Shown here in pieces: positions 1 through 64,000 of a DNA stretch of 64,000 nucleotides. The stretch lies in the NCBI GenBank assembly GCA_022530585.1, contig CP092821.1:134222-198221 (forward strand), written 5' to 3'. Made by a program: the position numbers and the translations under genes. Each line of letters opens with the position of its first letter. Positions within the stretch are counted from its first letter, which is position 1. Source of the DNA: Candidatus Nealsonbacteria bacterium DGGOD1a. GTDB taxonomy: Bacteria; Patescibacteriota; Minisyncoccia; Minisyncoccales; UBA5738. Under the pieces are notes generated by a model that was not told the DNA's origin, did no database searches, and saw only the letters and a list, made by a program, of their open reading frames with translations.

Positions 1-67
1 TTGTTTTTGCGTCAACGGCGCGTTATAATAAACAATAAAACATAGACGACGCTAACGCAATTTCACA

Positions 68-1066
68 ATGAATAAAATTCTTAAAGCGGCTATCGGCCAA
101 TTGGATATTATTGGCCAGTGCGGGAAATACAATGTTCCGTTAAGGCAATGTCCGCAATTTCTTTTTTTGGTGATGGGCGGCGTGATTGTTATTGCCGTGG
201 TTGCCACTTATCTTGTCGGCATACGCTATGGCCAGATCGATCCGGAAATGATCGCTTTGATTGTTATCGGTCTGGCCACGGTGATGCTGGTGATTTCTTT
301 TATTATCGTGCGCAGTTTTGAGCAGTTGGCCGAGGCCAGCCGTTTGAAGACCGAATTTGTCAGTATCGTGTCGCATCAGATACGCTCGCCGCTTACCAAT
401 TTAAAATGGATTGTCGAGATATTAATGTCGGGGATATTGGGAAAAATCGAAGGCAAACAAGAAGAATATTTCCGGATACTGAAGGAAAATTTGGAAAGGA
501 TGCAAACGCTCGTCAACGATCTTTTGACGGTGTCGCGAATCGAGGCGGCCGCGTTTGTTTTAAAAAGGGAAGAATTTTCAATGGAGAATGTGGCGCGCGA
601 TCTGATCGCGGAATTTGAACCAATCGCCAAATCATCAAACATTAAAATCGGGATGAACGCCGAACCCGGATTGCCGAAAATTTACAGCGATCCGTTTCAA
701 ATTCTGCAGGTTCTGGAAAATTTGCTGTATAATGCCGTGCGCTATATGGGTTTTTCTTCCGAAAAATCCGACGGCGAAAGAAAAGTGGAAATCAAACTCT
801 TCCGCAAGGGAGACTATATTTATTGCGAAGTGCAAGACAGCGGCATTGGCATTCCCAAAGACGATCAAAAATATATTTTCCAAAAGTTTTTCCGCGCGGA
901 GAATGTGCGGCGCTATCAAACCAGCGGTTCGGGCTTGGGACTTTATATTTCCAAGAGCATTATCGAAAGATCGGGCGGCAAGATGGGGTTTTCCAGCCGC
1001 GAAGGGTTGGGCGCCACTTTTTGGTTTAAACTGCCGGTGGCGGAAAAGAAAAATTCCAGGCAATAA
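68..1066 (+). CDS. Sensor histidine kinase (membrane-anchored, HisKA + HATPase_c)
   Basis: 332-aa ORF; two N-terminal hydrophobic helices; H-box SIVSHQIRSPLTNL, N-box ENLLYNAVRY, G-boxes DSGIGIP and GSGLGLYISKSI. Confidence 0.85.
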   Translation: MNKILKAAIGQLDIIGQCGKYNVPLRQCPQFLFLVMGGVIVIAVVATYLVGIRYGQIDPEMIALIVIGLATVMLVISFIIVRSFEQLAEASRLKTEFVSIVSHQIRSPLTNLKWIVEILMSGILGKIEGKQEEYFRILKENLERMQTLVNDLLTVSRIEAAAFVLKREEFSMENVARDLIAEFEPIAKSSNIKIGMNAEPGLPKIYSDPFQILQVLENLLYNAVRYMGFSSEKSDGERKVEIKLFRKGDYIYCEVQDSGIGIPKDDQKYIFQKFFRAENVRRYQTSGSGLGLYISKSIIERSGGKMGFSSREGLGATFWFKLPVAEKKNSRQ

Positions 1067-1076
1067 AACAATATAT

Positions 1077-1204
1077 CTTGAATTACGAAACGCTTTGCAT
1101 TTGGGGTCTATCCCTTGCTGCCCGTCCCGAGTATTCCCGAGGGATAATCGCAAGGGTTAGACCCCTTCAAAGCATTCGTATTTAATGGTTTCGCAATCCA
1201 AAGC
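1077..1204. repeat. Palindromic intergenic element, family A, copy 1 (forward orientation)
   Basis: CTTGAATTACGAAACGCTTTGCA...GGGGTCTATCCCTTGC...GCAAGGGTTAGACCCC...GGTTTCGCAATCCAAAG; same architecture at 53874, 56928 and inverted at 32586, 62745. Confidence 0.7.
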
Positions 1205-1222
1205 AATATAATTCTTACGATT

Positions 1223-1603
1223 ATGAATAAAACAATATTATTCGTTGAAGACGAATCGGTAATGCAAAAAACCGTGAGTGAATTTTTGGGCGCCAAAGGT
1301 TATGATGTTATTTCGGCGCTGGATGGCGAATTGGGCGTAAATATGGCGCGGATCCGTAAGCCGGATTTGATTCTTTTGGATATTGTTTTGCCCAAAAAAA
1401 ACGGTTTTGAGGTTTTAAAAGAACTTAAAAGCGACGAGGAAACCAAATCGATTCCGGTGATCGTGCTGACCAACCTTTCGCAGATGAGCGATATCGGCAA
1501 GGTTATGGAATTGGGAGTGACGACTTATCTGGTGAAAAGCGATCAGGGATTGAAAGACATTCTGGCGGTGGTCGATAAAACGCTCGGCGGCGCGCAAAAT
1601 TAA
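1223..1603 (+). CDS. Single-domain response regulator (CheY-like receiver)
   Basis: 126 aa; acidic pocket FVEDE, phospho-acceptor context LILLDIVLP, VLTN and YLVKS signatures; no output domain. Confidence 0.85.
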   Translation: MNKTILFVEDESVMQKTVSEFLGAKGYDVISALDGELGVNMARIRKPDLILLDIVLPKKNGFEVLKELKSDEETKSIPVIVLTNLSQMSDIGKVMELGVTTYLVKSDQGLKDILAVVDKTLGGAQN

Positions 1604-1612
1604 ATTTGTTTT

Positions 1613-3394
1613 ATGAAAGTCGAACCACAGCAGCTTAAAGCGTTTATGCTTGACGCCAACTTGGTGACCGTTGAGCAATTTGATGATTGCGCCCAAGAAG
1701 CCGCCGCGAAAAACAAGCGGACGGAGGATGTTTTGATTGAGCGGAATTTGATTGACGCCGAACAGCTTTTGAAGTTGAAGGCCTACATTTTGGGTATTCC
1801 TTATGTCAATTTGGAGAAAGATATTATTCCTTTTGAAGTTTTGACTCTTATTCCGGAACCGATCGCGCGGGCGAACAATGTGGCGGCGTTCCGCAGGACT
1901 GCCGATTCGCTGGAGGTGGCGATGATCGATCCCGAAGATTTGCGGATCATTGAATCGATTAAAAAAACCACCGGACTGACGGTTTTGCCGCGCTTGACCA
2001 ATCTTCAGGGGATGAAGAGCGCGATAATGCAATACCAAAGGACATTGGCGGCCGAAGTGGGCGATTTGGTGGGTGAACCCGGCGAAGTCGGGGGAAACGA
2101 CGAACCCGGCGAGTTTAAAATGATGGATGAAGGGGCCGGCCGCGAGCTTGGCGGCGACGGCAATGAATTGAAGAAAGCCGCTCAAGATTTGCCGGTGATC
2201 AGAATCGTCGATACGCTGGTCAAACACGCGATATTGGAACGGGCTTCGGATATTCATATCGAACCAACGGAGAAAGAAGTAATCGTGCGCTATCGCGTTG
2301 ACGGAATCTTGCGCGACGCGATGACCTTGCCGAAAAATTCGACCGCCGGGATCGTGGCGCGCATTAAAGTCCTGTCCAATTTGAAGCTTGACGAATGCCG
2401 CCTGCCGCAGGATGGCCGTTTCAAAGTGGAAAGCGACCAATGGAAATATTCTTTGCGCGTTTCAACTTTACCGGTTTTTTACGGGGAAAAGATCGTAATG
2501 AGGCTGCTCTCCGAAGGTACCAAGGCGTTTCCGTTGGAGCAACTCGGTTTTCGGGGCCGGGGCTTGGAAAAGATTAAGAATTCGCTTCAGAAAACAATGG
2601 GAATGATTCTGATGACCGGTCCGACCGGATCGGGCAAAACCACGACGCTTTATTCGATGATGGATGTCTTAAACGAGCCGGGAGTGAACATTTCCACCAT
2701 TGAAGACCCGATTGAATATCAAATGCCGCGGGTGAACCAAACGCAAGTGAACGCCAAGATCGGATTGACTTTCGCGTCGGGTTTGCGCACTCTTTTACGC
2801 CAAGACCCGAACATTATTATGGTGGGAGAAATTCGCGACAACGAAACCGCGGCGCTGGCGATTAACGCGGCGTTGACCGGCCATTTGGTGTTGTCCACTT
2901 TGCACACCAATACGGCCGCCGGCGCCATCCCGCGTTTGATCGATATGAAAGCCGAGCCGTTTTTAATTTCGTCCACGATCGATGTGATCATCGCCCAACG
3001 CTTGATACGGTGCTTGGGCGATTCGCGGGAAGAGTATCGCTTGAAAGAAGCCGATGTCGAACATTTGAAACACTACTGCGATATTAGCCGGATTTTGGCG
3101 ATGTTGAAGGACGAAAAAATTGTTCCGGCCAAAGCAACCTGGAAAAACATTCCTTTTTGGCGGCCTAAATCCGTCAAGGATTGCCCCGACGGGTATAAAG
3201 GACGGGTTGGTATCCACGAAGTTTTATCCGTGTCGCCGAAAATCAAGGATTTGATCGTGAAAAATTCAACCGCGGACGCGGTGCAGGCGCAGGCGGTGAA
3301 AGAGGGAATGGTGACGATGTTTGAAGATGGTTTTATCAAAGCCGCGCAAGGCAAAACTTCCATTGAAGAAGTTTTGCGCGTGATTACCGAATAA
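1613..3394 (+). CDS. pilB: Type IV pilus assembly ATPase PilB/GspE family
   Basis: 593 aa; Walker A GPTGSGKTTT, IMVGEIRD (Walker B/Asp box), TGHLVLSTLHTN (His box); starts 9 nt after the receiver gene. Confidence 0.9.
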   Translation: MKVEPQQLKAFMLDANLVTVEQFDDCAQEAAAKNKRTEDVLIERNLIDAEQLLKLKAYILGIPYVNLEKDIIPFEVLTLIPEPIARANNVAAFRRTADSLEVAMIDPEDLRIIESIKKTTGLTVLPRLTNLQGMKSAIMQYQRTLAAEVGDLVGEPGEVGGNDEPGEFKMMDEGAGRELGGDGNELKKAAQDLPVIRIVDTLVKHAILERASDIHIEPTEKEVIVRYRVDGILRDAMTLPKNSTAGIVARIKVLSNLKLDECRLPQDGRFKVESDQWKYSLRVSTLPVFYGEKIVMRLLSEGTKAFPLEQLGFRGRGLEKIKNSLQKTMGMILMTGPTGSGKTTTLYSMMDVLNEPGVNISTIEDPIEYQMPRVNQTQVNAKIGLTFASGLRTLLRQDPNIIMVGEIRDNETAALAINAALTGHLVLSTLHTNTAAGAIPRLIDMKAEPFLISSTIDVIIAQRLIRCLGDSREEYRLKEADVEHLKHYCDISRILAMLKDEKIVPAKATWKNIPFWRPKSVKDCPDGYKGRVGIHEVLSVSPKIKDLIVKNSTADAVQAQAVKEGMVTMFEDGFIKAAQGKTSIEEVLRVITE

Positions 3395-3472
3395 TGCGAT
3401 GGCATTTGTAACTGTTCACTGGGGAGCAAATTTGTTGAGGTCAACGAATTTGCGGTAAGGGATGGCGCGAAT

Positions 3473-3513
3473 TTGGAGGTCAAACCTCTCGCAAGCCGAG
3501 GATTGACCTCCAA
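3473..3513 (+). terminator. Hairpin downstream of pilB (possible terminator)
   Basis: TTGGAGGTCAA...TTGACCTCCAA 11-bp arms with nested CCTC/GAGG; a T-run follows only after 9 nt, so weak as an intrinsic terminator. Confidence 0.35.
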
Positions 3514-3568
3514 ATCCGCTATTTTTAACCTCCCGGCGAGCGGTTACTGGCATTTGATTTGCATATTT

Positions 3569-3596
3569 CTGTTTACCTTTGTTATAATATAAACAG
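3569..3596 (+). promoter_or_regulatory. Candidate promoter of Cys-rich paralog 1: TATAAT (3583-3588) bracketed by inverted repeat CTGTTTA/TAAACAG
   Basis: TGTTATAAT extended -10-like box; same arrangement conserved upstream of paralog 2 (7631-7658). Confidence 0.4.
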
Positions 3597-3686
3597 AGAT
3601 TTGGTTTTTTGAAAGTTGTATTGCGGCGGAGAGCGGGCGATATTGTTTTGGAAATAATTTTACCTTGTTTCCGCCACATTAAAATA

Positions 3687-4439
3687 ATGAAGAAAAATTA
3701 TCGTTTGTCCGCAATTGTTTGCGCGCTGGCGGTGTCTCTGGCGATGTGCTTTGCGGTTGCGGCGTGGAACAGCCCCGATGGCACTCCGCCCGCCGACAAT
3801 GTCGCCGCGCCGATCAACACTTCAAGCGCGGCGCAAACCAAAGCCGGCGATTTAAGTTTGGGCCATAATATTAATGTTACCAGCGACAGCGCGTCCGGCC
3901 GCTTTTGCCTGGCGGGGGAATGTTGCGCCACATGGGAAGAATGTTTTGGCGGAAGCGGCGGTTGCGGTTGCGATTCTTGGATAAATGCGGGTTGCGGCGC
4001 AGGAGGATGCAACGCGGACCGAATGTACCAAACCAGGACATGCAGTCCTTCGGGATGTGATTCCGAAACCCGTTGCGCGACGGACGGGTCTTGCGGGAGC
4101 GCCCCTTGCGCGCCGGATTGCGACGGCAAGGAATGCGGCGACGACGGGTGCGGCGGCGAATGCGGTTCGTGCTCCGGCGGATTGACATGTATTGGTGGTG
4201 ATTGTTTTGATTGCGCACAAGCTTGCGCTAATCAAGAAGCGACTTGCGGCTGGATATCTGCGCCTTTCGGGTGCGGCGATAATTACTGCGGCGATTGCTC
4301 GTCGGGGATATGTCATGTGAATACTTGCTGGCCATATTGCAGCGAGCTTGATTGTTTGGAGATTATTCCGGGCGGAGGGCTGGATCAATGCGTTATTGGG
4401 GAAGGAGGAGGATTTAATGATGTAATTCTCTGCTTTTAA
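3687..4439 (+). CDS. Secreted Cys-rich protein, paralog 1 (conserved leader/stalk + variable head)
   Basis: ATG 3687 preferred over track start 3609 because MKKNYRLS start and its upstream DNA are conserved at 7746. Signal helix AIVCALAVSLAMCFAVAA|W, boxes PPADNVAAPIN..AQTKAGDL and CLAGECCATWEEC, then Cys-rich tail (CGDDGCGGECGSC). Confidence 0.75.
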   Translation: MKKNYRLSAIVCALAVSLAMCFAVAAWNSPDGTPPADNVAAPINTSSAAQTKAGDLSLGHNINVTSDSASGRFCLAGECCATWEECFGGSGGCGCDSWINAGCGAGGCNADRMYQTRTCSPSGCDSETRCATDGSCGSAPCAPDCDGKECGDDGCGGECGSCSGGLTCIGGDCFDCAQACANQEATCGWISAPFGCGDNYCGDCSSGICHVNTCWPYCSELDCLEIIPGGGLDQCVIGEGGGFNDVILCF

Positions 4440-4667
4440 TTAAAGCATTTATAATTCAATTCTGAATTATGAAATGCCAAAAATGAGTGTATAAAGTCCG
4501 GCCTTGTTTTTATATGTGTGGATTACAGCGAGCGCGTTAGCGGCGGTAAATGCATAAACAATGTATGCTTTTCATATTGCGATAGAACTTCCGGCGATAT
4601 TTTCTGTCGATGGGTGGCTGAAGATTGATAAATTGTTTTAGGGACTATTTTTACCAAAGCATTGAGT

Positions 4668-7448
4668 TTATTGCAATATTGCCAGCTGTTTTTGCAATTC
4701 GGCAATCAATTGAATTATCAGTTGAATCAAGAGTTCTCTAATTTGAGCGATCTTTGCCAAAATTTCCTCACGCCCCATTTGCCGGTTTTGCATTTGCATT
4801 TGTTCTTGTCTTTGCAGTTCATAAATATCATCCGTTGGTTTTTCAAATTCGTTACTTTGGTCATTCACCATTTCCCCAAAATTTTTTAATACACATTTAC
4901 CGTTGGAACAAATTTTTTTGGCCGCCGAACAGTCCGTATCGTCAATCCATAAAAAATTGCTGGCACAGGCGCCATTCATGCAGAATCTCTTTATAATTTG
5001 CTTTTGCGTCCATTCATTGCGGCAACGATAATTATCAGTAGTGGTATCAACACCGCAATTTTCCGCCAATTTTTCTTTGACACCGCATGAATTATACCAA
5101 TAAAGATTACCATCTTCGCATTTTTGGTTTGTTTGCGGCGCGCAATTTTCGACGCATTTTCCGTTAGAACATGTTTTTTCGGTTTTACAAACGCCGCAAT
5201 TTATCGTTTTGCCGCAACCATCGCTCCATAATCCGCATTTGTAATTTCCCAAACTCGCGCAAGTTTTGGGAACGCAAACGGTGGAACATTGGTTATTGGA
5301 GCATATCTGTCCGGGCGGACAATCCGCCGGCACCGACCACTCTAGGCAAGAATCCAAATCATAGTTATCGCAAATTTTATACGCGCTTCCGAAACATTGC
5401 ATTGCTCCGAATGCGGAACATTCATTCGCGCAAGCTGCTTCCTTATGGTCAACTCCCCATACTTCAAGTTCGCCAATACTCACAAAATGAGCGCTCCCGC
5501 CCGCATCGCCAACAATACGAATGCCGTTGCCAACGATATTGTTTAAATTAAAAGTATAAGATTCAAAATTCGGTCCAAATAGGTTCTGATTATTCGTGTT
5601 TGGATACGAGGGAAACAGCGTTGCTTGCGCATCAATCCACGCGCCGTTTTGCAACACTTGAACTCGCAAGCTTCCGTTTGCAAACCATCCGCCATCCCAA
5701 AAATGTTTTCCTTCGGTAAAAATAATCTTGGAAAATTTTTTATTTTTGTTAAAAGTATATCCGTAATGCTCTTCATGAATAGCTCCATTACCGACAAAAG
5801 AATCATATTGAAGTTCAATGGCATCCGAAAAGCAATATCCCGGACAATACGAATCATTATAGCAAGCTTGCGACACGGTCGCAGTCAAAGGAGAAGGCTT
5901 AATCCCGTCACGAATGGTTTCAATATTTTTATTGCCTCCGCCCAAGGGACTGAAAACGCTAGCAATAATATTCCCTTGAGAAGCAATATTAACAGGAGTG
6001 CCACCAACGCTAATCGGTATTTTTTCCCATGTCGTATTCCCCTGCATATCGGTCACATAACAAACCGCTTCATAAGCACCGTTTTGAGCATATTGATGAT
6101 TAACATTGGCTCCATTCGCATAAAAGGTATCGCCAAAAAACCATTGATAGCTTTTTATTCCATCGCTGTCGGCGGCTTGCGCATTGAAAGTAAATGTTCT
6201 GTTCCCAAGATCGGTCGCGTTAACGGTCAAACTAGGCTTCGAATTTGTAATTAGAGGCCATTGTTCAAGAATCGGAGGCACGATAACACTTTGATTTGGA
6301 AGATACCAAACACCGCCGCTGATTGTGCCGCCGGTTGTCGCCAAAGATTTGCGTGCAAGCTCCAGATTAACATTAATTGCATCATTGAATGTATAGCTTG
6401 TATTCGCAAACTTATTCCCCATAACATTGAGCGCGGATTTCCATTTATCCGGAATCGCTGAATAGCCCAAAAAATTACCCATTATACTACCGACAGTTGA
6501 CGGATTGCAATCGCTATCTTGTCCGCAACGCATAGAAATACGCATTGACTGCTCAAAATCGCCATCGCCATATAGCAAGCCGATTAAGACATATGCGGCA
6601 TTCAATTTGGCATCAATATTAAACACATTACTGATGCCTTGCGGGCAACGATCGTCTTGTCCCCATTTACTTTCAAGTAATCTCCAATTTTCTTCCCATG
6701 TCTTGCCCGCATTATTCCATGCAATAACATCTTCAATCACCTGCCTAAATTTACTGCCAACCGGCACTGCCTGTCGCCCCGCTTCAATAATCTCATTTAC
6801 ATTATTGGCCGTAAATGCTTTTGCGTGCATCGCGGCAACAAAAACACCTCCATACACGCCGTCTCCATAATTAATCATATGCCCCGCCCTCCAAGCAAGC
6901 TCAATTGCGGAATTAATCTGTCCGGGATTAATCATACCGGCAAAATCCGCTTCAATTTGCCAATCAATATCATCGGAGTGAGGCGTATTGCTATAATGCG
7001 CATTGTCAGGAACAATTATCCCTTTTTGCAAATTGGCGCGTGAAAAATAATTGGCATGGCACAATCCAAATGAAGTATTCAAAAACTCATTCCCAAAATC
7101 GCTCCATGTGGCATTAACGCCATATTTTTTCATCGCCTCCAAAAAGGGGATTTCAACATAAATATCGTCTTGATTGAACCCATTGTTTACCATTTCCGGC
7201 AACCAAGCGGGAATCTCGTATTCCGCCAGCACTCTGCCCTTCCCTTGGAATTCCGTAGGTGCGCCCCATGCCACACCAGCCATTTGCCCAACCCAACCTC
7301 CTTTGACTTTATCAATTATCGCAGATTCACTTAAAAAGACGCTACCGGCGAAACAAACAGAATCATTTTGATTGCCGTAACAGAAAAACAAAAACATCGC
7401 GCTCAATATAGAAAAGGCGAGCGTATAACCGTTGGTTTTTAAAAACAT
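4668..7448 (-). CDS. Secreted multidomain protein: ADP-ribosylglycohydrolase-fold + PKD + beta-sandwich (discoidin/CBM-like) + Cys-rich repeats + C-terminal coiled coil
   Basis: 926 aa; signal peptide; ARH-like N- and C-terminal motifs (GVAWGAPTEF; GQDSDCNPSTVGSIMGNFLG); PKD signature YQWFFGD..NHQY..GAYEAVCYVTD; ...GELEVWG; C-rich tail; ends LIQLIIQLIAELQKQLAILQ. Confidence 0.7.
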   Translation of the reverse strand: MFLKTNGYTLAFSILSAMFLFFCYGNQNDSVCFAGSVFLSESAIIDKVKGGWVGQMAGVAWGAPTEFQGKGRVLAEYEIPAWLPEMVNNGFNQDDIYVEIPFLEAMKKYGVNATWSDFGNEFLNTSFGLCHANYFSRANLQKGIIVPDNAHYSNTPHSDDIDWQIEADFAGMINPGQINSAIELAWRAGHMINYGDGVYGGVFVAAMHAKAFTANNVNEIIEAGRQAVPVGSKFRQVIEDVIAWNNAGKTWEENWRLLESKWGQDDRCPQGISNVFNIDAKLNAAYVLIGLLYGDGDFEQSMRISMRCGQDSDCNPSTVGSIMGNFLGYSAIPDKWKSALNVMGNKFANTSYTFNDAINVNLELARKSLATTGGTISGGVWYLPNQSVIVPPILEQWPLITNSKPSLTVNATDLGNRTFTFNAQAADSDGIKSYQWFFGDTFYANGANVNHQYAQNGAYEAVCYVTDMQGNTTWEKIPISVGGTPVNIASQGNIIASVFSPLGGGNKNIETIRDGIKPSPLTATVSQACYNDSYCPGYCFSDAIELQYDSFVGNGAIHEEHYGYTFNKNKKFSKIIFTEGKHFWDGGWFANGSLRVQVLQNGAWIDAQATLFPSYPNTNNQNLFGPNFESYTFNLNNIVGNGIRIVGDAGGSAHFVSIGELEVWGVDHKEAACANECSAFGAMQCFGSAYKICDNYDLDSCLEWSVPADCPPGQICSNNQCSTVCVPKTCASLGNYKCGLWSDGCGKTINCGVCKTEKTCSNGKCVENCAPQTNQKCEDGNLYWYNSCGVKEKLAENCGVDTTTDNYRCRNEWTQKQIIKRFCMNGACASNFLWIDDTDCSAAKKICSNGKCVLKNFGEMVNDQSNEFEKPTDDIYELQRQEQMQMQNRQMGREEILAKIAQIRELLIQLIIQLIAELQKQLAILQ

Positions 7449-7463
7449 ATTTTAAAAAATTAT

Positions 7464-7596
7464 CTGAATTACGAAATGCCAAAAATGGCGCAAAATGAGT
7501 AATGCTGGCGGCAGTCGGTTGGCCGCTACTAACATACTTTATTTTACATCATTTCCACATTTTTTTCCACATTTTTGGCATTTCGTAATTCAAAGG
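7464..7596. repeat. Palindromic intergenic element, family A variant (same termini, different core)
   Basis: CTGAATTACGAAATGCCAAAAATG ... CATTTTTGGCATTTCGTAATTCAAAGG; half-copy at 4462-4489. Confidence 0.6.
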
Positions 7597-7630
7597 TATG
7601 CACTTTGCGTAGTGTGCGATTTGCGCGTTT

Positions 7631-7658
7631 CTGTTTATTTTTGTTATAATGAAAACAG
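7631..7658 (+). promoter_or_regulatory. Candidate promoter of Cys-rich paralog 2 (TATAAT 7645-7650 inside CTGTTT/AAACAG inverted repeat)
   Basis: Near-identical to 3569-3596. Confidence 0.4.
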
Positions 7659-7745
7659 AGATTTGACTTTCTAAAAGTTGGGTGGCGGAGAGCGGGCGAT
7701 ATTGTTTTGGAAATAATTTTACCTTGTTTCCGCCACATTAAAATA

Positions 7746-8366
7746 ATGAAGAAAAATTATCGTTTGTCCGCAATTGTTTGCGCGCTGGCGGTGTCTCTGG
7801 CGATGTGCTTTGCGGTTGCGGCTTGGAAAAGTCCCGATGGCACTCCGCCCGCCGACAATGTCGCCGCGCCGATCAACACTTCAAGCGCGGCGCAAACCAA
7901 AGCCGGCGATTTAAGTTTGGGCCATAATATTAATGTTGCCAGCGACAGCGCGTCCGGCCGCTTTTGCTTGGCCGGGGAATGTTGCGCCACATGGGAAGAA
8001 TGCGCCACATTCGGTGGTAGTGGCGGTAGTTGCAAACTTGTACCGATAAGCGATGTCTTGGTAGCCGGTTATGATAAATATCGGTGTAAAGATGATTGCA
8101 CATTTTTTTATTGTTCCTATAATTATTATTGGTGTCCGGCGAACAGTTGCGTTATAGGTTTGGGCGGTCTTGAATATTTCTTTTGGAGCAAAGCTTCCAG
8201 AAGATTATGCGCCGGAAACGGTTATGAGGTGTTCATAGAAGATAGCTCTCAATACAATGATACCGATGATTGCAGTCCGGATGGGGGAGCTCCGCTTAGT
8301 AATTTTACCGCGGGATCGGGAATATATGCTTGCGATAACGGGACATGGGTTAAAACCAGCGATTAG
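7746..8366 (+). CDS. Secreted Cys-rich protein, paralog 2
   Basis: First ~85 codons nearly identical in DNA to paralog 1, diverges right after CCATWEEC into an unrelated Cys/aromatic-rich head. Confidence 0.75.
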   Translation: MKKNYRLSAIVCALAVSLAMCFAVAAWKSPDGTPPADNVAAPINTSSAAQTKAGDLSLGHNINVASDSASGRFCLAGECCATWEECATFGGSGGSCKLVPISDVLVAGYDKYRCKDDCTFFYCSYNYYWCPANSCVIGLGGLEYFFWSKASRRLCAGNGYEVFIEDSSQYNDTDDCSPDGGAPLSNFTAGSGIYACDNGTWVKTSD

Positions 8367-8407
8367 AAATGTTGGAGCAAAATACAGTTTCGTAATTTAA
8401 GATAATT

Positions 8408-9052
8408 ATGAATCATCATTTAAAATTTTATGCGGTGGCGGTGTGCGCGCTAATTGCCGTTTTGGCATTGTGTTTTGTAGCCATGGCATGGAACAATCCC
8501 GGCGGCCCTTCGCCCACCGAAAATGCTGACGCGCCGATCAATGAGGGGGCGACCGCGCAAACGAAAGCCGGCGATTTAAATCTGGGCGGCAAACTGAATG
8601 TTGCCGAAGACAGCGCGTCCGGCCGCTTTTGTTTGGCCGGGGAATGTTGCGCCACATGGGAAGAATGTTTTGGCGTACCGACGCCTTCGACTTGTTCCTG
8701 TGGTAGTTGGGCGTTTGTCGGTCCCGTTTCCAATTGCGGCGTTGAGGATGTGAGTGTTAGCAGGCAAAGCCGGGACTGCTATCCCGATGGTTGCGATTTT
8801 GAAACGAGATGCGTGAGGACAAAATATGATCCGAGCCCGGCACCGGGAATTAGTTGCAGCGCGGATAACGAGTGCGGATTCGGAAGCGCGTACGGATATT
8901 GTTGCGATTCTCATGACGGCTGGTGCGTTCTTCGGGATCAGGAAACGATGAGCGATGCTGAATGGTGCGCTTATAGCGGCCGGGAGTGCGGGACATGGAT
9001 TGCCGCTTGCGGCAGAAGCGTATACTGCGGAATCTGCAGTGAGGGAGAGTGA
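8408..9052 (+). CDS. Secreted Cys-rich protein, paralog 3 (as bounded by in-frame TGA)
   Basis: Signal helix AVAVCALIAVLALCFVAMA|W, APIN..AQTKAGDL, CLAGECCATWEEC boxes; preceded by GTTTCGTAATTTAAG box 7 nt from ATG. Confidence 0.7.
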   Translation: MNHHLKFYAVAVCALIAVLALCFVAMAWNNPGGPSPTENADAPINEGATAQTKAGDLNLGGKLNVAEDSASGRFCLAGECCATWEECFGVPTPSTCSCGSWAFVGPVSNCGVEDVSVSRQSRDCYPDGCDFETRCVRTKYDPSPAPGISCSADNECGFGSAYGYCCDSHDGWCVLRDQETMSDAEWCAYSGRECGTWIAACGRSVYCGICSEGE

Positions 9053-9229
9053 TACTTTTACGGGGAATATTGCGCCAACTGTGGCGCGGAAGGGTACGAA
9101 TGTGGCGAGTTTTGGGATCCGTACGAAGGTATAACGCGGGATTGCGGCGATTGTTCTTCCGGTTGCACGGGAATGCCATGGTCATGCAAATGCACCGGGC
9201 ATGATTGTTCCGGTCCGGGATACAATTAA
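9053..9229 (+). other. In-frame Cys-rich continuation of paralog 3 beyond TGA 9050-9052 (truncated tail or read-through extension)
   Basis: Same frame translates YFYGEYCANCGAEGYECGEFWDPYEGITRDCGDCSSGCTGMPWSCKCTGHDCSGPGYN*; CGDCSSG also occurs in paralog 1. Confidence 0.5.
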
Positions 9230-9337
9230 TTGAAGAATAAACATTGTTATTATTTTAAAAGTCGCGCGGCAGTGCCATGGTGTTAGCCATTTTGAAAAAA
9301 TGGTTCGCTCATGGCGGTGGTCGGGCGGTTGGCGATA

Positions 9338-10087
9338 ATGGATCAAAAAAGGTATTTGTTGGCGGCGATTTGCGCGCTGGCGGTTTGCTTGGCGCTGTGT
9401 TTTGGTATTATGGCGTGGGATTCTCCCGGAGAAAATCCGCCGGACGGCAATGTTGCCGCGCCGATTAATTCCGGCGGCGACGCGCAATATAAAACCGGCG
9501 GTTTGGGCGTGAAGATCGGCGGCGCGATTACCTATTGGATTTCCCAGGCTGGCAATAATCTGGTGTTTAAGACCGGCAATGACTTTGCCACGGCCACCGA
9601 AACGGTGAACATCAATGCTGATGGCCGGATTGGTAATGTTTCTCCCGCAATTGACGATAACGATGTGGTCATCAAGGCTCAACTGGATGCTGCTGGCGGC
9701 GGCGGATCGGGCTATGGCACTTGCGACGGCGATCAGTTGTTCGTCAAATTCACCGCGGCAACATATACGGGAGATTTGGACGGCGTTGGCGGCGCGAATG
9801 CCAAATGCGCGGCGGAATACCCGGGTTACCATTTTTGCCAGAGCGACGAATGGAATGTTGCCGGACGCGCAGGATGTCTGCCGTTGGTTGGACAGTATGG
9901 CGCAATAAGAGGTTGGTGGAATGGTAATGTATCTTACCCGCCCAACGCTGATTGTGATGATTGGACCGATTCAACGATCACGAAACACTTATATGGGACT
10001 TATCTGAGTAGTTTAGAGGAGACTGGCAGTTGGGGAGCAAGCGTAACATTTTGTTCAGACCCATATTCTCTTGCATGTTGCAAATAG
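9338..10087 (+). CDS. Secreted protein, paralog 4 (same leader/APIN module, fibre-like spacer, different Cys-containing C-terminal domain)
   Basis: MDQKRYLLAAICALAVCLALCFGIMA|WDSPGENPPDGNVAAPIN..AQYKTGGL; DDNDVVIKAQLDAA; C-terminal TYTGDLDGVGGANAKC motif (DUF1554-like from memory, low confidence). Confidence 0.7.
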   Translation: MDQKRYLLAAICALAVCLALCFGIMAWDSPGENPPDGNVAAPINSGGDAQYKTGGLGVKIGGAITYWISQAGNNLVFKTGNDFATATETVNINADGRIGNVSPAIDDNDVVIKAQLDAAGGGGSGYGTCDGDQLFVKFTAATYTGDLDGVGGANAKCAAEYPGYHFCQSDEWNVAGRAGCLPLVGQYGAIRGWWNGNVSYPPNADCDDWTDSTITKHLYGTYLSSLEETGSWGASVTFCSDPYSLACCK

Positions 10088-10119
10088 TTTTGGCGGCAGT
10101 TGAATTGTTTGCAAAATTC

Positions 10120-10689
10120 ATGAAAAAAGTTTTAAAAATCGCGATTTTGATTTTGGTGTCGGCACTGGCGATAATCGCAACAATTGCTTTTTGGCCGCGC
10201 CGCGCCGCCAATCCCGAGTCGTTCGCGCCGCCTTGCGAAACCGAGCATGAGGTTTTTGTGATCCGCGGCGATTCGCTGGCGCCGGAATTCGCCGATGGCC
10301 AAGAGGTGAAGTTGTTGCCCCGGTATTATGATTGCCATTCGTTGTCGGCGGGCGACGCGGTGGCCTATCGCTGGGCGGGAAACAAAGACGCGCCGCTGGC
10401 CAAGATCGTGAAAGCCGTTGCCGGCGACCGCTGGCGAATGGAATTGATGCCGGAGCAAAATACCTACCAAATTGAGGTTAATGATCAATGGTTGAAAAAT
10501 TCCGAAGGCGCGCCTTACCAAATTCCCGGGAAAAAGGCAAAAATGCTCTTGCTCTATGCCAATTCCTATCCGCGAATTCCCGAAGGCGCTTGCCTGATCT
10601 TGGGCAATGTTTTGGAGGGCTCCGACGATTCGGTGAAATTCGGCCTGGCGGCGCAAGAAAACATTGTCGGGAAAATCAAGCCGTTCTAA
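10120..10689 (+). CDS. Signal peptidase I-like (S26/S24 fold) membrane protein
   Basis: N-terminal TM; Ser box VIRGDSLAPEF and Lys box AKIVKAVAGDRW match SPase I GDSMxP / KRVxGxPGD pattern. Confidence 0.6.
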   Translation: MKKVLKIAILILVSALAIIATIAFWPRRAANPESFAPPCETEHEVFVIRGDSLAPEFADGQEVKLLPRYYDCHSLSAGDAVAYRWAGNKDAPLAKIVKAVAGDRWRMELMPEQNTYQIEVNDQWLKNSEGAPYQIPGKKAKMLLLYANSYPRIPEGACLILGNVLEGSDDSVKFGLAAQENIVGKIKPF

Positions 10690-10722
10690 AATTTTAATCC
10701 GCGCCTTTAAAACAAAAAACAG

Positions 10723-10750
10723 AAAACATCGCGCTCGGCGCGGTGTTTTT
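10723..10750 (+). terminator. Intrinsic terminator after SPase-like gene
   Basis: AAAACATCGCGC-TCG-GCGCGGTGTTTTT hairpin plus T-run. Confidence 0.5.
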
Positions 10751-10808
10751 GATTGCGCGGGGAAAGTAAAGTAATTGATAAATCGCGAGCGGTTGGTATA
10801 ATCAAGTT

Positions 10809-11654
10809 ATGGAGGAAAATAAAAAACAAAATTATATTTCTTTGGCCGGCGCGGCGAAATTATGTTCATATTCGGAACCCTATTTGCGGTTGCGCGCGCG
10901 GCAGGGAAAATTAAAATCCATCAAACTGGGCAAAAAATGGATGACCACGGCCGCGTGGCTTGATGATTATCAGGCGCGCGCGCAGGAATGGCGCGAAGCG
11001 GCGGAAGCCAAAAGGGCGAACGCGCCGGCCGCGGTTTTCGTGGCCGCGCCTTCGGAGCTGTCGGCGAATGTTGATTGCTCCGTTGCCGGCTTATCCGCCG
11101 AAGCATTGGCGAATGAGGAAATCGAACCTGTTTCTTCCGGGCGATTTCTTGAAGACGCAAAATCTTTGGAGCATATTTCCGACGGGGGGCAATTTTTGCC
11201 TTCGCGGAATTTTGTCGATACAAGCCGTGATCAAGCCGGCAAACCGGCCGCGGTTTTTTGCGCGGATGCCGGATCGCTTTTGCCGCCGCCGATTCCCAAA
11301 AGGCTCCGGGCAATACCGACATCGGGCCAAATTTATCCGCTTCCAAAACCCGAGCAAACGCGAATTGCCGAAATTTCGGATTATGGCTGGTTGGGAGCGT
11401 TGATTTCCGGCGCGGCCAGCGCGTTGTTGCTTTTTGCGCTTTTGAGCCAGTCCGGCGTTCCGAATATTATAAATTCCAATTTTGAAGCGGGCCAAGCCAG
11501 CGTTAGCCGATCGGTTTTCCCGGATTTCGGACAGAATGCCCCGCCGCCAAAAAATTTTGAGAATGTTTTTCCCGCCGCGCCGGAAAACTTTTCCGCGGGC
11601 GATCCGCTTGACGAATTGGTGGAGGCTATCGTGCGTTTTTTCTCCGGTTTTTAA
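10809..11654 (+). CDS. HTH (excisionase/MerR-like) domain protein with C-terminal TM segment
   Basis: N-terminus YISLAGAAKLCSYSEPYLRLRARQGKLKSIKLGKKWMTTAAWLDDY; later hydrophobic GWLGALISGAASALLLFALL. Confidence 0.55.
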   Translation: MEENKKQNYISLAGAAKLCSYSEPYLRLRARQGKLKSIKLGKKWMTTAAWLDDYQARAQEWREAAEAKRANAPAAVFVAAPSELSANVDCSVAGLSAEALANEEIEPVSSGRFLEDAKSLEHISDGGQFLPSRNFVDTSRDQAGKPAAVFCADAGSLLPPPIPKRLRAIPTSGQIYPLPKPEQTRIAEISDYGWLGALISGAASALLLFALLSQSGVPNIINSNFEAGQASVSRSVFPDFGQNAPPPKNFENVFPAAPENFSAGDPLDELVEAIVRFFSGF

Positions 11655-11696
11655 TTTTTTTATACCCCGTCAGCTTGCCGCGGAGTTAATACTCCG

Positions 11697-12923
11697 ATGC
11701 AAGCCAGCAACCAAATGGCGCAATTTTCTTTTCAATCAAAATCAATCGACGGCAAAGAACAGAAAGGGGTTCGCGAGGCGGAAAGCGAAATTGAACTGGC
11801 GCACAGCCTCCGGCGGGAGGGTTTTATTTTAATCCGCGCGACGCCGGCGTCCGCCGCCCGCAAATTTCGCATCCCGACGCTTTCCTTTGGGGTAAGCCTC
11901 AAGGATAAAATGTTTTTTTGCAAAAATTTGCAAGTGATGGCTTCCGCCGGGCTTTCTTTGCCGCGCGCGGTTGGAATTTTGGCCGACCAGAGCGGCAATT
12001 CCGTTTTTCGCCGGACGCTTAATTCGGTCAAAGACGATATGATCCGCGGCGAAGCGTTTTCCGCGGCGATGGAAAAACATCCGAATGTTTTTTCGGATTT
12101 TTTGCGCAGTATGGTTAAAGTGGGCGAAGAGACCGGAACGCTGGAAAATGTTTTGGGAATCGCGGTTAACCAGATGGAAAAAGAATATTCGTTAAAATCA
12201 AAAGTAAAAGGCGCTTTGGTTTATCCAACTGTCATTCTGACCGCGATGGTTGGTATTGGTATGCTGATGCTGGCCACGGTCGTGCCCCAACTGGCGGCGA
12301 CTTTCGCGGAGTTGAAAACCGAGCTTCCCATAACGACCAAGTTCGTGATTGCCGCGGGAATGTTCATGGAAAAATACTGGTGGATCGTGGCGGCCGTTTT
12401 CGCGGCGCTGGTCGCGGTTGCCGCGCGGCTGATAAAAACAAAACCGGGCAAGAAATTGTATGACGGCGTCGCGCTAAAATTTCCGGCGATAAATGTTATC
12501 GTGCGCAATGTCAATTCGGCGTATACTTTGCGCAATTTGAGCGCGCTGATCGGCGCGGGGGTTTCTTTGCCGCGCGCTTTGGAAATCACTTCGGGCACGG
12601 TGGGCAATGTCAATTACCAAAACGCGCTTTTGGGCATTGAAGAACGAGTCAAAAAGGGCGAAAAATTTTCCGCGGCCATCAAAATGTTTGACAATCTTTA
12701 TCCGGCGACCGCGATCCAAATGATCGCCGTGGGCGAGGAGACCGGCGAAACCAGCAACATTTTGTTGAAGTTGGCGGAATTTTACGAAAATGAAGTTGAC
12801 GAAGAAACAAAAAATTTCGCTTCGATCATCGAACCGATGCTGATGATCGTGATCGGCGCGGTGGTGGGATTTTTCGCGATATCAATGGTCCAACCGATGT
12901 ACTCGATGATGGACTCGGTTTAA
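11697..12923 (+). CDS. pilC: Type IV pilus/T2SS platform protein PilC/GspF
   Basis: 408 aa; two GspF repeats, three TM regions; typical C-terminal EPMLMIVIGAVVG..MVQPMYSMM. Confidence 0.85.
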   Translation: MQASNQMAQFSFQSKSIDGKEQKGVREAESEIELAHSLRREGFILIRATPASAARKFRIPTLSFGVSLKDKMFFCKNLQVMASAGLSLPRAVGILADQSGNSVFRRTLNSVKDDMIRGEAFSAAMEKHPNVFSDFLRSMVKVGEETGTLENVLGIAVNQMEKEYSLKSKVKGALVYPTVILTAMVGIGMLMLATVVPQLAATFAELKTELPITTKFVIAAGMFMEKYWWIVAAVFAALVAVAARLIKTKPGKKLYDGVALKFPAINVIVRNVNSAYTLRNLSALIGAGVSLPRALEITSGTVGNVNYQNALLGIEERVKKGEKFSAAIKMFDNLYPATAIQMIAVGEETGETSNILLKLAEFYENEVDEETKNFASIIEPMLMIVIGAVVGFFAISMVQPMYSMMDSV

Positions 12924-12941
12924 ATAGATTTAAATTAACAA

Positions 12942-14738
12942 ATGATTGGCCGAAATTCATTATTATTGGATAAAGCAAAACATTTAAGAGCAGGCAAGAA
13001 TGGCTTTACTTTGATTGAGGCTCTGGTGGGAGTCGCGCTTTTGGGAATTGTTTTTTCCGGGATTTTCGCGTCTTACCGTTTGGGGATGAAGGTGGTTGGG
13101 TTGAGCAAAAATCGGATTGCCGCAACTTCGATCGCTAATGCCCGGATCGAAATGATCCGCAATCTTAATTATGGTTCCGTGGGCGTAGAAAACGCGGAAT
13201 TGCCGTTTGCGGCGGGAATATTGCAACAAGCTTATTCGCAGACAATCGACAATGTCGAATTTATGATTTCAACGCAAGTGCGTTTTATATCTGACGCCGC
13301 CGACGGAACGGGCGTTTCCGATCCATGCAACCTTGATTTTAAAAAAGCCGATGTAACGGTTTCGTGGCAAGGCGTTTATCCGGGCAGCGTTAATTTATCG
13401 ACCAATCTCTCTCCGAAAAACAAGGCGCAGGAAGCGCAATCGTGCCTTGATCAGCCCGGCGGCGTTCTGACGGTAACGGTTTTTGACGAGGGCGGAATTT
13501 TGGTGCCGTCGCCCAACATCTCGGTTTACAATCCGGTAACCAATAATTTGGTTGCCATCGCGGCGCCGGCTTCCGGGGAATATTCTTTTCCTTTGGCGAT
13601 AGGCAATTACCGGGTGGAAACTTCAAAGACCGCTTACAGCGCCGCCCGGACATACAGCGCCGGCGGCGATGACGGAGTCGCGGTTCCCGACAGTCCCAAT
13701 CCGACGGTTTTGGAAGGCGGTGAAGTGCCGTTGAGCCTTTCGATTGACCAAGTCGCGGCGATCTCTGTTGACGGCATTGCTCCCGACGGTCAAGATAATT
13801 TCGCGGACAGTTTTGACGATGCGGCATTAATATCGGCGTCGGATAACATCCAATTTTTGTCCGGAGATATTTTGTTTTCCGGCCCGCCATATTCGGCGAA
13901 CGGATACGCGATTTCCAACGCGATCAATCCGGTCGATTTAACGGTTTGGGATGAATTAAGGTTTGACGATGATCGTCCGGCCGGGACAGGAATTCTCTAT
14001 CAAGTTTTACATTACGACGGTTCCGATTGGGTTTTGGTTCCCGATTCGGATTTGAGCGGAAACAGCGCCGGGTTCGGCAATTCTCCGGTAAATCTGGCAG
14101 GGTTGGATAAGGGTAATTATCCGCAAATTAAAATTAAAAGCAATCTAACGAGCGGCGATCCTGACTTCACTCCGCGGATGCATAATTGGCAGGTTGTTTG
14201 GACGACGGCATCCGGCCCGGCGGTTCCGGGCGCGTTATTCCATATGAGAGGGGCAAAAACTATTGGAGAAGACGCCTTGGGGCAAAAGATTTACAAGTAT
14301 TCGCAGGATCATGTTCTGGATGCCGCCGGCCATTTGGACATCTTTGGTATTGACGCCGATGATTATACTTTTTCGGTTGACCCGGTATCCGGGTTGAGTT
14401 TGATCGCGACCGATCCGGCGGTATTGCCGATTGGCGCTCCGGCCGGCGGCGCGGTTGCGGTGAAATTATTTTTGCGGCCGCAAAACGCGCTTTTGGCAAC
14501 GGTTCAGAACAGCGCGACTCTCGATCCGATATTTTCCGCGGAAGTAAGGTTGTCGAATTCCGGAATCGGATACGATAAAATCCAATATACCGATCAAAAC
14601 GGCCAAACATATTTCGCTCCGCTGGCCAATGGAGTTTATAATATTTCCGTTGGCGCGGCCGGTTACGCCGGAGCTTCAAGCACGGTTTCGGTGGCGGGGC
14701 TAAGCGATTTAACGGTTGATGTCAATCAGAATGAATAA
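12942..14738 (+). CDS. Large prepilin-type N-terminal domain protein (minor pilin/pseudopilin with CarboxypepD_reg-like beta-sandwiches)
   Basis: Class III signal KNG|FTLIEALVGVALLGIVF after 21-aa leader; two ...GNYRV/GVYNISV beta-sandwich modules. Confidence 0.75.
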   Translation: MIGRNSLLLDKAKHLRAGKNGFTLIEALVGVALLGIVFSGIFASYRLGMKVVGLSKNRIAATSIANARIEMIRNLNYGSVGVENAELPFAAGILQQAYSQTIDNVEFMISTQVRFISDAADGTGVSDPCNLDFKKADVTVSWQGVYPGSVNLSTNLSPKNKAQEAQSCLDQPGGVLTVTVFDEGGILVPSPNISVYNPVTNNLVAIAAPASGEYSFPLAIGNYRVETSKTAYSAARTYSAGGDDGVAVPDSPNPTVLEGGEVPLSLSIDQVAAISVDGIAPDGQDNFADSFDDAALISASDNIQFLSGDILFSGPPYSANGYAISNAINPVDLTVWDELRFDDDRPAGTGILYQVLHYDGSDWVLVPDSDLSGNSAGFGNSPVNLAGLDKGNYPQIKIKSNLTSGDPDFTPRMHNWQVVWTTASGPAVPGALFHMRGAKTIGEDALGQKIYKYSQDHVLDAAGHLDIFGIDADDYTFSVDPVSGLSLIATDPAVLPIGAPAGGAVAVKLFLRPQNALLATVQNSATLDPIFSAEVRLSNSGIGYDKIQYTDQNGQTYFAPLANGVYNISVGAAGYAGASSTVSVAGLSDLTVDVNQNE

Positions 14739-15846
14739 CACAAAAACGAGCGGCATAATTTCCAATTTCTTTCGCCGGGCGAGATCCTGCGCCGCGGGAC
14801 GATTTTTGCGCCAAAGGCGCATCCGTTTCCGGCGGGCAATTTCCAACGGAAGAGGCGGTTTCACGATTATTGAAATGCTCGCGGCAATCGCGGTTTTCGG
14901 GTTGCTGATGGCCGCGATCGGGACGGCGATTATAATGATTTACCGAACGCAGGGATATGCCATGGAACAATCAATGGCAATCAGCGAAGCCCGCCGCGGC
15001 GTGGACATAATGGCCAAAGAAGTGAGGCAGGCTCGTTACGGAGAAAACGGCGCTTATCCGATTGAAAAAGGCGCGGGCAAGGAATTCATTTTTTACAGCG
15101 ATGTTGACAATGACGGTCAAACCGAGCGAGTGCGCTATTATTTGGCGACCGTGAATTCCGGTTCTCAAACCAAAGAATGCCATTCTCATTCGCAATCCGG
15201 TTGGCCTTATTGGCAGTCCCCTGCGTGCAGTGTTGATTTCAGCGGTTTTCTGGCCGGGACTTTGAAATCGGCGCAAGTGAGAGTGTCCACCGAGGGATAT
15301 TATGGTACGCCGAGCCGTTATGCCGCGCTTCGCGCCGATGGCGTGGAATTGATGAACAATATGTGCCAGAGCGGTTGTTCCGAATGCATCGAGGCTTGGC
15401 AGGGAACGCAGACTTTTGATGTGACCGCGGCGGCCGCGGATAATTCAATTCAATTCAATATAACCGGCAACGATAAATTGAAAGCGGTTTGCGATTGGAT
15501 CGATCCCGATCACTCAATCAAGGCGAAATTCGAATTTTTCTTCACCGAAGAAATTCCGAGCGTCGGCAATGAATTGCGCCGGGGAGTAATCGAGCCTTCG
15601 GGCAGTCCGTCATCGTATCCGGCCAATCAAGAGCAATCAACCATTATAACTTCGTATGTTCGCAATACGCCGCCGATATTCACTTATTACGATAAAAACG
15701 GCGCGCAGATTATCGACGATCCGTCGATCCTTCATGACACCAAAATGGTGCGGCTTCATATGGTGGTTAACATCAATCCCAATCGCGCGCCGGATGACTA
15801 CGAATTGGAGCAATATGTGCAAATAAGAAACCTTAAAGAAGAATGA
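14731..15846 (+). CDS. Prepilin-type N-terminal domain protein (pseudopilin) with long Arg-rich leader
   Basis: GRGG|FTIIEMLAAIAVFGLLMAAIG; ATG 14731 overlaps upstream stop; alternative starts 14716/14719. Confidence 0.7.
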   Translation: MNNTKTSGIISNFFRRARSCAAGRFLRQRRIRFRRAISNGRGGFTIIEMLAAIAVFGLLMAAIGTAIIMIYRTQGYAMEQSMAISEARRGVDIMAKEVRQARYGENGAYPIEKGAGKEFIFYSDVDNDGQTERVRYYLATVNSGSQTKECHSHSQSGWPYWQSPACSVDFSGFLAGTLKSAQVRVSTEGYYGTPSRYAALRADGVELMNNMCQSGCSECIEAWQGTQTFDVTAAAADNSIQFNITGNDKLKAVCDWIDPDHSIKAKFEFFFTEEIPSVGNELRRGVIEPSGSPSSYPANQEQSTIITSYVRNTPPIFTYYDKNGAQIIDDPSILHDTKMVRLHMVVNINPNRAPDDYELEQYVQIRNLKEE

Positions 15847-17402
15847 GAAAAATTAAAAATATAAATATCAAAATGGAAAATGATAATTTTGGCCGGAAAG
15901 GAATTATCATTACTTATGTGCTGGTTTTCGGCGCGGTGTTTTTGCTGATGCTGGCCGGGCTTTTCGGATACATATTGTTGCAACTGCGCCAGTCTTTGCA
16001 GCGCGTCGCGTCAAGCGAAGCGCTGAATATCGCCGAGGCGGGAATAGATTATTACCGCTGGTGCGCCAATAATGAAGTGCAGGACGGCTGTATCGGAGAA
16101 AAAGATTATTATGACGGCAACGGCGTTTTGGCCGGGAAGTTTTTGATTGTCGCCAGTTCGACTTTGTCGTGCGGCAAAACAACCCAGCTGCAGATCACAT
16201 CCAGCGGTTGGACCGAGCAATTCCCCGGCGTTAAAAGGAGTGTGCGGATAATTTATGGCCGCGAATCAGTGGCCAAATATTCTTATATTTTGAACAGCAG
16301 CGTGTGGATCGGCGGCGATCACGAAATAAACGGGCCCTATCATTCCAACGGCGGGATAAGGATGGACGGGCAGAACAAGTCGCTGATGACCAGCGCGGCT
16401 TTGCTTGTTCTCAACGGTACCACTACCGCGGAATGGATTTGCGATGGAACTTATGGCTGCGGTTCAACCGCTTGCTCGGCTTGGAATACCGATGATTGTT
16501 GCCCGGTTTCGCGCGGCTGTCGGATATCAAGCGGCAAATGCATTTGTCCGGGGATTTTTACCACGACCGCGAATTCAACGCCAAGCTTGTTTAAATTTCC
16601 GGTACCGCCGTTTCCTTTTGACGCGATCACGATGGATTTGGGCGACATTAAAAAAGCGGCTAAAACCGGCGGCGGAATTTATTTCTCGCCTTCGGTCAAA
16701 GAAGTTCCCGGGAGCAAGGGATATCATTTGGTGTTTTTGAGCAACGGCACGGTGCGGGTGTCCACGGTGAGGTCGCTTCATCCGGTTGACGGGTACAATA
16801 ACGAAGAAGGCTGGCACCAGGATCGTTTTATTATCAGCAATGAAGATATTTACACCAAGGATTACGCCGACGGTGTTTACCCGATTCCCGCCGATTGTTC
16901 CGTGGTCTATGTGGAAGATAATTTGTGGGTTGAAGGAACGGTTAGGGGAAAAGTGGTGGTGGCCTCCGCCCATCTTAAAGATACCGGCGACACGGACCCC
17001 GATATCGACACGGATGTTATTTTCCCGGGTAATATAACTTATTCGAGTTATGGGGGTTCCGACGGGATGGCCGTGATCGCCGAAAATAACGCGCTGATAA
17101 GTCCAGCATCTCCCGAGAATATGGATTTGCACGCGATCATCGTGGCGCAAAAGGGAAGGTTTGGAAGAAACCATTATACCAACCGGGATTACCGCGACCG
17201 CGGCACTTTGAGCATTTACGGATCGGTTATCAGCAAGGGCCGAGTTGGAACGCAATGGGTGGATTCCGACAGCGGCCAGATGCTTTCCGGTTATTCCCGG
17301 CGCTACACTTATTTTGACCAGAACCAAGTTTATAATCCGCCGCCGTTCGTGGCAAGCATGAGTTCGGATTACAAGATTGTAAGCTGGCGGGAAATCGACT
17401 AA
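15843..17402 (+). CDS. PilX-like pilus-associated protein (N-terminal hydrophobic helix, no E5)
   Basis: ATGA overlap with previous gene; GRKGIIITYVLVFGAVFLLMLAGL; alternative start ATG 15873 (MENDNF) inside a conserved 17-nt box. Confidence 0.5.
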   Translation: MRKIKNINIKMENDNFGRKGIIITYVLVFGAVFLLMLAGLFGYILLQLRQSLQRVASSEALNIAEAGIDYYRWCANNEVQDGCIGEKDYYDGNGVLAGKFLIVASSTLSCGKTTQLQITSSGWTEQFPGVKRSVRIIYGRESVAKYSYILNSSVWIGGDHEINGPYHSNGGIRMDGQNKSLMTSAALLVLNGTTTAEWICDGTYGCGSTACSAWNTDDCCPVSRGCRISSGKCICPGIFTTTANSTPSLFKFPVPPFPFDAITMDLGDIKKAAKTGGGIYFSPSVKEVPGSKGYHLVFLSNGTVRVSTVRSLHPVDGYNNEEGWHQDRFIISNEDIYTKDYADGVYPIPADCSVVYVEDNLWVEGTVRGKVVVASAHLKDTGDTDPDIDTDVIFPGNITYSSYGGSDGMAVIAENNALISPASPENMDLHAIIVAQKGRFGRNHYTNRDYRDRGTLSIYGSVISKGRVGTQWVDSDSGQMLSGYSRRYTYFDQNQVYNPPPFVASMSSDYKIVSWREID

Positions 17403-17534
17403 AATAAATGTAAAATTGAGAAATCAAAATGGAAAATGACAATGCAAAATTAAAGGTGTTGAGATTCCGACATTTTAACATTTTCAATTGTCATTTTAAT
17501 CTTTGATATTTACATTTTCAATTTTGGTTATGAT

Positions 17535-18746
17535 ATGGTTGAATTCTTAAGTTTGTCAAAAGAAGCTTTCGGCTTGGAAATAACCGATACCGCCGTCAGA
17601 GTGATGAAGCTTGCTCGCCGGAAAGGAAAGCTGGCGGCGGTTTCGCTGGGATTGGCGGCATTGGAAAAAGGGATAATAAAAGAGGGCGTTATCCAGGACG
17701 GAGAAAAGCTGGCCGCCGCGATAAAAGCGGCGTTGGCCGGCGCGGCCGGAGAAAAAATCCGGACCCGCTATGTTGTCGTTTCCCTGCCGGAGAGCAAGGC
17801 TTTTTTGCAGGTGATTACGATGCCGAAATTGAAAGGCAACGATTTGCGCGCCGCGGTTGTTTTTGAGGCCGAAAATTACATTCCTTTGCCGCTGGAAAAG
17901 GTCTACCTTGATTTTGAGATTGTGCCGCCGGTTTTGGAAAGGCCGGATTGCTGCGAGGTTTTGATCGCGGCGATTCCCCGGGAGATAATCGATTCCCGCG
18001 TTTGCGCCATTGGCAAAGCGGGATTGATCCCGATCGTTATGGAGCTTGAATCGCAGGCGCTGGCGCGGATATTGTCCAAAGAAAAGGAGATGAAATCTCC
18101 CACGGTGATTATCCAGATTGGCGATGCCAAGACGATTTTGGCGGTCTACTCCGAAAATTCGATCAGATTTTCTTTCACCATACCGATTTCAAACCGTTAT
18201 TTCATTGAAACGATAATGGATAGCGTCCAAGCGGACGCCGTTTGGGCCGAGCGTTTGAAAGTCGAATGCGGAATTGAAGAATTCGCGCGCCCGGACGGCG
18301 CGAAAAATTCCGAGGCCGAACCGGCCGGAGAGAAAAGAAAAATTTTTGAGGCGCTGGTTCCGGGATTGGTTGATTTTGTCCAGCAGATACAAAAATGCAT
18401 TCGATATTATCAAACTCACGAAGATGCCGGTACCGGGTCGTGGAAAAAAAATTTTGACAAAGTTTTAATTTGCGGCAGCGGTTCGAACTTGAAAGGATTG
18501 GATGAATTTCTCGCGTTAAAACTTAACGCGCCGGTCTGGCGGGCGCAACTGCCGCTTGATTTTGATCGAGCCGGATTGAAAATTACGGATCAGTTTGCCG
18601 AGAATGAATTCGGATTCGCGGTCGCCGCCGGGCTGGCGTTGCGCGCGCTGGATCAAGCCGGCGGAGAAACGAAAACTATGCCGAAAAATAAAATACCGGC
18701 GCCCGAAAAAAATCTGCGCGGCCGGGTGCGCGTGAAATCAAAATAA
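17535..18746 (+). CDS. pilM: Type IV pilus assembly protein PilM (actin-like ATPase fold)
   Basis: 403 aa; AFGLEITDTAVRVMKL start, ..VIIQIGDAKT.., LICGSGSNLKGLDEFL. Confidence 0.75.
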   Translation: MVEFLSLSKEAFGLEITDTAVRVMKLARRKGKLAAVSLGLAALEKGIIKEGVIQDGEKLAAAIKAALAGAAGEKIRTRYVVVSLPESKAFLQVITMPKLKGNDLRAAVVFEAENYIPLPLEKVYLDFEIVPPVLERPDCCEVLIAAIPREIIDSRVCAIGKAGLIPIVMELESQALARILSKEKEMKSPTVIIQIGDAKTILAVYSENSIRFSFTIPISNRYFIETIMDSVQADAVWAERLKVECGIEEFARPDGAKNSEAEPAGEKRKIFEALVPGLVDFVQQIQKCIRYYQTHEDAGTGSWKKNFDKVLICGSGSNLKGLDEFLALKLNAPVWRAQLPLDFDRAGLKITDQFAENEFGFAVAAGLALRALDQAGGETKTMPKNKIPAPEKNLRGRVRVKSK

Positions 18747-18763
18747 TTTTCGCCGTTAAACCG

Positions 18764-19294
18764 ATGATTAATTTATTGCCCCAATACTGGCAAAACAAAT
18801 TGCGCCAAGAAGAAATGTCCAAGATTGCCGCGATCCTCGGCATTGTGGCCGTATTCTCGCTGGTTTTGTTTATTTTTATGTTGGCGCTGGTGCGGGTTTT
18901 TTATTACGCCCAGCTTGAATCCGGACTGGTGGTTTTGGCGGAGAAGGAACGGCAAATGGCGATTTTTAATGTTGAAGAGATTGAAAAGCAAGCCGTTGAC
19001 CGCGGCAATCTGGCTTCCAAGATCGCCGATTTTTACGCAAAGCAGATTAAGGTTACGGAAGTTTTCACCAAGGTGGCCGCGACCTTGCCGCCGGGAGTGG
19101 TTTTGTCAAAGTTTGGCTATGTATCGCCGAGCGTTTATTTGGAGGGGTATTCTCCCGACCGCGCCGCGCTGGTGATTTTCAAAGAAAATTTGGAAAAGCA
19201 AGCCGATTTTAAGAAAATGGTTTTCCCTCCCGAAAACTGGCTTACGGCGCGGGATATCAAGTTTGGCGTTAATTTTGAATATGCAAAACCTTAA
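18764..19294 (+). CDS. pilN: PilN-like fimbrial assembly protein
   Basis: MINLLPQ start, single TM, 176 aa, directly after pilM. Confidence 0.65.
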   Translation: MINLLPQYWQNKLRQEEMSKIAAILGIVAVFSLVLFIFMLALVRVFYYAQLESGLVVLAEKERQMAIFNVEEIEKQAVDRGNLASKIADFYAKQIKVTEVFTKVAATLPPGVVLSKFGYVSPSVYLEGYSPDRAALVIFKENLEKQADFKKMVFPPENWLTARDIKFGVNFEYAKP

Positions 19295-19835
19295 AAACAA
19301 ACCATTGATTGTTGCGGCGGTGTTCGCGGCAATCGTGTTGGCGCTGGTTTTTCTCGTTGCCGCGCCGTTGATCGCAAATATCAATAATGCCGGTTTGCGG
19401 ATTGCCCAACAGCAAGTCAAGATTGACGACTATGACCGGCGCCTTTCGGATGTTCGCGAATTTATCGCGTTTAAAAAAGACGAAAAAATTAATTTTGAAA
19501 GAATGGAGAAAGTTTTTGTTGACAGCCGGATGCCGCTTGATTTCATAAATTTTCTGGAAGCCGCGGCCCAAGACTGCGGCGTTGGCATTAAATTTTCATC
19601 GTCAATGCCGCGGCAAGCCGTTAAGGGGGAATGGCCTTCGATTTCGATTGAAGCGGATATTTCGGGAAACATTTCCAATATCTTTCAATTTGTCGAAAAG
19701 ATCGAGAACAGTCCCTATTTGCTGGCGGCGCAGAATTTCGAGATTAGCTCCAATTTGCCGGATGCCGCCGCGCCGGAATTATCCGCGAGCGGCGGCGGCA
19801 AGGCGCATATTTTATTGAAAGCTTATGCGGAATAA
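19281..19835 (+). CDS. pilO: PilO-like protein
   Basis: N-terminal TM (LIVAAVFAAIVLALVFLVAAPL) then coiled-coil, position after pilN; ATG 19281 preferred to 19263. Confidence 0.5.
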   Translation: MQNLKNKPLIVAAVFAAIVLALVFLVAAPLIANINNAGLRIAQQQVKIDDYDRRLSDVREFIAFKKDEKINFERMEKVFVDSRMPLDFINFLEAAAQDCGVGIKFSSSMPRQAVKGEWPSISIEADISGNISNIFQFVEKIENSPYLLAAQNFEISSNLPDAAAPELSASGGGKAHILLKAYAE

Positions 19836-20151
19836 CGATCAAAACAAATTCCAATCGGCGGTAGGGGCGTTTTTTAAAAAAATCGCGCTCAAGCCGTTTT
19901 TGGCGTTTTTCTTTTTGGCGGTGGTCGGCGCGGCGTTTTCAGCGTTGATTTTTTTAAATGTTCAGCGTTTGGCGACGGACATTGAAACAACGGCGATGGC
20001 GGATAAATCGTTTGGCGCGGTTAAAGCGAAGAAATTTCGCGATGTTTTTCTGGCGCTGGATCGGCGAAATGAGAGTATTGGCCAAACGCCCGCTTCGACC
20101 TATCCGGATGTATTTTTGCGCCCGGCCGGATTGACCGATTCCGAAAATTAA
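19825..20151 (+). CDS. Small membrane protein, last gene of pilMNO operon
   Basis: 108 aa, one TM (FLAFFFLAVVGAAFSALIFL), 11-nt overlap with pilO-like gene. Confidence 0.4.
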   Translation: MRNNDQNKFQSAVGAFFKKIALKPFLAFFFLAVVGAAFSALIFLNVQRLATDIETTAMADKSFGAVKAKKFRDVFLALDRRNESIGQTPASTYPDVFLRPAGLTDSEN

Positions 20152-20235
20152 GCAATAATCCTTTTGCCGGCGTTTGTTTGCTGTTTATGGTTAGCCGGCG
20201 CGTTTTGCGTTTCCCTGTTTTTTTATTAATAAAAC

Positions 20236-20307
20236 GCCCCTATAGCTTAATGGATAAAGCTACTGCCTTCTAAGCCGTAGATGCAGGTCCGATTCCTGCT
20301 AGGGGCA
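20236..20307 (+). tRNA. tRNA-Arg (anticodon TCT)
   Basis: Manual cloverleaf: acceptor GCCCCTA/TAGGGGC, D arm GCTT/AAGC, anticodon loop CTTCTAA, T arm GCAGG-TCCGATT-CCTGC; 72 nt, no encoded CCA. Confidence 0.85.
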
Positions 20308-20396
20308 CTGATTAAAAATTTTCAAATGAATACAAGATATGAGGCGGGCTGGATTTTTTGATTAAAATAAGGTATTATCGTTTTGTAAAGTTTTAT

Positions 20397-20470
20397 GGTG
20401 GGCGTAGCTCAACGGTTAGAGTTTCGCACTGTGGATGCGAAGGTTGGGGGTCCGAATCCCCTCGCTCACC
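20397..20470 (+). tRNA. tRNA-His (anticodon GTG) with G-1
   Basis: Extra 5' G, acceptor GTGGGCG/CGCTCAC, anticodon stem TCGCA/TGCGA with loop CTGTGGA, T arm GGGGG-TCCGAAT-CCCCT. Confidence 0.85.
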
Positions 20471-20550
20471 CTGCTAGAATTTGAAGCTAAAATTTAATAC
20501 CCTCTACGGGAAATCCGAACCGCTTAACATTTGTTGAGCTTTTTGGTTTG
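20471..20550 (+). repeat. tRNA-His 3'-flank unit, copy U1 (repeated at 28901 and 30349)
   Basis: CTGCTAGAATTTGAAGCTAAAATTTAATACCCTCTACGGGAAATCCGAACC...; followed by TTGACA(20559)-16 nt-TAGTAT(20581). Confidence 0.6.
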
Positions 20551-20653
20551 GCAGCGAGTTGACAGAAATCTGTTTTCGTATAGTATTTTAGGGTAAGATC
20601 GTGAGCACATCTGCTCATAAAAAATAAGGTCGGATTATTAAGGAGAGGATACA

Positions 20654-21127
20654 GTGATACTGGATAAGAGTTTAATCCAAAAAGCGATTGAATTGGTAAC
20701 GCCTGGTGCCGTTGCCATATTGAACAGCGAGGGGACTACATGGGGACCAAAGTTTGCTCATGGGTATGTATACGCAGAAGAATCTGGAGCCGGAGATGTT
20801 GAATTCCATTTCGGCGACATAACTGTTCCATGGGATTCAAAATGGGGCGAGCAAAAAGATTTTGCTTATGTTGCATGGAGAAAGCTCAACGCCGCATGGC
20901 GCGAGAAGAAATCAACAAGTGAGGTTGTTGCCCTTGATCCTTGGCGACTGCGAGAAAAGGAATTTCTCTATTCCGGAGGGGCATACAGATATGGAATTGC
21001 AGTAGGTGTATCAGGGGCCTTGGGTAGAACCGATGAAGCTCTGGCCGAGATGGTTCTTTCTGCGATCATTATGTTAGCAAGGATTGAGGCCGATAAGAGA
21101 ATGGCTGAGCATAGGATGGAAATATAA
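20654..21127 (+). CDS. Hypothetical protein, possibly GlcG/DUF336-like
   Basis: GTG start with strong SD AAGGAGAGG; C-terminal GIAVGVSGALGRTDEALAEMV resembles the DUF336 GAIGVSG..D motif (weak). Confidence 0.5.
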   Translation: MILDKSLIQKAIELVTPGAVAILNSEGTTWGPKFAHGYVYAEESGAGDVEFHFGDITVPWDSKWGEQKDFAYVAWRKLNAAWREKKSTSEVVALDPWRLREKEFLYSGGAYRYGIAVGVSGALGRTDEALAEMVLSAIIMLARIEADKRMAEHRMEI

Positions 21128-21196
21128 AGTTTCAATAAAGGGCTTTGCCCGCTGGGGAATATCAACCTCAGTCTTTTTTTACTCACGCTGCTGTAG

Positions 21197-21231
21197 TCAA
21201 ATAGGTTCGAACATCGTATGCCAGACGACCC
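21197..21231 (+). repeat. Cassette-boundary motif copy 1 of 5 (core CGAACATCG-N-W-TGCCAGAYGACC)
   Basis: TCAAATAGGTTCGAACATCGTATGCCAGACGACCC. Confidence 0.7.
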
Positions 21232-21376
21232 AAGTTATTATATCGTCCCGTTGGAGGGCCGATTTTATCGAAATTATAACCAAAAGGATTATTTTCGGTT
21301 TTTAGTTAATTACGATTGTTGGTATTTACAAAAAATATAAATTGTGGTAAATTAATACTACACTAATTCCAAAAAA

Positions 21377-21754
21377 ATGTTCAAAAATCTTAAAAAGTTT
21401 GGTCAACATTTGAAGGAGTTGCGAACCGAAAAGGGGCTAGGATTAAGGGAGTTTTGCAAAATAGTTGATTACGACCCAAGCAATTGGAGCAAAATTGAAA
21501 GAGGTATAATTGCTCCTCCGGCAGATGAAGAAATTTTGAGAAAGTGGGCGAAAGTATTGGGTATTTCGGGAAAGGAGGAGGCTTTGAGAGATTTTGTTGA
21601 CGAGGCAAGCATAGCCCAAGGTATAATTCCCGAAGATATCCTTTCAAAGGAAAATGCAGTTGAGTATTTGCCCGCTTTTTTCCGTACCGTTCGTAATGAA
21701 AAGCCGACGAAGGAAGATATTGACAATCTTATCAACACAATAAGAAATGCATAG
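21377..21754 (+). CDS. XRE-family HTH transcriptional regulator
   Basis: LKELRTEKGLGLREFCKIVDYDPSNWSKIERG. Confidence 0.8.
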   Translation: MFKNLKKFGQHLKELRTEKGLGLREFCKIVDYDPSNWSKIERGIIAPPADEEILRKWAKVLGISGKEEALRDFVDEASIAQGIIPEDILSKENAVEYLPAFFRTVRNEKPTKEDIDNLINTIRNA

Positions 21755-21817
21755 AGAAGGCTATGAAAAATACCGGTTGAAAAATTCAGGCAGAAAGTAT
21801 GGGACGATACCATTCCG

Positions 21818-22336
21818 GTGGATATTGAGAGGATTGTTGAATTTGGCTTAAAAATAGACATAATACCTACGCCTGGATTGGCGAGATTGTCCAACGCGGA
21901 CGCGCTCATCACTTCCAATTGGGAAGCGGTTTATATTGATAATGCGAAATATATGGACGAGCGTTATCAAAGCCGGATTCGTTTTTCTTTGGCCCACGAA
22001 ATAGGGCATTTTATTTTACACAAGAAGCTTTACGGAACTTTCGGGATAAACGATATTACAGATTTTTATAAATTTTTTGAGCAAATTTCGACAATTCAAT
22101 ACGGATATTTGGAATCACAGGCAAATAAATTCGCCAATCTCTTATTAATACCTCGCGGCAAATTATCGCAAGAAAGGAATAGTTTTTTGCGGGACTTGGA
22201 GGCGATGGGGAATATGCCATCAATTGAAGATGAAAATGTGTTTAATTCATATTTAGCTATTCCTATGGCCAAAGTTTTCGGGGTATCAGAGAAAGTGGCA
22301 GAAATAGCGTTGGGCAATATAAGGGGAGAAAAGTAG
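21818..22336 (+). CDS. ImmA/IrrE-family metallopeptidase
   Basis: HEXXH LAHEIGHFILH; GTG start is the first start codon after the upstream in-frame stop (21764-21766); paired with upstream XRE gene. Confidence 0.75.
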   Translation: MDIERIVEFGLKIDIIPTPGLARLSNADALITSNWEAVYIDNAKYMDERYQSRIRFSLAHEIGHFILHKKLYGTFGINDITDFYKFFEQISTIQYGYLESQANKFANLLLIPRGKLSQERNSFLRDLEAMGNMPSIEDENVFNSYLAIPMAKVFGVSEKVAEIALGNIRGEK

Positions 22337-22534
22337 AAAATAGGGTAAATGGGAAAGCGCCGTGAAATCAATAAGCTTTGATTTTTAATAAATATCTAAG
22401 AACTTGGACAAATAAAGGGGAATTTACAATAATTCCTTTACCGCGGCGATTTTGTAGCGCAAATCTTCCATATATGCCTCGTCTTGGAGGATTTTGATTA
22501 CTTCGGTTATTAGAGCGGATGGTTCCTGACCCTG

Positions 22535-22936
22535 CTAAAAATTAAGTTCAAATTTGATATGCTGTTTTGTCGTTATCCATTCTTCGGGTTTGGCTTTGAG
22601 CTTGATTTTAAAAAATTTGATTTGGAAAAGCAAAATCATAAAAAATTGTTCGCCCTCGAATAGACCTATTCTTTCGCCCAATGCTTGGAAATTGTCGGTG
22701 ATAAAATACCGCCAGCTACTTTCTTTGGAAATTTTGGGATTGAGATAAATTCGATTGTTTTCCGTGTCCGCTATTCCTAAAAGTTTCTTTTTAGCTTTCC
22801 ACCTAACCAACGGACATTTCCCGCGCCTAAAATAAGGGTTCGCGAATTTTTGCAATAATCTGATTTTTGGTTTCATATTTTGTTGTTGTCCCGTTATGTA
22901 TTTTTCCCATTTTATACTTTTTTTATAAATTAACAA
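22535..22936 (-). CDS. Hypothetical protein (TAG stop followed by in-frame 36-codon conserved segment 22424-22534)
   Basis: 133-aa ORF, no recognisable intact motif. Confidence 0.4.
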   Translation of the reverse strand: MLIYKKSIKWEKYITGQQQNMKPKIRLLQKFANPYFRRGKCPLVRWKAKKKLLGIADTENNRIYLNPKISKESSWRYFITDNFQALGERIGLFEGEQFFMILLFQIKFFKIKLKAKPEEWITTKQHIKFELNF

Positions 22937-23039
22937 AAATCAATAAATATAGAAGTCAAACTTGATAACAGGTAAAATTGAAGTTGACTTTTAAGCGTAA
23001 TGTTATATTTTGATTATTAGCAATTTAGAGGTGATTTCT

Positions 23040-23270
23040 GTGGCATTTGAAGTTAAAGAAGGCGAAAGTTTTGCAGATGCTCTTAAAAGAGAAGTCCGCA
23101 ACGGGGTGTTTGTTGAGATATGTGATGTGCAAAGAATGTGGGCGCAACAAAAGAATATCGCGCGGCGATATTTGTGCCCGTTGCCAAGAAAAACTCGTAC
23201 GCAAAAAGAGAAGACAATAAATCTTCTCATTTTAATTTTTAATGATGAGCGATTGTCTGTTTTAAAATAA
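23040..23270 (+). CDS. Small hypothetical protein
   Basis: GTG 23040 preceded by GAGGTGA SD-like; no motif. Confidence 0.3.
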   Translation: MAFEVKEGESFADALKREVRNGVFVEICDVQRMWAQQKNIARRYLCPLPRKTRTQKEKTINLLILIFNDERLSVLK

Positions 23271-23313
23271 AAAAGACGATGGGCGAATTGATTTTATCTT
23301 CGCAACATCGACC

Positions 23314-23964
23314 TTATGCGTATTGTTCTATTGGGCTAAGGCAATTTGTTTTTGTAAATTCCAAATTTTGCAAATCAATTGCCAAATCCAGCATTTTTCT
23401 AAACTCTTGTAAATTCAATTTTCCTTTTATCCTTACCTCCATTTTTCTGCTTACGGCATTGTATATATGCACCTGCCAATCCTCAAACCCCGTAAGCCAG
23501 CAGTAGCATTGGGCTTGGAATGTTCCCGCTATTATTTGCCGTTCTTTGTTGCAAGGATAGCGGTAGGTTTTCAACTCCAAGGCTTCACCGGTATCAATGT
23601 TTAACTTGTCGGGCTGTCCCACAACTTTAATTCTTTGCCCGATATTCTTGCAATAATAATACCGGGGGAATATTTCATCCTGCTCGTATCCCAGGAGCCT
23701 GTGCAGTTCGTTTCCGTTCGGGATTGAACTTTCCGGCCTCCAAGTGGTGTTTAGCCACCAAGTTTCATCTCCGTTAAAGAACAACAGCTTTGTCGCTTCT
23801 CCCGCGGTTATTTTCCTTTCATTCGGCGCAATGTTTTCAACGCATATCCGTATTTTGCTTTTGATGACACCACACCCTTTTTGCCCGCTTATTTTTAGTG
23901 GCTTGTCGAATTTTAAATTTGTAAGCCACTGTATAATGGTGGCATAAATCGAACAATAAGGCAA
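23314..23964 (-). CDS. PD-(D/E)XK nuclease-like (RecB/Cas4-like core motifs)
   Basis: 216 aa; GQPDKL ... EALELKT (D..ExK) followed by QAQCYCW (QxxxY). Confidence 0.45.
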   Translation of the reverse strand: MPYCSIYATIIQWLTNLKFDKPLKISGQKGCGVIKSKIRICVENIAPNERKITAGEATKLLFFNGDETWWLNTTWRPESSIPNGNELHRLLGYEQDEIFPRYYYCKNIGQRIKVVGQPDKLNIDTGEALELKTYRYPCNKERQIIAGTFQAQCYCWLTGFEDWQVHIYNAVSRKMEVRIKGKLNLQEFRKMLDLAIDLQNLEFTKTNCLSPIEQYA

Positions 23965-24123
23965 TTAAGTTTTTTTAAAAGGAATTAAGCTATATTGCGG
24001 CCAATTTTAGCTCGTTGATTGCCTTGATTTTGAACATTAGGCTTTCAATATAATTTCGGTCTTCCAGTATCTTCATTAACTGCGTTATAATACCATTTGG
24101 TACGCGACCCCATTTGCCCGTTA

Positions 24124-24357
24124 TTATAACTTGCTTGTTTTCAAGCAAAGTTTGAAATAAAAGGGTAGGAGTAGCTTTAATGATTTTTTGGTAGCGATAC
24201 CGCCGGCTTGTTTGAATATCGCCAGCGATAATACTTGGATGATCGGCAATGCCAATTTTCGACCGGTTTTGTTTGTGAGCTTGTCAATTTTTAATTGTTG
24301 TGAAAAAATACTTACCACCTTCCTGATTTCGTTGTAAAATGGAATTACAACTTTCAT
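24124..24357 (-). CDS. Short hypothetical ORF, possibly a gene remnant
   Basis: 77 aa; double stop; a homolog of the 22424-22534 segment follows in another frame (23990-24123). Confidence 0.3.
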   Translation of the reverse strand: MKVVIPFYNEIRKVVSIFSQQLKIDKLTNKTGRKLALPIIQVLSLAIFKQAGGIATKKSLKLLLPFYFKLCLKTSKL

Positions 24358-24441
24358 GTTGGTGTTGAGTCGGCGATTTACCGGTCGCCGGCTCTGGTGT
24401 CATTTTAGCATTTTTTAGGAGTTTCGTAATTCAAAGAAATT

Positions 24442-24684
24442 ATGAAGAAGATTTTAATCGTTTTATTTTTATTGGTTGGTTTACACTTAATATACTTAAT
24501 ATGGTATTTTGGGGGCTATTTGATTCCAGATAGGGCCGATTGCAGTTTGTATAATTACGAGAGGTGCCCTGTTGGTTGCGAAGCGAGTTGTCATAGTAGC
24601 TGTAAAGCGTGTCTGGATAAAATTTGCGATTGTTCTTCCGGGACCGATGTTAGCATATTCCATTATTTTGGGTGGGGTGAATAA
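24442..24684 (+). CDS. Small membrane-anchored Cys-rich protein
   Basis: 80 aa; TM then CSLYNYERCPVGCEASCHSSCKACLDKICDC; GTTTCGTAATTCAAAG box 5 nt upstream of ATG. Confidence 0.5.
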   Translation: MKKILIVLFLLVGLHLIYLIWYFGGYLIPDRADCSLYNYERCPVGCEASCHSSCKACLDKICDCSSGTDVSIFHYFGWGE

Positions 24685-24789
24685 TTAAGTGTTATGCACA
24701 GATTTTATCCTTTGAGAGATGATATTCAGAGTTGGTGCCATCTTTCTTAAAAGTCAAGGCGGTATGGATATTCTAATTTTTTAAAAAGT

Positions 24790-25182
24790 ATGCAAAACAA
24801 AATCAATAAATTTGTTTATTGGGCGCCGCGAATATTATCAATACTGTTTATATTGTTTTTGGCGATGTTTTCGCTGGATGTTTTTGAAGAGGGCAGGAGC
24901 TGGCAGGAAATCGCCATTGCGTTATTTATGCACAATGTTCCGGTGTTGGCTTTGCTGGCGGTATTGATTATTTCCTGGAAGCGTGAAATCGTGGGCGGCG
25001 TTGCGTTTATCTTGGCGGGCATATTGTATATTGCGATGGTAGCGGCGGGTGTTTTGAAAAATGGGTTTGAGTGGTATATGGTTTCGTGGTTTTTAACAAT
25101 TTCGGGGCCGGCGTTTTTGATTGGCGGTTTATTTTTGGTTGCTTGGCATAGAAAGAAGGATAAAACTATCAAAAAATCTTAA
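24790..25182 (+). CDS. Integral membrane protein (4 predicted TM)
   Basis: 130 aa, four hydrophobic stretches. Confidence 0.6.
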   Translation: MQNKINKFVYWAPRILSILFILFLAMFSLDVFEEGRSWQEIAIALFMHNVPVLALLAVLIISWKREIVGGVAFILAGILYIAMVAAGVLKNGFEWYMVSWFLTISGPAFLIGGLFLVAWHRKKDKTIKKS

Positions 25183-25279
25183 CGGTGAAAATTGCAATAT
25201 AAATTCTCATATTATAAGTTTCGCCGCGAAGTTATAATATGGGATTTGACTACACATTGATAATGTGTATAATTGAGGT

Positions 25280-25543
25280 ATGGAAAATCAAAATAATTCT
25301 ACAACTTATCAGCGGGTTGACATTACCCTTCCGAAGGAAACAGTCAGATTGCTTGAAAAAATCGCCAAGCGAGGCGATAGGAGCCGGTTGGTTGACCAGG
25401 CGATTCGTTATTTTGCCAAGGAAATGAGCCGAACTAATTTGAAAAAGCAGTTGAAAGATGGTGCGATAGTTAACGCTTCGCGAGATTTGAATTTGGTTGA
25501 AGAGTGGTTTTCAATCGATAATGAAGTATGCCCAAGCAAATAA
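25280..25543 (+). CDS. Ribbon-helix-helix (CopG/MazE-like) antitoxin
   Basis: YQRVDITLPKETVRLLEKIAKRGDRSRLVDQAIRYF; 16-nt overlap with mazF. Confidence 0.75.
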   Translation: MENQNNSTTYQRVDITLPKETVRLLEKIAKRGDRSRLVDQAIRYFAKEMSRTNLKKQLKDGAIVNASRDLNLVEEWFSIDNEVCPSK

Positions 25544-25890
25544 TTCCAAAACGAGGCGAGGTTTATTTGGTTAATTTTGACCCAACCATCGGTTCGGAAA
25601 TCAGAAAAACGAGGCCGGCTTTGATTATTCAAAATGATATTGCCAATCGTTATAGCCCGATAACGATTGTCGCGGCGATAACTTTGCAAGTTGGGGAGCG
25701 GATTTATCCAACCGAGGTGTTGATAGAGTTCGGGCGGAGTGATTTAGGCAAGCGGTGCGTGGTTTTGTTGAATCAAGTACGGGCGATTGATAAACAACGA
25801 TTAGTTAAAAGATTGGCGGTTTTTGATTCGGTTTTGATGGAAAAGATAAATCAGGCGTTGGAGATTAGCTTGGGATTAGTGGATTTATAA
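25528..25890 (+). CDS. mazF: MazF/PemK-family endoribonuclease toxin
   Basis: PKRGEVYLVNFDPTIGSEIRKTRPALIIQND. Confidence 0.85.
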   Translation: MPKQIIPKRGEVYLVNFDPTIGSEIRKTRPALIIQNDIANRYSPITIVAAITLQVGERIYPTEVLIEFGRSDLGKRCVVLLNQVRAIDKQRLVKRLAVFDSVLMEKINQALEISLGLVDL

Positions 25891-25921
25891 ACAGAAAGAG
25901 AGGGTTGAATTACCTCTCTAA

Positions 25922-26506
25922 TTATTGTTGCATAAACCAGGGCATCCCTACTCTTGCACTTGTTGCGTCCTCAAGGCCATTTCCGTCATCAAAAATTTCC
26001 TTTAATGTTAGTGGGAAATCTCTGATTAGTGGGAGGGGGCCGAGAAGATTTGTGAGCGAGAAGAACATTTCAGTTGTTTCCTCGTCAACTTTTACGGGAA
26101 GTCCAAGATTGTGTGCGTAGCTTGCCAGTTTGTTGACGCAATCCCATTGATGGAACCCTCCAAGAATTATCTCGGTTATATTTGAGATTTGGCCAAAGAT
26201 AGATTCCGGGTTAGGGTATTTGCGATGTTGGGTATGTTCTTTGAAGGATAATCCTGCCGAAATTATGGTGTCTTCCGGCTCTATTGTTATCCAACTGGCG
26301 AGCAAATCTTTGTCCGGTTTGTTCGGCGCGTTTTCTTGACCGAATAAAAGCCAGACTATTTTGTATTTTTTCTTACGATACCGTGCGCGAATGATGTCGT
26401 TTAATCTGCGCACATCATATTTGCCGTTTCTGAATTGATAAAAATTACCTATCTCATTTTCAAAGAACGGCTTAATTGGATAGAGGAATAAGAAAACCTT
26501 CATCAA
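25922..26506 (-). CDS. Hypothetical protein, weak isochorismatase/cysteine-hydrolase-like pattern
   Basis: 194 aa; IILGGFHQWDCVNKLASYAHNLGLPVKVDEE resembles the G..td.CV..Ta motif. Confidence 0.4.
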   Translation of the reverse strand: MMKVFLFLYPIKPFFENEIGNFYQFRNGKYDVRRLNDIIRARYRKKKYKIVWLLFGQENAPNKPDKDLLASWITIEPEDTIISAGLSFKEHTQHRKYPNPESIFGQISNITEIILGGFHQWDCVNKLASYAHNLGLPVKVDEETTEMFFSLTNLLGPLPLIRDFPLTLKEIFDDGNGLEDATSARVGMPWFMQQ

Positions 26507-26556
26507 ATTACCTCAATGGCATATTACACCATAATCATTCAAAATCAAGAATTGAT

Positions 26557-26590
26557 GAAGCAGGTGCGAACATCGATTGCCAGACGACCA
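26557..26590 (+). repeat. Cassette-boundary motif copy 2 of 5
   Basis: GAAGCAGGTGCGAACATCGATTGCCAGACGACCA. Confidence 0.7.
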
Positions 26591-26702
26591 AGCTTCAAAA
26601 AGTCGCTCAGCGGGCGGTTTTTTGGCTGGATGGGCGTAGGCGGGGTTTAGAAAAACCAGAGTTGACACCATTTTCACGACACCATTTTTCGTGCGCCAAA
26701 CC

Positions 26703-28170
26703 TGTCAAATACAAGTAGAAATGTCATACCCGGAATTTAAGTAGAAATGTCATACTTGACTTTTGTAGAATTAGTATTGTTATTTCCGGAAAAATATTTT
26801 AACAATTGATTTTTGCGATTTCAGCGGCGATTTGTTTGCGCCAAGGATGATCCGCCGGTGGCTTGGAGATGATTCTTTTTGCCGGTATGGCGGCAATCAA
26901 TTCTTTGGCTTTCAACGGCTTGGCCGGCAGGATTTTGAAGTTTAAATATTTATCCCGCAGACGGATCGCCAGCGATCCGTCGAGCCGCTCTTCCATCAAA
27001 ATTTCATCCTTGCGGCGCACGGTGGCGATCTGCTCTTTGGCGATCTGTATCCATTGGTTTTTGAACCTTATCGTGAAATCATTCTGTACCCGCCTTTGCG
27101 ATTGGACGGAAAATATCGCGTCAAGATTTGAACTTTGAAAATCGGGCAGCTGCCGGTGCAGATCGTTTTTCTTTTTGGGAATCACCGAAAATCTTTGATT
27201 GAAATCCGGAATGAATTCTTCTTTTAAGAATTTGCTGGCCGCGGCGATATCGCTGATGCCGCGCAATCGCAATTCCTTGACCAGCCGGTCCTGCAAAGTG
27301 TCAAAGAGCCGTTCGATTCGGCCTTTGGCTTGCGGGCTGTTGGCGGTGATCAGGGTTATATCCAGTTCCCGGGCGGCTCTCTGAAACTGGGTGATCATTT
27401 CGCTGTTGTCTTTTGCATTTTTGTGATTGATCTTATATGTACTGAATTTATCCAGGTAGATGGCTATCGGTTTGCCTGATTCTTGGAGGTAGCCTTTCCA
27501 GAATTGAAACACATTGATGACGCTTTCGCTATCCGTGAATTCCGCCCGGGTGATCCGGCCGGTGGCATCGTCGACGGAGGCCAACAAACAAGATTCATCG
27601 CCGCGTTTCTCAAACCAGAAGTGGTAACAGCCGTCGAATTGTTCCAGCTCGCCCGGCGATTCTTTGCGTTCTCTTTGGCAGCGGAATTCCTGGTTTTGTT
27701 TTCTTGGTTTGGGCATCCAAATCTTTTTTGCGATCATTAAATTGCGCGTGGTCTGCTTGCCAATTTTTATTCCTTCAACCTCAACCAGTTTTTCATGCGC
27801 CAAGGTCGGGCCGAAATCAGGATACTTTTCTGAAATTATTTGTCCGGATTTTTCCCAGATTTTAAGATCGGTCTTATTGTTGCTTTGCTTGCCTCGCAAG
27901 CCGTGAATGATCCCATTGGCGCCTTTCTCCCGCACTTTGTTGCGCAATCGCTTTACCTGCCTTACCGACCGCCCCAGCTGCTTGGCCGCATCGCCCGGAG
28001 TGATTTCTTTGGCGATCAATTTTCTTATTACTTCATACCTGTCCAGCTCTTTTTGCGTCATCTTGAATAATTCTTTTTCCATATTGGTGGGTTATGTTTT
28101 ATCCACCAATCATACCAGGTATGACATTTCTACTTGGACGCAAGTATGACATTACTACTTTTAAATGACA
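26703..28170 (-). mobile_element. Insertion sequence, ISNCY/IS1202-group-like, with 15-bp direct duplication
   Basis: ~27-bp imperfect terminal IRs starting TGTCA (23/27 match). Each end holds two copies of AAGTAGAAATGTCATAC (26713, 26739; inverted at 28119, 28144). Flanked by TTCGTGCGCCAAACC at 26688-26702 and 28171-28185. Confidence 0.75.
26799..28082 (-). CDS. DDE (rve-type) transposase, ISNCY/IS1202-like
   Basis: 427 aa; N-terminal HTH MTQKELDRYEVIRKL..AAKQLGRSVRQVKRL..GLRGKQSNNK; catalytic region DD..D..SPQAKGRIERLFDTLQDRLVKELRL. Confidence 0.85.
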   Translation of the reverse strand: MEKELFKMTQKELDRYEVIRKLIAKEITPGDAAKQLGRSVRQVKRLRNKVREKGANGIIHGLRGKQSNNKTDLKIWEKSGQIISEKYPDFGPTLAHEKLVEVEGIKIGKQTTRNLMIAKKIWMPKPRKQNQEFRCQRERKESPGELEQFDGCYHFWFEKRGDESCLLASVDDATGRITRAEFTDSESVINVFQFWKGYLQESGKPIAIYLDKFSTYKINHKNAKDNSEMITQFQRAARELDITLITANSPQAKGRIERLFDTLQDRLVKELRLRGISDIAAASKFLKEEFIPDFNQRFSVIPKKKNDLHRQLPDFQSSNLDAIFSVQSQRRVQNDFTIRFKNQWIQIAKEQIATVRRKDEILMEERLDGSLAIRLRDKYLNFKILPAKPLKAKELIAAIPAKRIISKPPADHPWRKQIAAEIAKINC

Positions 28171-28267
28171 TTCGTGCGCCAAACCTTGACAGAATGAGCC
28201 AAAAACTGGTATCTTTTAACTATCAACGCCCCGGCCAGCCGTAAGGTCCGCCGGGGTTTTCCTAAAC

Positions 28268-28870
28268 ATGGAAAGCATATTATTTGTCGATGGCCGCAAT
28301 TTTATCAATAAGATTGAAGTTGTTTTGCGCGAAAATAAAATCAAGAGCATTGATTATTCTTTGTATAATTTTGGCGGGTTGATGGATAAAGTTTTGACGG
28401 GAATAAGAGTTGACCGCCGATTGTTCTATTTTGGAAAACTGGTCAAACATTCGGAAACTTTGGAGAAATCAGCCAAACTTATCGAAAACCAAAGAAAACT
28501 AAAAACCAGCTTGGAAAAGCAAGGTTTTGAAATTGTCATTGCCGGCAGGATTCGCGGCCATTTGGAAAAATGCCAAAAGGGACATGAAATGTTGGTTTTT
28601 AAGGAAAAGGGCGTGGATGTGAAACTTGCGGTTGATATGGTTACGTTGGCTTGCAATAATAAACTGAAAACAGCCATTGTTGGCAGTTCGGATTCTGATT
28701 TGCAGCCGGCAATCAGTGAATTAAAAACGCACGGTGTTGAAAGAATCTATCTTGGCTTTGAAACGGCTCCCAACAAGGGGCTAACATTTACCACCAACAG
28801 AACGATCCTTATTAGAAATTCCGAGGTTTTGGAATTTTTACCAAAAACCTTATTCTCAAAAGATAGTTAA
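28268..28870 (+). CDS. NYN-domain (LabA-like) predicted RNase
   Basis: ILFVDGRNF ... GVDVKLAVDM ... IVGSSDSDLQPAI. Confidence 0.75.
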   Translation: MESILFVDGRNFINKIEVVLRENKIKSIDYSLYNFGGLMDKVLTGIRVDRRLFYFGKLVKHSETLEKSAKLIENQRKLKTSLEKQGFEIVIAGRIRGHLEKCQKGHEMLVFKEKGVDVKLAVDMVTLACNNKLKTAIVGSSDSDLQPAISELKTHGVERIYLGFETAPNKGLTFTTNRTILIRNSEVLEFLPKTLFSKDS

Positions 28871-28901
28871 ACAGGCTCGAACATCGTTTGCCAGACGACC
28901 C
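28867..28901 (+). repeat. Cassette-boundary motif copy 3 of 5
   Basis: TTAAACAGGCTCGAACATCGTTTGCCAGACGACCC, starts inside the NYN stop codon region. Confidence 0.7.
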
Positions 28902-28985
28902 TGCCAGAATTTGAAGCTGAAATCGACTTACCCTCTACGGGGAATCCGAACCCGCGAACATGCGTTGAGCGGTTTTGGGTATAGT
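28901..28985 (+). repeat. tRNA-His 3'-flank unit, copy U2
   Basis: CTGCCAGAATTTGAAGCTGAAATCGACTTACCCTCTACGGGGAATCCGAACCC... about 80 percent identical to U1 by eye; followed by TTGACA at 28999. Confidence 0.6.
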
Positions 28986-29061
28986 TGGTGTGCTTTGCTT
29001 GACATAATGTATACTAAAGTGTTATATAGTATATATCTTAATGATCTAAGCATACTAACTT

Positions 29062-30192
29062 ATGAAAATAGAGATAGGCAAGCTCCAAGGACAAAAAGAA
29101 GGATTTTCTGCCTTCGTTCCTTCTCAGTTTCCGCCAGAAGGTATTTTTGATTTAACCGCGTCCACTCTCATTAAGACTTCAGAGGCGGCGCGGTTAGTTG
29201 GAAAATTGGACGGTATTACTCATACGCTTCCCGATTTGGAGTATTTTCTAACGATGTTTGTTAAAAAAGACGCGGCATCGTCGGCGCAAATCGAGGGAAC
29301 AAGAGCGACAATGATCGACGCCATTGAAAAAGCCGCTGGCGTGGCGACTTCGGAAACTGACGCCGATGACATTTTGTTTTACATTAAAGCTCTCGATTAC
29401 GGAGTCGTGCGACTGAAGGAATTTCCGCTTTCGCTAAGATTGATAAGAGAAATCCACGCCCAATTGATGACTGGCGCCCGCGCAAGCCATTTTGCCGATC
29501 CGGGAGAATTCAGAAAATCACCGAACTGGATCGGTGGAACAACCCCATCGAATGCGTTATTCGTTCCGCCGCCAGTCGAAGAAATGCATCGGGCGCTCAA
29601 CGATTTTGAAAAATTCCTTCATAACGAAAAATCAACTTTGCCGCTGGTCCATATTGCCATCGCGCACGGGCAATTCGAAACTATCCATCCTTTTTTGGAT
29701 GGAAACGGAAGGACGGGCCGGTTACTGATTACTATGTTGTTGTGCCATAGAAATTTGCTGGAGCGGCCAGTGCTTTTCCTCTCCTCCTATTTCAAAAAGC
29801 ACCAAAAAATTTATTATCAGAAGCTTCATGGTTACCATTACGGCGAAGTTGAAGAATGGATAAATTTTTTTCTGGACGGAGTGATTGAAACCGCTAACGA
29901 ATCAATTGCCATATCAAAGTTGATAACCAAAATTCGTGGAAACGACTTAGAGAAAATACAATCGCTGGCCAAAAGAGAATCGGAGAGCGGAGTCAAGGTT
30001 CTTCGGAAATTATACGCGCAACCGATAGTGGCTTCGAAAACGATTATGGACTGGACCGGGTTTACCAGGGCGGGTGCACAGAAGCTGATCGACCGATTTG
30101 TGAAAATCGGAATTTTGGAATTAAAGGAAAACAAAACTGGCTACGACCGTTCCTATATTTATCGCGAATACACAGATGCGTTTTCGGCTTAG
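29062..30192 (+). CDS. Fic-family protein (AMPylase-type, canonical motif)
   Basis: HPFLDGNGRTGRLL; Fic_N-like N-terminus and C-terminal winged-helix region. Confidence 0.9.
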   Translation: MKIEIGKLQGQKEGFSAFVPSQFPPEGIFDLTASTLIKTSEAARLVGKLDGITHTLPDLEYFLTMFVKKDAASSAQIEGTRATMIDAIEKAAGVATSETDADDILFYIKALDYGVVRLKEFPLSLRLIREIHAQLMTGARASHFADPGEFRKSPNWIGGTTPSNALFVPPPVEEMHRALNDFEKFLHNEKSTLPLVHIAIAHGQFETIHPFLDGNGRTGRLLITMLLCHRNLLERPVLFLSSYFKKHQKIYYQKLHGYHYGEVEEWINFFLDGVIETANESIAISKLITKIRGNDLEKIQSLAKRESESGVKVLRKLYAQPIVASKTIMDWTGFTRAGAQKLIDRFVKIGILELKENKTGYDRSYIYREYTDAFSA

Positions 30193-30259
30193 GGAAATAA
30201 ATGGCGGGTTAAGGGGCGGGGTAATCGTTAAAGCGAATTTGACGCTGTATAATATTCCG

Positions 30260-30294
30260 TCAAACAGGCGCGAACATCGGTTGCCAGATGACCC
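30260..30294 (+). repeat. Cassette-boundary motif copy 4 of 5
   Basis: TCAAACAGGCGCGAACATCGGTTGCCAGATGACCCC. Confidence 0.7.
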
Positions 30295-30348
30295 CTTCTA
30301 CGCTAAAGCTTCGAAGGGCAAGCTCTTCGACAAGTTCAGGCCTGCGGT

Positions 30349-30420
30349 CTGCCAATTTTGAAACTAAAATTTGCTATCCTCTGCGGCAAATCCGCGCTGA
30401 TTTTAAGCTAGTTGTTTTGT
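30349..30420 (+). repeat. tRNA-His 3'-flank unit, copy U3 (more diverged)
   Basis: CTGCCAATTTTGAAACTAAAATTTGCTATCCTCTGCGGCAAATCCGCGC... Confidence 0.5.
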
Positions 30421-30431
30421 TGCAGTTAGTT

Positions 30432-30482
30432 GCCTTAATCGTATCAAAATGATACGATTAAGGCATATAAATGATACGATTA
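30432..30482 (+). promoter_or_regulatory. Candidate operator: perfect 14-bp-arm palindrome plus a third half-site over the Fic-like gene start
   Basis: GCCTTAATCGTATC-AAAAT-GATACGATTAAGGC, then GATACGATTA again at 30473-30482. Confidence 0.55.
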
Positions 30483-31540
30483 TGCAACAATTATCCCAAA
30501 AACAGCAAAAAATCCTTTCGATTTTGGTAAAAAATGGCAAGATGTCGTCTTCAGCTATTCGCGAGGCGTTGCTCAAAGCAAAAGAAAATGTGGCACTGAT
30601 TACTGTTAAAAGAGCGTTATCGGAAATGGTTGATGCCGGGGTTATAATTGAGGCCGGCGGGGGAAGATCAACCGTTTATGGAATTGGTATTCCCGGCAGG
30701 GTATTTTTTGATATTGATGCAAGGGATTATTGCGCCGTTGAACCGGATTGGCGTTATGGGTTGAGCCGCTATAATTTTGATTTGTTTGCAAAGATGCCCA
30801 CGGAAGTATTTTATGACGAAGAAAGGGCAAGGCTTGAGGCGGCGACAAAAACCTACAAACAAAGATCGCAAAATGTTACACCGGTAACGCAAAAAAAAGA
30901 ATTGGAGCGGCTGATAATTGAGCTATCGTGGAAATCTTCAAAAATAGAGGGCAACACTTACACATTGTTGGAAACCGAAAAACTTATTTTGGAAAATAAA
31001 AAGGCAGTTGGCCGCAGCGAAAACGAAACCCAGATGATATTGAACCATAAAGACGCTTTTGATTTTGTTCGCCAAAACCAGCAGGAATTCAAAAAAATAA
31101 GCCGCGCCAATCTTGAAAAACTCCACTCGATTTTAGTGAAAGATATGGAGGTCGGTTTTGGTTTGCGCAAGGCGCCGGTTGGGATCACGGGCACCAAATA
31201 CCAGCCGCTTGATAATATTTACCAGGTCGAAGAAGCGGTTAAGACGCTTTCCGCGGCGGCGGATAGAATGGAGAATATTTTTGCAAAGTCATTGCTGGCG
31301 GTTTTGGGCATAAGCTATGTTCAGCCGTTTGAAGACGGCAACAAGCGCACCGGCCGCTTAATGGCCAATGCATTGCTTTTATCCCACAGTCTGGCGCCGC
31401 TTTCGTATCGCAGCGTCGACGAAACGGATTACCGCCAGGCAACAATAGTATTTTACGAACTCAATTCGATGATACCTTTCAAAGAGATTTTTATCGGACA
31501 ATGCGAATTTGCGGCCAATAATTACGCGCTTGGATTATAA
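30482..31540 (+). CDS. wHTH + Fic-fold protein with degenerate active-site motif
   Basis: QPFEDGNKRTGRLMANALL in place of HxFx(D/E)GNGRxxR; N-terminal ILSILVKNGKMSSSAIREAL..ITVKRALSEMV; ATG 30482 preferred to 30449, which lies inside the palindrome. Confidence 0.75.
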   Translation: MQQLSQKQQKILSILVKNGKMSSSAIREALLKAKENVALITVKRALSEMVDAGVIIEAGGGRSTVYGIGIPGRVFFDIDARDYCAVEPDWRYGLSRYNFDLFAKMPTEVFYDEERARLEAATKTYKQRSQNVTPVTQKKELERLIIELSWKSSKIEGNTYTLLETEKLILENKKAVGRSENETQMILNHKDAFDFVRQNQQEFKKISRANLEKLHSILVKDMEVGFGLRKAPVGITGTKYQPLDNIYQVEEAVKTLSAAADRMENIFAKSLLAVLGISYVQPFEDGNKRTGRLMANALLLSHSLAPLSYRSVDETDYRQATIVFYELNSMIPFKEIFIGQCEFAANNYALGL

Positions 31541-31574
31541 GAACAAATGCGAACATCGTATGCCAGACGACCCC
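31541..31574 (+). repeat. Cassette-boundary motif copy 5 of 5
   Basis: GAACAAATGCGAACATCGTATGCCAGACGACCCC, 1 nt after the Fic-like stop. Confidence 0.7.
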
Positions 31575-31595
31575 GGTAGGGGATGATTTTGTGTC

Positions 31596-31695
31596 ATTGG
31601 AAAAAAATTGCTAATTGGCGGTTTTTAATTTGGTTTTGATGGAAAAAGTAAATCAAGCTTTATAAATGAACTTGGGGTCGGTGGTTGATTTATAA
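31596..31695 (+). pseudogene. Remnant of a second mazF/pemK 3' end
   Basis: Translates NLAVFNLVLMEKVNQAL*MNLGSVVDL* versus RLAVFDSVLMEKINQALEISLGLVDL* at 25811-25890. Confidence 0.55.
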
Positions 31696-31719
31696 CCTTT
31701 TGGGGTTTATAAAATTAAT

Positions 31720-32493
31720 ATGGCTAAAGAGAATAAATTAATAAATGAATCCAACTTAAGATTGATTTGCGAATTGCATTTGGGGTTGGAGCGGCAGGGG
31801 CCGGGCAGTCCTGAAATGACTATCAAGGCATTGAGCTTTGTGGATAATCTTGATAAAAATTCGCGGGTGGCGGATTTGGGTTGCGGAACCGGCGGGCAGA
31901 CGATGGTTTTGGCGCAAAATATTGACGGGAATATCACCGGCGTGGATTTTTTCCCCGGTTTTATAGATATTTTTAACGACAATGCCAAAAAATTAAATCT
32001 TCAAGGAAGGGTGAAGGGGATTGTCGGTTCAATGGAGAATCTTTCTTTTCAAAAAGAAGAATTTGACTTGATATGGTCGGAAGGGGCGATTGCCGGGATT
32101 GGTTTTGAGAAAGGGTTAAATTATTGGAGGGATTTTCTAAAAAAAGACGGCTATGTTGCTTTAACTTACGAGTCGTGGTTTACCGATGAACGCCCGGCGG
32201 AAATTGAAAAGTGGTGGGTTGATAATGTTCCTGAAATAAGCACGATAGGAAATAATATTTCAATAATGCAAAAATCGGGATATATTCCTGTTGCCGCATT
32301 TATATTGCCCGAAAATTGCTGGACGGACAATTATTTTGTCCCGCGGGAAGCGGCGGGAAAAGCGCTTTTGGAAAAATACGCCGGGAACAAAACTGTGGAA
32401 GATTTTATCGCAAATATGAGATACGAAGCGGAATTGTATTCAAAATACAAGCAGTATTACGGATATGTTTTTTATATCGGGAAAAAGATTTAA
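31720..32493 (+). CDS. Class I SAM-dependent methyltransferase
   Basis: Motif I VADLGCGTGGQTMVLA; 257 aa. Confidence 0.8.
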   Translation: MAKENKLINESNLRLICELHLGLERQGPGSPEMTIKALSFVDNLDKNSRVADLGCGTGGQTMVLAQNIDGNITGVDFFPGFIDIFNDNAKKLNLQGRVKGIVGSMENLSFQKEEFDLIWSEGAIAGIGFEKGLNYWRDFLKKDGYVALTYESWFTDERPAEIEKWWVDNVPEISTIGNNISIMQKSGYIPVAAFILPENCWTDNYFVPREAAGKALLEKYAGNKTVEDFIANMRYEAELYSKYKQYYGYVFYIGKKI

Positions 32494-32585
32494 CGGCTTT
32501 CCAAAATTGGTGGAACTCAATTAAAATTTCTCAGAAGCAAGACACCTGCGAACCACACATGCTATAATTAAAGATAATAATAACT

Positions 32586-32687
32586 TTACATTACGAAACC
32601 ATCGTTTTTAAATGTTTTGAAGGGGTCGCACCCCTGCGATTACACAGGGGAACGACCCCAAAATGCAAAGCGTTTCGTGATTCAAAA
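32586..32687. repeat. Palindromic intergenic element family A, short-core copy (inverted orientation)
   Basis: CATTACGAAACC...GAAGGGGTCGCACCCCTGCGATTACACAGGGGAACGACCCC...CAAAGCGTTTCGTGATTCAAAA. Confidence 0.65.
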
Positions 32688-32702
32688 TAATAAATAAAAA
32701 AT

Positions 32703-33191
32703 ATGGAAAAAAAGATATTCGCGGTTGTTTTATTTTCGTTTTCCTTGTTTACATTTTCGCCGTTGGCGGCGAACGCGGCGTGTTCGCAGGTGGCGGGGAA
32801 AACATATTATAGCGATAGCGTGAGTTACTTTAAGGATTCGGCGTGCCACCAAGAAATGAGTGCGGCCGATGTCGAGGCGGCGGGCGTTGGTTATATTTCC
32901 ACGGGAAGCGCGAATTGCAAATATAATATTTCAAAAAAACAATATACCGACGGCACTTCTTTTTTTCTCAATAATAAATGTACCGATGAAGCCGCGCCGG
33001 GAGAAACCGCGGCCGCGCCCACGACTCAAACCGTGACTGCCCAAACCCAAACCCAAACGCAAGCGCAGGTTGCGGTCGCTGACGCGACTCAATACGCGCA
33101 AATGAACCAGAGGATCGCGGCGCTTGAAAATCAAGTAAAAATTTTAATGCAAATTATCACGCAGGTCTTGGCGCTGTTGGCGAATAGATAA
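32703..33191 (+). CDS. Secreted protein with Thr/Gln-rich linker and C-terminal coiled-coil tail
   Basis: Signal peptide ending LAANA|A; ends QRIAALENQVKILMQIITQVLALLANR. Confidence 0.6.
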   Translation: MEKKIFAVVLFSFSLFTFSPLAANAACSQVAGKTYYSDSVSYFKDSACHQEMSAADVEAAGVGYISTGSANCKYNISKKQYTDGTSFFLNNKCTDEAAPGETAAAPTTQTVTAQTQTQTQAQVAVADATQYAQMNQRIAALENQVKILMQIITQVLALLANR

Positions 33192-33267
33192 AAGGGAAGC
33201 ATTGCGCTTGTTTTATGCGCGAGTTGCCCGACGGCGTGTATATTTTTGATTAAGTTCTTGTTATAAT

Positions 33268-33427
33268 GGGTCTGTCGCCGAATTGGCTTCAACCGCGATT
33301 TCCATTTTTCGGCTGCAAAGAATTCATCATTCGTCGCCGGATTTAGCTTAAATATGCCTCCTCATTCTTCATTCTTTTCGCTCGAAAACTGAAAATTTCG
33401 TTCTGAAGCTAATTCGGCGACAGACCC
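33268..33427. mobile_element. 160-bp MITE-like element, family B, copy 1
   Basis: TIRs GGGTCTGTCGCCGAATTGGCTTCA / TGAAGCTAATTCGGCGACAGACCC; flanked by ATAAT on both sides. Confidence 0.65.
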
Positions 33428-33505
33428 ATAATGAACGCGGGAGGGCGCCGCATCAAAATCGGCGGTTGCGATTTTGCCGGTTTGCCGTAACAAAATCAAA
33501 TCAAT

Positions 33506-33898
33506 ATGAGCGAAACAAAAAAAGTTTTGGTCATTGACGACGAAATCGTTCTGCTTGATCTTTTGAGTTCAAAAATAAGCCAAAACGGTTTTTTCGTGAT
33601 CGAGGCGCATGACGGCGACGAGGGCTTGCAAAAAGCGCTGGCCGAACATCCCGATCTGGTGTTGCTGGATATTATAATGCCCAAGATGGATGGCATCACA
33701 ATGCTGAAGAAACTGCGAGAAGATCCTTGGGGAAAAACGGCACGGGTGATCATTCTTTCCAATTTGAATACCGCCGAGGCGGTGGAAAAATCTTTGGCCA
33801 ACGGCGCTTATGATTATTTGGTGAAGATCGACTACACGCTTGACGATTTGGTGAGGATTGTTAAAAAAAGGCTTGAAAAGAAAAGGGATTCCCGATGA
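33506..33898 (+). CDS. Single-domain response regulator (receiver)
   Basis: VIDDE, LVLLDIIMPKMDG, ILSN, YLVK. Confidence 0.85.
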   Translation: MSETKKVLVIDDEIVLLDLLSSKISQNGFFVIEAHDGDEGLQKALAEHPDLVLLDIIMPKMDGITMLKKLREDPWGKTARVIILSNLNTAEAVEKSLANGAYDYLVKIDYTLDDLVRIVKKRLEKKRDSR

Positions 33899-33907
33899 TC
33901 AATAAAT

Positions 33908-34105
33908 ATGGAAGAAGATATTCAAAAAAAGTTGGAAGATCAAGGCAAAAAACTCGACGATATTTACAATTCGGTCGAGAAAACGAGAAAATATTTCTTG
34001 TGGATACTTGTCGTAACCGCGGTTATGATAATTTTACCTTTGATCGGTTTGGCAATCGCGATCCCGCAATTTTTGGACGCATACGCCGCCGCGCTGAATT
34101 TTTAG
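33908..34105 (+). CDS. Small membrane protein
   Basis: 65 aa, charged N-terminus then one TM (FLWILVVTAVMIILPLIGLAIAI). Confidence 0.45.
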   Translation: MEEDIQKKLEDQGKKLDDIYNSVEKTRKYFLWILVVTAVMIILPLIGLAIAIPQFLDAYAAALNF

Positions 34106-34242
34106 CATCTTGCCAAGTCGGGATTTGACTTTCAGCCTTTTTTGCGGTTAAATAGAGCCGTGTTTGATTTTGATGTCGGAATTTATGATTTTTTGAAAAT
34201 TGGAAATTAGAAATTGAAAATTGTCCCGCCGCGGCGGGACTC

Positions 34243-34314
34243 GCGGGCGTCGTATAGTGGCTATTATGTGACCTTGCCAAGGTTAAGACGAGAGTTCGAT
34301 TCTCTTCGCCCGCT
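34243..34314 (+). tRNA. tRNA-Gly (anticodon GCC)
   Basis: Acceptor GCGGGCG/CGCCCGC, anticodon stem TGACC/GGTTA with loop TTGCCAA, T arm GAGAG-TTCGATT-CTCTT; 72 nt. Confidence 0.85.
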
Positions 34315-34359
34315 CAAATTTAAGAGCCGCTCTTGCAAGAGCGGCTCTTAAATTTGAGC
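34312..34359 (+). terminator. Intrinsic terminator after tRNA-Gly
   Basis: GCTCAAATTTAAGAGCCGCTCT-TGCA-AGAGCGGCTCTTAAATTTGAGC followed by GGTTTTTGTTTTT. Confidence 0.65.
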
Positions 34360-34478
34360 GAGGTTTTTGTTTTTCGTTCGGTTGGTGTTTATTTGACAAC
34401 GGCTTTTTTGTTTGCGAAAATGAATCAATGGGGATAGTGTTTTTTGTTGAATAATTAATATTCCCGAAAAATTCATTT

Positions 34479-35384
34479 ATGAATAAAGAACTCGTTGATT
34501 ATATTAAGCAACAAATAGAAATCAATGTTCCGAAAAATAAAATAACAAACATTCTTTTAAAGCAGGGCTGGCACCAATCGGAGATTGACGACGCGTTTCT
34601 CGCGGCTGGCGCCGGGATCAACAGTCCGGAAGGGTCGGGCGCCGGCGGGTTTGAAGACGGCGGGTTTGATGATCCCGACCAAGATAAAAACGGGGTTGGC
34701 TCGAGCCGAAAGATGATTTTCACGGTCGCGGTCGCGCTGGCGGTTTTGGCGATTATCGCGGGGATCGTGGTCTTTTCTCCGTTTGGAGATAAAAAGGAAG
34801 AAACGGCGCCATCGGGCGCGGGGACGACGACCGATGCGGGCGCCGGCGACACTGCGGCAAATCAACCCGCCGCCGGCGAAGAAACGGAAGTTGGCGCCGA
34901 GGTTTTGACTTTAATCAAAGAACTGAAAACATCGATACAGCCGCCGTCCGGCTGGGTCGCGCGCGAAGGCACGATACGCTCGCGGCCTTTGGCGGCTTTT
35001 TTCAAGGCCGTTCCGGAGAAAGACAGTTCCGGAAAAACGATTTTTAATGAAAACATAAGCGTTACTCTGGACAATTTCGGATCGGCCGGCGTTGGCGACG
35101 GGGCCGCGTATATCGCCAAGTCCAAAACAACGCTTCAGGCAAAGATAGAGAATTACAAGATGTTGACGGAGCGCAAGGTAAACTTGGGAGACGGTTCCGA
35201 GGCAACGCTGATTAACAGCTCTTTCACGCAAAACGGGCTTGATTTGAAAAATATGCAAATGTTCGCCGTTAAAAATGACAATGTTTACATAGTCACCGGC
35301 GTGGCGCTGGCTTCGAATTGGGACAAGGAAAAGGATATGATCGGAATGGCGATAATGTCGTTCAAATTTCCGTCCGGACAATAA
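34479..35384 (+). CDS. Membrane-anchored extracytoplasmic protein, unknown function
   Basis: 301 aa; short cytoplasmic N-domain, TM (IFTVAVALAVLAIIAGIVVF), low-complexity linker, ~170-aa C-terminal domain. Confidence 0.6.
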   Translation: MNKELVDYIKQQIEINVPKNKITNILLKQGWHQSEIDDAFLAAGAGINSPEGSGAGGFEDGGFDDPDQDKNGVGSSRKMIFTVAVALAVLAIIAGIVVFSPFGDKKEETAPSGAGTTTDAGAGDTAANQPAAGEETEVGAEVLTLIKELKTSIQPPSGWVAREGTIRSRPLAAFFKAVPEKDSSGKTIFNENISVTLDNFGSAGVGDGAAYIAKSKTTLQAKIENYKMLTERKVNLGDGSEATLINSSFTQNGLDLKNMQMFAVKNDNVYIVTGVALASNWDKEKDMIGMAIMSFKFPSGQ

Positions 35385-35403
35385 TTTTTTGGCTTTTAAC
35401 GAG

Positions 35404-35432
35404 ACCCCTTTCGCAGAGGGGTTTTGATTTTT
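35404..35432 (+). terminator. Intrinsic terminator
   Basis: ACCCCT-TTCGCAG-AGGGGT followed by TTTGATTTTT. Confidence 0.6.
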
Positions 35433-35630
35433 ATGGCAAATAAAAATGATATGTCGGACCTGGTGCGTTTTTTTTCCGCGCTGGCGGGAATCGTGATCGT
35501 GATGACTTTCATTTTGTCGTTTGGCTATGTTGTCGCGGATAAAAAATACGGTAAAAACATCCGCTATTGGAAAGCGTGCGTTTCAAGCTATATTAACCAG
35601 CAGTGGTATCAGGCGAAGAGCGCAAAGTGA
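35433..35630 (+). CDS. Small membrane protein (uncertain)
   Basis: MANKNDMSDLVRFFSALAGIVIVMTFILSFGYVV; the track start 35424 lies inside the terminator. Confidence 0.35.
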   Translation: MANKNDMSDLVRFFSALAGIVIVMTFILSFGYVVADKKYGKNIRYWKACVSSYINQQWYQAKSAK

Positions 35631-35647
35631 TTTTTGTCGATAATCAT

Positions 35648-36685
35648 ATGGGGAAAACAATATATATTGTCGGGATCGGCGGCCGGACCGGCGCGATGTT
35701 TTGCCGCGAACTGCAGGGCGCGGCGCGGATCATCGGCGTGGGTATGGATCGCGAAATCGAGGCGATCAACAATGGGAAAATTAAAACGCGGAGAGGCGCG
35801 GGCCAGCCGGAAATTTTAAAAACCGAAATTGTCCGATCCGCGGATTTTGCCGTGGCGGCCGAATTGAATCCTCCCGATTTCATCTGGCTGGCGACCAAGA
35901 ATCCGGTGATCGAGACGGTTAAATTTTATTACCGTGGTTTTAAAGGCAAAGAAAAATTGCCGGCGCTGGTTATTTCGCAGAACGGATTGTCGGCAATCAA
36001 CGACGCCAGAGCCGGTTTGTTCGAAGTGTTGGGACAAGCGGCCGACCGAGTGCGGATCATCCGGGTGAGTCTGATCAACGGAGTCGATCTTCGGGCGGAG
36101 GGGGGTGTTCTCGCCGAAACCGCGGCGAGCCCGAATGGGACATCCGTTATAAGTTACAAAATTCCGATTAAGCTCGGTTTTGGCGTGATCGACGGCAAAA
36201 GTTTTGATTTCAAGGAGATTTTGCTTGCCGGCCGGATTAAAGCGCGGGAATTTCCGGGGGCGGAAGTTTTTGAAATGGAAAATTCAAAATTGTTCACGAA
36301 CTTGATCGGCATGGCGGCCGCGGTTAACGGGATGGATGCCGGCCAAGGGTTGCGCGACAAGAAAGTTTTTAAAGAGGAAGTCGCGGCGCTCAAAGAATAT
36401 GTTTTGGCGATTAAAAAATCCGGCGGCGGGTTTGTCGGTGATTTTTGCGGTTATCCGATCAAATTTTTGGCTCAAATGATGTTGTGGCCGTTATGGTTGC
36501 TTTTGCCTTGGCGCGGCTTGCTGGCGGATATCGTGGCCAAAGGCCGCAACCGCCCCAAAGACCTGTCCGAAATCGATTACTACAACGGCGAAGTCGCGCG
36601 GCTGGGCAAGCGCGCCGGCGTGCCCACGCCGATGAATGAAGAAATAATTGCAAAAGCCAAAGAAATTAACAATCAACGCGCGTAA
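35648..36685 (+). CDS. Ketopantoate reductase (ApbA/PanE) family oxidoreductase
   Basis: Rossmann IYIVGIGGRTGAMF; C-terminal SEIDYYNGEVARLGKRAGVPTPMNEEI matches PanE C-domain pattern. Confidence 0.65.
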   Translation: MGKTIYIVGIGGRTGAMFCRELQGAARIIGVGMDREIEAINNGKIKTRRGAGQPEILKTEIVRSADFAVAAELNPPDFIWLATKNPVIETVKFYYRGFKGKEKLPALVISQNGLSAINDARAGLFEVLGQAADRVRIIRVSLINGVDLRAEGGVLAETAASPNGTSVISYKIPIKLGFGVIDGKSFDFKEILLAGRIKAREFPGAEVFEMENSKLFTNLIGMAAAVNGMDAGQGLRDKKVFKEEVAALKEYVLAIKKSGGGFVGDFCGYPIKFLAQMMLWPLWLLLPWRGLLADIVAKGRNRPKDLSEIDYYNGEVARLGKRAGVPTPMNEEIIAKAKEINNQRA

Positions 36686-36710
36686 ATAAAAAGATGGTGG
36701 CCGGATGTGG

Positions 36711-37346
36711 TCACCAATCTGGATCGTAATCAATCCTCTCGAAGACATCATTAAACATGTAGTCTTCGTCGTAACCCAGATATCTGGGTACGCGAGGCAT
36801 GCAAGATATTCTAGGCAATCTTTGATCAAAGTCGATGATGTAATTTTCACCTTTGGCTTTGCACTCAACCCACATATGCCCTTGGTGGGTTGTTTTGTTG
36901 TAGCCGCGGACTACCATTGCCGGATAGCCTTTGGCAATCAACAGGGAGCACATGAAGGTTGACAGATCATTGCAATCTCCTTTTAGGGTAGTCCCTGTTA
37001 TGGCTACTTCCTGCCAATATTCGGCACATTCGGGATACACATCCCGATCGCTGGCGTATGCGATATTAAGTTGGCGGCCGGTTTCATTAAAAAAGAAACC
37101 TTCTCCTATTTTAAATGTAACTCTTGCCGCGAACCACCGGATTATTGGATCATCCGGTTGGATATATTTGCTATATCCGGTGGTATAACTCTTTATCCAT
37201 GGAGCGCAGTCTTCCCTGTAACTTACGCTTTGATCATGCGGTGCGGTTTCATATGAGGAACTTGCTTCAACCGCAAAGACTATTATTATTGCTACAATTG
37301 TCGCGAACAGTTTAACATTAATAATGAATTCCCCCTTTGTAATCAA
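36711..37346 (-). CDS. Transglutaminase-like cysteine protease-fold protein, membrane-anchored
   Basis: GDCNDLSTFMCSLLIAKGYPAMVVRGY...QGHMWVE (Cys-His core); N-terminal TM. Confidence 0.7.
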   Translation of the reverse strand: MITKGEFIINVKLFATIVAIIIVFAVEASSSYETAPHDQSVSYREDCAPWIKSYTTGYSKYIQPDDPIIRWFAARVTFKIGEGFFFNETGRQLNIAYASDRDVYPECAEYWQEVAITGTTLKGDCNDLSTFMCSLLIAKGYPAMVVRGYNKTTHQGHMWVECKAKGENYIIDFDQRLPRISCMPRVPRYLGYDEDYMFNDVFERIDYDPDW

Positions 37347-37528
37347 CTGGTATTCTTATAAAATAACTTTATTAATTTGTCAAATTTTTTTGGAAAAATT
37401 TGCGGTTCAAAAATTGTTGCAAACTTATTCACAAACTTATTCACAATTGACATTGCGTTTTAACTTTGGGAAAATAAAACAATGAACTTTGTTTTCTAAT
37501 TTTTAATTGGAATTATTTCCAAAACATT

Positions 37529-40500
37529 ATGGACATAAAAAATCTCGCTAGTCATTTTCCCGCTCATGTTAAAACAGTTGCTTTTTTTGTTCTTCCGCTG
37601 GCAATGGCTTTTATTATTTTTAATATCGTGGTGCATGCCGCCGATTCAGACTGTACGAATTTGTGTGATAATGAAAGGGTGGATAATGTTCTGAAATGGA
37701 CTTGTAGCGAAGGCGGGTTCAGCGAAACCGACACTATCAGGTCCAGGGCTTGCGATAAATTAAAAGCAGATTTATCCAAGGCGGAGACAGCCGCGCCTGC
37801 TTCAACGGCGGTTACGGCAAAATCAACGGTAGATTTAATAACAGAGGTTAATAAAGAGGTTTATAAAGATGAATTGGCCGAGGCTCGTTCCCAGTTTGCG
37901 GGTTCGTCTTCAAGCGCGGCCGGCGGCGCGAGTGTAGCAGATTCTCAATCTGGCGCGGGAAGCGGTTGTTATGATATGATCGGCAGAAGTTGCGTGGATG
38001 TTTGCAGGGAGGCAGACACTGATTGCGGCCAAAAACGCTGCGTGTGCGATGCCAATGGTTTTTTGACGGGAGAGGAGATGTATTGCAAGGGTGCTAGCCA
38101 TAGATGGACTTTGAGGCAAAGCAGCGACTGTACTGCGGACCAGAATTTGGATCAGGTTTCCGGCGGCAATCCGGCGGCATCTGGCAGCCCAAGCAGCACG
38201 GCCAATAGTTCGGCGGCAAATATTCAATGTAGCGGCGCGTGCGACAATAGGGCGGGCCACACTTGCGGTTGGCAGGTAAGTACGCAGCGGCATTGTTATT
38301 GCGATCCGAACGATAAATCTAAAGGTGAAAACGGGACATTCCACCTTGATACCGACTTGACCAAATACTGCACTTATTGTGCGTGGGATTCCGCGGCTTG
38401 CAATTGTCTCTACACTTTTGCCGATGGCACGACAAAGAAAACGCTGGCTTTTGGCGCGGCGGTGTGCGAGGAGAGCGGTAAATCGCAGAATTTCAGCATG
38501 GTTTGCAAGGGCGGGGAAATTGAAGGAGGAGACGGCTGTTTGAATCAGGTTTGCAACAGTTCCAATCCGCTTTGCTATAACGATGGCAATACCGAAACTT
38601 GCAACAAACTGGACGAAGCGATCATCGCGGTGGCGGGCGGAAAAGATTATATTACCAGTTCGTGTTCGGAAAAAGAAATAGAAAAAAGAGAAAAGTTCAA
38701 AGCCGATAATAGCTATTGCGCGGATAGCGAGGTGTTGCGCGACCAAATGAACATTGTGATCGGGAAAGGTATTTTTTCATCGGTTTTAAACAATGCTTCC
38801 GCGATAAATAATTTGGCGCAGGGAGACGCCAAAAAAATCGCGTGTTCGAACACAAATCTCACTTCTTGCGAGAAGAGCGATGATAAAACCAACGAATACC
38901 AATGCGTGAACAGCGGCGGTTGCCGGCTTTGGAATTGGGTTACGGGCGGCGGCAAATTATGTTCGGTTAAAAATCCCGATACCGGAACAAACTGCACTTC
39001 TGTTAAGGACGGGGGGGACAAGTGTTATAAATATATTGAGCTTGTGGCAGGCAATAATTGCGTAGGTATAGGCAAAAATGAAGGCAAAACAACCCTATCC
39101 GGCGAATATAGTTGCGGGGGCAAGCCCGAAACCGCCGATAAATCGTATTTGTGCGCCAACGGCGAATTCACCGAATCAGAAAATTGCGCCTCAAAAGGCG
39201 GCTGCGAACCGGCGACCGGCAAATGCCGCGGTGATTATTCCGAACAATGCAAGGCCGGGACTTTCCCGTGCGATAAAAACGAAGAATGCGATGCGTGCGG
39301 AAGCGATTATGAATGCAAGATTTCGTCTTCGTCGGGCGGTTCGGCGTCAGGTTATACCAACGCATATAACGACGCAGATTATACCGCCGGCGGCAAGAAA
39401 GGCGTTTGCCGAAAGAAAGACGGCATAACCGGCGAGTGCAGTTTCAGCGTTGACGCGGGAACTCCCAGCGCCAGCAGTTCGAAGTGCAAAACCGGGTCAA
39501 GCTACGGCGTATATGTGCCGTTCACGGTCGATACCGAAGGAGAATGTTCGGGTATTAATTGCACAGTGGCCAACGATTTTGACAACACTTCGGTAACCGC
39601 CACGCAATCGGGAGGATCAAGCTGGTACGCGTGCGCCAAACCGCAATCAAGTTCTTCGAGTTCGGACGGGTCAAAAGGAGATAATCCGAGCAGACTGAAT
39701 TTCACGATTTCCTGCACCGACGGCAAAAAAACTTCCCAAGATACCGCCAGTTGCGCGTTTCCCACCGCGGATGACAATAAATTCAAACAAGCCGAAGAAG
39801 ATGAACAAGCCAGCACGACCGAGGACAAGGCCAACGAAGAGGAGCAGAAAAAACAGGATGGCACCGCGCCCAAAGTAACGGTGAACAGCCCCAAAGACAC
39901 GATTTCGACCAAGACCGCGGAGTTGAATGTGACCACGGATATCGGCGCGACCTGCAAATATATGGACAGCAAGAACGGATCGTTCTCGGCGTCCAATTTT
40001 TCCGGCAACGGCATGGCGATGAGCGGATCGGGCGGCACGACCCACACGGTTACGCTGGGCAATCTGACCGAAGGAACCGCCGATGACTGCAAATACAACC
40101 ATACGATCGTCGTGCTTTGCAAGAACAGCAAAGCTTCATCGAACGCGACATCCGGCGCGATCGGTTCGGGCCAGACATCGTTTACGGTCGATCTCTCCAA
40201 GAACGCCGAAAACGCGCCCAAGGTGGCGAACGGGATGAGCTCGGGAAAAATCACAATTGCCAATCCCATATTAAAGGTTAGCACCGATCGGCCCGCGGAT
40301 TGCGAATATAAAGAAGGCGGCAGTTTCACTTTCAGTTCGGGTAAAAAATTCGATTCCACCGGCAATTACAACCATACCGCGCAATTGAGCGGCTTGACCG
40401 GCAAAGATTACGATTATTATGTGATTTGCAAAGACAAGGAAACCTGCGCGAAGAGTTCCGCCGATTTCAAAGTTGAGTTTACGGTCGATCTGGCGCTTGA

Positions 40501-42472
40501 TCCGGCCAACGCGCCCAAGATTACCGCCACCACGCCCGCGACCCAGACGGTGGCCAATCCGACATTGTCGATAACCACGGAAAAAGCGGCCACCTGCCAA
40601 TACAAGAAAGATGCCACTTTCACTTATGGCGATTCCTCCGCGACCCAGTTTACCACCGATGGCGACTTGGGACACACTGTGCTGTTGACGGCATGGCCGG
40701 ACGGCAAATATACTTTTTATGTGGCGTGCAAAGACAAAGCCACGGGCGCGGTGAAAACTTTGGAGCAGGCGATTGTCACCACATTGGATCGGGGGCAGGG
40801 AGCGCCGACAATTGTCAGCGTTACTCCGGAAATCCAAACCGTGGATAACCCGGCGCTGTCGGTGACAACCGATATTCCGGCCACCTGCCAATACAAGAAA
40901 GACGCCACTTTCACTTATGGTTCCGGCACCGCGCTTGAAAGCGCCGATGGTTACAGCCACAAAATCTCTATTGCCGGTTTGGCTGACGGCACGCACACTT
41001 TTTATGTGGCGTGCAAATCGAAAGACGCGAGCGGAACGGCAAAAACAATGGGAAACCCGATTGTAACCAAGCTTAGCCGTACCGGGACGGTGCCGGTGAT
41101 CACCAATACCACCGCCGGCAATCAAACCACGAATTCGCCCACGCTTTCGGTGAACACTTCCGCGGCCGCCACTTGCCAATATAAAGAAGGCGGCGATTTC
41201 ACTTATGGCGGCGGCACTCAATTTATTACCGACGGAAGCACAAACCATAGCGCGCAGTTGGCCAATATCGCCAACGGCCAGCATACTTATTATGTGGTTT
41301 GCAAAGATACCGCTTCCGGGAATACCAATCCTTCCGGCGCGCAAATTGTTTTCACGGTTAACACTACGACCGGCGCGCCGGTGATTTCCAACACCACGCC
41401 CAACAATCAGTCCGCCGGCGCGGTCACGCTTCTCATAACCACTTCCGCGGCCGCCACTTGCCAATATAAAGAAGGCGGCGAATTCACTTATGGCGGCGGC
41501 ATTCAGTTTACCACCGATGGCGGAACCGGCCATAGCGCGGTTTTAGGCAATCTTGGCGACGGCGCGCACACTTTTTATGTGGTTTGCAAAGACACGGCGA
41601 CGGGTGCGACTAACGGTTCGCCGGCGCAAGTGATCTTTACGGTCACATCGGCGGCAACTTGCGCCGATTTATCGACCAACGACAAGCAAAATGACAATGA
41701 TCGCAATGTTGACAACGAAGACGAATCGGATTCGGATTATTTGTGGCGCTCGCTGGAAGCCGGCACCCGCGATAAATTTACCAAAGTCGACTGGTATGCC
41801 GGGTATCAGTTCACAACCGAAAAAGACGGCCAGGTTACCCAACTCTGCGGTTATTTCGATGACGGCAGTTCCAACAAAGTGAGCTTGTACGGCGCTTCAT
41901 ATGCCGAATTGGCCAGCGTGCAGATTTCCGGAACAGGCGACTGGAAATGCGCCAGTATCAGCCCGGTTCCGGTTAAAACCGATAAACGGTATTATGTGAT
42001 TGCGCGGGTGAAGGATGGTCCGATTTACTATGAATATAAATCCGGATTACTGCCGCGCGATAACGATAACGCCACGGTTGAAGCGGGCATCCGGCAATTG
42101 GCCGGCGAAAAATTCGGCAAAGATATTAAAAAATACGACTATATGGTGTTCGGGCTGGTTGACGCCAAAATAAAATTCACATCCGAAAGCAATAAAGGGC
42201 CGGAGGTCGATACCGCCATTCCCGTGGGCACGATTTCGGGAAACGACACAATGATCTCGGTGGCGACCGATATCGAAGCGACTTGCAAATTCAGCCGCGA
42301 GGATGTTGAATACGCGGATATGAAATACTCTTTCGCCAAGACCGGCAACAAGACGCACGAACAAAAGGTTTGCAGTCTCGACGACGGCCCTTTCACTTTC
42401 TATATTCGCTGTAAGGGCGAGACCGGGACCAACGACGCGTCGACTTTGATCCAGTTTGAAGTGAGCGATTAG
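37529..42472 (+). CDS. Giant secreted surface protein (Cys-rich N-half, 7 two-Cys ~93-aa repeats, DUF4082-like module)
   Basis: 1647-aa uninterrupted ORF; signal anchor; six tandem repeats 39864-41650, seventh 42190-42469; DUF4082-like 41736-42180. Confidence 0.85.
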   Translation: MDIKNLASHFPAHVKTVAFFVLPLAMAFIIFNIVVHAADSDCTNLCDNERVDNVLKWTCSEGGFSETDTIRSRACDKLKADLSKAETAAPASTAVTAKSTVDLITEVNKEVYKDELAEARSQFAGSSSSAAGGASVADSQSGAGSGCYDMIGRSCVDVCREADTDCGQKRCVCDANGFLTGEEMYCKGASHRWTLRQSSDCTADQNLDQVSGGNPAASGSPSSTANSSAANIQCSGACDNRAGHTCGWQVSTQRHCYCDPNDKSKGENGTFHLDTDLTKYCTYCAWDSAACNCLYTFADGTTKKTLAFGAAVCEESGKSQNFSMVCKGGEIEGGDGCLNQVCNSSNPLCYNDGNTETCNKLDEAIIAVAGGKDYITSSCSEKEIEKREKFKADNSYCADSEVLRDQMNIVIGKGIFSSVLNNASAINNLAQGDAKKIACSNTNLTSCEKSDDKTNEYQCVNSGGCRLWNWVTGGGKLCSVKNPDTGTNCTSVKDGGDKCYKYIELVAGNNCVGIGKNEGKTTLSGEYSCGGKPETADKSYLCANGEFTESENCASKGGCEPATGKCRGDYSEQCKAGTFPCDKNEECDACGSDYECKISSSSGGSASGYTNAYNDADYTAGGKKGVCRKKDGITGECSFSVDAGTPSASSSKCKTGSSYGVYVPFTVDTEGECSGINCTVANDFDNTSVTATQSGGSSWYACAKPQSSSSSSDGSKGDNPSRLNFTISCTDGKKTSQDTASCAFPTADDNKFKQAEEDEQASTTEDKANEEEQKKQDGTAPKVTVNSPKDTISTKTAELNVTTDIGATCKYMDSKNGSFSASNFSGNGMAMSGSGGTTHTVTLGNLTEGTADDCKYNHTIVVLCKNSKASSNATSGAIGSGQTSFTVDLSKNAENAPKVANGMSSGKITIANPILKVSTDRPADCEYKEGGSFTFSSGKKFDSTGNYNHTAQLSGLTGKDYDYYVICKDKETCAKSSADFKVEFTVDLALDPANAPKITATTPATQTVANPTLSITTEKAATCQYKKDATFTYGDSSATQFTTDGDLGHTVLLTAWPDGKYTFYVACKDKATGAVKTLEQAIVTTLDRGQGAPTIVSVTPEIQTVDNPALSVTTDIPATCQYKKDATFTYGSGTALESADGYSHKISIAGLADGTHTFYVACKSKDASGTAKTMGNPIVTKLSRTGTVPVITNTTAGNQTTNSPTLSVNTSAAATCQYKEGGDFTYGGGTQFITDGSTNHSAQLANIANGQHTYYVVCKDTASGNTNPSGAQIVFTVNTTTGAPVISNTTPNNQSAGAVTLLITTSAAATCQYKEGGEFTYGGGIQFTTDGGTGHSAVLGNLGDGAHTFYVVCKDTATGATNGSPAQVIFTVTSAATCADLSTNDKQNDNDRNVDNEDESDSDYLWRSLEAGTRDKFTKVDWYAGYQFTTEKDGQVTQLCGYFDDGSSNKVSLYGASYAELASVQISGTGDWKCASISPVPVKTDKRYYVIARVKDGPIYYEYKSGLLPRDNDNATVEAGIRQLAGEKFGKDIKKYDYMVFGLVDAKIKFTSESNKGPEVDTAIPVGTISGNDTMISVATDIEATCKFSREDVEYADMKYSFAKTGNKTHEQKVCSLDDGPFTFYIRCKGETGTNDASTLIQFEVSD

Positions 42473-42491
42473 ATGTTTGAGATTCGCGATA

Positions 42492-42525
42492 AGGCCGGCC
42501 CCGGCGTATTTAACGGGGCCGGCCT
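42492..42525 (+). terminator. GC-rich hairpin between giant genes 1 and 2
   Basis: AGGCCGGCCCCG-GCGTATTTAA-CGGGGCCGGCCT; TATAAT at 42533-42538 just downstream; no T-run. Confidence 0.5.
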
Positions 42526-42560
42526 CCGAGTCGTATAATTTGAATTCATTAACAAAAATT

Positions 42561-45500
42561 ATGCCATTATCATTGTTTTCAATAAACCAAAAAAGCATTT
42601 TAGCTTTATTGTTGGGCGGATTGATTGCCTTGACCGCCGGCGCGGCTTTGGCCGCGGATTTGGTTTGGATGCCGGATTGGATTGAAAATAATGATCTTAA
42701 TTTTGGCGGTTTTTCCAATTTTATCGACGCGGCGGCCGGAGCCGGATTAACCGAAGACGAAACAAGAGCGATGATAGTGGCGCTGATCAATTCCAAATTC
42801 GGCGAAGAAGATTTTCTAACGGTGTTGCGCGAGAGCAATGCTTCAGCCGCTGGCAAACTGGCGGCTTTGGCAACTGCTGATCCTACATTCCAACAGCTTC
42901 TCGATGGTATTGACATGTATGCCAAAACATCCGAAGGCAAGAATGATCTGAAAAAAATTCAAGACCAACTTGCGAATAATACAACAGGTAATACAACAGG
43001 CAATACTGAGAGCAAAGCTCAAGCAATCAAAGATTATCAGGCAAAAATAGACACCGGCACGGCAACGGAAAAAGACAAAGAGGCCTATATCGCGGCTTTG
43101 AAAGCGTCGGGAGACACGATCGTGACCGATCCTTTGACCGGCAAATCATGGGCTTATTCAAGTTACGATCCTTCCGATCCGAAAAATGAAAAAGGAAAAA
43201 ATGTGATTGATACCGCGGCGCAATTCTCGCTGGACACCGGTTACGACCCTTGTCTTGACGGTTTTATGGTTGGCGGCGGCGATGAGGGCGGGGGAAGCGG
43301 GAGCGGGAGCGGGAGCGGATCGGGCAATGCTTCGGTAGTTTGCAATACTTATATTTATAATGATTGGGGGGCTTGCGCGGGAGGAACTCAATCGCGGACC
43401 ATTTTTTCCAAGGGGCCTTCGGGATGCACCGACACTTCTTCGGCGCAGTTGACGCAATCGTGCGCCGTTTCCTGCACTTCCTACACCTACAGCGATTGGA
43501 GCGCGTGTTCCAACGGCAGTCAGAGCCGGACGATTAAAACTCAATCGCCGGCAGGATGCACGAATACTTCTTCGGCGGATTTGACCAATGATTGCACCGG
43601 GAATGACGGTACAGCTTGCACTTCCTACACCTACAGCGATTGGAGCGCGTGTTCCAACGGCAGTCAGAGCCGGACGATTAAAACTCAATCGCCGGCGGGA
43701 TGCACAAATACTTCTTCGGCGGATTTGGCGCAGTCATGCACGGTTCAGACAGCTGTGTGCGCTTCATATACCTACAGTGATTGGAGCGCGTGCGTGAACG
43801 GCGGCCAAACCCGGTCAATGATTTCGCGGGTGCCGGCGGAATGCACCGATACTTCTTCGGCGATATTCACGCAATCCTGCGGCGTCGCCCAGCCGCCGAT
43901 AGTCGCCAATACCACGAACGCGGTTCAAATCAGCTCCAATCCGGTTTTGTCGGTAACCACCAATCAGGCGGCGGTTTGCCAATATGCCGAGGCGGGCGGT
44001 TTCAGTTATGGCAACGGCGCAACCTTCAATACTACCGGCGGGTACAACCATAACACCGGCTTGAACAATGTTAATAGCGGCCAGCATACTTTTTATGTGA
44101 TTTGCAAAGACAATGCCACGGGTGGCATCAGTACGGTTTTGAAAATAGATTTTAATGTCGATCTTTCGTTGGACCCGGCCAGCGCGCCGGTAATCGTTAG
44201 CGCGACTCCGGCCAAACAAACCGGCTCCAATCCGGTTTTGTCGATAACCACCGACCGGCCGGCGGCGTGCCAATATAAAAAAGACGCCGTTTTCGCGTAT
44301 GGCGCGGGCGTTTCAATTTCCACGACCGATAATTATAGCCACAGCGTTTCGATTTCTTCGCTGGCGGACGGCAGTTACAATTTTTACGCGGTTTGCAAAG
44401 ATAAAACCACCGGGGCGGTAAGCGCGGCGAAACAAATATCGACCGCGATTGACCGGAGCGGCAACAATCCCGCCGCGCCCGCGCTTGTTAACAACACGGA
44501 TACCTATCAAACGGTTAATAATCCGATATTGGCGGTGTCCACGGACAAAGCCGCGGTTTGCCAATACGGTTCCGGCAGTTTTACTTACGGCGCCGGCATC
44601 CAGTTTGCGACCGATGGCGGCACCAGCCATAGCGTTCAACTGTCCAATATCGCCAATGGCCAGCATACTTATTATGTGATTTGTAAAGATGCCGCGACCG
44701 GAGCGGTCAGCAATGCCGGATATCAGATTATTTTCACGGTTGATGTTCTCGATGGCGATAATTGCGCCGACCTTTCGTCCAATGACCGCAAGAGTGACTC
44801 GAACCGTTCCAATTCCGGCGGCGGGAATGCCAATTCAAGCTATCTTTGGCAATCGGTTGAAACCGGCACGCGGGAAAGATTCAGCGATGTTGATTGGTAT
44901 GCCGGTTACCAGTTTACTCCGGAAAAAGACGGGCGGATTACCCAGTTATGCGGTTATTTTGACAGCGGCGCCACCAATAAAGTTTCCATATACAACGGTT
45001 CCTACGCCGAGATTGCCAGCGCCCAAGTGGCCGGCAATGATTCGTGGAAATGCGTTGATATCAGCCCGCTGGAAATAGACGCCGACAGCCGTTATTATGT
45101 GATCGCGCGAGTGCAGAATAATCCGATTTATTTTGAATATAAGTCCGGAATGTTGCCGCGCCAATCCGGCGATGCCATCATTGAGGCCGGGGTCAGGCAG
45201 ACGATTATCGATCAGAAATTTAAGACTGATGTGGTTAAATACGATTATATGATCTTCGGCTTGGTGGATGTGAAAATTTCTTATGATCCGGCAAGCAATT
45301 CCGGTCCGGCAATAAGCTCGGTGGGTCCGGTGGGAACGATTGACGGTTCAAGCGCCACGATATCGGCGCAAACCGATCGGCAATCGTCATGCAAATTTGA
45401 TCGGGAAGATGTTGTTTATTCTTCGATGAAATACGCCTTTTCAAACAGTTCGGCGGGTAATTTCAGCCAAAAAGTGTGCGGGCTGGAAAGCGGCAATTAT

Positions 45501-45581
45501 ACCTTTTATGTGCGGTGCAAAAATGACGCGGGAAACGAGAATAATGTATCCAAGATCATACAATTCAGTATCTCGCGATAA
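42561..45581 (+). CDS. Giant secreted protein (4 TSP1-like Cys repeats, 4 two-Cys repeats, DUF4082-like module)
   Basis: ATG 42561 (MPLSLFSINQKSILALLLGGLIALTAGAALA signal) preferred to 42477, which spans the hairpin; GSGSGSGSGSG linker; repeats listed in findings. Confidence 0.8.
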   Translation: MPLSLFSINQKSILALLLGGLIALTAGAALAADLVWMPDWIENNDLNFGGFSNFIDAAAGAGLTEDETRAMIVALINSKFGEEDFLTVLRESNASAAGKLAALATADPTFQQLLDGIDMYAKTSEGKNDLKKIQDQLANNTTGNTTGNTESKAQAIKDYQAKIDTGTATEKDKEAYIAALKASGDTIVTDPLTGKSWAYSSYDPSDPKNEKGKNVIDTAAQFSLDTGYDPCLDGFMVGGGDEGGGSGSGSGSGSGNASVVCNTYIYNDWGACAGGTQSRTIFSKGPSGCTDTSSAQLTQSCAVSCTSYTYSDWSACSNGSQSRTIKTQSPAGCTNTSSADLTNDCTGNDGTACTSYTYSDWSACSNGSQSRTIKTQSPAGCTNTSSADLAQSCTVQTAVCASYTYSDWSACVNGGQTRSMISRVPAECTDTSSAIFTQSCGVAQPPIVANTTNAVQISSNPVLSVTTNQAAVCQYAEAGGFSYGNGATFNTTGGYNHNTGLNNVNSGQHTFYVICKDNATGGISTVLKIDFNVDLSLDPASAPVIVSATPAKQTGSNPVLSITTDRPAACQYKKDAVFAYGAGVSISTTDNYSHSVSISSLADGSYNFYAVCKDKTTGAVSAAKQISTAIDRSGNNPAAPALVNNTDTYQTVNNPILAVSTDKAAVCQYGSGSFTYGAGIQFATDGGTSHSVQLSNIANGQHTYYVICKDAATGAVSNAGYQIIFTVDVLDGDNCADLSSNDRKSDSNRSNSGGGNANSSYLWQSVETGTRERFSDVDWYAGYQFTPEKDGRITQLCGYFDSGATNKVSIYNGSYAEIASAQVAGNDSWKCVDISPLEIDADSRYYVIARVQNNPIYFEYKSGMLPRQSGDAIIEAGVRQTIIDQKFKTDVVKYDYMIFGLVDVKISYDPASNSGPAISSVGPVGTIDGSSATISAQTDRQSSCKFDREDVVYSSMKYAFSNSSAGNFSQKVCGLESGNYTFYVRCKNDAGNENNVSKIIQFSISR

Positions 45582-45637
45582 CTGATTCGTGTTTCGTTCG
45601 CGATCCGGCCAACCCGCGTTCGCGCGTTTCAACCGAA

Positions 45638-46378
45638 ATGAAAATCTTTAAAGCAATTTTATTTCTGATTATCTTTACGATCGCGGCCGGCTTTCCGGCA
45701 AAACCGGCTTGTCGCGCGGATGATGCGGCGGCGAAGGCGGGCGTTGCCGATTCCAAAACGGAAAAAAGCTATAATTTGGATTTGAGCTACGATAACGGCC
45801 AGCTTTCGGTGAAAGGTATCACGGTGGAAAATTTCCGCGCGCCGGACCGCCGCGTCCAACCCCAGGATGGCTGGATTTGCGATATTGTTTCATCCGGCGG
45901 CCAGCTGATATATTCTTTCAGATTTTCCATTCCGGATATAACTTGCCGCGACCAGCCCGGAACGGCGGGCAACTTGGAAGGCGGATGCCAGGCGGTTGCC
46001 GCAAAGGATTTTATTTTGATCGCGCCTTATTATTCCAACGGCGCGAAGATTGTCGTTTATTCGCCCGAGGGCAACGAGGTCTTTGGCATTGATACGGTCA
46101 AGTTCGCGGATTTGTGCGGAGATGATGTGTGCCAAGCGGGCGAGAATCGCCTGACTTGCGCCAAAGATTGCCGTTCCGGAGTGAAAGACGGCGTTTGCGA
46201 TGGAATCGCCGACGGTACTTGCGACGCGGATTGTTCGGAAAAAACCGACAGCGATTGTTCTCGCGGTCCGCAAGGAGTGTTGATTTATTCATTGATTGCC
46301 GCGGTTCTGGGGTTGGCTGTTTTAACAAGCTTTATCATCTGGCGGATAAACAAAAGAAAAAACAGTGATTTTATATGA
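45638..46378 (+). CDS. Secreted, C-terminally TM-anchored protein with CGDDVC..C..DC Cys cluster
   Basis: Signal peptide, DLCGDDVCQAGENRLTCAKDC..DGVCDG..CDADC, TM LIYSLIAAVLGLAVLTSFIIW + RINKRK. Confidence 0.65.
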   Translation: MKIFKAILFLIIFTIAAGFPAKPACRADDAAAKAGVADSKTEKSYNLDLSYDNGQLSVKGITVENFRAPDRRVQPQDGWICDIVSSGGQLIYSFRFSIPDITCRDQPGTAGNLEGGCQAVAAKDFILIAPYYSNGAKIVVYSPEGNEVFGIDTVKFADLCGDDVCQAGENRLTCAKDCRSGVKDGVCDGIADGTCDADCSEKTDSDCSRGPQGVLIYSLIAAVLGLAVLTSFIIWRINKRKNSDFI

Positions 46379-49300
46379 TTAATTTATTTTGGCGATTGTT
46401 AAAATTAAAATATCTCGCCCGGCGATTATTGTCCGCGGCGTTGGTATCCGCGATTATTGCCGGCAGTTTTCCGGTCGGAATGTCGGAAGTCCGGGCGGCT
46501 TTGCCGCAAGGAGAAAAAGAATCTTTGTCCGGCCAGGCCGGAGGCGATTACCTTTGGCAGTCGCTGGAAGCCGGCGATTTGGGAGGAATTGAAAACACAT
46601 CGCAATACGCGGGTTGGCGTTTTTCGGCGTTGAAAGATGCTTATGTTACCGAGCTTTGCGGCTATTTCAAGGGGGTTTATTCGGTGAATTTGTATGACGG
46701 CGCGTATAATCTCAAGGCCAGCGGCCAGATTACCGGTTACGAACAATGGAATTGCGCTTCAATCGCTCCGATCGCGGTTTTCAAGGGCGAGAAATATTAT
46801 GTCGTCGCCGAAATTTTGAACAGTCCGGTTTATTACCGGAGCGGCGCTTCGATGTTGCCGCGGCAGAATAAAGAGGCGATAATCGAAAGCGGAATAACGC
46901 AGAGAATCAATCAGCCGTTCGGATCGGATATGAAATCGGATGACAGTCGGGTTTTTGGCATGGTTGATGTAAAAATCACTTCCAAGCAGGAAGCGGAAAT
47001 TTTGATTAAAAAAGCGGGCGCCAGTTTGGCGCAAGCGGTGAGCGGCGCGGCCGGAAACGAAGCGGCCGGTAATTTTTCCGCCGTTGTGCGTAATTGCGCG
47101 CATGGAAAATGCATCGCTTGCGCCGCGGAAAGCTGCCGGATTGAAAGCGACGAACAGTCGAAAGATCAGAAAGAAAATACTTTTATTCAGATTTGCGCCA
47201 AAGGAAATTGCTGGAGTTGCACCAATGAAAATTGCGCCAAAACCGATGCGGCGGGATTTGTTAAAACCGGTTATTCATTCAAGAATTGCAAGAACAATAA
47301 ATGCATAAATTGCTTAAACGGCCAATGCAATGTTACCGGTGGCCAAGAGCCGACTTATTATAAGTGGGATGCGGCCGGCGGCGGAATGGATGGCGGCAGT
47401 TTCTTTATGGATACCGGTACGGGCGGAAGCGGCGGCGGGGGTTCGGGCGCGTGGGAAAGTTATTATGGCGGTAATTATTCCGGCGACGCTTTTGGCGGCG
47501 GCGGAGGAGGAGGCTTTGACGCCAAAGCCGCGGCAGTGGCGCTAGTTAATCATGCTTTCACTGACCAGGATTTTATTGACGCGTTGTTGGCTTATATGGC
47601 GGCCGCCAAAGAAGAAGGAATTACCAATACAACTCCGACTTACGGCCAGCTTGCCGAGTTTATCAATCGTGCCGCGGGCGAAACACTGATAGACACAGAT
47701 TCGGTTTCCGTTAAAGAACAATCAACGGTGAGTTCGGCAATCGAGACAATGGCGCCGATCTATTCGGCTTTTAGCATGACAAAAACCGATCCCAAAACCG
47801 GCGCGCTTGTGGTAACTCCCGGAAATCCGGAAACCGCGGCTTCCACTCGGGCATCCAGTTTGACTACCGGTTGGGGTTCCAAGATGAACGCGCCGGTGGC
47901 AAAAGACGCCGACGGAAAAGAAATTTATGTCGCGGTAAATGTGGGAGAAGAGGTTACGGCCGGCAGTTCGTTTTCGGTCCCGTTGTATGTTTTGGAAAAC
48001 GGCAAAATTGTTTCAAAGGGAGTAACCGGTTACAGCGTCAAAAATTCCGCGACCGCGCCTCATTCTTCCGAGGAAGCCAACGCGATAAACGCGAATGGCG
48101 GTATAGTATATGTTCCGGTGAGGGAATCGACGCCTGCCTATGGGCTTTTGAATTCCTCAACCGCGGCGACATTTACCAATAACGGGAAAAAAGCGGCCGG
48201 CGGCGGTGTTTCGCAGGTGGCGGCCGGTTTGCCGGCCAACGCGATTGTCGTTGACGCGCCTTCGGTTTCGGATAATTCTTCAACTCAAGGCGCGACGGTC
48301 GCGTCATCGGTGATTTCGGACTGGCTGCCGACCGGGTCGGCGGATAAGACCGCGGCGGCAACAACCAAAACCGGCGGCGCGGCGGCAACGGTTTATGTTC
48401 CGAAAGTTGTTGCGGCATCGCCAACCGCGATTGCTTCGGCGGATGGAACGGCCAAGATCGAATCCGATCCGCAAACCGTGGCCGATAATTCTCGAAAAAT
48501 TATCGATGAAATAAAATCGCAAATGAGCGAAACCGTAGTGGACGAATCCACCGGTGAAATTGAAATTATTCCTCCGGCAAGCGAAAGAACCAATGATTTG
48601 ATTTATGCTTGGGGTTCAAACACGCTTGGGCAGGCGGTGGGCCAAATCGAGGTAACGGCCAACGCGGATGGAACGCCGATAAACGCATCAACCGTAATCG
48701 CGCACCAGGCGATAACATATTCCCCGGCGGCGGTTCGGACGATTACTGAAGGCGGCGAAGCAAAGACATCATTGGTTTATGCCGCTCCGACAACCTATTA
48801 TTTGACTGAAGAAGATGTCGCGTCGATTAAAGCGGGAAATGTTCTTTATGCGCCGGTAGTCGCGGCCGAGCCGCTTAGTTTGAATTCCGGAATCGGATCG
48901 GAGTTTCAACCGGTGGAGAAAACCGGCAACGCGAACACATTGACCACCGGCGCGCCCGGACATTCTTTCCAAGCAACGGCTCAAGTGTCGGATTCTTCGG
49001 CCGGCGGCGCTCAACAAAATGATACGGTTTCCGATACGGCGCGGGCGATAGAAAATACCGGCGGGTTGTCTCTCGTTGACAGTCAGAAAAATTTTTTGGA
49101 CGACGGCAACGAGATACCGTTAAGCACGGAGATATTTTATAGCGACGCGGTAAATTGGCTGCGTTTGCCGTCCGGTTCAATTAAAGATTCTTACGAAACG
49201 ATTGCCGCGGCGGATTACCGGCGGGCGGGGTATTTTGAATTCAGAGACGCCGGTTTGTCTTTTAAAAAAATAATTTCCAAATCTTCCGGTTCGGCGGCCG

Positions 49301-50637
49301 CGGCAGTCGGCGATCTGTCGGCCGGAAGCGGCGATGCTTCCGCGGCCGGCACCGCGGCCAAATCCAAAAATAAAGGGCCGTTCGTGATTGGTTACGATCC
49401 GGTGATTACCGGCAATCAGATGCCGGAAATTTCCGTCAAAACCGACAGAAAAGCGGTTTGCAAGGCCGCGCCCTATGATCTCGAATATGGTTTGATGTGG
49501 AATATATTGGAAACTGCCGATGGCAAAAACCATCAAAAGAAATTTACCGCGCAGTTAAACGAGGGAACATATACTTTTTATGTCCGCTGCAAGGATGAAG
49601 CGGGAAATTTAAATATGTTTTCCCAAAAAATTGTATTTACGGTTGATAAAAGTTTTGACGAAAAAATTGCTTTTAACGAGGTGCCGCCAACCATAAGTTC
49701 CGCGGGCGCGCAAGTTCTAAATTCCAATGCCAAGATATCGGCGAACATCAAGAGCGGGGTGCCGGTGGACGGAGTCGAAGCGCGGGTGCGCGACCGAAAC
49801 GGCCGTTTTGTCGCGGCGTTTATTTTGGCGGATGGCGGCAACGGCAATTGGAATTATGACTGGCAAAATGTTGCCGGCATCGGCGCGGGCGAATACAAAA
49901 TTGATATATTCGCGAAAGACGCGTCGGAAAATTTTTCCGAGCAAAAAAACGCCGTTGCTTTTACCGTGGCGGCAACCGCCGCCGGCAATTGCAAAGATAT
50001 GAAAATGGGAGGTTCGTTCGCGAAAAAGATCGATGTGGTTTTCGTTCCCTGCGGTTATGGAAGCGATCTGGTTTCTTTTGAAGCGGATGCCGAACGCCAG
50101 ATTGAACAGTTTTCCAAATTCGCGCCGGTTGCCCAAAATATCGATAAATTCAATTTCCGCGCGGTGGAAGTTTCCGGTCTTGATTGCGCCGATGATTTGA
50201 AGGATAATATGGATAAGGATGCCGAAATTTTTCGCCAAGTCGCGCGGCCTTGCCTGCCGGACGCGGTGATGGTTTTGAAAAAAAATTCCCAAGGATCGGC
50301 CCACGGCATTTCTTTGGCGGGCGCGGGAATAGGGTTTGTTTCGGCTCAAGCGCCGACCGCTTCCATCCATGAACTCGGACACGCTTTTTTCAATTTGAAC
50401 GATGAATACAGTTATGGTTGCACTTATACCGATATGTCAAATTCTCCAAATTGTTCCAATGAACCGAAATGCGAAAAATGGAAAGATTTGGCGGGCGCGG
50501 GGTGCTATTCGGGGTGTACTTGCGAGGGTAATTACCGATCGTCAAACGATAGCGTGATGCTTGATCCGTCGCGGGCCACGCAGTTCAGTCCGGCGGCCAG
50601 CCGCCAAATTTTAAAAATACTGACTGTTTTTGAATAA
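46375..50637 (+). CDS. Giant secreted protein: N-terminal DUF4082-like module, long low-complexity region, one two-Cys repeat, Ig-like domain, C-terminal M64-like zinc metalloprotease
   Basis: 1420 aa; ATGA overlap with upstream gene; HELGHAFFNLNDEY at 50368-50409. Confidence 0.8.
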   Translation: MINLFWRLLKLKYLARRLLSAALVSAIIAGSFPVGMSEVRAALPQGEKESLSGQAGGDYLWQSLEAGDLGGIENTSQYAGWRFSALKDAYVTELCGYFKGVYSVNLYDGAYNLKASGQITGYEQWNCASIAPIAVFKGEKYYVVAEILNSPVYYRSGASMLPRQNKEAIIESGITQRINQPFGSDMKSDDSRVFGMVDVKITSKQEAEILIKKAGASLAQAVSGAAGNEAAGNFSAVVRNCAHGKCIACAAESCRIESDEQSKDQKENTFIQICAKGNCWSCTNENCAKTDAAGFVKTGYSFKNCKNNKCINCLNGQCNVTGGQEPTYYKWDAAGGGMDGGSFFMDTGTGGSGGGGSGAWESYYGGNYSGDAFGGGGGGGFDAKAAAVALVNHAFTDQDFIDALLAYMAAAKEEGITNTTPTYGQLAEFINRAAGETLIDTDSVSVKEQSTVSSAIETMAPIYSAFSMTKTDPKTGALVVTPGNPETAASTRASSLTTGWGSKMNAPVAKDADGKEIYVAVNVGEEVTAGSSFSVPLYVLENGKIVSKGVTGYSVKNSATAPHSSEEANAINANGGIVYVPVRESTPAYGLLNSSTAATFTNNGKKAAGGGVSQVAAGLPANAIVVDAPSVSDNSSTQGATVASSVISDWLPTGSADKTAAATTKTGGAAATVYVPKVVAASPTAIASADGTAKIESDPQTVADNSRKIIDEIKSQMSETVVDESTGEIEIIPPASERTNDLIYAWGSNTLGQAVGQIEVTANADGTPINASTVIAHQAITYSPAAVRTITEGGEAKTSLVYAAPTTYYLTEEDVASIKAGNVLYAPVVAAEPLSLNSGIGSEFQPVEKTGNANTLTTGAPGHSFQATAQVSDSSAGGAQQNDTVSDTARAIENTGGLSLVDSQKNFLDDGNEIPLSTEIFYSDAVNWLRLPSGSIKDSYETIAAADYRRAGYFEFRDAGLSFKKIISKSSGSAAAAVGDLSAGSGDASAAGTAAKSKNKGPFVIGYDPVITGNQMPEISVKTDRKAVCKAAPYDLEYGLMWNILETADGKNHQKKFTAQLNEGTYTFYVRCKDEAGNLNMFSQKIVFTVDKSFDEKIAFNEVPPTISSAGAQVLNSNAKISANIKSGVPVDGVEARVRDRNGRFVAAFILADGGNGNWNYDWQNVAGIGAGEYKIDIFAKDASENFSEQKNAVAFTVAATAAGNCKDMKMGGSFAKKIDVVFVPCGYGSDLVSFEADAERQIEQFSKFAPVAQNIDKFNFRAVEVSGLDCADDLKDNMDKDAEIFRQVARPCLPDAVMVLKKNSQGSAHGISLAGAGIGFVSAQAPTASIHELGHAFFNLNDEYSYGCTYTDMSNSPNCSNEPKCEKWKDLAGAGCYSGCTCEGNYRSSNDSVMLDPSRATQFSPAASRQILKILTVFE

Positions 50638-50655
50638 TCATAAATAACCAAAATT

Positions 50656-52302
50656 ATGCCATTGATTAAATTTGTTTCGATTAAAAAATGCGCCGCGTAT
50701 TTGTCTTTGGCGGGGCTCGCCTTGGGGATTTTGGTTTTTGGGATCGTTCTCGCCGACAGCGGCCCGGTTTTGAAGAATGTGAATCCGCAAGGCACGGTGA
50801 CATCTTCAAGCGTTAAAATAACTTTGGACACCGAAGATCTCGCGCGTTGCCGGTATTCGACCAGTGACGGCGGTTATGACAGCATGGGAAACAATCTCGA
50901 TACTCCGGACGGGTTATATCATTCGGCGTTGCTGGGAACGCTTAACGCGGGGCCTTATACCTATTATGTCCGCTGTAAAGATTTTGAAGGCAATGCCAAT
51001 GGTTCAAGCGCGGTCGTTAAATTTACGGTGGGGAATATCTCTTGCGTGGGCGAAAATTGCCCCACGACCACGCCGTCGTCGGGCGGCGGTACGGCACCGG
51101 TTCTTTCCGGATTGTTGCCGTCGGGGACGACTTATAATTCCTATGTCACTTTGTCGGTGAAAACCAATGAAGCCGCCAATTGCCGTTATAGCTGGTATGA
51201 CAAGGCTTTTGATGATATGACCTTGGTGTTTTCCACCTCGGATCAAAAATACCATACCGCGACCGCGTCTTTATCCAACTACGGTTATTACACTTATAAT
51301 GTCAGGTGCCGCAATACCGCGGGAAATGTGAACCAGGTGGCGGGAAAAATTTCTTTCCGTTACGCCAATAAAAATCCGGTCGTATCCACTCCGGTTGTCA
51401 CCGCGCCCAAAGATACCGCCGCGCCTGGGATTTCCAATTTGTCGCCTGCCGGGGATGTTAACGCGGCCAGCACCACCATTTCTTGCGTTACCGATGAAAC
51501 GGCGACATGCAAATACGATACTTCCGATACCAGTTATGATTCAATGGCCAATACGATGGATGGCGCCGGAAGCAAAAATCACAGCAAGATCGTGGCGTTG
51601 GACGCGGCCGGTCGCTACACTTACTATATCCGTTGCAACGATAAATCCGGGAATAAGAGCGATAGCTCAAGCCAGATCGGTTTCAATTATGTCGCGCCCG
51701 TCAAGGAAGGTCCGGCGATTTCCAATCTTCAGCCGACCGGCGCGATCTATCAAAGCAATGTGGCGTTAATCGTGACAACCGATAAAGCCGCGGATTGCCG
51801 GTATTCGGACAGCGACGCGGATTTTGAAGCGATGCATGATTCATTTTCCACCAACGACGGTTCGCTCCATCAGGCAACGGTTAATTTGGATAACTACGGA
51901 ACATACGCTTATTATGTGCGTTGCCGCGATACCCAAGGCAACGCGGATGACCGGTCCGAGGTGATCAATTTTGAATACAAGAATCCGAATCCGGATGAAA
52001 TTATTGGCGAAACCCCCGACGAAATCCAGCCCACGCCGCCCGCGGAAGCGACATGCGCGGAAACGAAGAACGGGGACAAAGACGGGGTATGCGACACAAC
52101 CGCGGATTGTATTTGTGATTTGGATTGTCCGGTAAGCGGCGACGACGCGGATCCCGATTGCGCGAATGTCGCGCCGGCGCCGGCAAACAACGGCTGGATC
52201 GCGATCATTCTTATCGGATTGGCGCTATTGATTATTATCATAATAATTATTGCGGTCATTAAAAGGAGGAGCGCCGGCGAGGAAGATGTGGAATTGCCGT
52301 AA
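50656..52302 (+). CDS. Secreted, C-terminally anchored protein with 4 two-Cys repeats
   Basis: 548 aa; signal anchor; 4 repeats (..C[RK]Y..D..[YF]..M....H....L..G.Y.Y.[VI]RC..); DGVCD..C.CDLDC cluster; TM IAIILIGLALLIIIIIIIAVI + KRR. Confidence 0.8.
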   Translation: MPLIKFVSIKKCAAYLSLAGLALGILVFGIVLADSGPVLKNVNPQGTVTSSSVKITLDTEDLARCRYSTSDGGYDSMGNNLDTPDGLYHSALLGTLNAGPYTYYVRCKDFEGNANGSSAVVKFTVGNISCVGENCPTTTPSSGGGTAPVLSGLLPSGTTYNSYVTLSVKTNEAANCRYSWYDKAFDDMTLVFSTSDQKYHTATASLSNYGYYTYNVRCRNTAGNVNQVAGKISFRYANKNPVVSTPVVTAPKDTAAPGISNLSPAGDVNAASTTISCVTDETATCKYDTSDTSYDSMANTMDGAGSKNHSKIVALDAAGRYTYYIRCNDKSGNKSDSSSQIGFNYVAPVKEGPAISNLQPTGAIYQSNVALIVTTDKAADCRYSDSDADFEAMHDSFSTNDGSLHQATVNLDNYGTYAYYVRCRDTQGNADDRSEVINFEYKNPNPDEIIGETPDEIQPTPPAEATCAETKNGDKDGVCDTTADCICDLDCPVSGDDADPDCANVAPAPANNGWIAIILIGLALLIIIIIIIAVIKRRSAGEEDVELP

Positions 52303-52334
52303 ATAATTTAAAATTTAAAGATCAAAATTAAAAA

Positions 52335-52372
52335 TTTTAGCGTCCCTTCCGTAGCAGGAAGGGACGCTAAAA
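52335..52372 (+). terminator. Terminator hairpin after the giant-protein cluster
   Basis: TTTTAGCGTCCCTTCC-GTAGCA-GGAAGGGACGCTAAAA followed by TTTCATCTTAATTTT. Confidence 0.6.
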
Positions 52373-52475
52373 TTTCATCTTAATTTTACATTTTGATTTT
52401 TTAATTTTTAATCAAAAAACCGCAGATAATTTCAATATCGGCGTGTTTTTTAAATCTAATCGCAGAAGCATCGGC

Positions 52476-52952
52476 CTATGAGATGTTGTAGGCGATTTTT
52501 TTGATTTTGCAATTTATTTTTCCGGACGGATCAATTTTAATCAAGTCGCCGGTTTTTTTACCAAGCAATATTTTCCCAACCGGAGATTCGTTGGAAATCA
52601 TTCCTCGGTCGGGATCGGCTTCAAGCGTGCCCACGATAGTGAATTTGCTGTCTTTGCCGTTGATGTTTACCAATACGGTCGCGCCCAGTCCAACCGAGGC
52701 TTGCGCGGTTTTAGCCGGATTTTTGATGATGCTGGCGTTTTTAAGAATGGCTTCAATCTCGGCCAGCCTGATGTCGAGCAGTCCGAGATCTTCCTGCAGG
52801 GCGATATATTCCGGATTGACATCTTCGGAAACCAATATCGCCGGAGCCTCGCCTTTGGTTTTTGAAAGCTTTATTCGCTTGAGTTCCTCGTATTCCTTCT
52901 TTATTTTTTTAAGTCCTTGGCGCGTCAGATAGAAATTTTTTTCTTCGAGCAT
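52476..52952 (-). CDS. greA: Transcription elongation factor GreA
   Basis: MLEEKNFYLTRQGLKKIKKEYEEL coiled-coil N-domain, C-domain ..ISNESPVGKILLGKKTGD; ATG 52952 preferred to 53003. Confidence 0.85.
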   Translation of the reverse strand: MLEEKNFYLTRQGLKKIKKEYEELKRIKLSKTKGEAPAILVSEDVNPEYIALQEDLGLLDIRLAEIEAILKNASIIKNPAKTAQASVGLGATVLVNINGKDSKFTIVGTLEADPDRGMISNESPVGKILLGKKTGDLIKIDPSGKINCKIKKIAYNIS

Positions 52953-53219
52953 GGCCTTGTGCCTTCGCGGGCTTTTTTGCCCGCGATCAAAGATTACTGG
53001 CAAAAAACGCCGCGCGCGGGCTTTTCAAAAAATTCCCTCGAGATGGGGAAATTTCATACGCGGATTGAATTTCATTTTTCTGTTATTATTATTCTATGCC
53101 TAGCCTTTTTTTTGTCAACTTGTCCCTTGCCGGCGGCGGAAGGGACAAGTTGACTGCCGAATGCGCGGTTGTTAGGCTATAAATAGCGGTTGCCGCAAAC
53201 AGGATTAACCCGGTTTAGA

Positions 53220-53861
53220 ATGATTAAATTCAAAGTTAATCGAATTATCAAATTTTTGCTTTTGTCGGATTTTGTTTTCTGGAGCGGTTGGGGTTTGGTC
53301 GCGCCGATATTCGCGATTTTTATCGTTGATAAAGTCGTGGGCGGGAATGAATTCGTGGTCGGAATTTCCACCGCGATCTACTCGGCGCTTTCGGCGCTGT
53401 TGAGAATTCCGTTGGGATTGTTTTTGGACAATCAGCCGCATGAAAGATCCGACCTTTGGTTTGCCATAACCGGATTGTGGATCGCATCGTTGAGTTCGCT
53501 GTTCTTCGCGTTCGCGTTCTTGCCGTGGCATATTTATGTTTTGCAAGCGATCCATGCGACCGGCATGGCAATGAACCTTTCGGGTTGGACCGCGCTGTAC
53601 ACTCGCCATATCGATAAAGGCCGGGAATCGACCGAATGGGGCATCAGCGCCGTATCGGTGGGCGTGGGCGCCGCGCTGACCGCGGTTATCGGCGGATGGA
53701 TGGCCGCCAATTTCGGTTTTAAAGTGGTTTTTATATGCGTGGGAATAACCGGTTTTCTCGGTTCGGCAATGCTGTTGTTTATTTACCGCCAGATACAAAA
53801 AGGCTCCGGCCACGGTTTGTATTTCAGTTTGAAGGAATTGGCGCGGAAAGCCGGAGAATAA
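53220..53861 (+). CDS. Six-TM MFS-like half-transporter
   Basis: 213 aa, six hydrophobic helices, LRIPLGLFLDN loop motif. Confidence 0.55.
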   Translation: MIKFKVNRIIKFLLLSDFVFWSGWGLVAPIFAIFIVDKVVGGNEFVVGISTAIYSALSALLRIPLGLFLDNQPHERSDLWFAITGLWIASLSSLFFAFAFLPWHIYVLQAIHATGMAMNLSGWTALYTRHIDKGRESTEWGISAVSVGVGAALTAVIGGWMAANFGFKVVFICVGITGFLGSAMLLFIYRQIQKGSGHGLYFSLKELARKAGE

Positions 53862-53873
53862 TTTTATAATTTC

Positions 53874-54000
53874 TTTGGATTACGAAACGCTTTGTATTCG
53901 GGGTCTATCCCTCGCGCCTGTCCCGAGGCTTTTGCGAGGGATAATCGCAAGGGTTAGACCCCTTCAAGGTATTTGAATTTAATGGTTTCGTAATTCAAAG
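53874..54000. repeat. Palindromic intergenic element family A, copy (forward)
   Basis: CTTTGGATTACGAAACGCTTTG..GGGGTCTATCCCTCGCGCCTGTCCCGAGGCTTTTGCGAGGGATAATCGCAAGGGTTAGACCCC..GGTTTCGTAATTCAAAG, 6 nt before polX ATG. Confidence 0.75.
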
Positions 54001-54006
54001 TAATTT

Positions 54007-55749
54007 ATGCCAAACAATCAGCTGGCCAAAATTTTTTATGAGATTGCCGATATGCTCGATGCCGACAATACGCCGTTTAAGCCGTTTTCTTATCGCAAGG
54101 CCGCCCGCGCTCTGGCCGATTTGAAAGATGATGTCGCCGAAATTTATCGGCGCGGCGGTTTGAAGGCGATTGAAGAAATTCCGGGAGTCGGCGCCAGTAT
54201 CGGCGCGAAAATAGAAGAATATATTCTAAAGGGCGGAATTGATTATTACGAGGCGCAAAAGCGCCGCTTGCCCGCGGATTTGAGCGAAATCGCCGCGGTG
54301 GAGGGGCTGGGCTTCAAAAAAGCCAAGGTTTTATATGAAAAATTGGGCGTGAAAAATTTGGCGGATTTGGAAACCGCGGCGCGCGCCGGAAACATCGCGC
54401 CGCTGTTCGGGTTTGGCGAAAAATCCCAAGCCAATATCTTGCAGGGGATTGAATTCCGCAAATCGTCCGGCGGCCGGTTTTTGCTGGATCAAATCTTGCC
54501 GCGAGCGCTGGCGGTCAAAGATATTTTGGAAAAACACGGCGGCTTGGCGCGGGTGGAAATTGCCGGATCGCTGCGCCGGCGCAAGGAAACCATCGGCGAT
54601 ATCGATCTTTTGGCCGCGATAAAGCCGGGCGCGGACGCGGCCAAGATTATGGATTTTTTCACCGCCCTGCCCGAAATTGAAAAAATCTGGGCCAAAGGGG
54701 CGACGAAATCGTCGGCGAGAACAAAATACGGTTTTGATATGGACTTGCGTTTGGTGCCGCCGGCGTCTTTCGGCGCGGCGTGGCAGTATTTCACCGGCTC
54801 AAAGGATCATAATATCGTTTTGCGGTGCATCGCCAAAGAAAAAGGATTCAAGCTTTCCGAATACGGGTTATTCCGCGGCGCGGAAATGATCGGCGGCGCA
54901 AACGAGGAAGAGATTTATCAAAAATTGGGATTGGAATGGATTTGTCCGGAATTGCGGGAGAACCGCGGCGAGATTGAGGCCGCGCGAAATCATAATTTGC
55001 CCGATTTGATCGGCGATCGCGGTTTGCGCGGCGATCTTCATTGCCATTCGGATTGGAACGGCGGCGACAATTCCATTGAAGAAATCGCCGCCGCCGCGGG
55101 CGCGATGGGCTATGAATATGTCGGCATTGCCGATCACACGAAATTTTTGAGAATTGAAAACGGACTTGATGAAGCGGCGCTGGCGCGGCGCAATCTCGCG
55201 ATTGACGCGCTCAACAAGCGAAACGCCGGTATCCTTGTTTTGAAAGGATGCGAGGCCAATATTATGGCCGACGGAACGATTGATATCGCCGACGAATCGT
55301 TGGCCGAACTTGATTTTGCCATTGCCGGCGTTCATTCGGGTTTAAAAATGAAACGCAAAGAAATGACGGCGCGGATCATTCGCGCGATGGAGAATCCCTG
55401 GGTTGATATCATCTCGCATCCCACTGCAAGATTGCTCAAAAAACGGCCGGAGTGCGAAATTGATTTTGACGCGATTTGCGCCGCGGCGGCGGCGACCGGC
55501 ACGATTTTGGAAATAAATTCCCATCCGGATCGTCTGGATCTAAACGATCGGCATATCCGCATCGCCGCGGCGCGCGGAGTGAAAATGGCAATCAATACCG
55601 ACAGCCACGATGTTTCCCATTTGCGGTTTGCCGAATTCGGCATCGCGCAGGCGCGGCGCGGCTGGGCGGCCGCGAGCGATATTGTTAACGCCTTGCCGTG
55701 GCCGGAAGCAAAGAAAATCTTGAAAAGAAACCGAAAAAGAGTAAATTAA
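54007..55749 (+). CDS. polX: Family X DNA polymerase with C-terminal PHP domain
   Basis: 580 aa; HhH motifs, GSLRRRKETIGDIDLL, PHP HCHSDWNGG ... DSHD. Confidence 0.85.
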   Translation: MPNNQLAKIFYEIADMLDADNTPFKPFSYRKAARALADLKDDVAEIYRRGGLKAIEEIPGVGASIGAKIEEYILKGGIDYYEAQKRRLPADLSEIAAVEGLGFKKAKVLYEKLGVKNLADLETAARAGNIAPLFGFGEKSQANILQGIEFRKSSGGRFLLDQILPRALAVKDILEKHGGLARVEIAGSLRRRKETIGDIDLLAAIKPGADAAKIMDFFTALPEIEKIWAKGATKSSARTKYGFDMDLRLVPPASFGAAWQYFTGSKDHNIVLRCIAKEKGFKLSEYGLFRGAEMIGGANEEEIYQKLGLEWICPELRENRGEIEAARNHNLPDLIGDRGLRGDLHCHSDWNGGDNSIEEIAAAAGAMGYEYVGIADHTKFLRIENGLDEAALARRNLAIDALNKRNAGILVLKGCEANIMADGTIDIADESLAELDFAIAGVHSGLKMKRKEMTARIIRAMENPWVDIISHPTARLLKKRPECEIDFDAICAAAAATGTILEINSHPDRLDLNDRHIRIAAARGVKMAINTDSHDVSHLRFAEFGIAQARRGWAAASDIVNALPWPEAKKILKRNRKRVN

Positions 55750-55762
55750 ACGGCAGGGAGCG
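55681..55762 (+). repeat. Direct repeat copy 1 (native 3' end of polX)
   Basis: ATTGTTAACGCCTTGCCGTGGCCGGAAGCAAAGAAAATCTTGAAAAGAAACCGAAAAAGAGTAAATTAAACGGCAGG.. recurs at 56828-56899 with a 9-nt deletion. Confidence 0.75.
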
Positions 55763-55782
55763 TGCCGGGATTTAAATCATAG

Positions 55783-56613
55783 ATGAAAATACTTTATATT
55801 GACGAATCCGGGGATACAGCGCCATTGTTTCAAGAGGGGAGCAGAATTTTGGTTTTGACGGGGTGTATCATTGATGAAAACGACAAAAGATAAATTGACG
55901 CGCGCCTGCGCGGAATAAAGATAAAGTTTTACCAGAATACGGAAATTGAATTTAAATCTAATTTTTTGCGCTACGCAAATCCGAAAATTAACAATCCAAA
56001 AATAAATTCGCCGATAAAGCTGTTTGACCAAGCCCAATATGACGCGTTGCAAAAAGAAATTCAGTTGTTTTTAAAAGAAATTCCGGTTTCTTTGATTTCG
56101 GTGGTGATTGATAAAAAAGGTTATTGGACAAAATATCCGTCTCAAAATCCCTACCATGCGGCTTATATTTTTCTTTTGGAAAGATTCCAAACTTACCTGA
56201 ACTGTGAAAATGCGGCTGGAATTTGCATTATTGATCCGCGCGAGGGAAGAGTGGTTGATAAAAGAAACATAGATAAAGAATTAAACGATATCCATCGGCT
56301 TCTCCAGTGGGAGAAGGGCGGATTTTGGAAGCCGTGCCCAAGAATTATTGAAAAAGTTTTATTTTCCGATTCATCTCTGACAACTGGGATTCAAATTGCC
56401 GACTTATATTGTTATCCTGTTTACCATATTTTTCAATATGACAAACAAGGGAAAGAATATGATTGGTTCAACGGAATTACTAAACCTAAATTTTACTATC
56501 ATTTAAAACGCATCGAATCAACAAACCTGAAACAAATCGAACCGGTTATCGATGGCACGGGATTAAAATTTTTTCCGACTGAAACAAAAAAGGACTTCCG
56601 ATTTTATCAGTAG
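55783..56613 (+). pseudogene. DUF3800-like gene interrupted by one in-frame TAA (55891-55893)
   Basis: MKILYIDESGD start typical of DUF3800 (from memory); frame continues through TAA into the 55966-56613 ORF. Confidence 0.55.
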
Positions 56614-56827
56614 TCCGCTTTTGATGGGCGAGGTCTTTTGCCTCCTCGACCAATTATATTTTAACATAGAGAGTAATTTATTGTCAAATTTATCTTTAAA
56701 CTTATAGTATTGCATCAAAATTTTCCGACAAATCCTTATGAAATTCTTGATCCGGCAATCCGGTGGTTTTTGGCGGATGATAATTCGCGCGACAAGGACG
56801 ATGAAAAGCGGTTGCCGCCGCTGTGGC

Positions 56828-56899
56828 ATTGTTAACGCCTTGGAAGCAAAGAAAATCTTGAAAAGAAACCGAAAAAGAGTAAATTAAACGGCAGGAGCG
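56828..56899 (+). repeat. Direct repeat copy 2 (duplicated polX 3' end)
   Basis: See 55681-55762. Confidence 0.75.
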
Positions 56900-56927
56900 C
56901 GTTATGATTTTAAATTTGCGAAATTGT

Positions 56928-57054
56928 CTTGAACCGCGAGACGCTTTGCATTTTGGGGTCTATCCCTCGCGCTTGTCCCGAGGCTTTCGCGAGGGATAAT
57001 CGCGAGGGTTAGACCCCTTCAATGCATTTGAATTTAATGGTTTCGTAATTCAAA
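56928..57054. repeat. Palindromic intergenic element family A, copy (forward)
   Basis: Near-identical core to 53874-54000; GGTTTCGTAATTCAAAAG ends 6 nt before NUDIX ATG. Confidence 0.75.
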
Positions 57055-57060
57055 AGAAAT

Positions 57061-57507
57061 ATGAAATTTGAAAAATCCGCCGGAGCGATAATTTTTCGCG
57101 ATGATAACGGGATCAATAGATTCCTGCTTTTGCGTTATCCGGCGGTTTGCCACCGTTCGGGCCGGGATTATTGGGATTTCGTGAAAGGCCATGTGGAAGC
57201 GGGGGAAAGCGAATTGGAAACGATAATACGCGAAGCCGAGGAAGAAACAGGATTGCGCGACTTGGAATTTGTCCCGGGTTTTTCGCAAAAAATGGAATAT
57301 TTTTTCACCTTTAAAGATCAAAAGATTTTCAAGATCGTTAATTTCCGTTTGGCGCAAACATTTTCAAAAGACATTGTTTTGTCTGATGAGCACAATGATT
57401 TCGCTTGGCGGCCTTATGATGAAGCGTGCGCGGCGTTGTCGTTTGGCAATGCCAAAACGGTTTTAAAAAGCGCGAATGATTTTTTGGAAAAATTAAAAAA
57501 ATTATGA
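57061..57507 (+). CDS. NUDIX hydrolase
   Basis: Nudix box GHVEAGESELETIIREAEEETGL. Confidence 0.85.
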   Translation: MKFEKSAGAIIFRDDNGINRFLLLRYPAVCHRSGRDYWDFVKGHVEAGESELETIIREAEEETGLRDLEFVPGFSQKMEYFFTFKDQKIFKIVNFRLAQTFSKDIVLSDEHNDFAWRPYDEACAALSFGNAKTVLKSANDFLEKLKKL

Positions 57508-58427
57508 GAAAGACAAAAGCGCTGGCGCTGTTTTCCGGCGGATTGGATTCAATGCTGGCGGCCAAGATTTTGGAAGCGCAAGGGATTGCCGCGGTTCCGA
57601 TTTGTTTTGAGAGTTGTTTTTTTTCTTGCGCCGCGGCGCGCGATTCCGCGGCGGCAATCGGAATGAAACTGCGCGTTGAGGATATTTCCCGGCCGCACTT
57701 GGAAATCGTGAGAAATCCGGCGCACGGATACGGCGGCGCGATCAATCCGTGCATTGATTGCCATTTGCTGATGTTAAAAACCGCCAAGGCGATAATGGAC
57801 AAAGAAGGGTTTGATTTTGTGGCCACGGGCGAAGTGCTGGGCGAGCGGCCGATGTCGCAGAACAAGCAATCGCTGGATACCGTGGAGCGGGAATCGGGCT
57901 TGTCCGGAATTTTATTGCGGCCGTTGTCGGCCAAACTCTTGCCGGAAACCGTGTCGGAAACAAACGGCCTTGTCGATCGCGGCCGATTGTGTGATATTTC
58001 CGGCCGGTCGCGCCGGCCGCAAATGGAGATGGCCAAGCAATTCGGCATCATTGATATTCCCCAGCCCGGGGGCGGTTGTATTCTGACCGAAACCGATTAC
58101 GGCCAAAGATTGAGAAAACTTATTTCGATAAAACCCGATTTTGACGGTTCGGACGCGAAAGTTTTGCAAAACTGCCGTCCCGTCTGGGAAGGCGATGTTT
58201 TGTTCGCGGTCGCGCGTAACCAAGCGGATTGCGCCGCGCTGAAAGGCCTGGCCAAGCCCGGCGATACCATATTCGAGCCGCAAAACTTTCCCGGCCCGGT
58301 TGTGCTGGCGCGCAATTTCGGCGCAGAGGCGGGGCAAGAAGAAATTGAGCCGTTGGGGAAAAAATATTTATTGCAATACTCCAAAAAAGCGCCGCAAAAT
58401 CCGAAAATTTCAGTAACAATGATTTAA
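57504..58427 (+). CDS. PP-loop ATP pyrophosphatase family protein (ThiI/MnmA-like tRNA thiolation enzyme candidate)
   Basis: ALFSGGLDS PP-loop; NPCIDCH..; VATGEVLGERPMSQ; ATGA overlap with NUDIX gene. Confidence 0.65.
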   Translation: MRKTKALALFSGGLDSMLAAKILEAQGIAAVPICFESCFFSCAAARDSAAAIGMKLRVEDISRPHLEIVRNPAHGYGGAINPCIDCHLLMLKTAKAIMDKEGFDFVATGEVLGERPMSQNKQSLDTVERESGLSGILLRPLSAKLLPETVSETNGLVDRGRLCDISGRSRRPQMEMAKQFGIIDIPQPGGGCILTETDYGQRLRKLISIKPDFDGSDAKVLQNCRPVWEGDVLFAVARNQADCAALKGLAKPGDTIFEPQNFPGPVVLARNFGAEAGQEEIEPLGKKYLLQYSKKAPQNPKISVTMI

Positions 58428-58448
58428 AAATATCGATGTTCTCATATT

Positions 58449-58608
58449 GGGTTTGTTGCCGAATTGGCTTCAACCGCAATTTCCATTTTTCGGCGGCAAA
58501 GAATTCATCATTCGTCGCCGGATTTAGCTTAAATATGCCTCCTCATTCTTCATTCTTTTCGCTCGAAAACTGAAAATTTCGTTCTGAAGCCAATTCGGCG
58601 ACAGACCC
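58449..58608. mobile_element. 160-bp MITE-like element, family B, copy 2
   Basis: Nearly identical by eye to 33268-33427; flanked by ATATT on both sides. Confidence 0.65.
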
Positions 58609-58731
58609 ATATTAACTTGAATATCACTCAACCCTGGAATAAAGCTAAATTTAAGGGTTCGGCTATTCAACTTAATCAGAGAGGGTCGATAGCATCAATT
58701 TTTTAATCCATATATCCCGAAGATTTTAATA

Positions 58732-58767
58732 TCGATGTAATTTTTGCGATCGCAAGATTTACATCGG
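58732..58767. repeat. Hairpin repeat family C, copy 1
   Basis: TCGATGTAATTTTTGCGATCGCAAGATTTACATCGGA. Confidence 0.6.
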
Positions 58768-58784
58768 AATGTTAGAATATTGTT

Positions 58785-59357
58785 ATGGCTGGGGTTAAAA
58801 GAAATACCGTAAAAACTATTTTGAGATATTTGCTTACGATGGGGCTGATCGCCGTGGCGGCGACAAATCCGAGGTTCGGTCCGTCGCTTTTGCGCGCGGC
58901 AATCCGGGATTATAAATATAAAAATAAATTTAAGAAAAATAATCCGAAAAATTTTTACAGCGCGTTTGCATATTTGCGAAAGAAGGGACTGATTCATATT
59001 GAATATAAAGGCCAGCAGATGTATTTTTCGCTGACCGAGGAGGGTAAAAGGCGTGCCGGAAGATATAAGGTTGACGATCTTAAAATTGAGAAATCAAAGA
59101 AATGGAACGGCAAATGGCACATATTGATTTTTGACATAGAGGACAAGCAAAAAATAAAAAGAGAGGCATTGCGGGGGAAATTAAAAGAATTGGAATTGTA
59201 CCAATTACAAAAAAGCGTTTGGGTTTACCCGTACAGCTTTGGAAAGCAAATCGGGCTTTTAAGGGATTTCTTCGGTTTGACGGACAAAGAGATGAAAATT
59301 ATCATCGCCGATAGCATAGAAAATGATAAACCGATCCGCGATTTTTTCAAGGTCTGA
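58785..59357 (+). CDS. PaaX-like/Cas2-fold-like putative regulator (family common in CPR, function unknown)
   Basis: WNGKWHILIFDIEDKQKIKREALRGKLKELELYQLQKSVWVYPY pattern recalled from PaaX C-domain-like proteins. Confidence 0.45.
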   Translation: MAGVKRNTVKTILRYLLTMGLIAVAATNPRFGPSLLRAAIRDYKYKNKFKKNNPKNFYSAFAYLRKKGLIHIEYKGQQMYFSLTEEGKRRAGRYKVDDLKIEKSKKWNGKWHILIFDIEDKQKIKREALRGKLKELELYQLQKSVWVYPYSFGKQIGLLRDFFGLTDKEMKIIIADSIENDKPIRDFFKV

Positions 59358-59408
59358 TATTTTCCAATCATTTTTAGCTTTTTGAAGTCAAAAATTTAAA
59401 AAACCATT

Positions 59409-59445
59409 CAGATGTAATTTTTGCGATCGCAAGATTTACATTGGA
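59409..59445. repeat. Hairpin repeat family C, copy 2
   Basis: CAGATGTAATTTTTGCGATCGCAAGATTTACATTGG. Confidence 0.6.
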
Positions 59446-59507
59446 ATGGTTGAGGATGAATCAGGTTATAAAAAAGATTTAATACGAAATAAAGTTATGT
59501 TCAAGCT

Positions 59508-60356
59508 ATGAAAACAAATGAGATTTGGGTTAAATCGGCGCTGACAAAATCTCGGTTACCAGATGCGGATTGGGTGGTTAATCCGTATATCGGTTGCGCT
59601 TTCGGTTGCAAGTATTGTTATGCGGCGTTCATCGGCCGCTGGAAACATCCGGATGAAACTTGGGGCGAATTTGTTGATATAAAAACCAATGCGCCGGATA
59701 TTTTGAAAAATGAACTGGAAAAATCAAATAAAAAATTTCAAAGCAAAGATTTTGGTTCCATATTTTTTTCGTCGGTGACCGACCCTTACCAAGGCGCAGA
59801 AAATAAGCATAAAATTACTCGGAATTGCTTGAAAGTTTTGGCAGAATTCGGCTATGAGGGTAAAATTTCAATTTTAACCAAATCGCCGTTAGTTTGCCGA
59901 GATATTGATATTTTTAACAGCTTCAAGAATGTAGAGGTTGGTCTGACGGTAACTTCGCTTGACGATAATGTGGCGCGATTTTTGGAAGGCAACGCGCCGC
60001 CGGTGTCCTTGCGGATAGATGCTTTGAAAACATTGCATGACTCCGGAATTCCAACCTATGCGTTTGTCGGGCCGCTTTTGCCTTATTTCACCGCAAGAAT
60101 CGATAAGCTTGAGGAGATTTTCAGCGGTTTGAAGAATGCCGGCGTAGATAGGGCGTATATTGAACATATCAATTTATCGTCCAAAATCAGAGATCGACTT
60201 TTTAATCATTTGGCGAAAACTCCGGATTTGATTCCGTATTTTAAAAAAGCGCAAACTGACGATTATCGCAAAAATTTGGAAAGAGCAATCTATCCGCTGG
60301 CGGAAAAGAATGGCGTTAAGATTATCGGCGGAAAGGTGATATTGCATGGCCGTTAA
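59508..60356 (+). CDS. Radical SAM protein (SplB/DNA-photolyase-like, COG1533 type)
   Basis: NPYIGCAFGCKYCYA CxxxCxxC cluster near N-terminus. Confidence 0.75.
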   Translation: MKTNEIWVKSALTKSRLPDADWVVNPYIGCAFGCKYCYAAFIGRWKHPDETWGEFVDIKTNAPDILKNELEKSNKKFQSKDFGSIFFSSVTDPYQGAENKHKITRNCLKVLAEFGYEGKISILTKSPLVCRDIDIFNSFKNVEVGLTVTSLDDNVARFLEGNAPPVSLRIDALKTLHDSGIPTYAFVGPLLPYFTARIDKLEEIFSGLKNAGVDRAYIEHINLSSKIRDRLFNHLAKTPDLIPYFKKAQTDDYRKNLERAIYPLAEKNGVKIIGGKVILHGR

Positions 60357-60364
60357 AAATTGAA

Positions 60365-60399
60365 CCGATGTAATTTTTGCGATAGCAAAAATTACATCG
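60365..60399. repeat. Hairpin repeat family C, copy 3 (perfect 15-bp stem)
   Basis: CCGATGTAATTTTTGC-GATA-GCAAAAATTACATCG. Confidence 0.6.
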
Positions 60400-60421
60400 T
60401 AATTATCAAATATTTTGATTT

Positions 60422-60796
60422 ATGGTTATGACATTTAAACAAAAAGTTTTTGCCGCGGTTAAAAAAATTCCCCGGGGTGGGACATTGAGCTATAAACAGG
60501 TGGCCGAAATGGCGGGAAGTCCTTTGGCCTGCCGGGCGGTGGGAAATATTTTGCGTGCCAATTATGATCCGGCGATTCCCTGCCACCGGGTTGTCCGATC
60601 CGACGGCAAAACCGGCGGTTACAACCGCGGCGCGGAAGCGAAGAAAGAAATATTAAAGTCGGAGTGTGGATTTTGCAGGGGCGTTCCGTGTAATCGCCCG
60701 GATTGGCATTTCAACGCGGGCGAAAACATGGTTTCGCCCCTACGAATTGGTGCGCGCGATGGCAACGCCGATGACTTTCGCCGCGCCCGCGCGTGA
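60422..60796 (+). CDS. MGMT/Ogt-family DNA-binding domain protein
   Basis: IPRGGTLSYKQVAEMAG..RAVGNILRAN..IPCHRVV; the last ~45 aa look non-native and overlap comF on the other strand. Confidence 0.75.
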   Translation: MVMTFKQKVFAAVKKIPRGGTLSYKQVAEMAGSPLACRAVGNILRANYDPAIPCHRVVRSDGKTGGYNRGAEAKKEILKSECGFCRGVPCNRPDWHFNAGENMVSPLRIGARDGNADDFRRARA

Positions 60797-61426
60797 TAGG
60801 ACGCGGGCGCATTCGTTGATGGTCGCTCCGGTCGTAATCACATCGTCGACGATGAGCACCGGTTTATTTTTGAAAGGAGCGTTGTTCGCGCAAGCAAACG
60901 CTTCTTTTATATTTGTCAGGCGTTCGGCTTGTCCCAGATCGGCTTGATTTTTTGTTTCCAAAACCCGCGCCAGACAATTTCCCGCGACCGGAGCATCCAA
61001 AAGGCGGCCAAGTTCGCGGGCGATAATATCGGCTTGGTTGAATCCGCGCCAGCGCAATCTTTTTTCGGCCAGCGGCACGGGCACGATAACAAATTCGCGA
61101 AGATTAAAATTTTGTTCGGCGAGTTTGAAATGGCCGGCGATCAGTTCGGCCAGCGGGCATGCCAATTCTTTGCGGAAGGGCTCGTATTTCAATCCGCGGA
61201 TCATTTTTTGGACATACTTGTTTTCATAGCCGCAGGCCGCGAAAATATCGGCCAGATATTTATGATTCCGGTCGGGCCGATGCACGCGGGAAATATCAAA
61301 CAGCGTTTGGCAATCGGCGCAAAGAAGATCGCCGTATCTTTTGCAGATAAAACAGCGCGTCGGAAAAAATATTTCTTTGGCTTGTCCGCCGATGCTTTTC
61401 CACAGACTGTTTCTTTTGTTTTGCAT
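60740..61426 (-). CDS. comF: ComF-family phosphoribosyltransferase
   Basis: N-terminal CFICKR..LCADC zinc finger, RGFNQADIIAREL, PRTase VLIVDDVITTGATI; ATG 61426 preferred. Confidence 0.8.
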   Translation of the reverse strand: MQNKRNSLWKSIGGQAKEIFFPTRCFICKRYGDLLCADCQTLFDISRVHRPDRNHKYLADIFAACGYENKYVQKMIRGLKYEPFRKELACPLAELIAGHFKLAEQNFNLREFVIVPVPLAEKRLRWRGFNQADIIARELGRLLDAPVAGNCLARVLETKNQADLGQAERLTNIKEAFACANNAPFKNKPVLIVDDVITTGATINECARVLSRAGAAKVIGVAIARTNS

Positions 61427-61583
61427 TTGGTTGTATGATATAATTATAATATGTAATTCAAAATGGAAAATCAAAATGCGCATCGCATTTTAAGATATAA
61501 AATTTTTTAATCTGATTTTTCATTTTTCCCGCCATTGCGGGATGCGCGCGGGGCGCAGATATTTAATTTTTAAATTTTTTCCC

Positions 61584-62681
61584 GTGTTGCCAAAACTTTT
61601 CGCGAAAAAATTTTTAGGCATCGATATCGGCACTTCGTCGATCAGGTTGGTGGAACTTGAGAAATCCGGCCAGGTGTTTGGTTTATCCAATTACGGCCAG
61701 ATAGATATTGATCAGATCGAGAGCGACATCCCCAAACTGTCAAAGAGGGCGGTGTCGGTTTTTTCCACCGGCGAAATCGCGGAAATGATTCAGGCCGTAT
61801 CGGCCGCCGCCAAGATTCACACGCGGCAATGCGCTTTTTCCATTCCGGATTTTTCAACTTTTTTCACCGCTTTTTGTTTGCCGCCGATGACCAAAAAAGA
61901 ACTTCCCGAGGCGGTGATGTATGAAGCGCGCCAGCACATTCCCTTGCCGGTGGAGAGCGTGAATATCGATTGGCAACTGGTCGGAGGCGTACCGGGATCG
62001 TCCGAAAAACTGGAAGTTACCGTGGCGGCCATACCCAATGAGATTATCGCCCAATACCGCGAAATTGCCGCGAAGGCAAAATTGGAAGTGGTGTTGATGG
62101 AAGCGGAGATGTTTGGTTTGGCCCAAGCTTTGGTCCCCAAAAAAGAAGAGCGTTGCGTTTGCCTCATTGATATCGGCTCTCAAAGCACGGTTTGCAGCTT
62201 GGTTGAAAAGCAAATATTGAGATATTCCCACAGTTTTGACCGGGGAAGCGGTTATTTGACCGATGAGCTTGTGCGGCGCTTGCCGGTAAACCATGAAGTT
62301 GCGATAAGAATCAAAGAAAATTACGGGTTGAAAATGATTTCCATGATTGAACCGGGAATCAGGGAAAGGGTCAAGGCCGACTTTCGCGACGCGCTGTTGC
62401 CGATTTTTCGGGAAATCGAAACAATGTTTGGCAGTTATCGGAGATTTTCCAATTCCGAAGTCGTTAAAATAATACTTTCGGGAGGTATCGGCGCGAATAT
62501 GGAGATAAAAGATATTTTTGCCGATTATTTTAAGAAAGAGGTCGAGATCGCCGATCCGTTCAAAAACATTGATCATTCGGCCGCGATTGAAAAAAATTTG
62601 AAGAGTATCGGTCCGGTTTACGCGGTTGCGGCCGGGATGGCCCAACGAGGATTGGAATTTTCCAAACGGCGCAAAAAATAA
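61584..62681 (+). CDS. pilM: PilM-like protein, second copy
   Basis: KKFLGIDIGTSSIRLVEL, IDIGSQSTV, ILSGGIGANM; GTG 61584/TTG 61587 more plausible than ATG 61542. Confidence 0.7.
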   Translation: MLPKLFAKKFLGIDIGTSSIRLVELEKSGQVFGLSNYGQIDIDQIESDIPKLSKRAVSVFSTGEIAEMIQAVSAAAKIHTRQCAFSIPDFSTFFTAFCLPPMTKKELPEAVMYEARQHIPLPVESVNIDWQLVGGVPGSSEKLEVTVAAIPNEIIAQYREIAAKAKLEVVLMEAEMFGLAQALVPKKEERCVCLIDIGSQSTVCSLVEKQILRYSHSFDRGSGYLTDELVRRLPVNHEVAIRIKENYGLKMISMIEPGIRERVKADFRDALLPIFREIETMFGSYRRFSNSEVVKIILSGGIGANMEIKDIFADYFKKEVEIADPFKNIDHSAAIEKNLKSIGPVYAVAAGMAQRGLEFSKRRKK

Positions 62682-62744
62682 TTTGGCAGTCGCGCCCGAT
62701 TTTTGGCGGTCCGGCGATTCATCGCAATTAATTTTTATAAATTA

Positions 62745-62872
62745 CTTTGAATTACGAAATCATTAAATTCAAATATTGTTGAAGGGGTTTAACCCTTGCG
62801 ATTATCCCTCGCGAAAGCCTCGGGACAAGCGCGAGGGATAGGCCTCGAATACAAAGCGTTTCGTGATTCAAG
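62745..62872. repeat. Palindromic intergenic element family A, copy (inverted orientation)
   Basis: Reverse complement aligns with 53874-54000; CAAAGCGTTTCGTGATTCAAG faces the downstream gene. Confidence 0.75.
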
Positions 62873-62890
62873 AAAATTATTTTTAAAAAT

Positions 62891-63418
62891 ATGGATATAT
62901 CAACTAAAAAAAAATCAGGATTTTCTTTGGAAAACGCGGCATTTTATATTTCGCTGCTGTTGTTCGCGGCGGTTGTCGGCGGATTTTTTTACTTGGGCCA
63001 TCTGATTACCCAAAAAGAAGGAGAGTTTGCCGAAGCCAGTGTTCAAGCCGCCAAAATAAAAACCGAGGGACAAAAGAATTTGGAAGACAAGATGTTGCTT
63101 TTCCGGCAGAAGTTGGATGATTTTTCCAATATTTTGGCCAATCGGAAAATCAGCACCGGATTTTTTGGCAAACTCGAAAGCGCGGTTCTGCCGGAAGTAT
63201 ATTTTTCCGATTGCGAGCTTGATTTGGATAAGATGACCGCCGGTCTTTCGGGCCACGCGGATAATTTTCAGGCGCTGGGGCAGCAAATAATGTTATTCGA
63301 AAATTCCAAAAACAATATTAAAAAAGTGAATCTCGGAAAAGTCGATATCAATAAAGAGGGAGGTATTGACTTTGATGTCAGTTTTGAAGTCGCTTCAGGC
63401 ATGGTCGCTTCAAAGTGA
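62891..63418 (+). CDS. PilN-like protein, second copy
   Basis: 175 aa, N-terminal TM (AAFYISLLLFAAVVGGFFYLG), coiled coil, position after pilM-like. Confidence 0.5.
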   Translation: MDISTKKKSGFSLENAAFYISLLLFAAVVGGFFYLGHLITQKEGEFAEASVQAAKIKTEGQKNLEDKMLLFRQKLDDFSNILANRKISTGFFGKLESAVLPEVYFSDCELDLDKMTAGLSGHADNFQALGQQIMLFENSKNNIKKVNLGKVDINKEGGIDFDVSFEVASGMVASK

Positions 63419-63607
63419 CCGGCTTGAATTTTCCTTCCAAAAAGTTGATTTTGCCGCGCGGCGGCAATAAAAAAATACATTGATGCCGGGGTATTAACCC
63501 CGCCATCAACCAAAGGATGTTTCCTTTGGAATCCTCATTCTTTTTGTCCCCCGCGGCAAGTTGACGGGGTATAAAAAGAATAAACTTAAAAATATAATAT
63601 ATTTCAT

Positions 63608-64000
63608 ATGTCAAGAAATTATTTGGAAGCGTTCGTGGTTACCGTTATCGCTTTGGCCTTGGGGTATTTTATGGTTTTGCCCAAATTCGGTGAATTGCAA
63701 AGCGTCAAGCAGAGATTGGAGGAGAAAAATGTCGAAATCCAAACCCGCCAAAATTATTTTGCCAGTCTGGAGAAAATGTCGGATGATTTGGACCGGCATT
63801 CGGACGGTTTGAAAAAAATGGAGACGGCCTTGCCGGCCAATCCCGATGTGCCGGCGTTCATGAATTTCGCGCAGGCGACCGCGATGCAGTCGGGGTTGAT
63901 ATTGAAAAGTATCGATTATTCCGGGCAGAACAAAATTTCGGACGCCATGACGCTGTCGGCCGAAGAATTTGTGGACGAAGAAGCCGCGCCGTCCGCTTAT
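63608..64000 (+). CDS. PilO-like protein, second copy (3'-truncated by window end; not in ORF track)
   Basis: ATG 63608 MSRNYLEAFVVTVIALALGYFMVLPKFGELQSVKQRLEEKNVEIQ.. open to position 64000. Confidence 0.5.
   Translation, partial: MSRNYLEAFVVTVIALALGYFMVLPKFGELQSVKQRLEEKNVEIQTRQNYFASLEKMSDDLDRHSDGLKKMETALPANPDVPAFMNFAQATAMQSGLILKSIDYSGQNKISDAMTLSAEEFVDEEAAPSAY

What the first reader, a model, noticed from the sequence alone, without database searches (positions are those of the whole stretch)
3568..8675. Promoter-to-junction conversion tract between paralogs 1 and 2, and a ~65-nt identity box at the module boundary shared with paralog 3
Seen: 3568-3943 and 7629-8002 are near-identical, with only a handful of mismatches by eye. 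The tract covers the TATAAT promoter with its flanking inverted repeat, the 5' UTR and about 85 codons. Identity stops abruptly within the codon after ..CCATWEE(C).

Paralog 3 is clearly diverged at the DNA level through its leader. It then becomes almost identical to paralogs 1 and 2 for ~65 nt (8609-8675, GACAGCGCGTCCGGCCGCTTTTG.TTGGCCGGGGAATGTTGCGCCACATGGGAAGAATG) immediately before its own unique head.

Inference: an island of nucleotide identity placed exactly at the conserved/variable junction is what recombination or gene conversion would produce if it swaps heads onto a common expression and export module.
Basis: seen in the sequence. Interest (0 to 1): 0.65.

Follow-up and report, generated by a model that had tools for sequence, protein, structure and literature searches.

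The report
Recombining modular surface-protein genes, CPR epibiont
Four neighbouring genes in the pilus locus of a tiny bacterium that lives attached to methane-producing archaea encode surface proteins with a shared front end and different cysteine-rich tips, and sequence comparisons indicate that the front ends are copied between genes up to a conserved 20-residue cysteine motif, a known way of diversifying attachment proteins seen here in an undescribed family.

Summary
P1 (3687-4439) and P2 (7746-8366) are 313/319 identical over 3625-3943 vs 7684-8002. The promoter part is only about 80% identical (57/71). Identity ends at 3943|3944. P3 (8408-9052) is about 65% identical to P1/P2 in its leader but 57-58/60 identical in the 20-codon box DSASGRFCLAGECCATWEEC (8609-8668).

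The box is first a protein motif (C-x4-5-CC-x2-W-x2-C), invariant in 15 diverse members of a large unannotated Patescibacteria family. Within this genome alone its nucleotide identity is not significant. Comparison with orthologues is:
- Leaders group by orthology and boxes by genome (Fisher p=0.006; max-chi2 p=0.0008-0.01, breakpoint at the box start).
- P1 is a chimera of a P2-type front and a P3-type head.
- Two same-species contigs differ from the window only at three P1/P2-diagnostic sites in P2.
- Relatives carry the same promoter, 5'UTR and leader on three head classes.
- One relative has a 358-nt perfect tract between two adjacent paralogues.

The organism is Ca. Nealsonbacteria DGGOD1a, a Methanothrix epibiont. 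The most likely mechanism is ordinary homologous recombination or gene conversion between modular fibre/adhesin-like genes. No recombinase or reverse transcriptase was found among the 44 window ORFs scanned. The closest analogues are Bdellovibrio MAT fibres and phage tail fibres.

The parts
3556..3624 (+). P1 promoter copy. Extended -10 TGTTATAAT at 3580-3588, bracketed by the palindrome TCTGTTTA (3568-3575) / TAAACAGA (3590-3597). About 80% identical to the P2 copy.
   Evidence: conserved in L002, L003, L004, L008 and L011. Promoter function is inferred from the consensus only.
3625..3943 (+). High-identity tract, copy 1: 5'UTR with a conserved hairpin (3620-3679), the start codon at 3687, the leader and the box. 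313/319 identical to 7684-8002.
3687..4439 (+). P1 coding sequence (250 aa): TM helix, leader, box (3885-3944), then a Cys-rich head of the P3 type. It is a chimera.
4668..7448 (-). 926-aa secreted ADP-ribosylglycohydrolase + PKD + Cys-rich protein gene lying between the two repeat copies. It has lower GC and is absent from this locus in relatives.
4461..4485 (+). Left 25-nt direct repeat bracketing the ARH gene (TCTGAATTATGAAATGCCAAAAATG).
7463..7592 (.). Right direct repeat (7463-7487) plus an inverted copy (7570-7592). Together they form a 128-nt palindrome (7465-7592).
   Evidence: z=-5.2
7618..7683 (+). P2 promoter copy (TGTTATAAT at 7642-7650). It is closer than the P1 copy to the promoter of related genomes.
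7684..8002 (+). High-identity tract, copy 2. It contains the strain-variable patch 7823-7832.
7746..8366 (+). P2 coding sequence (206 aa). Box at 7944-8003. The type-2 head has orthologues in L002, L004, L008, L019 and L022.
8408..9052 (+). P3 coding sequence (214 aa) up to an in-frame TGA. The frame then continues for 59 Cys-rich codons to 9230.
8609..8668 (+). The box in P3 (DSASGRFCLAGECCATWEEC). 58/60 identical to P2, and P1/P2-like rather than like the P3 orthologues.
9338..10087 (+). P4 coding sequence (249 aa). It shares the leader (about 56% aa identity) but has a stalk-type sequence in place of the box and a different head.
10030..10689 (+). S26-family signal-peptidase gene. It follows the P4-type gene in every related locus that has one.

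Best explanation
The region holds four tandem paralogues (P1-P4) of a large, unannotated Patescibacteria family of modular exported proteins. They are inserted between pilB and pilC of the type IV pilus locus of Candidatus Nealsonbacteria DGGOD1a, an epibiont of Methanothrix.

Each protein has three parts:
- An N-terminal membrane helix.
- A conserved leader (AW-x-x-P...PP-x-x-N...AP-I-N...Q-x-K-x-G-x-L).
- In P1-P3, a 20-residue four-cysteine box (C-x4-5-CC-x2-W-x2-C), followed by a variable Cys-rich head.

The front ends are homologous and directly repeated, whereas the heads are not. General homologous recombination and gene conversion can therefore copy sequence between paralogues, and tracts must end where homology ends, at the box. 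This keeps the P1 and P2 front ends at 98% identity. It has overwritten the box of P3 with the P1/P2 version. It produced P1 as a P2-front / P3-type-head chimera. Through crossovers between leaders it also adds or deletes whole genes, so the pilB-proximal promoter drives different heads in different relatives.

What is shown: the tracts, their breakpoints, the phylogenetic incongruence, the chimeric gene and the variable locus content.

What is inferred: the RecA-type mechanism, export, and a role of the heads as host-binding tips of short surface fibres.
For: Tract and breakpoints. Heterogeneity along the repeat (80% vs 98%, p=2e-7).

Box groups by genome, leader by orthology: box: W_P3-W_P2 97% vs W_P3-L008_P3 82%; the 150 nt before the box: 68% vs 81%; max-chi2 16.4, p=0.0008; breakpoint at 8608|8609 against the closest orthologue, p=0.007-0.01; quartet test, p=0.0055.

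Chimeric P1.

Strain-level patch 7823-7832, on an otherwise identical 14-19 kb. A more distant strain, L014 (99.6% identical), keeps the window state.

Relatives:
- L002/L008: pilB, P2', P3', X, pilC.
- L003: pilB, two P4-type genes, S26; the two genes share 358 nt at 100% identity with unrelated flanks.
- L011 and L005: P4-type gene then S26.
- Common promoter and 5'UTR on head types 1, 2 and 4.
- Mosaic L022.

Family: 4323 clusters at E<=1e-3. The four Cys and the Trp of the box are invariant in 15 diverse members. Some members end directly after the box. No Pfam or NCBIfam model matches. Long members hit phage tail-fibre PHROGs, and the family profile (A5) hits the solved Bdellovibrio MAT fibres (8OND, E=7.8e-7).

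AlphaFold2 model of P2: helix at residues 5-26, and a beta-hairpin plus short helix at the box.

Organism: (NCBI name on P3); supplement of PMC13101534; bioRxiv 10.1101/2022.04.20.488981.

No integrase, recombinase or reverse transcriptase among the scanned window ORFs.
Against: - Within this genome alone, the excess of identical codons in the box is not significant (17/19 vs 21/31, p=0.10). Strong purifying selection on 20 invariant residues explains most of the island.
- The box is short. The cross-genome signal rests on about 4 synonymous sites plus the DS/DF difference.
- The L012/L013 patch lies inside a 319-nt repeat in assemblies of mixed short and long reads. Read mis-mapping during polishing could mimic conversion.
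- L004 and L022 are short contigs (L004 assembled at 1.3x coverage) and could be assembly chimeras.
- The direction and age of the P1 chimera cannot be fixed, because no orthologue of the P1 head was found.
- Function is untested. The AlphaFold2 head model has low confidence (mean pLDDT 64).
- P1-P3 lack the fibre stalk repeats of the longer family members.
Confidence: 0.72

Rival explanations
1. There is no recombination at the P3 box. The 60-nt island is simply a fully conserved protein motif, plus shared codon preferences, in paralogues whose synonymous sites are not saturated.
For: 20/20 residues are identical. The four Cys and the Trp are invariant across the family. The codon-identity excess within the genome is not significant (p=0.10). 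Even in the leader, 68% of conserved residues use the same codon.
Against: In the box the window paralogues are closer to each other (95-97%) than to their orthologues (73-90%), while the preceding 150-168 nt show the reverse. Four synonymous sites (GGG/GGA, TGT/TGC, GCC/GCG, GAA/GAG) and the DS/DF codons sort by genome. The breakpoint tests give p=0.0008-0.01.
Confidence: 0.15
2. The P1/P2 identity reflects one recent segmental duplication or insertion, with no later conversion. That event would have brought in the P1 head and the ADP-ribosylglycohydrolase gene and copied the promoter and leader.
For: The repeats are direct and bracket a 4.06-kb segment. That segment is missing from the homologous locus of relatives. 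It has lower GC and its own 25-nt flanking repeats.
Against: Divergence along the repeat is strongly uneven (20% in the promoter vs 2% in the 5'UTR and coding sequence, p=2e-7). About 5 synonymous differences occur in 86 codons. Same-species contigs differ by a clustered 3-site patch that switches P2 to the P1 state. The P1 head is only about 39% identical to its nearest relatives, so it is old.
Confidence: 0.15
3. This is programmed head switching by a dedicated mechanism, such as a shufflon-like site-specific recombinase acting at the box, pilE/pilS-type cassette conversion, or a diversity-generating retroelement.
For: The box sits exactly at the conserved/variable junction. The locus lies inside a type IV pilus cluster, where such systems are known in other bacteria (my own knowledge, not tested here).
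Against: All boxes are in direct orientation. Every copy is a complete gene with its own start codon. No silent cassette, recombinase, integrase or reverse transcriptase was found among the 44 window ORFs scanned with Pfam. Tract ends differ between genomes: L003 ends at DDND, not at a box.
Confidence: 0.05
4. The near-identity is an assembly artefact, produced by collapsed or cross-polished repeats.
For: Three short-read contigs of the same species start inside the P2 copy of the repeat (L015 at 7682, L016 at 7848, L017 at 7851), so assemblers do struggle with it. The genome was closed by hybrid assembly (supplement of PMC13101534).
Against: The same two-copy structure, with the same six diagnostic differences, appears in the window, in L014 (a strain 99.6% identical) and in L015. 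L012 and L013 differ only at one patch. Analogous tracts occur in unrelated assemblies of relatives (L003).
Confidence: 0.03

Closest known systems
Bdellovibrio bacteriovorus MAT (mosaic adhesive trimer) fibre proteins: Bd2133, Bd1334, Bd2439 and others (PDB 8OND, 8OML, 8OJN; PMC10769870)
   Same: Many paralogues per genome. An invariant N-terminal end retains the protein on the cell, and the C-terminal tips are variable and swappable. The bacterium must recognise another cell. The CPR family profile matches the MAT stalk repeat GNVGIGTxxPxxKLxV (E=7.8e-7).
   Different: P1-P3 are only 206-250 aa and lack stalk repeats. Their N-terminal module is unrelated to the MAT N-terminal domain: the profile match covers only stalk-repeat positions. 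The junction is a four-Cys box not described for MAT. Trimer formation is untested. The host here is an archaeon, and the genes sit in a pilus locus.
Phage tail fibres and receptor-binding proteins with a conserved N-terminal anchor and exchanged C-terminal domains
   Same: Modular exchange occurs by homologous recombination at conserved junction sequences. Long family members hit tail-fibre PHROGs (1.7e-22) and Pfam Gp34_trimer.
   Different: These are chromosomal cellular genes with a membrane helix. There is no phage context, and P1-P4 themselves give no PHROG hit.
Polymorphic toxin loci (CdiA-CT, Rhs) with a demarcation motif (VENN, PxxxxDPxGL) and displaced C-terminal modules
   Same: A conserved N-terminal part is followed by a short invariant motif and then a variable C-terminus. 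Recombination at the motif replaces tips. One family member carries PT-HINT.
   Different: There are no immunity genes and no toxin domains in P1-P4. All copies are full-length with their own starts, rather than orphan fragments.
Concerted evolution of surface-protein paralogues by gene conversion, for example Neisseria opa and pilE/pilS or Mycoplasma variable lipoproteins (my own knowledge)
   Same: The 5' expression and export regions are homogenised, the 3' regions are variable, and strains differ by patchy tracts.
   Different: No silent cassette store and no phase-variable repeats were found. The evidence is for evolutionary, not programmed, exchange.

Membership tests
Gene conversion / concerted evolution between paralogues | A tract of much higher identity than the flanking homologous sequence, with sharp ends | tested here: met
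   98.1% over 3625-3943, against 80% in the adjoining promoter homology and an unrelated head. L003 has 358 nt at 100% identity.
Gene conversion / concerted evolution between paralogues | Phylogenetic incongruence: the tract groups by genome, the flank by orthology | tested here: met
   Quartet test, 17:4 vs 0:4, p=0.0055. Max-chi2 p=0.0008-0.01.
Gene conversion / concerted evolution between paralogues | Patchwise transfer of paralogue-specific variants between otherwise identical strains | tested here: inconclusive
   7823, 7829 and 7832 are the only differences in 14-19 kb, and they match the P1 state. A polishing artefact inside a repeat cannot be excluded.
MAT / tail-fibre-like trimeric fibres | Stalk built from beta-helix/prism repeats (GNVGIGT..P..KL.V) | tested here: not met
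   The repeats are absent from P1-P3. P1-P4 give no Pfam or PHROG hit. Longer members of the same leader family do have them.
MAT / tail-fibre-like trimeric fibres | Conserved N-terminal retention module with diversified C-terminal tips in many paralogues | tested here: met
MAT / tail-fibre-like trimeric fibres | Homotrimer displayed on the cell surface | not testable with these tools
   Only a monomer AlphaFold2 model was made (pLDDT 64). It shows a TM helix at residues 5-26.
Type IV pilins | Class III signal peptide / N-methylation motif (G|FTLIE) | tested here: not met
   P1-P4 give no N_methyl hit, whereas the neighbouring genes at 12942 and 14716 have it.
Shufflon / invertible cassette systems | Inverted recombination sites and a tyrosine recombinase | tested here: not met
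   All three boxes are direct repeats. No recombinase in the scanned ORFs.
Diversity-generating retroelement target | Reverse transcriptase plus a template/variable repeat pair with adenine-specific differences | tested here: not met
   No RT was found. The P1/P2 differences are not A-specific.
Polymorphic toxins with C-terminal displacement | Toxin domain with a cognate immunity gene downstream, and orphan CT fragments | tested here: not met
   P1-P4 have no toxin or immunity domains. All copies are complete genes.

The most novel reading that the evidence does not exclude
The four-cysteine box would be a family-wide recombination joint. It would let Patescibacteria epibionts shuffle host-binding heads onto a common promoter, 5'UTR hairpin and export leader. 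The P1-P4 set in the pilus locus of Ca. Nealsonbacteria would then be the proteins that recognise the Methanothrix surface, so host range would evolve by head exchange, and possibly vary within a culture.
Probability: 0.25. Interest if true: 0.75.

Novelty: new variant of a known kind. Interest (0 to 1): 0.5.

Why it matters
How ultrasmall Patescibacteria recognise and attach to their hosts is largely unknown. For archaeal hosts such as Methanothrix no attachment protein has been identified. This locus offers named candidates: P1-P4, next to pilB/pilC, in an organism kept in a stable enrichment culture.

It also defines an N-terminal export module and a Cys-box junction motif shared by thousands of unannotated proteins. 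And it shows that the family diversifies in the way phage tail fibres and Bdellovibrio MAT fibres do.

If the heads do bind the host, head exchange at the box would be a simple genetic route to changes in host range. The conserved 5'UTR hairpin and the palindromic promoter would be handles for studying their regulation.

Tried and rejected
- The word-indexed protein search with the P1 leader alone found nothing. The exhaustive HMM search was needed.
- The degenerate box pattern found no match in GTDB representative genomes and only two metagenome loci.
- A search for orthologues of the P1 head, to see which leader they carry, returned only generic Cys-repeat proteins. The origin of the P1 head remains open.
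- Pfam, NCBIfam and PHROGs gave no hit for P1-P4.
- Rfam gave nothing relevant for the 5'UTR or the palindrome.
- AlphaFold2 of P2 gave a low-confidence head, so no fold search was run.
- The apparent similarity of L008_P2 to L008_P3 in mid-leader was rejected as evidence of conversion. Window P1/P2 are derived there (SLGHNINV), whereas L004_P2 keeps the ancestral NLGGKLNV.
- Tandem arrays were looked for around two distant family members and not found. The pilus-locus context is specific to this lineage.
- The supplement of PMC13101534 held no locus-tag-level expression data for these genes.
Full report
**What is in the sequence**

The region holds four paralogous genes on the + strand:
- P1: 3687-4439, 250 aa.
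- P2: 7746-8366, 206 aa.
- P3: 8408-9052, 214 aa, ending at an in-frame TGA.
- P4: 9338-10087, 249 aa.

A convergent 926-aa gene (4668-7448, minus strand) lies between P1 and P2. It encodes an ADP-ribosylglycohydrolase with PKD and Cys-rich domains. Upstream are a histidine kinase, a receiver-domain protein and PilB (1613-3394). Downstream are an S26 signal peptidase (10030-10689), an unknown 281-aa gene, PilC, two N-methyl pilin-like genes and PilM/PilN. The paralogues are therefore embedded in a type IV pilus cluster.

**Checking the observation**

The P1/P2 repeat has two parts. 3625-3943 vs 7684-8002 is 313/319 identical. 3556-3626 vs 7618-7688 is 57/71 identical with a 3-nt indel. Further upstream the sequences are unrelated. 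Identity stops between 3943 and 3944.

The difference in divergence between the promoter part and the rest is highly significant (p=2e-7). This fits an older duplication whose 5'UTR and coding part were homogenised later. The 5'UTR is also strongly conserved between species, so selection contributes there.

P3 is 65% identical to P2 at the nucleotide level before the box and 58/60 identical within the box, 8609-8668. The ECCATWEEC pattern occurs three times against 0 expected.

**What the box is**

An exhaustive profile search with the four leaders found 4323 protein clusters at E<=1e-3. Where a source gives an organism name, it is Patescibacteria or Nealsonbacteria.

The members share this layout:
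- A membrane helix.
- AW-(T/S/N)-E-P...PP-x-G-N-V-x-A-P-I-N...Q-x-K-x-G-x-L.
- An optional run of stalk repeats (G-N-V-G-I-G-T..P..K-L-D-V).
- In many members, a motif phi-C-(L/I)-x4-5-C-C-x-x-W-x-x-C, followed by very different, often Cys-rich, C-terminal parts.

In an alignment of 15 diverse members, the four Cys and the Trp of the box are invariant. Four members end immediately after the box, so the box closes the conserved module and heads are add-ons. The AlphaFold2 model of P2 places a helix at residues 5-26 and a beta-hairpin plus short helix at the box. The head is of low confidence.

The island in P3 is therefore first of all a conserved protein motif. Using this genome alone, the excess of identical codons in the box (17/19) over the leader (21/31) is not significant (p=0.10).

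**Evidence that recombination nevertheless acts there**

Related loci were recovered from metagenomes and genomes.

In the 150-168 nt before the box, sequences group by orthology:
- W_P3 vs L008_P3: 81%.
- W_P3 vs W_P2: 67-68%.
- W_P2 vs L008_P2: 78-79%.

In the box they group by genome:
- W_P3 vs W_P2: 97%.
- W_P3 vs L008_P3: 82%.
- W_P3 vs L018_P3: 77%.
- W_P2 vs L008_P2: 87%.

The quartet count is 17 orthology sites against 4 genome sites before the box, and 0 against 4 inside it (p=0.0055). Max-chi-square on triplets places the switch at window 8596-8609, with p=0.0008 (L008_P3 as reference) and p=0.007-0.01 (closest orthologue, L018_P3). All three P3 orthologues read D-F-A-S-G-R-F, whereas window P3 reads D-S-A-S-G-R-F like P1 and P2. 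The simplest reading is that the P3 box was overwritten from P1 or P2.

**P1 is a chimera**

Its promoter, 5'UTR and leader are of the P2 type: 78-82% identical to P2 orthologues and 67-68% to P3-type leaders.

Its head is homologous along its length to P3-type heads (BLASTP E=3e-30 to L001, 3e-29 to P0004, 4e-16 to window P3) and shows no significant similarity to the P2 head. The four other P3-type heads found all carry P3-type leaders. At least one exchange has therefore joined a P2-type front to a P3-type head, exactly at the end of the box.

**Population and comparative evidence**

Contigs of the same species:
- L012 and L013 are identical to the window over 14-19 kb except at 7823, 7829 and 7832. 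These are three of the six P1/P2 diagnostic sites, and there P2 carries the P1 state.
- A more divergent strain, L014 (99.6% identical), and L015 keep the window state. The L012/L013 state is therefore derived.
- This is what a short conversion patch looks like. It lies inside a repeat in hybrid or short-read assemblies, however, so a polishing artefact cannot be excluded.

Relatives:
- L002/L007/L008/L010: pilB, P2', P3', X, pilC.
- L003: pilB, two P4-type genes, S26.
- L011 and L005: one P4-type gene, then S26.

The same TG-n-TATAAT promoter and ~95-nt 5'UTR precede head type 1 in the window, type 2 in L002/L004/L008, and type 4 in L003/L005/L006/L011. Crossovers between directly repeated leaders would produce exactly such gains and losses.

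In L003 the two adjacent paralogues share 358 nt at 100% identity, with unrelated sequence upstream and rapid decay after the stalk/head junction.

L022 matches L004 at 45 of 46 informative leader sites. It then matches L019 at 10 of 10 sites from the middle of the box onward and carries the L019 head. The caveat is that these are short metagenome contigs (L004 assembled at 1.3x coverage).

**Mechanism**

No integrase, recombinase or reverse transcriptase was found among 44 window ORFs scanned with Pfam. All boxes are direct repeats and all copies are complete genes. Tract ends differ between genomes. The evidence therefore points to ordinary homologous recombination and gene conversion, limited by the extent of homology, and not to a programmed switch.

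Export is inferred from the N-terminal helix and from a conserved small-x-small|W site before the leader motif. A dedicated role for the adjacent S26 peptidase is suggested only by its strict pairing with P4-type genes.

**Comparison with known systems**

The family profile matches the stalk repeats of the solved Bdellovibrio MAT fibres (8OND, E=7.8e-7; 8OML). Long members hit tail-fibre PHROGs and Gp34_trimer. MAT proteins are described as mosaic, with an invariant N-terminal end and swappable tips used to recognise prey (PMC10769870).

P1-P4 work like a miniature version of this. They cannot be filed as MAT or tail-fibre members, because they lack the stalk repeats and give no hits themselves.

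The organism is Ca. Nealsonbacteria DGGOD1a (GTDB UBA5738), shown by microscopy to sit on Methanothrix. Its genome paper mentions the pilus genes but not these genes.

**Verdict**

The added points are these:
- The box is a family-wide structural motif.
- The recombination signal only becomes significant when orthologues are compared.
- The principle is well known from other surface-protein and tail-fibre systems.

What is new is the family, its junction motif, and its setting in an archaeal epibiont.

Noticed in passing
window 9050-9230: P3 ends at an in-frame TGA (9050-9052) that aligns with a Cys column of homologous heads. The next 59 in-frame codons, up to TAA at 9228-9230, are orthologous to the true C-terminus of P0164. 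The TGA is present in all 7 contigs carrying this protein. TGA is a normal stop in this genome (5 of 38 genes). It could be a recent truncation, read-through, or (less likely) selenocysteine.
   Followed up: partly
window 4461-4485, 7463-7487, 7570-7592 (and gene 4668-7448, minus strand): The ADP-ribosylglycohydrolase/PKD gene is bracketed by 25-nt direct repeats. A third, inverted copy forms a 128-nt palindrome (fold z=-5.2). These are the only three copies in the 64 kb. The gene has lower GC (about 0.42 vs about 0.53) and is absent from the homologous locus in relatives, so it looks like an inserted cassette of unknown mechanism.
   Followed up: partly
window 3620-3679 and 7679-7738: A conserved ~60-nt hairpin lies in the 5'UTR of the promoter-bearing paralogues. 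It is present in every related genome regardless of head type. Four pairs show compensatory changes, the fold z-score is -3.2, and there is no Rfam match. It may be a regulatory leader RNA.
   Followed up: partly
window 3568-3597 and 7630-7659: The palindrome TCTGTTTA / TAAACAGA brackets the extended -10. Its arms change together in L002/L008 (TGTCCA / TAGACA), suggesting an operator for a dimeric regulator. A histidine kinase and a receiver-only protein lie just upstream.
   Followed up: partly
window 9338-10689; L003 9688-11112; L005 90-1520; L011 6034-7382: A P4-type paralogue is always immediately followed by an S26 signal-peptidase gene, often overlapping it. Loci with only P2/P3-type genes lack this peptidase.
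   Followed up: partly
window 11143-15600 vs L014: Between the window and strain L014 (99.6% identical), SNPs concentrate in the pilC and pilin genes, and only two fall in 3556-10200.
   Followed up: no
protein P0105 (family member, not in the window): A 1499-aa protein with the same N-terminal leader carries a PT-HINT domain, so the leader is also used on polymorphic-toxin-like proteins.
   Followed up: no
window 37529-52302: A run of very large secreted proteins (1647, 1034, 1420 and 548 aa) with Y_Y_Y, Big_13 and Peptidase_M64 domains lies further downstream. A second PilM gene is at 61542-62681.
   Followed up: no

Follow-up and report, generated by a model that had tools for sequence, protein, structure and literature searches.

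Clusters of attC sites that lack an integrase are known as CALINs. In staphylococci, composite SCC islands form at the 3′ end of rlmH (orfX) and include pseudo-SCC units without ccr; SCC units span 3–60 kb, a Ccr serine recombinase is normally found in at least one unit, and the repeat between units is a copy of the end of the target gene. The pdif modules of Acinetobacter plasmids and the IMEX elements rely on Xer; pdif sites, like dif, take the form of an 11-6-11 dyad, the sites of a pdif module are inverted, and chromosomal dif lies at the replication terminus. In the R64 shufflon, Rci acts on inverted sfx sites and only inverts pilV segments, with neither cassettes nor a tRNA anchor. Exchange through homology arms, the ‘minimal mobile element’ logic, is known from Neisseria. 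The tycheposons of Prochlorococcus come with integrases and replication modules and leave behind partial copies of the tRNA (bioRxiv 10.1101/2020.12.28.424599). Here we describe a locus of Candidatus Nealsonbacteria bacterium DGGOD1a, a small-genome member of the Patescibacteria, that looks like an integron-like gene-capture system, a kind for which we found no description.

The window, the whole 64,000-nt stretch that was analysed, contains an A+T-rich stretch from 20472 to ~32690 that begins at the last bases of tRNA-His. The lower G+C content 3′ of this tRNA, proposed in a preliminary description, was borne out at 41% (0.412 over 20472-32700) against 48% in both flanks (0.483 left, 0.484 right). 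The tRNA-His itself (GUG; 20398-20471, + strand; ARAGORN and Rfam) is preceded by a tRNA-Arg (20236-20308), and type IV pilus genes flank the locus. Outside the island, a conserved right flank (32690-34315, + strand) comprises a 162-aa secreted protein, a response regulator and tRNA-Gly, and is homologous to the right flank of the related stretches L027 and L015; tRNA-Gly is the island boundary in L027 also. Cumulative GC skew climbs steadily through the locus, which is not at a GC-skew switch. Across the window and the related stretches the cargo is typical of accessory or defence regions (Fic, MazF, ImmA with DUF4411, NYN, NUDIX, SNase, restriction-modification genes). A supposed abundance of Shine-Dalgarno sites in the island relative to its surroundings proved not to be general: an SD-like motif stands before 2 of the 14 genes in the island and 1 of the 43 beyond it (Fisher p = 0.15).

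The motif CGAACATCGNNTGCCAGAYGACC has exactly five matches in the window, as previously counted, all on the + strand (at 21208, 26567, 28878, 30271 and 31550), and none in 100 shuffles. It is the centre of a 33-nt core, AAACAGGTKCGAACATCGWTTGCCAGACGACCC, whose copies end segments S0 (21199-21231, 43.1 bits), S2 (26558-26590, 43.5 bits), S3 (28869-28901, 47.6 bits), S4 (30262-30294, 41.4 bits) and, most weakly, S5 (31541-31573, 34.8 bits), all on the + strand. These five cores lie within 12 kb, with zero in the remaining 52 kb of the window. Exact cores are also found in ~40 independent metagenome or MAG stretches, of which the informatively named ones are Patescibacteria. Over 55 distinct core contexts from ~40 stretches, positions –9 to +23 are invariant at 90-100% with a sharp fall on either side, an apparent conservation that is inflated by the exact-pattern search through which cores were found; the sequence upstream of the core is variable and T-rich. 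In a homologous cassette whose 157-aa gene is down to 68% nucleotide identity, 29 of the 33 core bases are unchanged.

The core shows no significant dyad symmetry (p 0.06-0.5 against shuffles), and core plus junction form no stable hairpin (z –0.84 and –0.24 on the top strand, –2.2 on the bottom strand, against shuffles), so that it is unlike a classical tyrosine-recombinase core site or attC. RNAalifold gives –4.3 kcal/mol for the core with no covariation; there is no Rfam match to it and no inverted repeat inside it. An attC identity (a 50-150 nt imperfect palindrome with R″/L″/L′/R′ boxes, RYYYAAC...GTTRRRY) was rejected as the core folds no better than shuffles, GTTRRRY is missing from the 33-nt consensus and the upstream sequence is variable. 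A dif-like or Xer site (28 bp, 11-6-11 dyad) was set aside on the same dyad values, the steady GC skew and the direct orientation of all cores, and a dispersed repeat (REP/BIME, MITE or DNA uptake sequence) on the confinement of the copies to 12 kb and the lack of inverted repeats. The repeat length falls within the 28-37 nt of CRISPR arrays, but the spacing is 184-5359 nt rather than 25-50 nt and the intervals hold genes. One terminator usually lies between ORF and core and another after the core, a placement that fits a DNA-level role.

The preliminary description had the island cut into segments by the motif, which holds for the five cores, though the division is uneven: 21232-26557 (5.3 kb) contains no core, and a junction within it, at 22533|22534, is core-less. 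Segment S0 opens with a first copy of element ‘a’ (20472-20549, + strand; TGCYARAGTTTGAAGCTAAAATT..TACCCTCTACGGGAAATCCGAAC plus a terminator hairpin, with a terminator-like site at 20522-20539), which serves as 5′ module to a gene of 157 aa (20654-21127, + strand) of unassigned family, with no Pfam or NCBIfam match. An S0-like cassette occurs twice in L029 and also in L062/L057, with 68% nucleotide identity through to the core. The gene family is rare (7 clusters), and its distant homologues elsewhere (42-54% amino-acid identity) occur without the motif, which shows that the gene does not need it and does not contradict cassette mobility. S1 comprises an XRE-type HTH gene (21377-21754, + strand; Pfam HTH_31, E 8e-10) and an ImmA/IrrE M78 peptidase gene (21818-22336, + strand; Pfam Peptidase_M78, E 1.3e-11). 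At the core-less junction (22425-22565, + strand), a gene fragment on the minus strand, with the end ...GGTTCCTGACC, gives way to a degenerate ‘a’, CTGCTAAAAATTAAGTTCAAATTT (22534-22565); the left side of the break is 85% identical to L025 2895-3026, where the same ...CTGACC precedes a canonical ‘a’ (CTGCTGAAGTTTGAAGCTAAAATT). To the three copies of the tRNA-His flank reported earlier (20472-20549, 28902-28982 and 30350-30400) this adds a fourth, degenerate one.

S2 is a multi-gene unit (22535-26506; Pfam) with two minus-strand ORFs without assigned function (22535-22936, 23314-23964), an IS remnant (24124-24357, – strand, judged by eye against a DDE_Tnp_1_3 protein of L064), a DUF7670 gene (24790-25182, Pfam), an RHH antitoxin with MazF (25280-25890, Pfam) and a minus-strand ORF of 194 aa (25922-26506). 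The RHH-MazF pair and its promoter (25246-25890) match L037, L029 and L057 at 84-86% identity, and the best promoter-like site begins exactly at 25246. The 5′ region of S3 carries a secondary insertion, an ISNCY-family IS (26688-28185, – strand; NCBIfam ISNCY_2, E 7e-116; inverted repeats), with the IS proper at 26703-28170, the transposase at 26799-28082 and a flanking 15-bp target duplication, TTCGTGCGCCAAACC, read from the sequence. The S3 gene encodes a NYN-domain RNase (28268-28870, + strand; Pfam NYN, E 1.6e-13) and is 81% identical to L063 4860-5533, where a degenerate core follows. S4 opens with the second ‘a’ (28902-28982, + strand, E 1e-23) directly after motif 3 and encodes a Fic protein (Fic_N plus Fic; 29062-30192, + strand; Pfam); in L031 the corresponding 5′ region (82% identity) comes after a core and a short ‘b’ flank. 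After motif 4 come a 55-nt mini-insert (CCTTCTACGCTAAAGCTTCGAAGGGCAAG...) and then the third ‘a’ (30350-30400), 56 nt from the motif, the two together spanning 30295-30400 (+ strand); similar mini-inserts in L008, L009, L018, L022 and L027 likewise end RCC right before TGCY. The S5 gene (winged-helix plus Fic; 30449-31540, + strand; Pfam) is 81% identical to L054, and core, ‘a’ and gene together are 72% identical to L027. S6 (31614-32493, + strand) is a decayed distal unit with a mazF 3′ remnant (31614-31684) and a class I methyltransferase gene (31720-32493), after which the island ends without a core; the matching stretch of L037 (2566-3431, 84% identity) has the same methyltransferase behind an intact RHH-MazF. 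Profile searches upheld the gene content (XRE/ImmA, RHH/MazF, IS, NYN, Fic, HTH-Fic, methyltransferase), but for the PD-(D/E)XK-like nuclease of the first listing the minus-strand ORFs gave no profile or PDB sequence match.

The presence or absence of segments in relatives as motif-bounded units had been proposed as a check on a cassette reading, and the comparison supports that reading. In ~40 other stretches the motif delimits same-strand arrays of up to 9 cores. Among 36 non-redundant units the median length is 844 nt (range 0.2-4.5 kb) and one gene per unit is usual, 47 ORFs run with the core and 7 against it, and the core lies at a median of 47 nt past the stop codon; in this the arrays match those of integrons, whose short cassettes, mostly of one ORF, share one orientation and bear the site 3′ of that ORF. 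The same cassettes recur in different orders and with different neighbours, and the conserved flanks (tRNA-His; response regulator plus tRNA-Gly) enclose different cassettes in the window and in L027. Homology between contigs stops at the left edge of the core in 65 of 210 internal alignment starts and at its right edge in 26 of 190 internal ends, counts that include overlapping assemblies of the same populations.

Six further contig groups (L015, L017/L021, L025, L027/L059, L033 and L053) likewise have a core array that starts right after a same-strand tRNA-His, and the tRNA-His sequences differ among groups. In all seven groups, the window included, ‘a’ adjoins the tRNA, the junction falls directly after discriminator C73 and the tRNA is intact, as in insertion at a 3′ end. 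Element ‘a’ also follows many cores, the post-core flanks falling into several classes of which about one in three lacks it. The heptamer ACCCTGC (20468-20474) spans the tRNA-His 3′ end and is the sole sequence common to tRNA-His and the 3′ end of every core with its following bases; within the core, only ACCC(TGC) and a T-loop-like GGTTCGAAC are shared with the tRNA. The core is unchanged where tRNA-His differs (window type versus L027 type), and we rejected it as a partial copy of the target tRNA 3′ end; a match to the anticodon stem holds for the window-type tRNA only. One cassette, common to L033 and L055 at 95% identity over 1100 nt, is preceded by tRNA-His in the former (...CGCTCACC|CTGCTATAATTTG) and by a core in the latter (...CCAGACGACC|CTGCTATAATTTG). 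Identity begins exactly at ACC|CTGC and cassette-specific ‘a’ bases follow 5 nt further on, which confines the exchange point to ~9 nt.

In line with the preliminary description, no recombinase family is among those listed for the genes over 83 kb around the island (254,487-337,837 of JARDUI010000019.1; the window plus ~10 kb each side), Phage_integrase included, nor is an integrase or resolvase family among those listed for the ORFs of ~40 related stretches (118 ORF clusters), the listings holding the best 25 of 83 and the best 25 of 27 families. An integron with intI next to the primary site was therefore not recognised among the families listed, though intI is not required for a CALIN; the array is an integron by neither of the defining features, intI and attC. 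An integrase or its remnant, by which a tRNA-targeted integrative island would be known, is likewise missing among the families listed for the two complete islands (window and L027) and the other stretches. Viral contigs and the records of phages and plasmids yielded no match.

We infer the mechanism from the structure of the arrays, and on balance we lean towards a cassette platform at the tRNA-His 3′ end served by a hypothetical recombinase encoded elsewhere. In this scheme each unit consists of a short 5′ module (‘a’, or a shorter hairpin form ‘b’, with terminator and promoter), one or a few genes, a terminator and the 33-bp core. The core would play the part of attC as the cassette-borne recombination site and the tRNA-His 3′ end that of attI. 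A dedicated site-specific recombinase, whose gene would lie in another part of the genome or on a helper element, would insert circular cassettes at ...ACC|CTGC..., either at the end of the tRNA or at any core already present, with strand exchange presumably within ACCCTGC. New cassettes could thus enter beside the tRNA or between cassettes and leave the tRNA intact, while older ones would shift distally and decay. Serial insertion at the tRNA-His flank, or integron-like cassettes with a distant recombinase, had been suggested at the outset, and the arrays, the shuffling and the base-exact junction support it. Several features speak against it: the core has neither significant dyad symmetry nor a stable hairpin, some breaks fall beyond the core, post-core flanks are of several classes, and the window island includes 5.3 kb and a junction devoid of cores and lacks a core at its distal end.

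Cassettes might also be exchanged with no dedicated recombinase, the core (33 nt) and ‘a’ (~80 nt) acting as linker homology arms for RecA-dependent exchange after DNA uptake. The type IV pilus genes that adjoin the locus and the lack of a recombinase among the families listed near any array are in keeping with this. So are some break points that miss the core, such as the one ~30 nt short of it at the right end of the shared cassette in L055, and the presence in L055 of a duplicated core, with ~22 nt of upstream sequence, on both sides of a cassette. Core variants also follow the upstream cassette weakly (6 of 14 identical versus 4 of 30, again with overlapping assemblies of the same populations counted). 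Yet tRNA-His end and core have just ACCCTGC in common before the specific ‘a’ bases 5 nt later, and the L033/L055 junction is exact there; such an interval of ~9 nt is too short for RecA-type homologous recombination. An arm of 33 nt barely reaches the length that RecA exchange needs, and a near-invariant block that is variable on both sides suggests a protein-binding site rather than a homology arm. We regard RecA-dependent exchange as unlikely.

Still less probable, in our estimate, is an ordinary tRNA-targeted island of serial self-mobile elements (tycheposon- or SCC-like) whose integrases have since been deleted, leaving the cores as att arms. Islands that grow in tandem at tRNA genes, with repeated att sites and decayed remnants, are well documented (bioRxiv 10.1101/2020.12.28.424599), and the distal island is decayed, with its mazF remnant and no core past the methyltransferase; but units of 0.2-4.5 kb, mostly of one gene, leave no room for an integrase, none (nor a fragment) is among the families listed, the repeat stays constant while tRNA-His varies, and viral, phage and plasmid records hold no match. 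We give equally little credence to the core as a cis-acting expression element (insulator, operator or RNA-processing signal) without a role in mobility, the array being a cluster of genes that carry it. The core always lies 3′ of an ORF in that ORF's orientation, and the junction, as read from the sequence, coincides with the site after the discriminator base where tRNA 3′ processing occurs. However, terminators usually stand on both sides of the core, covariation, a stable fold and an Rfam match are lacking, homologues of the same gene work elsewhere without it, and tRNA-His anchoring, shuffling and exact junctions would be left unexplained.

Taken as a cassette platform at tRNA-His, the locus resembles sedentary chromosomal integrons and CALINs: short same-strand units (median ~0.85 kb) carry mostly one ORF with a repeated site just 3′ of it, toxin-antitoxin genes and genes of unknown function abound, genomes differ in how the cassettes are shuffled, a fixed primary site stands at one end and, as with Vibrio VCRs, the repeat sequence is conserved within the lineage. 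Unlike integrons, it has no intI among the families listed by the primary site or elsewhere in view, its site is a 33-bp sequence-conserved block without R″/R′ boxes (no GTTRRRY) rather than a 50-150 nt structure-conserved imperfect palindrome, the end of a tRNA gene serves as its primary site in place of an attI next to intI, and its cassettes have their own promoters and terminators. With SCC it shares successive insertions at the 3′ end of a single conserved gene and units parted by a short direct repeat, and SCC units without their own recombinase are moved by one supplied in trans; here, however, units are ~1 kb, no recombinase is among the families listed and the repeat is unrelated to the tRNA save for 7 nt. 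Like pdif modules and IMEX, which do not encode their recombinase, it consists of small gene modules bounded by a short conserved site, but its cores are all direct repeats without significant dyad symmetry, and GC skew does not switch at the locus. The R64 shufflon is an earlier case of an asymmetric recombination site, with conservation limited to one arm and the crossover region, whereas here cores are direct, gene cassettes are present and tRNA-His is the anchor. Tycheposon islands likewise combine a streamlined genome with tRNA-anchored growth by successive same-site insertion, older material being pushed inward and decaying (bioRxiv 10.1101/2020.12.28.424599); the present locus differs in that no integrases or remnants are among the families listed, the repeat is no partial tRNA and each unit is about as long as a single gene.

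The window sequence recurs in a 344-kb contig (JARDUI010000019.1, MAG GCA_029216075.1) and in JGI metagenome 3300028923, and both flanks of the island are shared with a Candidatus Paceibacterota MAG (related stretches L027/L059), the nearest named relative to do so. The genome has two type IV pilus clusters and almost no Shine-Dalgarno (SD) sites. In the window, the pilus operon is followed by tRNA-Arg (20236-20308) and tRNA-His (20398-20471), with tRNA-Gly at 34243-34315. The preliminary description had taken the stretch 3' of tRNA-His for an A+T-rich accessory region, which is borne out by a G+C content of 0.412 over 20472-32700 versus 0.483 and 0.484 in the flanks, and by profile searches recovering XRE with ImmA, RHH with MazF, NYN, Fic, HTH-Fic, a methyltransferase and an ISNCY-family insertion sequence (IS), together with DUF7670. 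Two of its details were not sustained: SD-like motifs precede 2 of 14 island genes versus 1 of 43 genes outside (p = 0.15), and neither the profile search nor a PDB sequence search gave support for a PD-(D/E)XK nuclease in the island.

The island is punctuated by the motif CGAACATCGNNTGCCAGAYGACC, whose five exact plus-strand copies (21208, 26567, 28878, 30271 and 31550), recognized in the preliminary description, compare with none in 100 shuffles; searching the 64-kb window with an nhmmer model built on the motif plus its conserved surroundings detected no further copy. An exact-pattern scan found the motif in 32 metagenome stretches and 13 stretches of species-representative genomes, where five matches (L016, L024, L030, L060, L065) are high-G+C chance or coding occurrences and the rest are A+T-rich contigs. 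Informatively named core-bearing contigs are Paceibacterota, Minisyncoccales or 'Patescibacteria group', and the few binned under other phyla are taken to be mis-binned. The core (AAACAGGTKCGAACATCGWTTGCCAGACGACCC), 33 nt spanning positions -9 to +23, is nearly invariant among 55 distinct contexts, and conservation collapses to its left and right. Part of this conservation is ascertainment, because the scan required 21 of the bases; the nine unselected left bases are as conserved as the selected ones, as is the right-hand C, and in many contigs there is more than one exact copy. The cassette of the 157-aa gene, compared between the window and L029, is 68% identical in nucleotide sequence, yet keeps 29 of 33 core bases.

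With the nhmmer model, the longest array has nine same-strand cores in a 16-kb stretch of DAOSDI010000007.1 (L062 and L057), and L058 packs six into 4.8 kb. Consecutive cores are separated by a median of 844 nt (range 184-4474, 36 non-redundant units). ORFs of at least 80 aa are co-oriented with the core in 47 cases and opposed in 7, and the median distance from stop codon to core start is 47 nt.

Arrays are anchored at tRNA-His, which is co-oriented with the array and stands immediately 5' of its first cassette in L015, L017/L021, L025, L027/L059, L033 and L053 and is usually preceded by tRNA-Arg; the response regulator and tRNA-Gly that close the window island close the L027 island too. Though the tRNA-His sequences differ substantially, all array tRNA-His genes are followed by the same element 'a', in which a short segment of variable sequence separates TGCYARAGTTTGAAGCTAAAATT from TACCCTCTACGGGAAATCCGAAC and a terminator hairpin comes last. 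The repetition of this flank within the island, noted early on, was confirmed: the 78 nt reappear at 28902-28982, following motif 3, and at 30350-30400, where a 55-nt insert separates them from motif 4. Element 'a' follows many cores, invariably as ...ACC|CTGCY.... A pattern classifier applied to 65 distinct junctions with enough downstream sequence placed 'a' directly after the core in 21, a 44-195-nt insert ending RCC and then 'a' in 9, a shorter form 'b' (CTGC/AAG, TTCAAAAAG, a hairpin and TTTTTGGTAKRAT) in 20, and other sequence in 15, a few of which are actually 'a' (e.g. window core 3). Between the window Fic cassette and L031, the hairpin of 'b' and the terminator of 'a' prove homologous, so that 'b' is 'a' minus its middle part. 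The hairpin-plus-minus-10 layout also lies 5' of ordinary genes in related organisms and is therefore a local promoter style, so that cassettes bring their own expression signals.

A hairpin (ATCGCC-N5-GGCGG) followed by TTTTTGGTAGAAT, 8-15 nt 5' of start codons, is seen at L071 2440-2470, L073 1120-1160 and many cassette starts; it seems to represent the standard promoter arrangement of these organisms and implies leaderless or very-short-leader mRNAs. Another motif, GTTTCGTAATTCAAAG(A/T)AAT, lies directly 5' of several start codons, some within the island and others beyond it (8387-8407, 24421-24443, 53986-54006, 57040-57060), with a reverse-complement copy at 32582-32613. In a genome with almost no SD sites, it may act as a common promoter or leader signal. 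Inserts also lie between core and 'a'. Those of about 120-135 nt (L018 821-940 and 3088-3207; L058 49-185 and 604-720) sit exactly between core and 'a', contain internal inverted repeats (CTGTAGTAGAG...CTCGCAACACACTACAGGG...GGCAACC) and look like a miniature element or structured RNA using this junction. Short inserts of CTTCGACAAGCTCAGGGCAAG variants (window 30295-30349; also L008, L009, L018, L022 and L027) invariably end in RCC directly 5' of TGCY and may be footprints of the insertion mechanism.

The window island resolves into seven successive units. S0 (20472-21231) consists of 'a', the 157-aa gene and core 1, and S1 (21232-22533) of XRE, ImmA and a minus-strand gene fragment ending ...CTGACC. 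S2 (22534-26590) holds a degenerate 'a', unknown minus-strand ORFs, an IS remnant, DUF7670, RHH-MazF and core 2. No core marks the S1/S2 junction. The sequence to its left matches L025 at 85% identity, and in L025 a canonical 'a' comes after the shared ...CTGACC. S3 (26591-28901) comprises 'b', the ISNCY insertion, NYN and core 3; S4 (28902-30294) comprises 'a', Fic and core 4; and S5 (30295-31573) comprises a mini-insert, 'a', HTH-Fic and core 5. The last unit, S6 (31574 to about 32690), has a mazF remnant and a methyltransferase but no core, and corresponds to an RHH-MazF-methyltransferase unit, complete in L037, that is truncated here. Core scores drop distally, from 43, 44 and 48 to 41 and 35 bits in the window and through 50, 41, 18 and 24 bits in L027, a small sample that fits entry near the tRNA and decay farther off.

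The ISNCY-family IS (26703-28170, or 26688-28185 with its target duplication; 427-aa transposase, NCBIfam E 7e-116) lies 112 nt past core 2, carries inverted repeats of 27 nt and has duplicated 15 bp of its target, TTCGTGCGCCAAACC. These features mark it as a later, ordinary insertion into one cassette, and it was rejected as the cassette mover on that ground. A related IS end (L054 150-426, 72% identical) lies beside another array. A 77-aa minus-strand ORF at 24124-24357 resembles the N-terminus of a 268-aa ORF (L064 3412-4218) and is likely the remnant of a second IS within S2, and a DDE_Tnp_1_3 match among the related loci probably corresponds to that L064 ORF; both attributions are our own.

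Other features lie distal to the last unit. A 29-nt inverted repeat (93% complementary) around 112 nt, at 33263-33432 between a 162-aa gene and the response regulator, is in a region kept in L027 (73% identical), and a perfect, loop-less 25+25-nt palindrome (34311-34360, 100% complementary) starts in the last bases of tRNA-Gly. Very large genes follow in a row at 37529-52302 (1647, about 1006-1034, 1420 and 548 aa), with Y_Y_Y, Big_13 and Peptidase_M64 signals, all faint; they are split into smaller ORFs in the sister contig ERZ25039527 contig_115924 (L040).

That the cassettes are units of change, as the preliminary description supposed, is supported by homology break points, differing neighbours and one exact junction. 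In all-against-all comparison of the related stretches, a 4-nt interval at the core's left edge takes in 65 of 210 internal alignment starts, and 26 of 190 ends fall at +1 to +3 from its right edge, while cores make up about 3% of the compared sequence; these counts are not independent, because overlapping assemblies of the same populations are included. Individual cassettes recur beside differing neighbours, and a 160-aa cassette precedes two different cassettes within one contig. The exact junction comes from L033 and L055, which have in common a cassette made up of 'a' and the gene for a phosphate-binding protein (95% identity over 1100 nt); it follows tRNA-His in L033 (...CGCTCACC|CTGCTATAATTTG) and a core in L055 (...CCAGACGACC|CTGCTATAATTTG). 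Identity starts at ACCCTGC and the distinctive bases of that 'a' variant start 5 nt on, so the exchange point lies within about 9 nt, and 'a' is therefore part of the cassette downstream of it. Core variants are identical in 6 of 14 pairs sharing the upstream cassette versus 4 of 30 sharing the downstream one (background about 10%), which weakly suggests that the core belongs to the preceding gene. In L055, the cores bracketing the phosphate-binding-protein cassette (1030-1086 and 2290-2343) share the rare variant GGCG...GCTT and about 22 nt upstream, suggesting that an extended core was duplicated or converted upon insertion.

As the core usually lies between the terminator of its own gene and that of the next cassette, a role at the DNA level is favoured. 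A known RNA was rejected, as no Rfam family matched the core, and so was an attC-like hairpin: folding is without significance on either strand (top, z -0.8 and -0.2; bottom, z -2.2), and neither covariation nor an integron R' box is present in the core. Nor is the core a decayed 3' half of tRNA-His, given that the same core occurs after tRNA-His genes with quite different anticodon stems, that the upstream TTCGCAC accompanies only a subset of cores and that there is no T-stem; a TCGCA/TGCGA stem upstream of and within the core equals the local tRNA-His anticodon stem for window-type tRNA-His only. A tyrosine- or large-serine-recombinase dyad between core and 'a' (GGTTCGAAC..ATTGCCAG | CTGCCAAA GTTTGAAGC), with 5 nt more spacing in its core half than in its tRNA half, is attractive by eye and serves only as a lead: neither the T variant (p 0.06) nor the G variant (p 0.5) has an inverted-repeat score exceeding that of shuffles. 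A dif/Xer site was rejected for want of a skew switch and a dyad, and a DNA uptake sequence, REP or MITE because the core is not dispersed.

Precomputed Pfam matches for the genes of JARDUI010000019.1 254,487-337,837 include no integrase, resolvase or transposase family; the sole IS of that range was identified by NCBIfam, its called product having only a weak HTH match in Pfam. Among 118 ORF-cluster representatives from the arrays, the Pfam families listed (best 25 of 83 and best 25 of 27) include one DDE transposase and no Phage_integrase, Resolvase, Recombinase or rve, so that unannotated array ORFs were set aside as the source of a recombinase; a strong integrase match would rank among the listed families and a weak one could fall below. 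Recurrent unknown array proteins (320, 241, 160 and 111 aa) look secreted, membrane-bound or like cargo. The island is visible from flank to flank in the window and in L027, with no recombinase found in either. An origin in phages or plasmids was likewise rejected, as neither core nor 'a' was found in viral contigs by pattern scans or in phage or plasmid records by BLAST. Homologues of the 157-aa gene (42-54%) sit in core-less contexts and gave no route to longer arrays. One 42% homologue lies in L066 (JAXDBQ010000011.1, 1-13634) in a same-strand run of accessory genes (two Fic, GmrSD, ArsR/ArsP, thioredoxin) without core or 'a' but with intergenic repeats of its own, a 79-nt family and a ATTGCCGAGGTCTGACCTCGGCAAAT hairpin, and this run may be a different cassette dialect.

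The observations are best fitted by an integron-like or SCC-composite-like cassette platform, in which the docking site would be fixed at the end of a conserved gene, tRNA-His, each cassette of about 1 kb would bring one copy of the recombination site, and the recombinase would be supplied in trans. The main rival is that cassettes are exchanged by transformation followed by homologous recombination, with the conserved linkers supplying the homology. The failure to find a recombinase near the arrays keeps this explanation alive, while the 9-nt junction of L033 and L055 weakens it. More tentatively, and with somewhat less than even confidence, we propose that Paceibacteria-type Patescibacteria may possess a capture platform of their own, unrelated to integrons, with a 33-bp cassette site that is non-palindromic and recognized by sequence, docking at tRNA-His, a trans-acting recombinase of an unexpected or unrecognized family, and self-expressed cassettes of about 1 kb (toxins, Fic, nucleases, restriction systems) circulating among ultra-small episymbionts.

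Patescibacteria (CPR) have tiny genomes and are presumed to carry few mobile elements. To our knowledge they have not yet been grown alone, and little has been described of how they gain defence and accessory genes. A conserved, searchable 33-bp signature at a fixed chromosomal address gives direct access to their flexible genes, makes cassettes retrievable by PCR or read-mining in the way that attC sites do for integrons, and supplies two defined DNA sites for seeking the recombinase. Should the enzyme prove new, it would represent a compact system for site-specific integration whose site is long and asymmetric, of interest for genome engineering.

A full-text literature search found no published description of this element, the closest comparator being the tycheposon paper (bioRxiv 10.1101/2020.12.28.424599). 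The array does not have the defining features of Xer modules or of dispersed repeats. It differs from integrons in that no intI was found and there is no attC, and from tRNA-targeted islands in that no integrase was found and its repeat is not a copy of the tRNA.

Follow-up and report, generated by a model that had tools for sequence, protein, structure and literature searches.

Patescibacteria (CPR) have tiny genomes with few recognisable mobile elements, yet they exchange genes extensively; to our knowledge, they are without cultured genetics. Several described systems invite comparison with the locus analysed here. In integrons, attI lies next to intI and the cassette arrays carry folded attC hairpins. 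CIMEs, as in Streptococcus accretion, derive from identifiable ICEs/IMEs with a known integrase. IMEX and the pdif modules of Acinetobacter plasmids are small gene modules moved by host Xer and flanked by short conserved sites; those of the dif type are 28-bp dyads with two 11-bp arms. The minimal mobile elements of Neisseria exchange cassettes by transformation, with homology provided by flanking core genes. Prochlorococcus tycheposons carry tyrosine integrases and replication modules, and their repeats each duplicate a part of the island tRNA; such tRNA islands grow on the tRNA-proximal side by successive integrations, which yields tandem elements with a repeated attachment motif between them (bioRxiv 10.1101/2020.12.28.424599).

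The window, by which we mean the whole 64 kb stretch of DNA that was analysed, carries an island (20.5 to ~32.6 kb) which is a five-cassette array starting at tRNA-His. Two repeats mark its joints: U, of about 80 bases, which starts after tRNA-His, and BM, a second junction motif of 32 nt (AAACAGGTKCGAACATCGNWTGCCAGAYGACC). BM closes all five cassettes and U opens three of them. As judged from sequence, U appears to be half of a conserved two-part junction between swappable cassettes in many Patescibacteria.

The copies U1 (20471-20550), U2 (28901-28985), and U3 (30349-30420) are homologous, and the coordinates and shared sequence given in a preliminary description are borne out. Gapped pairwise identity is 79% for U1/U2 (about 80 percent by eye in that description), 72% for U1/U3, and 62% for U2/U3, with z values against shuffles of 12.7, 9.2, and 6.5, respectively. 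U3, already described as weaker, is a degenerate copy and the weakest of the three. An nhmmer profile built only from the U copies of other genomes finds exactly three copies in 64 kb, all inside the island (E-values 5e-18 for U1, 7e-13 for U2, and 8e-10 for U3, matched at 30352-30402). The pattern CCTCTRCGGNRAATCCG has three matches in the window (0.13 expected by chance) and TGCYAGAATTTGAAGCTRAAAT has two (chance expectation 0.00). Shuffled sequence yields no match to the U and BM patterns, and an extra 20 kb of flanks around the window holds no further copy of either repeat. Within U there are direct repeats, GCYARAATT-TGAA-GCTAAAATT.

Independent profiles from other genomes detect five copies of BM in the 64 kb, all on the + strand, at cassette ends, and within the island. 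No two of the five are identical, which fits the arrival of each with its own cassette rather than homogenisation in place. Across genomes BM is nearly invariant even where core proteins are 37-60% identical; its conservation begins abruptly at AAACAGG, to the left of which 41 distinct contexts were found. U follows only about 40% of BM junctions; at about half of them, other left ends follow. BM is not a partial copy of tRNA-His: alignment to tRNA-His 3′ ends (scores 4-16, z −0.7 to 3.2) is no better than that to the tRNA-Arg of L001 (score 16, z 3.5). Neither ARAGORN nor Rfam found tRNA fragments in the arrays, and the window holds no duplicate of tRNA-His.

The array adjoins a conserved anchor consisting of pilMNO, tRNA-Arg(TCT) (20236..20308, + strand), and tRNA-His(GTG) (20398..20470/71, +), which, with its 3′ end (..CACC-C), makes up the left side of the first junction. 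U1 (+) starts at the base following tRNA-His, as had been stated; it comprises a conserved part (20471-20527, CTGCTAGAATTTGAAGCTAAAATT..ACCCTCTACGGGAAATCCGAAC), a hairpin (20522-20539), and a T-run (20540-20549). Beyond the conserved part of U, cassette 1 has a sigma-70-like promoter (20559..20586, +) and a gene for a protein of 157 aa (20654..21127, +), which matched no family; its homologues (55% aa) stand behind U in L009, L015, L022, and L027. A terminator-like hairpin (21151-21172) precedes BM1 (21199..21230, +; profile E 2e-11), the end of cassette 1. Cassette 2 (21231..26557, no single strand assigned) is multigene according to an ORF/domain scan and carries an HTH gene (21377-21754), an M78 peptidase (21818-22336), a DUF7670 gene (24790-25182), a MazE-like gene (25280-25543), MazF (25528-25890), and three more genes without family match on the − strand, before BM2 (26558..26589, +; E 8e-12). 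At its left end, cassette 3 (26590..28868, +) is of the "b-type" (AAGCTTCAAAAAGTCGC..GCGGTTTTTTGG, terminator-shaped). An ISNCY insertion sequence (26704-28170) splits this cassette; the element, the sole true IS in the island, has inverted repeats of its own and a duplication of 16 bp. An IS or MITE as the repeat unit itself was rejected, the cassette ends U and BM not being mutual inverted repeats. The NYN gene of cassette 3 (28268-28870) ends in a stop codon that is the start of BM3 (28869..28900, +; E 5e-13); BM5 likewise abuts a cassette stop codon.

U2 and U3 had been described as following boundary motifs 3 and 4, which are indeed the BM copies ending at 28900 and 30293. U2 (+) has its conserved part at 28901-28952, its hairpin at 28952-28972, and its T-run at 28973-28976; TGCCAGA is present twice, about 13 nt apart, spanning the BM|U2 junction. 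The gene of cassette 4 (29062..30192, +) encodes Fic_N and Fic domains and is preceded by a TTGACA box (28999-29004). Between BM4 (30262..30293, +; E 2e-11) and U3 (+) lies a hairpin-prone insert (30294..30348, +), which is 55 nt long, not 54 nt as first reported, and which has a homologue at the equivalent position in L012/L026. In cassette 5 (30432..31540, +), the reported palindrome is real: an operator-like site (30432-30464) precedes the wHTH-Fic gene (+; start 30449 or 30482, end 31540). The unit of BM, insert, U, and gene shows 72% nt identity to L012/L026. BM5 (31541..31572, +; E 9e-9) is the final junction motif of the array. There follow a 79-nt duplicate of the mazF 3′ end (31614-31692, +) and, after it, a methyltransferase (31720-32493, +; joint unit 31614..32493); in L029, mazF adjoins this methyltransferase. 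The distal flank (32703..34315, +), with a 162-aa gene, a response regulator, a small ORF, and tRNA-Gly(GCC), is conserved and also present in L026.

BM/U arrays occur on at least 20 Patescibacteria-type contigs, on a single strand per contig. In five distinct genomes (the window, L001, L012/L026, L020, and L022/L024), pilMNO, tRNA-Arg, and tRNA-His are directly followed by U and then by a differing gene; each of the five also has a complete pil operon beside its array, and the arrays of L001, L012/L026, L020, and L024 are preceded by the tRNA-Arg/tRNA-His pair. Cassettes are shuffled at the junctions among genomes. The same left side was found with a different right side in 9 junction pairs and the same right side with a different left side in 12; identity switches between paired junctions at the BM 3′ end or inside TTTGAAGCTAAA. 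A given cassette is found with differing neighbours, with breakpoints in BM and in the start of U. Breakpoints do not fall on one fixed base (BM 5′ part, BM 3′ end, TTTGAAGCTAAA, CCCTCTACGGG..CCGAAC) and scatter across some 100 nt of BM plus U. Window cassettes recur elsewhere in other positions or company: the mazEF part of cassette 2 (84-86% nt identity to L029, L009, and L027), the methyltransferase (84-86%), the NYN part of cassette 3 (81% to L016), and the HTH-Fic cassette (72-81%), which in L005 stands without BM or U. Their cargo is toxin-antitoxin and defence-type genes. The phage, plasmid, and viral collections that were searched contain neither U nor BM.

A tandem integration at the tRNA had been suggested for U. 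This stands insofar as U behaves as a junction half in a tRNA-His-anchored array; U is more than a duplicated piece of host flank, because in many genomes it recurs after a separate BM, the tRNA is unduplicated, and at least seven same-strain assemblies are without junction variant. The junction variants that had been anticipated are found as different cassettes at the same junctions in related genomes; in the at least seven same-strain assemblies, the array is identical, with no empty site or circular junction.

We tentatively favour an interpretation in which U plus BM are where an unlinked recombinase attaches cassettes to a platform anchored at tRNA-His. This attachment site would have two parts: U on the right and, on the left, either the 32-nt BM or the 3′ end of tRNA-His. 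A cassette would begin just past one junction (often with U), carry its own promoter and one or more genes, and close with BM. A recombinase encoded elsewhere would insert a circular cassette with a BM|U site either at tRNA-His|U in the chromosome or at a different BM junction, leaving U at both new junctions, so that U2 and U3 would be junction scars or active sites in the array. The U hairpin would end the upstream unit (tRNA operon or preceding cassette gene) ahead of the promoter of the next cassette. The repeats with their sharp limits, the anchor, and the reshuffling of cassettes at these junctions among genomes are observed directly; from them we infer a site-specific, enzyme-directed mechanism with a circular intermediate and an exact crossover position. 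That Patescibacteria own an integron-like capture platform of this kind, with a tRNA-His anchor, BM-ended cassettes, U joints, and an unlinked recombinase, is a possibility which we advance with more reserve; the enzyme would possibly be of the host Xer type or novel, and the site architecture would be unrelated to attC, dif, and partial-tRNA att sites. No published description of such an integron-like arrangement was found.

Tyrosine or serine recombinase domains were absent from about 70 ORFs scanned in the window array and related arrays, and recombinase genes from the gene tables 10 kb past either window end (~84 kb total); the only recombination-type genes encountered were IS transposases. 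This absence speaks against an attachment site, as do the scattered breakpoints, the invariance of the same-strain assemblies, the lack of U at about half of the BM junctions, and the fact that BM is no closer to tRNA-His than to tRNA-Arg.

The main rival, which we consider rather unlikely, requires no dedicated enzyme. BM (32 nt) and U (55-80 nt) would be portable homology for RecA-type recombination, with cassettes exchanged, deleted, or inserted after DNA uptake via the neighbouring type IV pilus system, and would be retained for another role, e.g., termination or insulation. The spread of breakpoints over BM plus U instead of at a single position, the arrays without a nearby recombinase gene, and the complete pil operon beside the array in 5/5 genomes agree with this, as do rearrangements away from junctions (the 79-nt mazF duplication, the L005 HTH-Fic gene without BM/U). 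However, the shared tracts are very short for efficient RecA exchange, and passive homology fails to explain a razor-sharp, near-invariant BM in 41 contexts. Nor are the BM copies of the window genome homogenised, and strict one-strand orientation with tRNA anchoring is typical of site-specific systems.

It is improbable that U (with BM) is chiefly a regulatory or RNA module, i.e., a terminator or insulator of the tRNA-His trailer or a small RNA, copied together with neighbour genes by ordinary duplication and horizontal transfer, its junction role being incidental. U does fall within the transcribed tRNA operon, in its trailer, and elsewhere comes after the stop codons of cassette genes; some copies have a TGnTAnAAT-like extended −10 at CTGCTA(G/T/A)AAT. 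Its 3′ part is a predicted intrinsic terminator, a G+C-containing hairpin followed by a T-run: a terminator scan flagged the U1 hairpin plus TTTTTGGTTT, and an automated check found this ending in at least 14 of 22 distinct U copies, with hairpin sequences that vary between copies. But an RNAalifold analysis of the conserved 55 nt in 18 U copies gave 3 pairs and 0 compensatory changes, BM plus U DNA has no stable structure on either strand (z −0.84 to +0.99 against shuffles), and Rfam has no family for U, tRNAs alone scoring above threshold. Primary-sequence conservation without covariation or stable fold is as expected of a protein-bound DNA site. A regulatory role also leaves unexplained why contexts switch exactly at BM/U, why BM has 41 left contexts, and why orientation is uniform. 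The preliminary description had considered a portable promoter module, with TTGACA and a plausible −10 after U1 and U2. Both boxes are present; the scan gives a 16-nt spacer and TAGTAT for the box at 20559, and the −10 downstream of 28999 fails the scan criteria. The module itself is rejected since a terminator-shaped hairpin and T-run close the conserved part of U and the boxes lie beyond them, in post-U regions that are not alignable among the three copies (z −0.5 to 2.2). Promoter-like sites are not enriched in the region (33 vs. 30.7 in shuffles). Most U copies in other genomes have a promoter-like site downstream; such sites are a property of each cassette, not of U.

A classical integron or an integrase-less attC cluster (CALIN), with BM plus U as attC, is very improbable. 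Co-oriented cassettes each closed by a repeated site, with toxin-antitoxin and defence-type cargo, would suit it, and about half of the U terminator hairpins have the form RYYYAAC-N4-GTTRRRY (e.g., GCTTAAC ATTT GTTGAGC). Against this, no IntI/Phage_integrase-type domain or other tyrosine recombinase was found in the window, within ±10 kb, or in related arrays. Neither strand of BM plus U folds into an imperfect hairpin of the attC kind (z −0.8 to +1.0), BM is without R″/L″ cores and no complementary R″/R′ pair spans the site, the breakpoints lie off the GTTRRRY box, and the cassettes appear to have their own promoters. Chance likeness among A+T-rich intergenic DNA, whose probability is practically nil, is refuted by z values of 6.5-12.7 for U pairs (far above shuffles, as an alignment was expected to decide), by independent-profile E-values of 8e-10 to 5e-18 with no matches in shuffles, and by the recurrence of U across many other genomes.

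BM plus U is a conserved, easily searched marker of a cassette array beside tRNA-His. It would offer a handle on the acquisition and shuffling of defence, toxin-antitoxin, and accessory genes, would help to delimit the flexible genome in metagenome-assembled genomes, and would supply a defined DNA substrate in the hunt for a recombinase with potential as a new site-specific tool. Should exchange proceed by homologous recombination only, a cassette array organised by dedicated non-coding linkers would still be unusual.

The array resembles integrons in its fixed chromosomal entry point, its co-oriented, mostly one-gene cassettes with a repeated end site, its toxin-antitoxin/accessory cargo, and the occurrence of the same cassette at different positions across genomes. 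It differs in that the anchor is the tRNA-His 3′ end and no integrase was found, that conservation of the site lies in its primary sequence (32 nt plus ~55 nt) and not in an attC fold, and that promoters and terminators seem to come with each cassette. As in tycheposon islands, the array starts where an intact tRNA gene ends (tRNA-His|U, 5 genomes) and has tandem elements split by a repeated motif, in streamlined genomes otherwise poor in mobile elements; in contrast to these, the repeat is not a tRNA fragment and the units are cassettes of 0.8-5 kb, none with an integrase. Like CIMEs, these are integrase-less tandem units at one chromosomal site, potentially mobilisable in trans or in cis, but neither a parent element nor its integrase is seen for the array. 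An Xer-like recombinase encoded elsewhere, as for pdif modules, would explain the missing integrase. Unlike dif/pdif, BM and U have no two-arm dyad (a dyad search of the consensus junction gave only AATTT-GAAGCTA-AAATT, a 5-bp AT-rich inverted repeat), and all sites are in direct orientation. As with the minimal mobile elements of the naturally transformable Neisseria, different cassettes occupy one place between conserved sequences without an element-encoded recombinase, whereas the homology would here reside in a dedicated non-coding repeat, 32 nt or 80 nt long, reiterated within the array.

A sequence of about 80 bases, termed U, occurs three times in the window. The first copy (U1) begins at the base directly following tRNA-His(GTG) (20398–20470/71), and copies U2 (28901–28985) and U3 (30349–30420) align with it. 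Gapped identity is 79% for U1/U2, 72% for U1/U3, and 62% for U2/U3, and all pairs score well above shuffled sequence (z = 12.7, 9.2, and 6.5, respectively). Two patterns common to U are found three times and twice in the window, against 0.13 and 0.00 expected occurrences. As the strongest control, a profile was built exclusively from the U copies of other genomes; it retrieved exactly U1, U2, and U3 from the 64 kb (E = 5e-18, 7e-13, and 8e-10). The homology of the three units, proposed by eye in the preliminary description, is thus confirmed.

U and a second element split the low-GC island downstream of tRNA-His (20.5 to ~32.6 kb) into five units. The second element, the "boundary motif" BM (AAACAGGTKCGAACATCGNWTGCCAGAYGACC), is sharply bounded and has a length of 32 nt. 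Its five copies in the window are all on the forward strand, end at positions 21230, 26589, 28900, 30293, and 31572, and are matched by an independent profile (E = 5e-13 to 9e-9). Cassette 1 consists of U1, a gene for a 157-aa protein, and BM1. Cassette 2, which spans 5.3 kb, contains HTH/M78 peptidase and mazEF and ends with BM2. Cassette 3 has a terminator-type left end, followed by an NYN gene and BM3, and is interrupted by an insertion sequence. U2, a Fic gene, and BM4 form cassette 4, and cassette 5 comprises a 55-nt insert, U3, a palindrome, a wHTH-Fic gene, and BM5. On the 3′ side of BM5 are a 3′ fragment of mazF, a methyltransferase gene, and then the flank (162-aa gene, response regulator, tRNA-Gly), which is kept in a related genome.

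The insertion sequence in cassette 3 is a complete element of the ISNCY family (26704–28170) with a 427-aa transposase encoded on the minus strand (NF033594, E = 7e-116). Its terminal inverted repeats are 25–27 nt long and contain AAGTAGAAATGTCATAC boxes in doubled form; the target duplication (TTCGTGCGCCAAACCT; 26688–26703 and 28171–28186) measures 16 bp. The insertion falls within the promoter region of the NYN gene's cassette, which is thereby split, and contigs from other assemblies break at the element. The 427-aa HTH protein was considered as a recombinase of the island and was rejected because it is the transposase of this normal insertion sequence.

Several further features were observed in and around the array. 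Hairpin-prone inserts of 32–125 nt (CCTTCYRYAG...GAAGG type) are located exactly between BM and U in the window (30294–30348) and in the related loci L012 (about 5130–5070), L006, and L011; in L016 (5585–5625), such an insert is found within the last bases of BM. For the window insert, L012/L026 have a homologue in the corresponding place. A perfect palindrome with 15-bp arms (30432–30464; GCCTTAATCGTATCA-AAA-TGATACGATTAAGGC) directly precedes the wHTH-Fic gene or overlaps its start and is probably an operator for the N-terminal winged-helix domain of that protein itself. The 79 nt at the end of mazF are present twice (25812–25890 and 31614–31692), and in L029 the methyltransferase gene (31720–32493 in the window) is directly 3′ of mazEF. 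This duplication and adjacency indicate that 25891–31613, which holds four BM junctions, was inserted into a mazEF-methyltransferase block, and that the insertion did not arise through recombination at a BM/U junction. Downstream of the island are four consecutive paralogous giant ORFs of up to 1647 aa (37529–52302) and, from ~61.5 kb, a second pilM/pilO/T2SSE cluster.

The conserved part of U consists of a variable piece (CTGCYARAAT), a nearly invariant one (TTTGAAGCTAAA(A)TT), and, behind a spacer that differs in length among copies, (T)ACCCTCTRYGGGAAATCCGAAC. The nearly invariant piece and the GCYARAATT before it constitute a 9-nt direct repeat. On the 3′ side of these pieces are a hairpin and a T-run (TTTTTGGTTT), flagged by a scan in U1 and present in most of 22 distinct copies, among which the hairpin sequence varies. 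About half of the hairpins have the form RYYYAAC-N4-GTTRRRY (GCTTAAC ATTT GTTGAGC; e.g., 20522–20539) and match the integron core-site consensus, which is probably a coincidence since the breakpoints map elsewhere. Neither strand of U folds stably as a whole (z about 0), covariation is lacking (0 compensatory pairs), and neither BM nor U has a match in Rfam, which speaks against a known RNA. U is therefore conserved as primary sequence, which fits a DNA (or RNA) site recognized by a protein better than a structured RNA.

Conservation of BM starts abruptly at its first base when its 41 distinct left contexts are compared. These contexts share no conserved promoter; a T-rich terminator tail alone precedes about half of the copies. 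BM is not a coding C-terminal tag, as its variable sites are at second codon positions and it follows stop codons. Nor is it a partial copy of tRNA-His: the likeness in GGTTCGAA..GCCA..ACC is unspecific, with tRNA-Arg scoring equally well.

A search for BM in one genome per species returned 19 matches. Seven of these are lone, located within high-GC coding sequence and devoid of the AAACAGG part, and were treated as chance matches. The other 12 are loci from Patescibacteria-type MAGs, several with two to five copies on a single strand each; four of the MAGs are labeled as non-CPR, perhaps as a result of mis-binning. A search of metagenomes with the U pattern yielded 11 more loci. Five distinct genomes (the window, L001, L012/L026, L020, and L022/L024) share the upstream set pilM, pilN, pilO, a 108-aa ORF, tRNA-Arg, and tRNA-His (37–60% aa identity), and in each of them U directly succeeds tRNA-His, while the gene after U differs from genome to genome. 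More broadly, a bipartite junction element delimits tRNA-His-linked cassette arrays of Patescibacteria.

In L020, the closest relative, the spacing between tRNA-Arg and tRNA-His is about 700 nt, compared to 90 nt in the window, and a 159-aa Cys/His-rich ORF (3991–4470), which by eye looks like an HNH endonuclease, lies between the two tRNAs. Some contigs carry a variant left-half motif upstream of U (BM′, AATAGTTCGAACGTCCTCTACTGTGGCACC; L021 about 9880, L028 about 860, and L011), which has the length of BM, a different middle, and the end GGCACC; its CCTCTAC box is the one also found inside U. L021 additionally has a LOOT RNA (7260–7388; Rfam RF03000, 84.9 bits) a few kb upstream of its BM′/U junction.

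Among 43 non-redundant array junctions, BM is directly followed by U in 11 and by an insert and then U in four, and U variants or truncated U copies account for about four more; the remaining ones lead to other left ends, either "b" (a plain terminator) or "c" (ATAGTTGATGAG...). Nine junction pairs have a common left and a different right side, and 12 have a common right and a different left side. L009+1197 and L015+5408 (same contig) are identical through ...GACGACC|C and unrelated beyond; between L007-3170 and L015+5408, 98% identity sets in at the base next to the BM end, and the left sides are unrelated. The sequences of L011-2732 and L023-322 agree up to and including CTGCCAAGTTTTGAAGCTAAA and diverge thereafter, and identity between L009+357 and L015+4568 starts at TTTGAAGC. 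The breakpoints do not coincide at a single position: that of L005+854 versus L009+1682 is in the 5′ part of BM, and that of L025/L029 versus L009 is in the CCCTCTACGGG..CCGAAC part of U.

Cassettes from the window recur elsewhere with other neighbors: mazEF and the methyltransferase in L029 (84–86% nt identity) and NYN in L016 (81%). The entire unit of BM, insert, U, and HTH-Fic is also found in L012/L026 (72%), in third place instead of fifth. In L009, L015, L022, and L027, the 157-aa gene is located behind U (55% aa identity); contigs with homologues of its protein, which were followed to find more arrays, contained no BM or U. Junction variants of the window strain were not found among at least seven assemblies, in which the array is identical; contig ends at BM3 or at the insertion sequence are assembly breaks. 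The repeats had been taken as the duplicated flanks of tandem integrations. This is partly right: the repeats indicate that units were joined in tandem at a site linked to a tRNA, but they are not a simple duplicated flank.

The reading that we tentatively favor, at slightly below an even chance, is site-specific recombination by an enzyme whose gene would be elsewhere in the genome, with tRNA-His plus U as the chromosomal entry site and BM plus U as the cassette site. This reading is favored because the array is anchored at a tRNA, all copies strictly share one orientation, the site contains direct repeats, the five BM copies in the window are not homogenized, and BM has sharp edges and is near-invariant across genomes with very divergent core genes. 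Its weaknesses are the scattered breakpoints, the identical array in the same-strain assemblies, which leaves present-day activity only putative, and the lack of a recombinase: Pfam or NCBIfam scans of about 70 ORFs from the window and related arrays revealed no integrase, nor did the gene tables for 10 kb past each window end (84 kb in all). BM and U are also absent from IMG/VR, the INPHARED phages, and the PLSDB plasmids. Homologous recombination between U/BM repeats after DNA uptake, the main rival, fits both the scattered breakpoints and the missing enzyme but leaves the sharp conservation of BM unexplained, and we consider it less likely than the site-specific reading. The BM/U junction may represent a distinct, enzyme-driven gene-capture system, which we rate as less likely than not.

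U had also been suggested to be a portable promoter module. The TTGACA boxes are present (20559 and 28999), but they are located 3′ of the T-run, where their distance varies and the sequence is not homologous between copies, which speaks against such a module. In other genomes, a promoter-like site follows most U copies, also beyond the T-run; promoter-like matches are no more common here than in shuffled sequence. Judged from sequence, the promoter would be a property of each cassette, and U looks like a terminator which insulates it from upstream sequence. The b-type flanks of BM end with CTTTTTGGTATAAT, GGTAGGAT, or GGTAAGAT (L009 2335–2385, L005 2771–2812, L012 6191–6150, and L029 1564–1612), in which a T-run of terminator type is fused to a box resembling an extended −10. 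A Nudix gene has its ATG only 7–12 nt downstream of this end in L005, L009, and L029, a spacing suggestive of leaderless transcripts; L012 has another gene there, with a more distant ATG. A purely regulatory or sRNA role would account for the terminator but not for the context switches and is quite improbable.

Literature searches for integrons or cassettes in CPR at tRNA-His, and for the BM/U motif strings, retrieved no description of such arrays. BM/U differ from integron attC sites, having neither an attC-like fold (z about 0, both strands) nor R″/L″ cores, and no IntI is encoded by the scanned array ORFs. BM differs from the partial-tRNA repeats of tRNA islands in matching tRNA-Arg as well as tRNA-His. 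A dif-like dyad is lacking, and BM/U are not transposon ends, the ISNCY element (26704–28170) being a separate, ordinary insertion. While it is devoid of the defining features of either, the bipartite junction resembles integrons and tycheposon islands in its logic.
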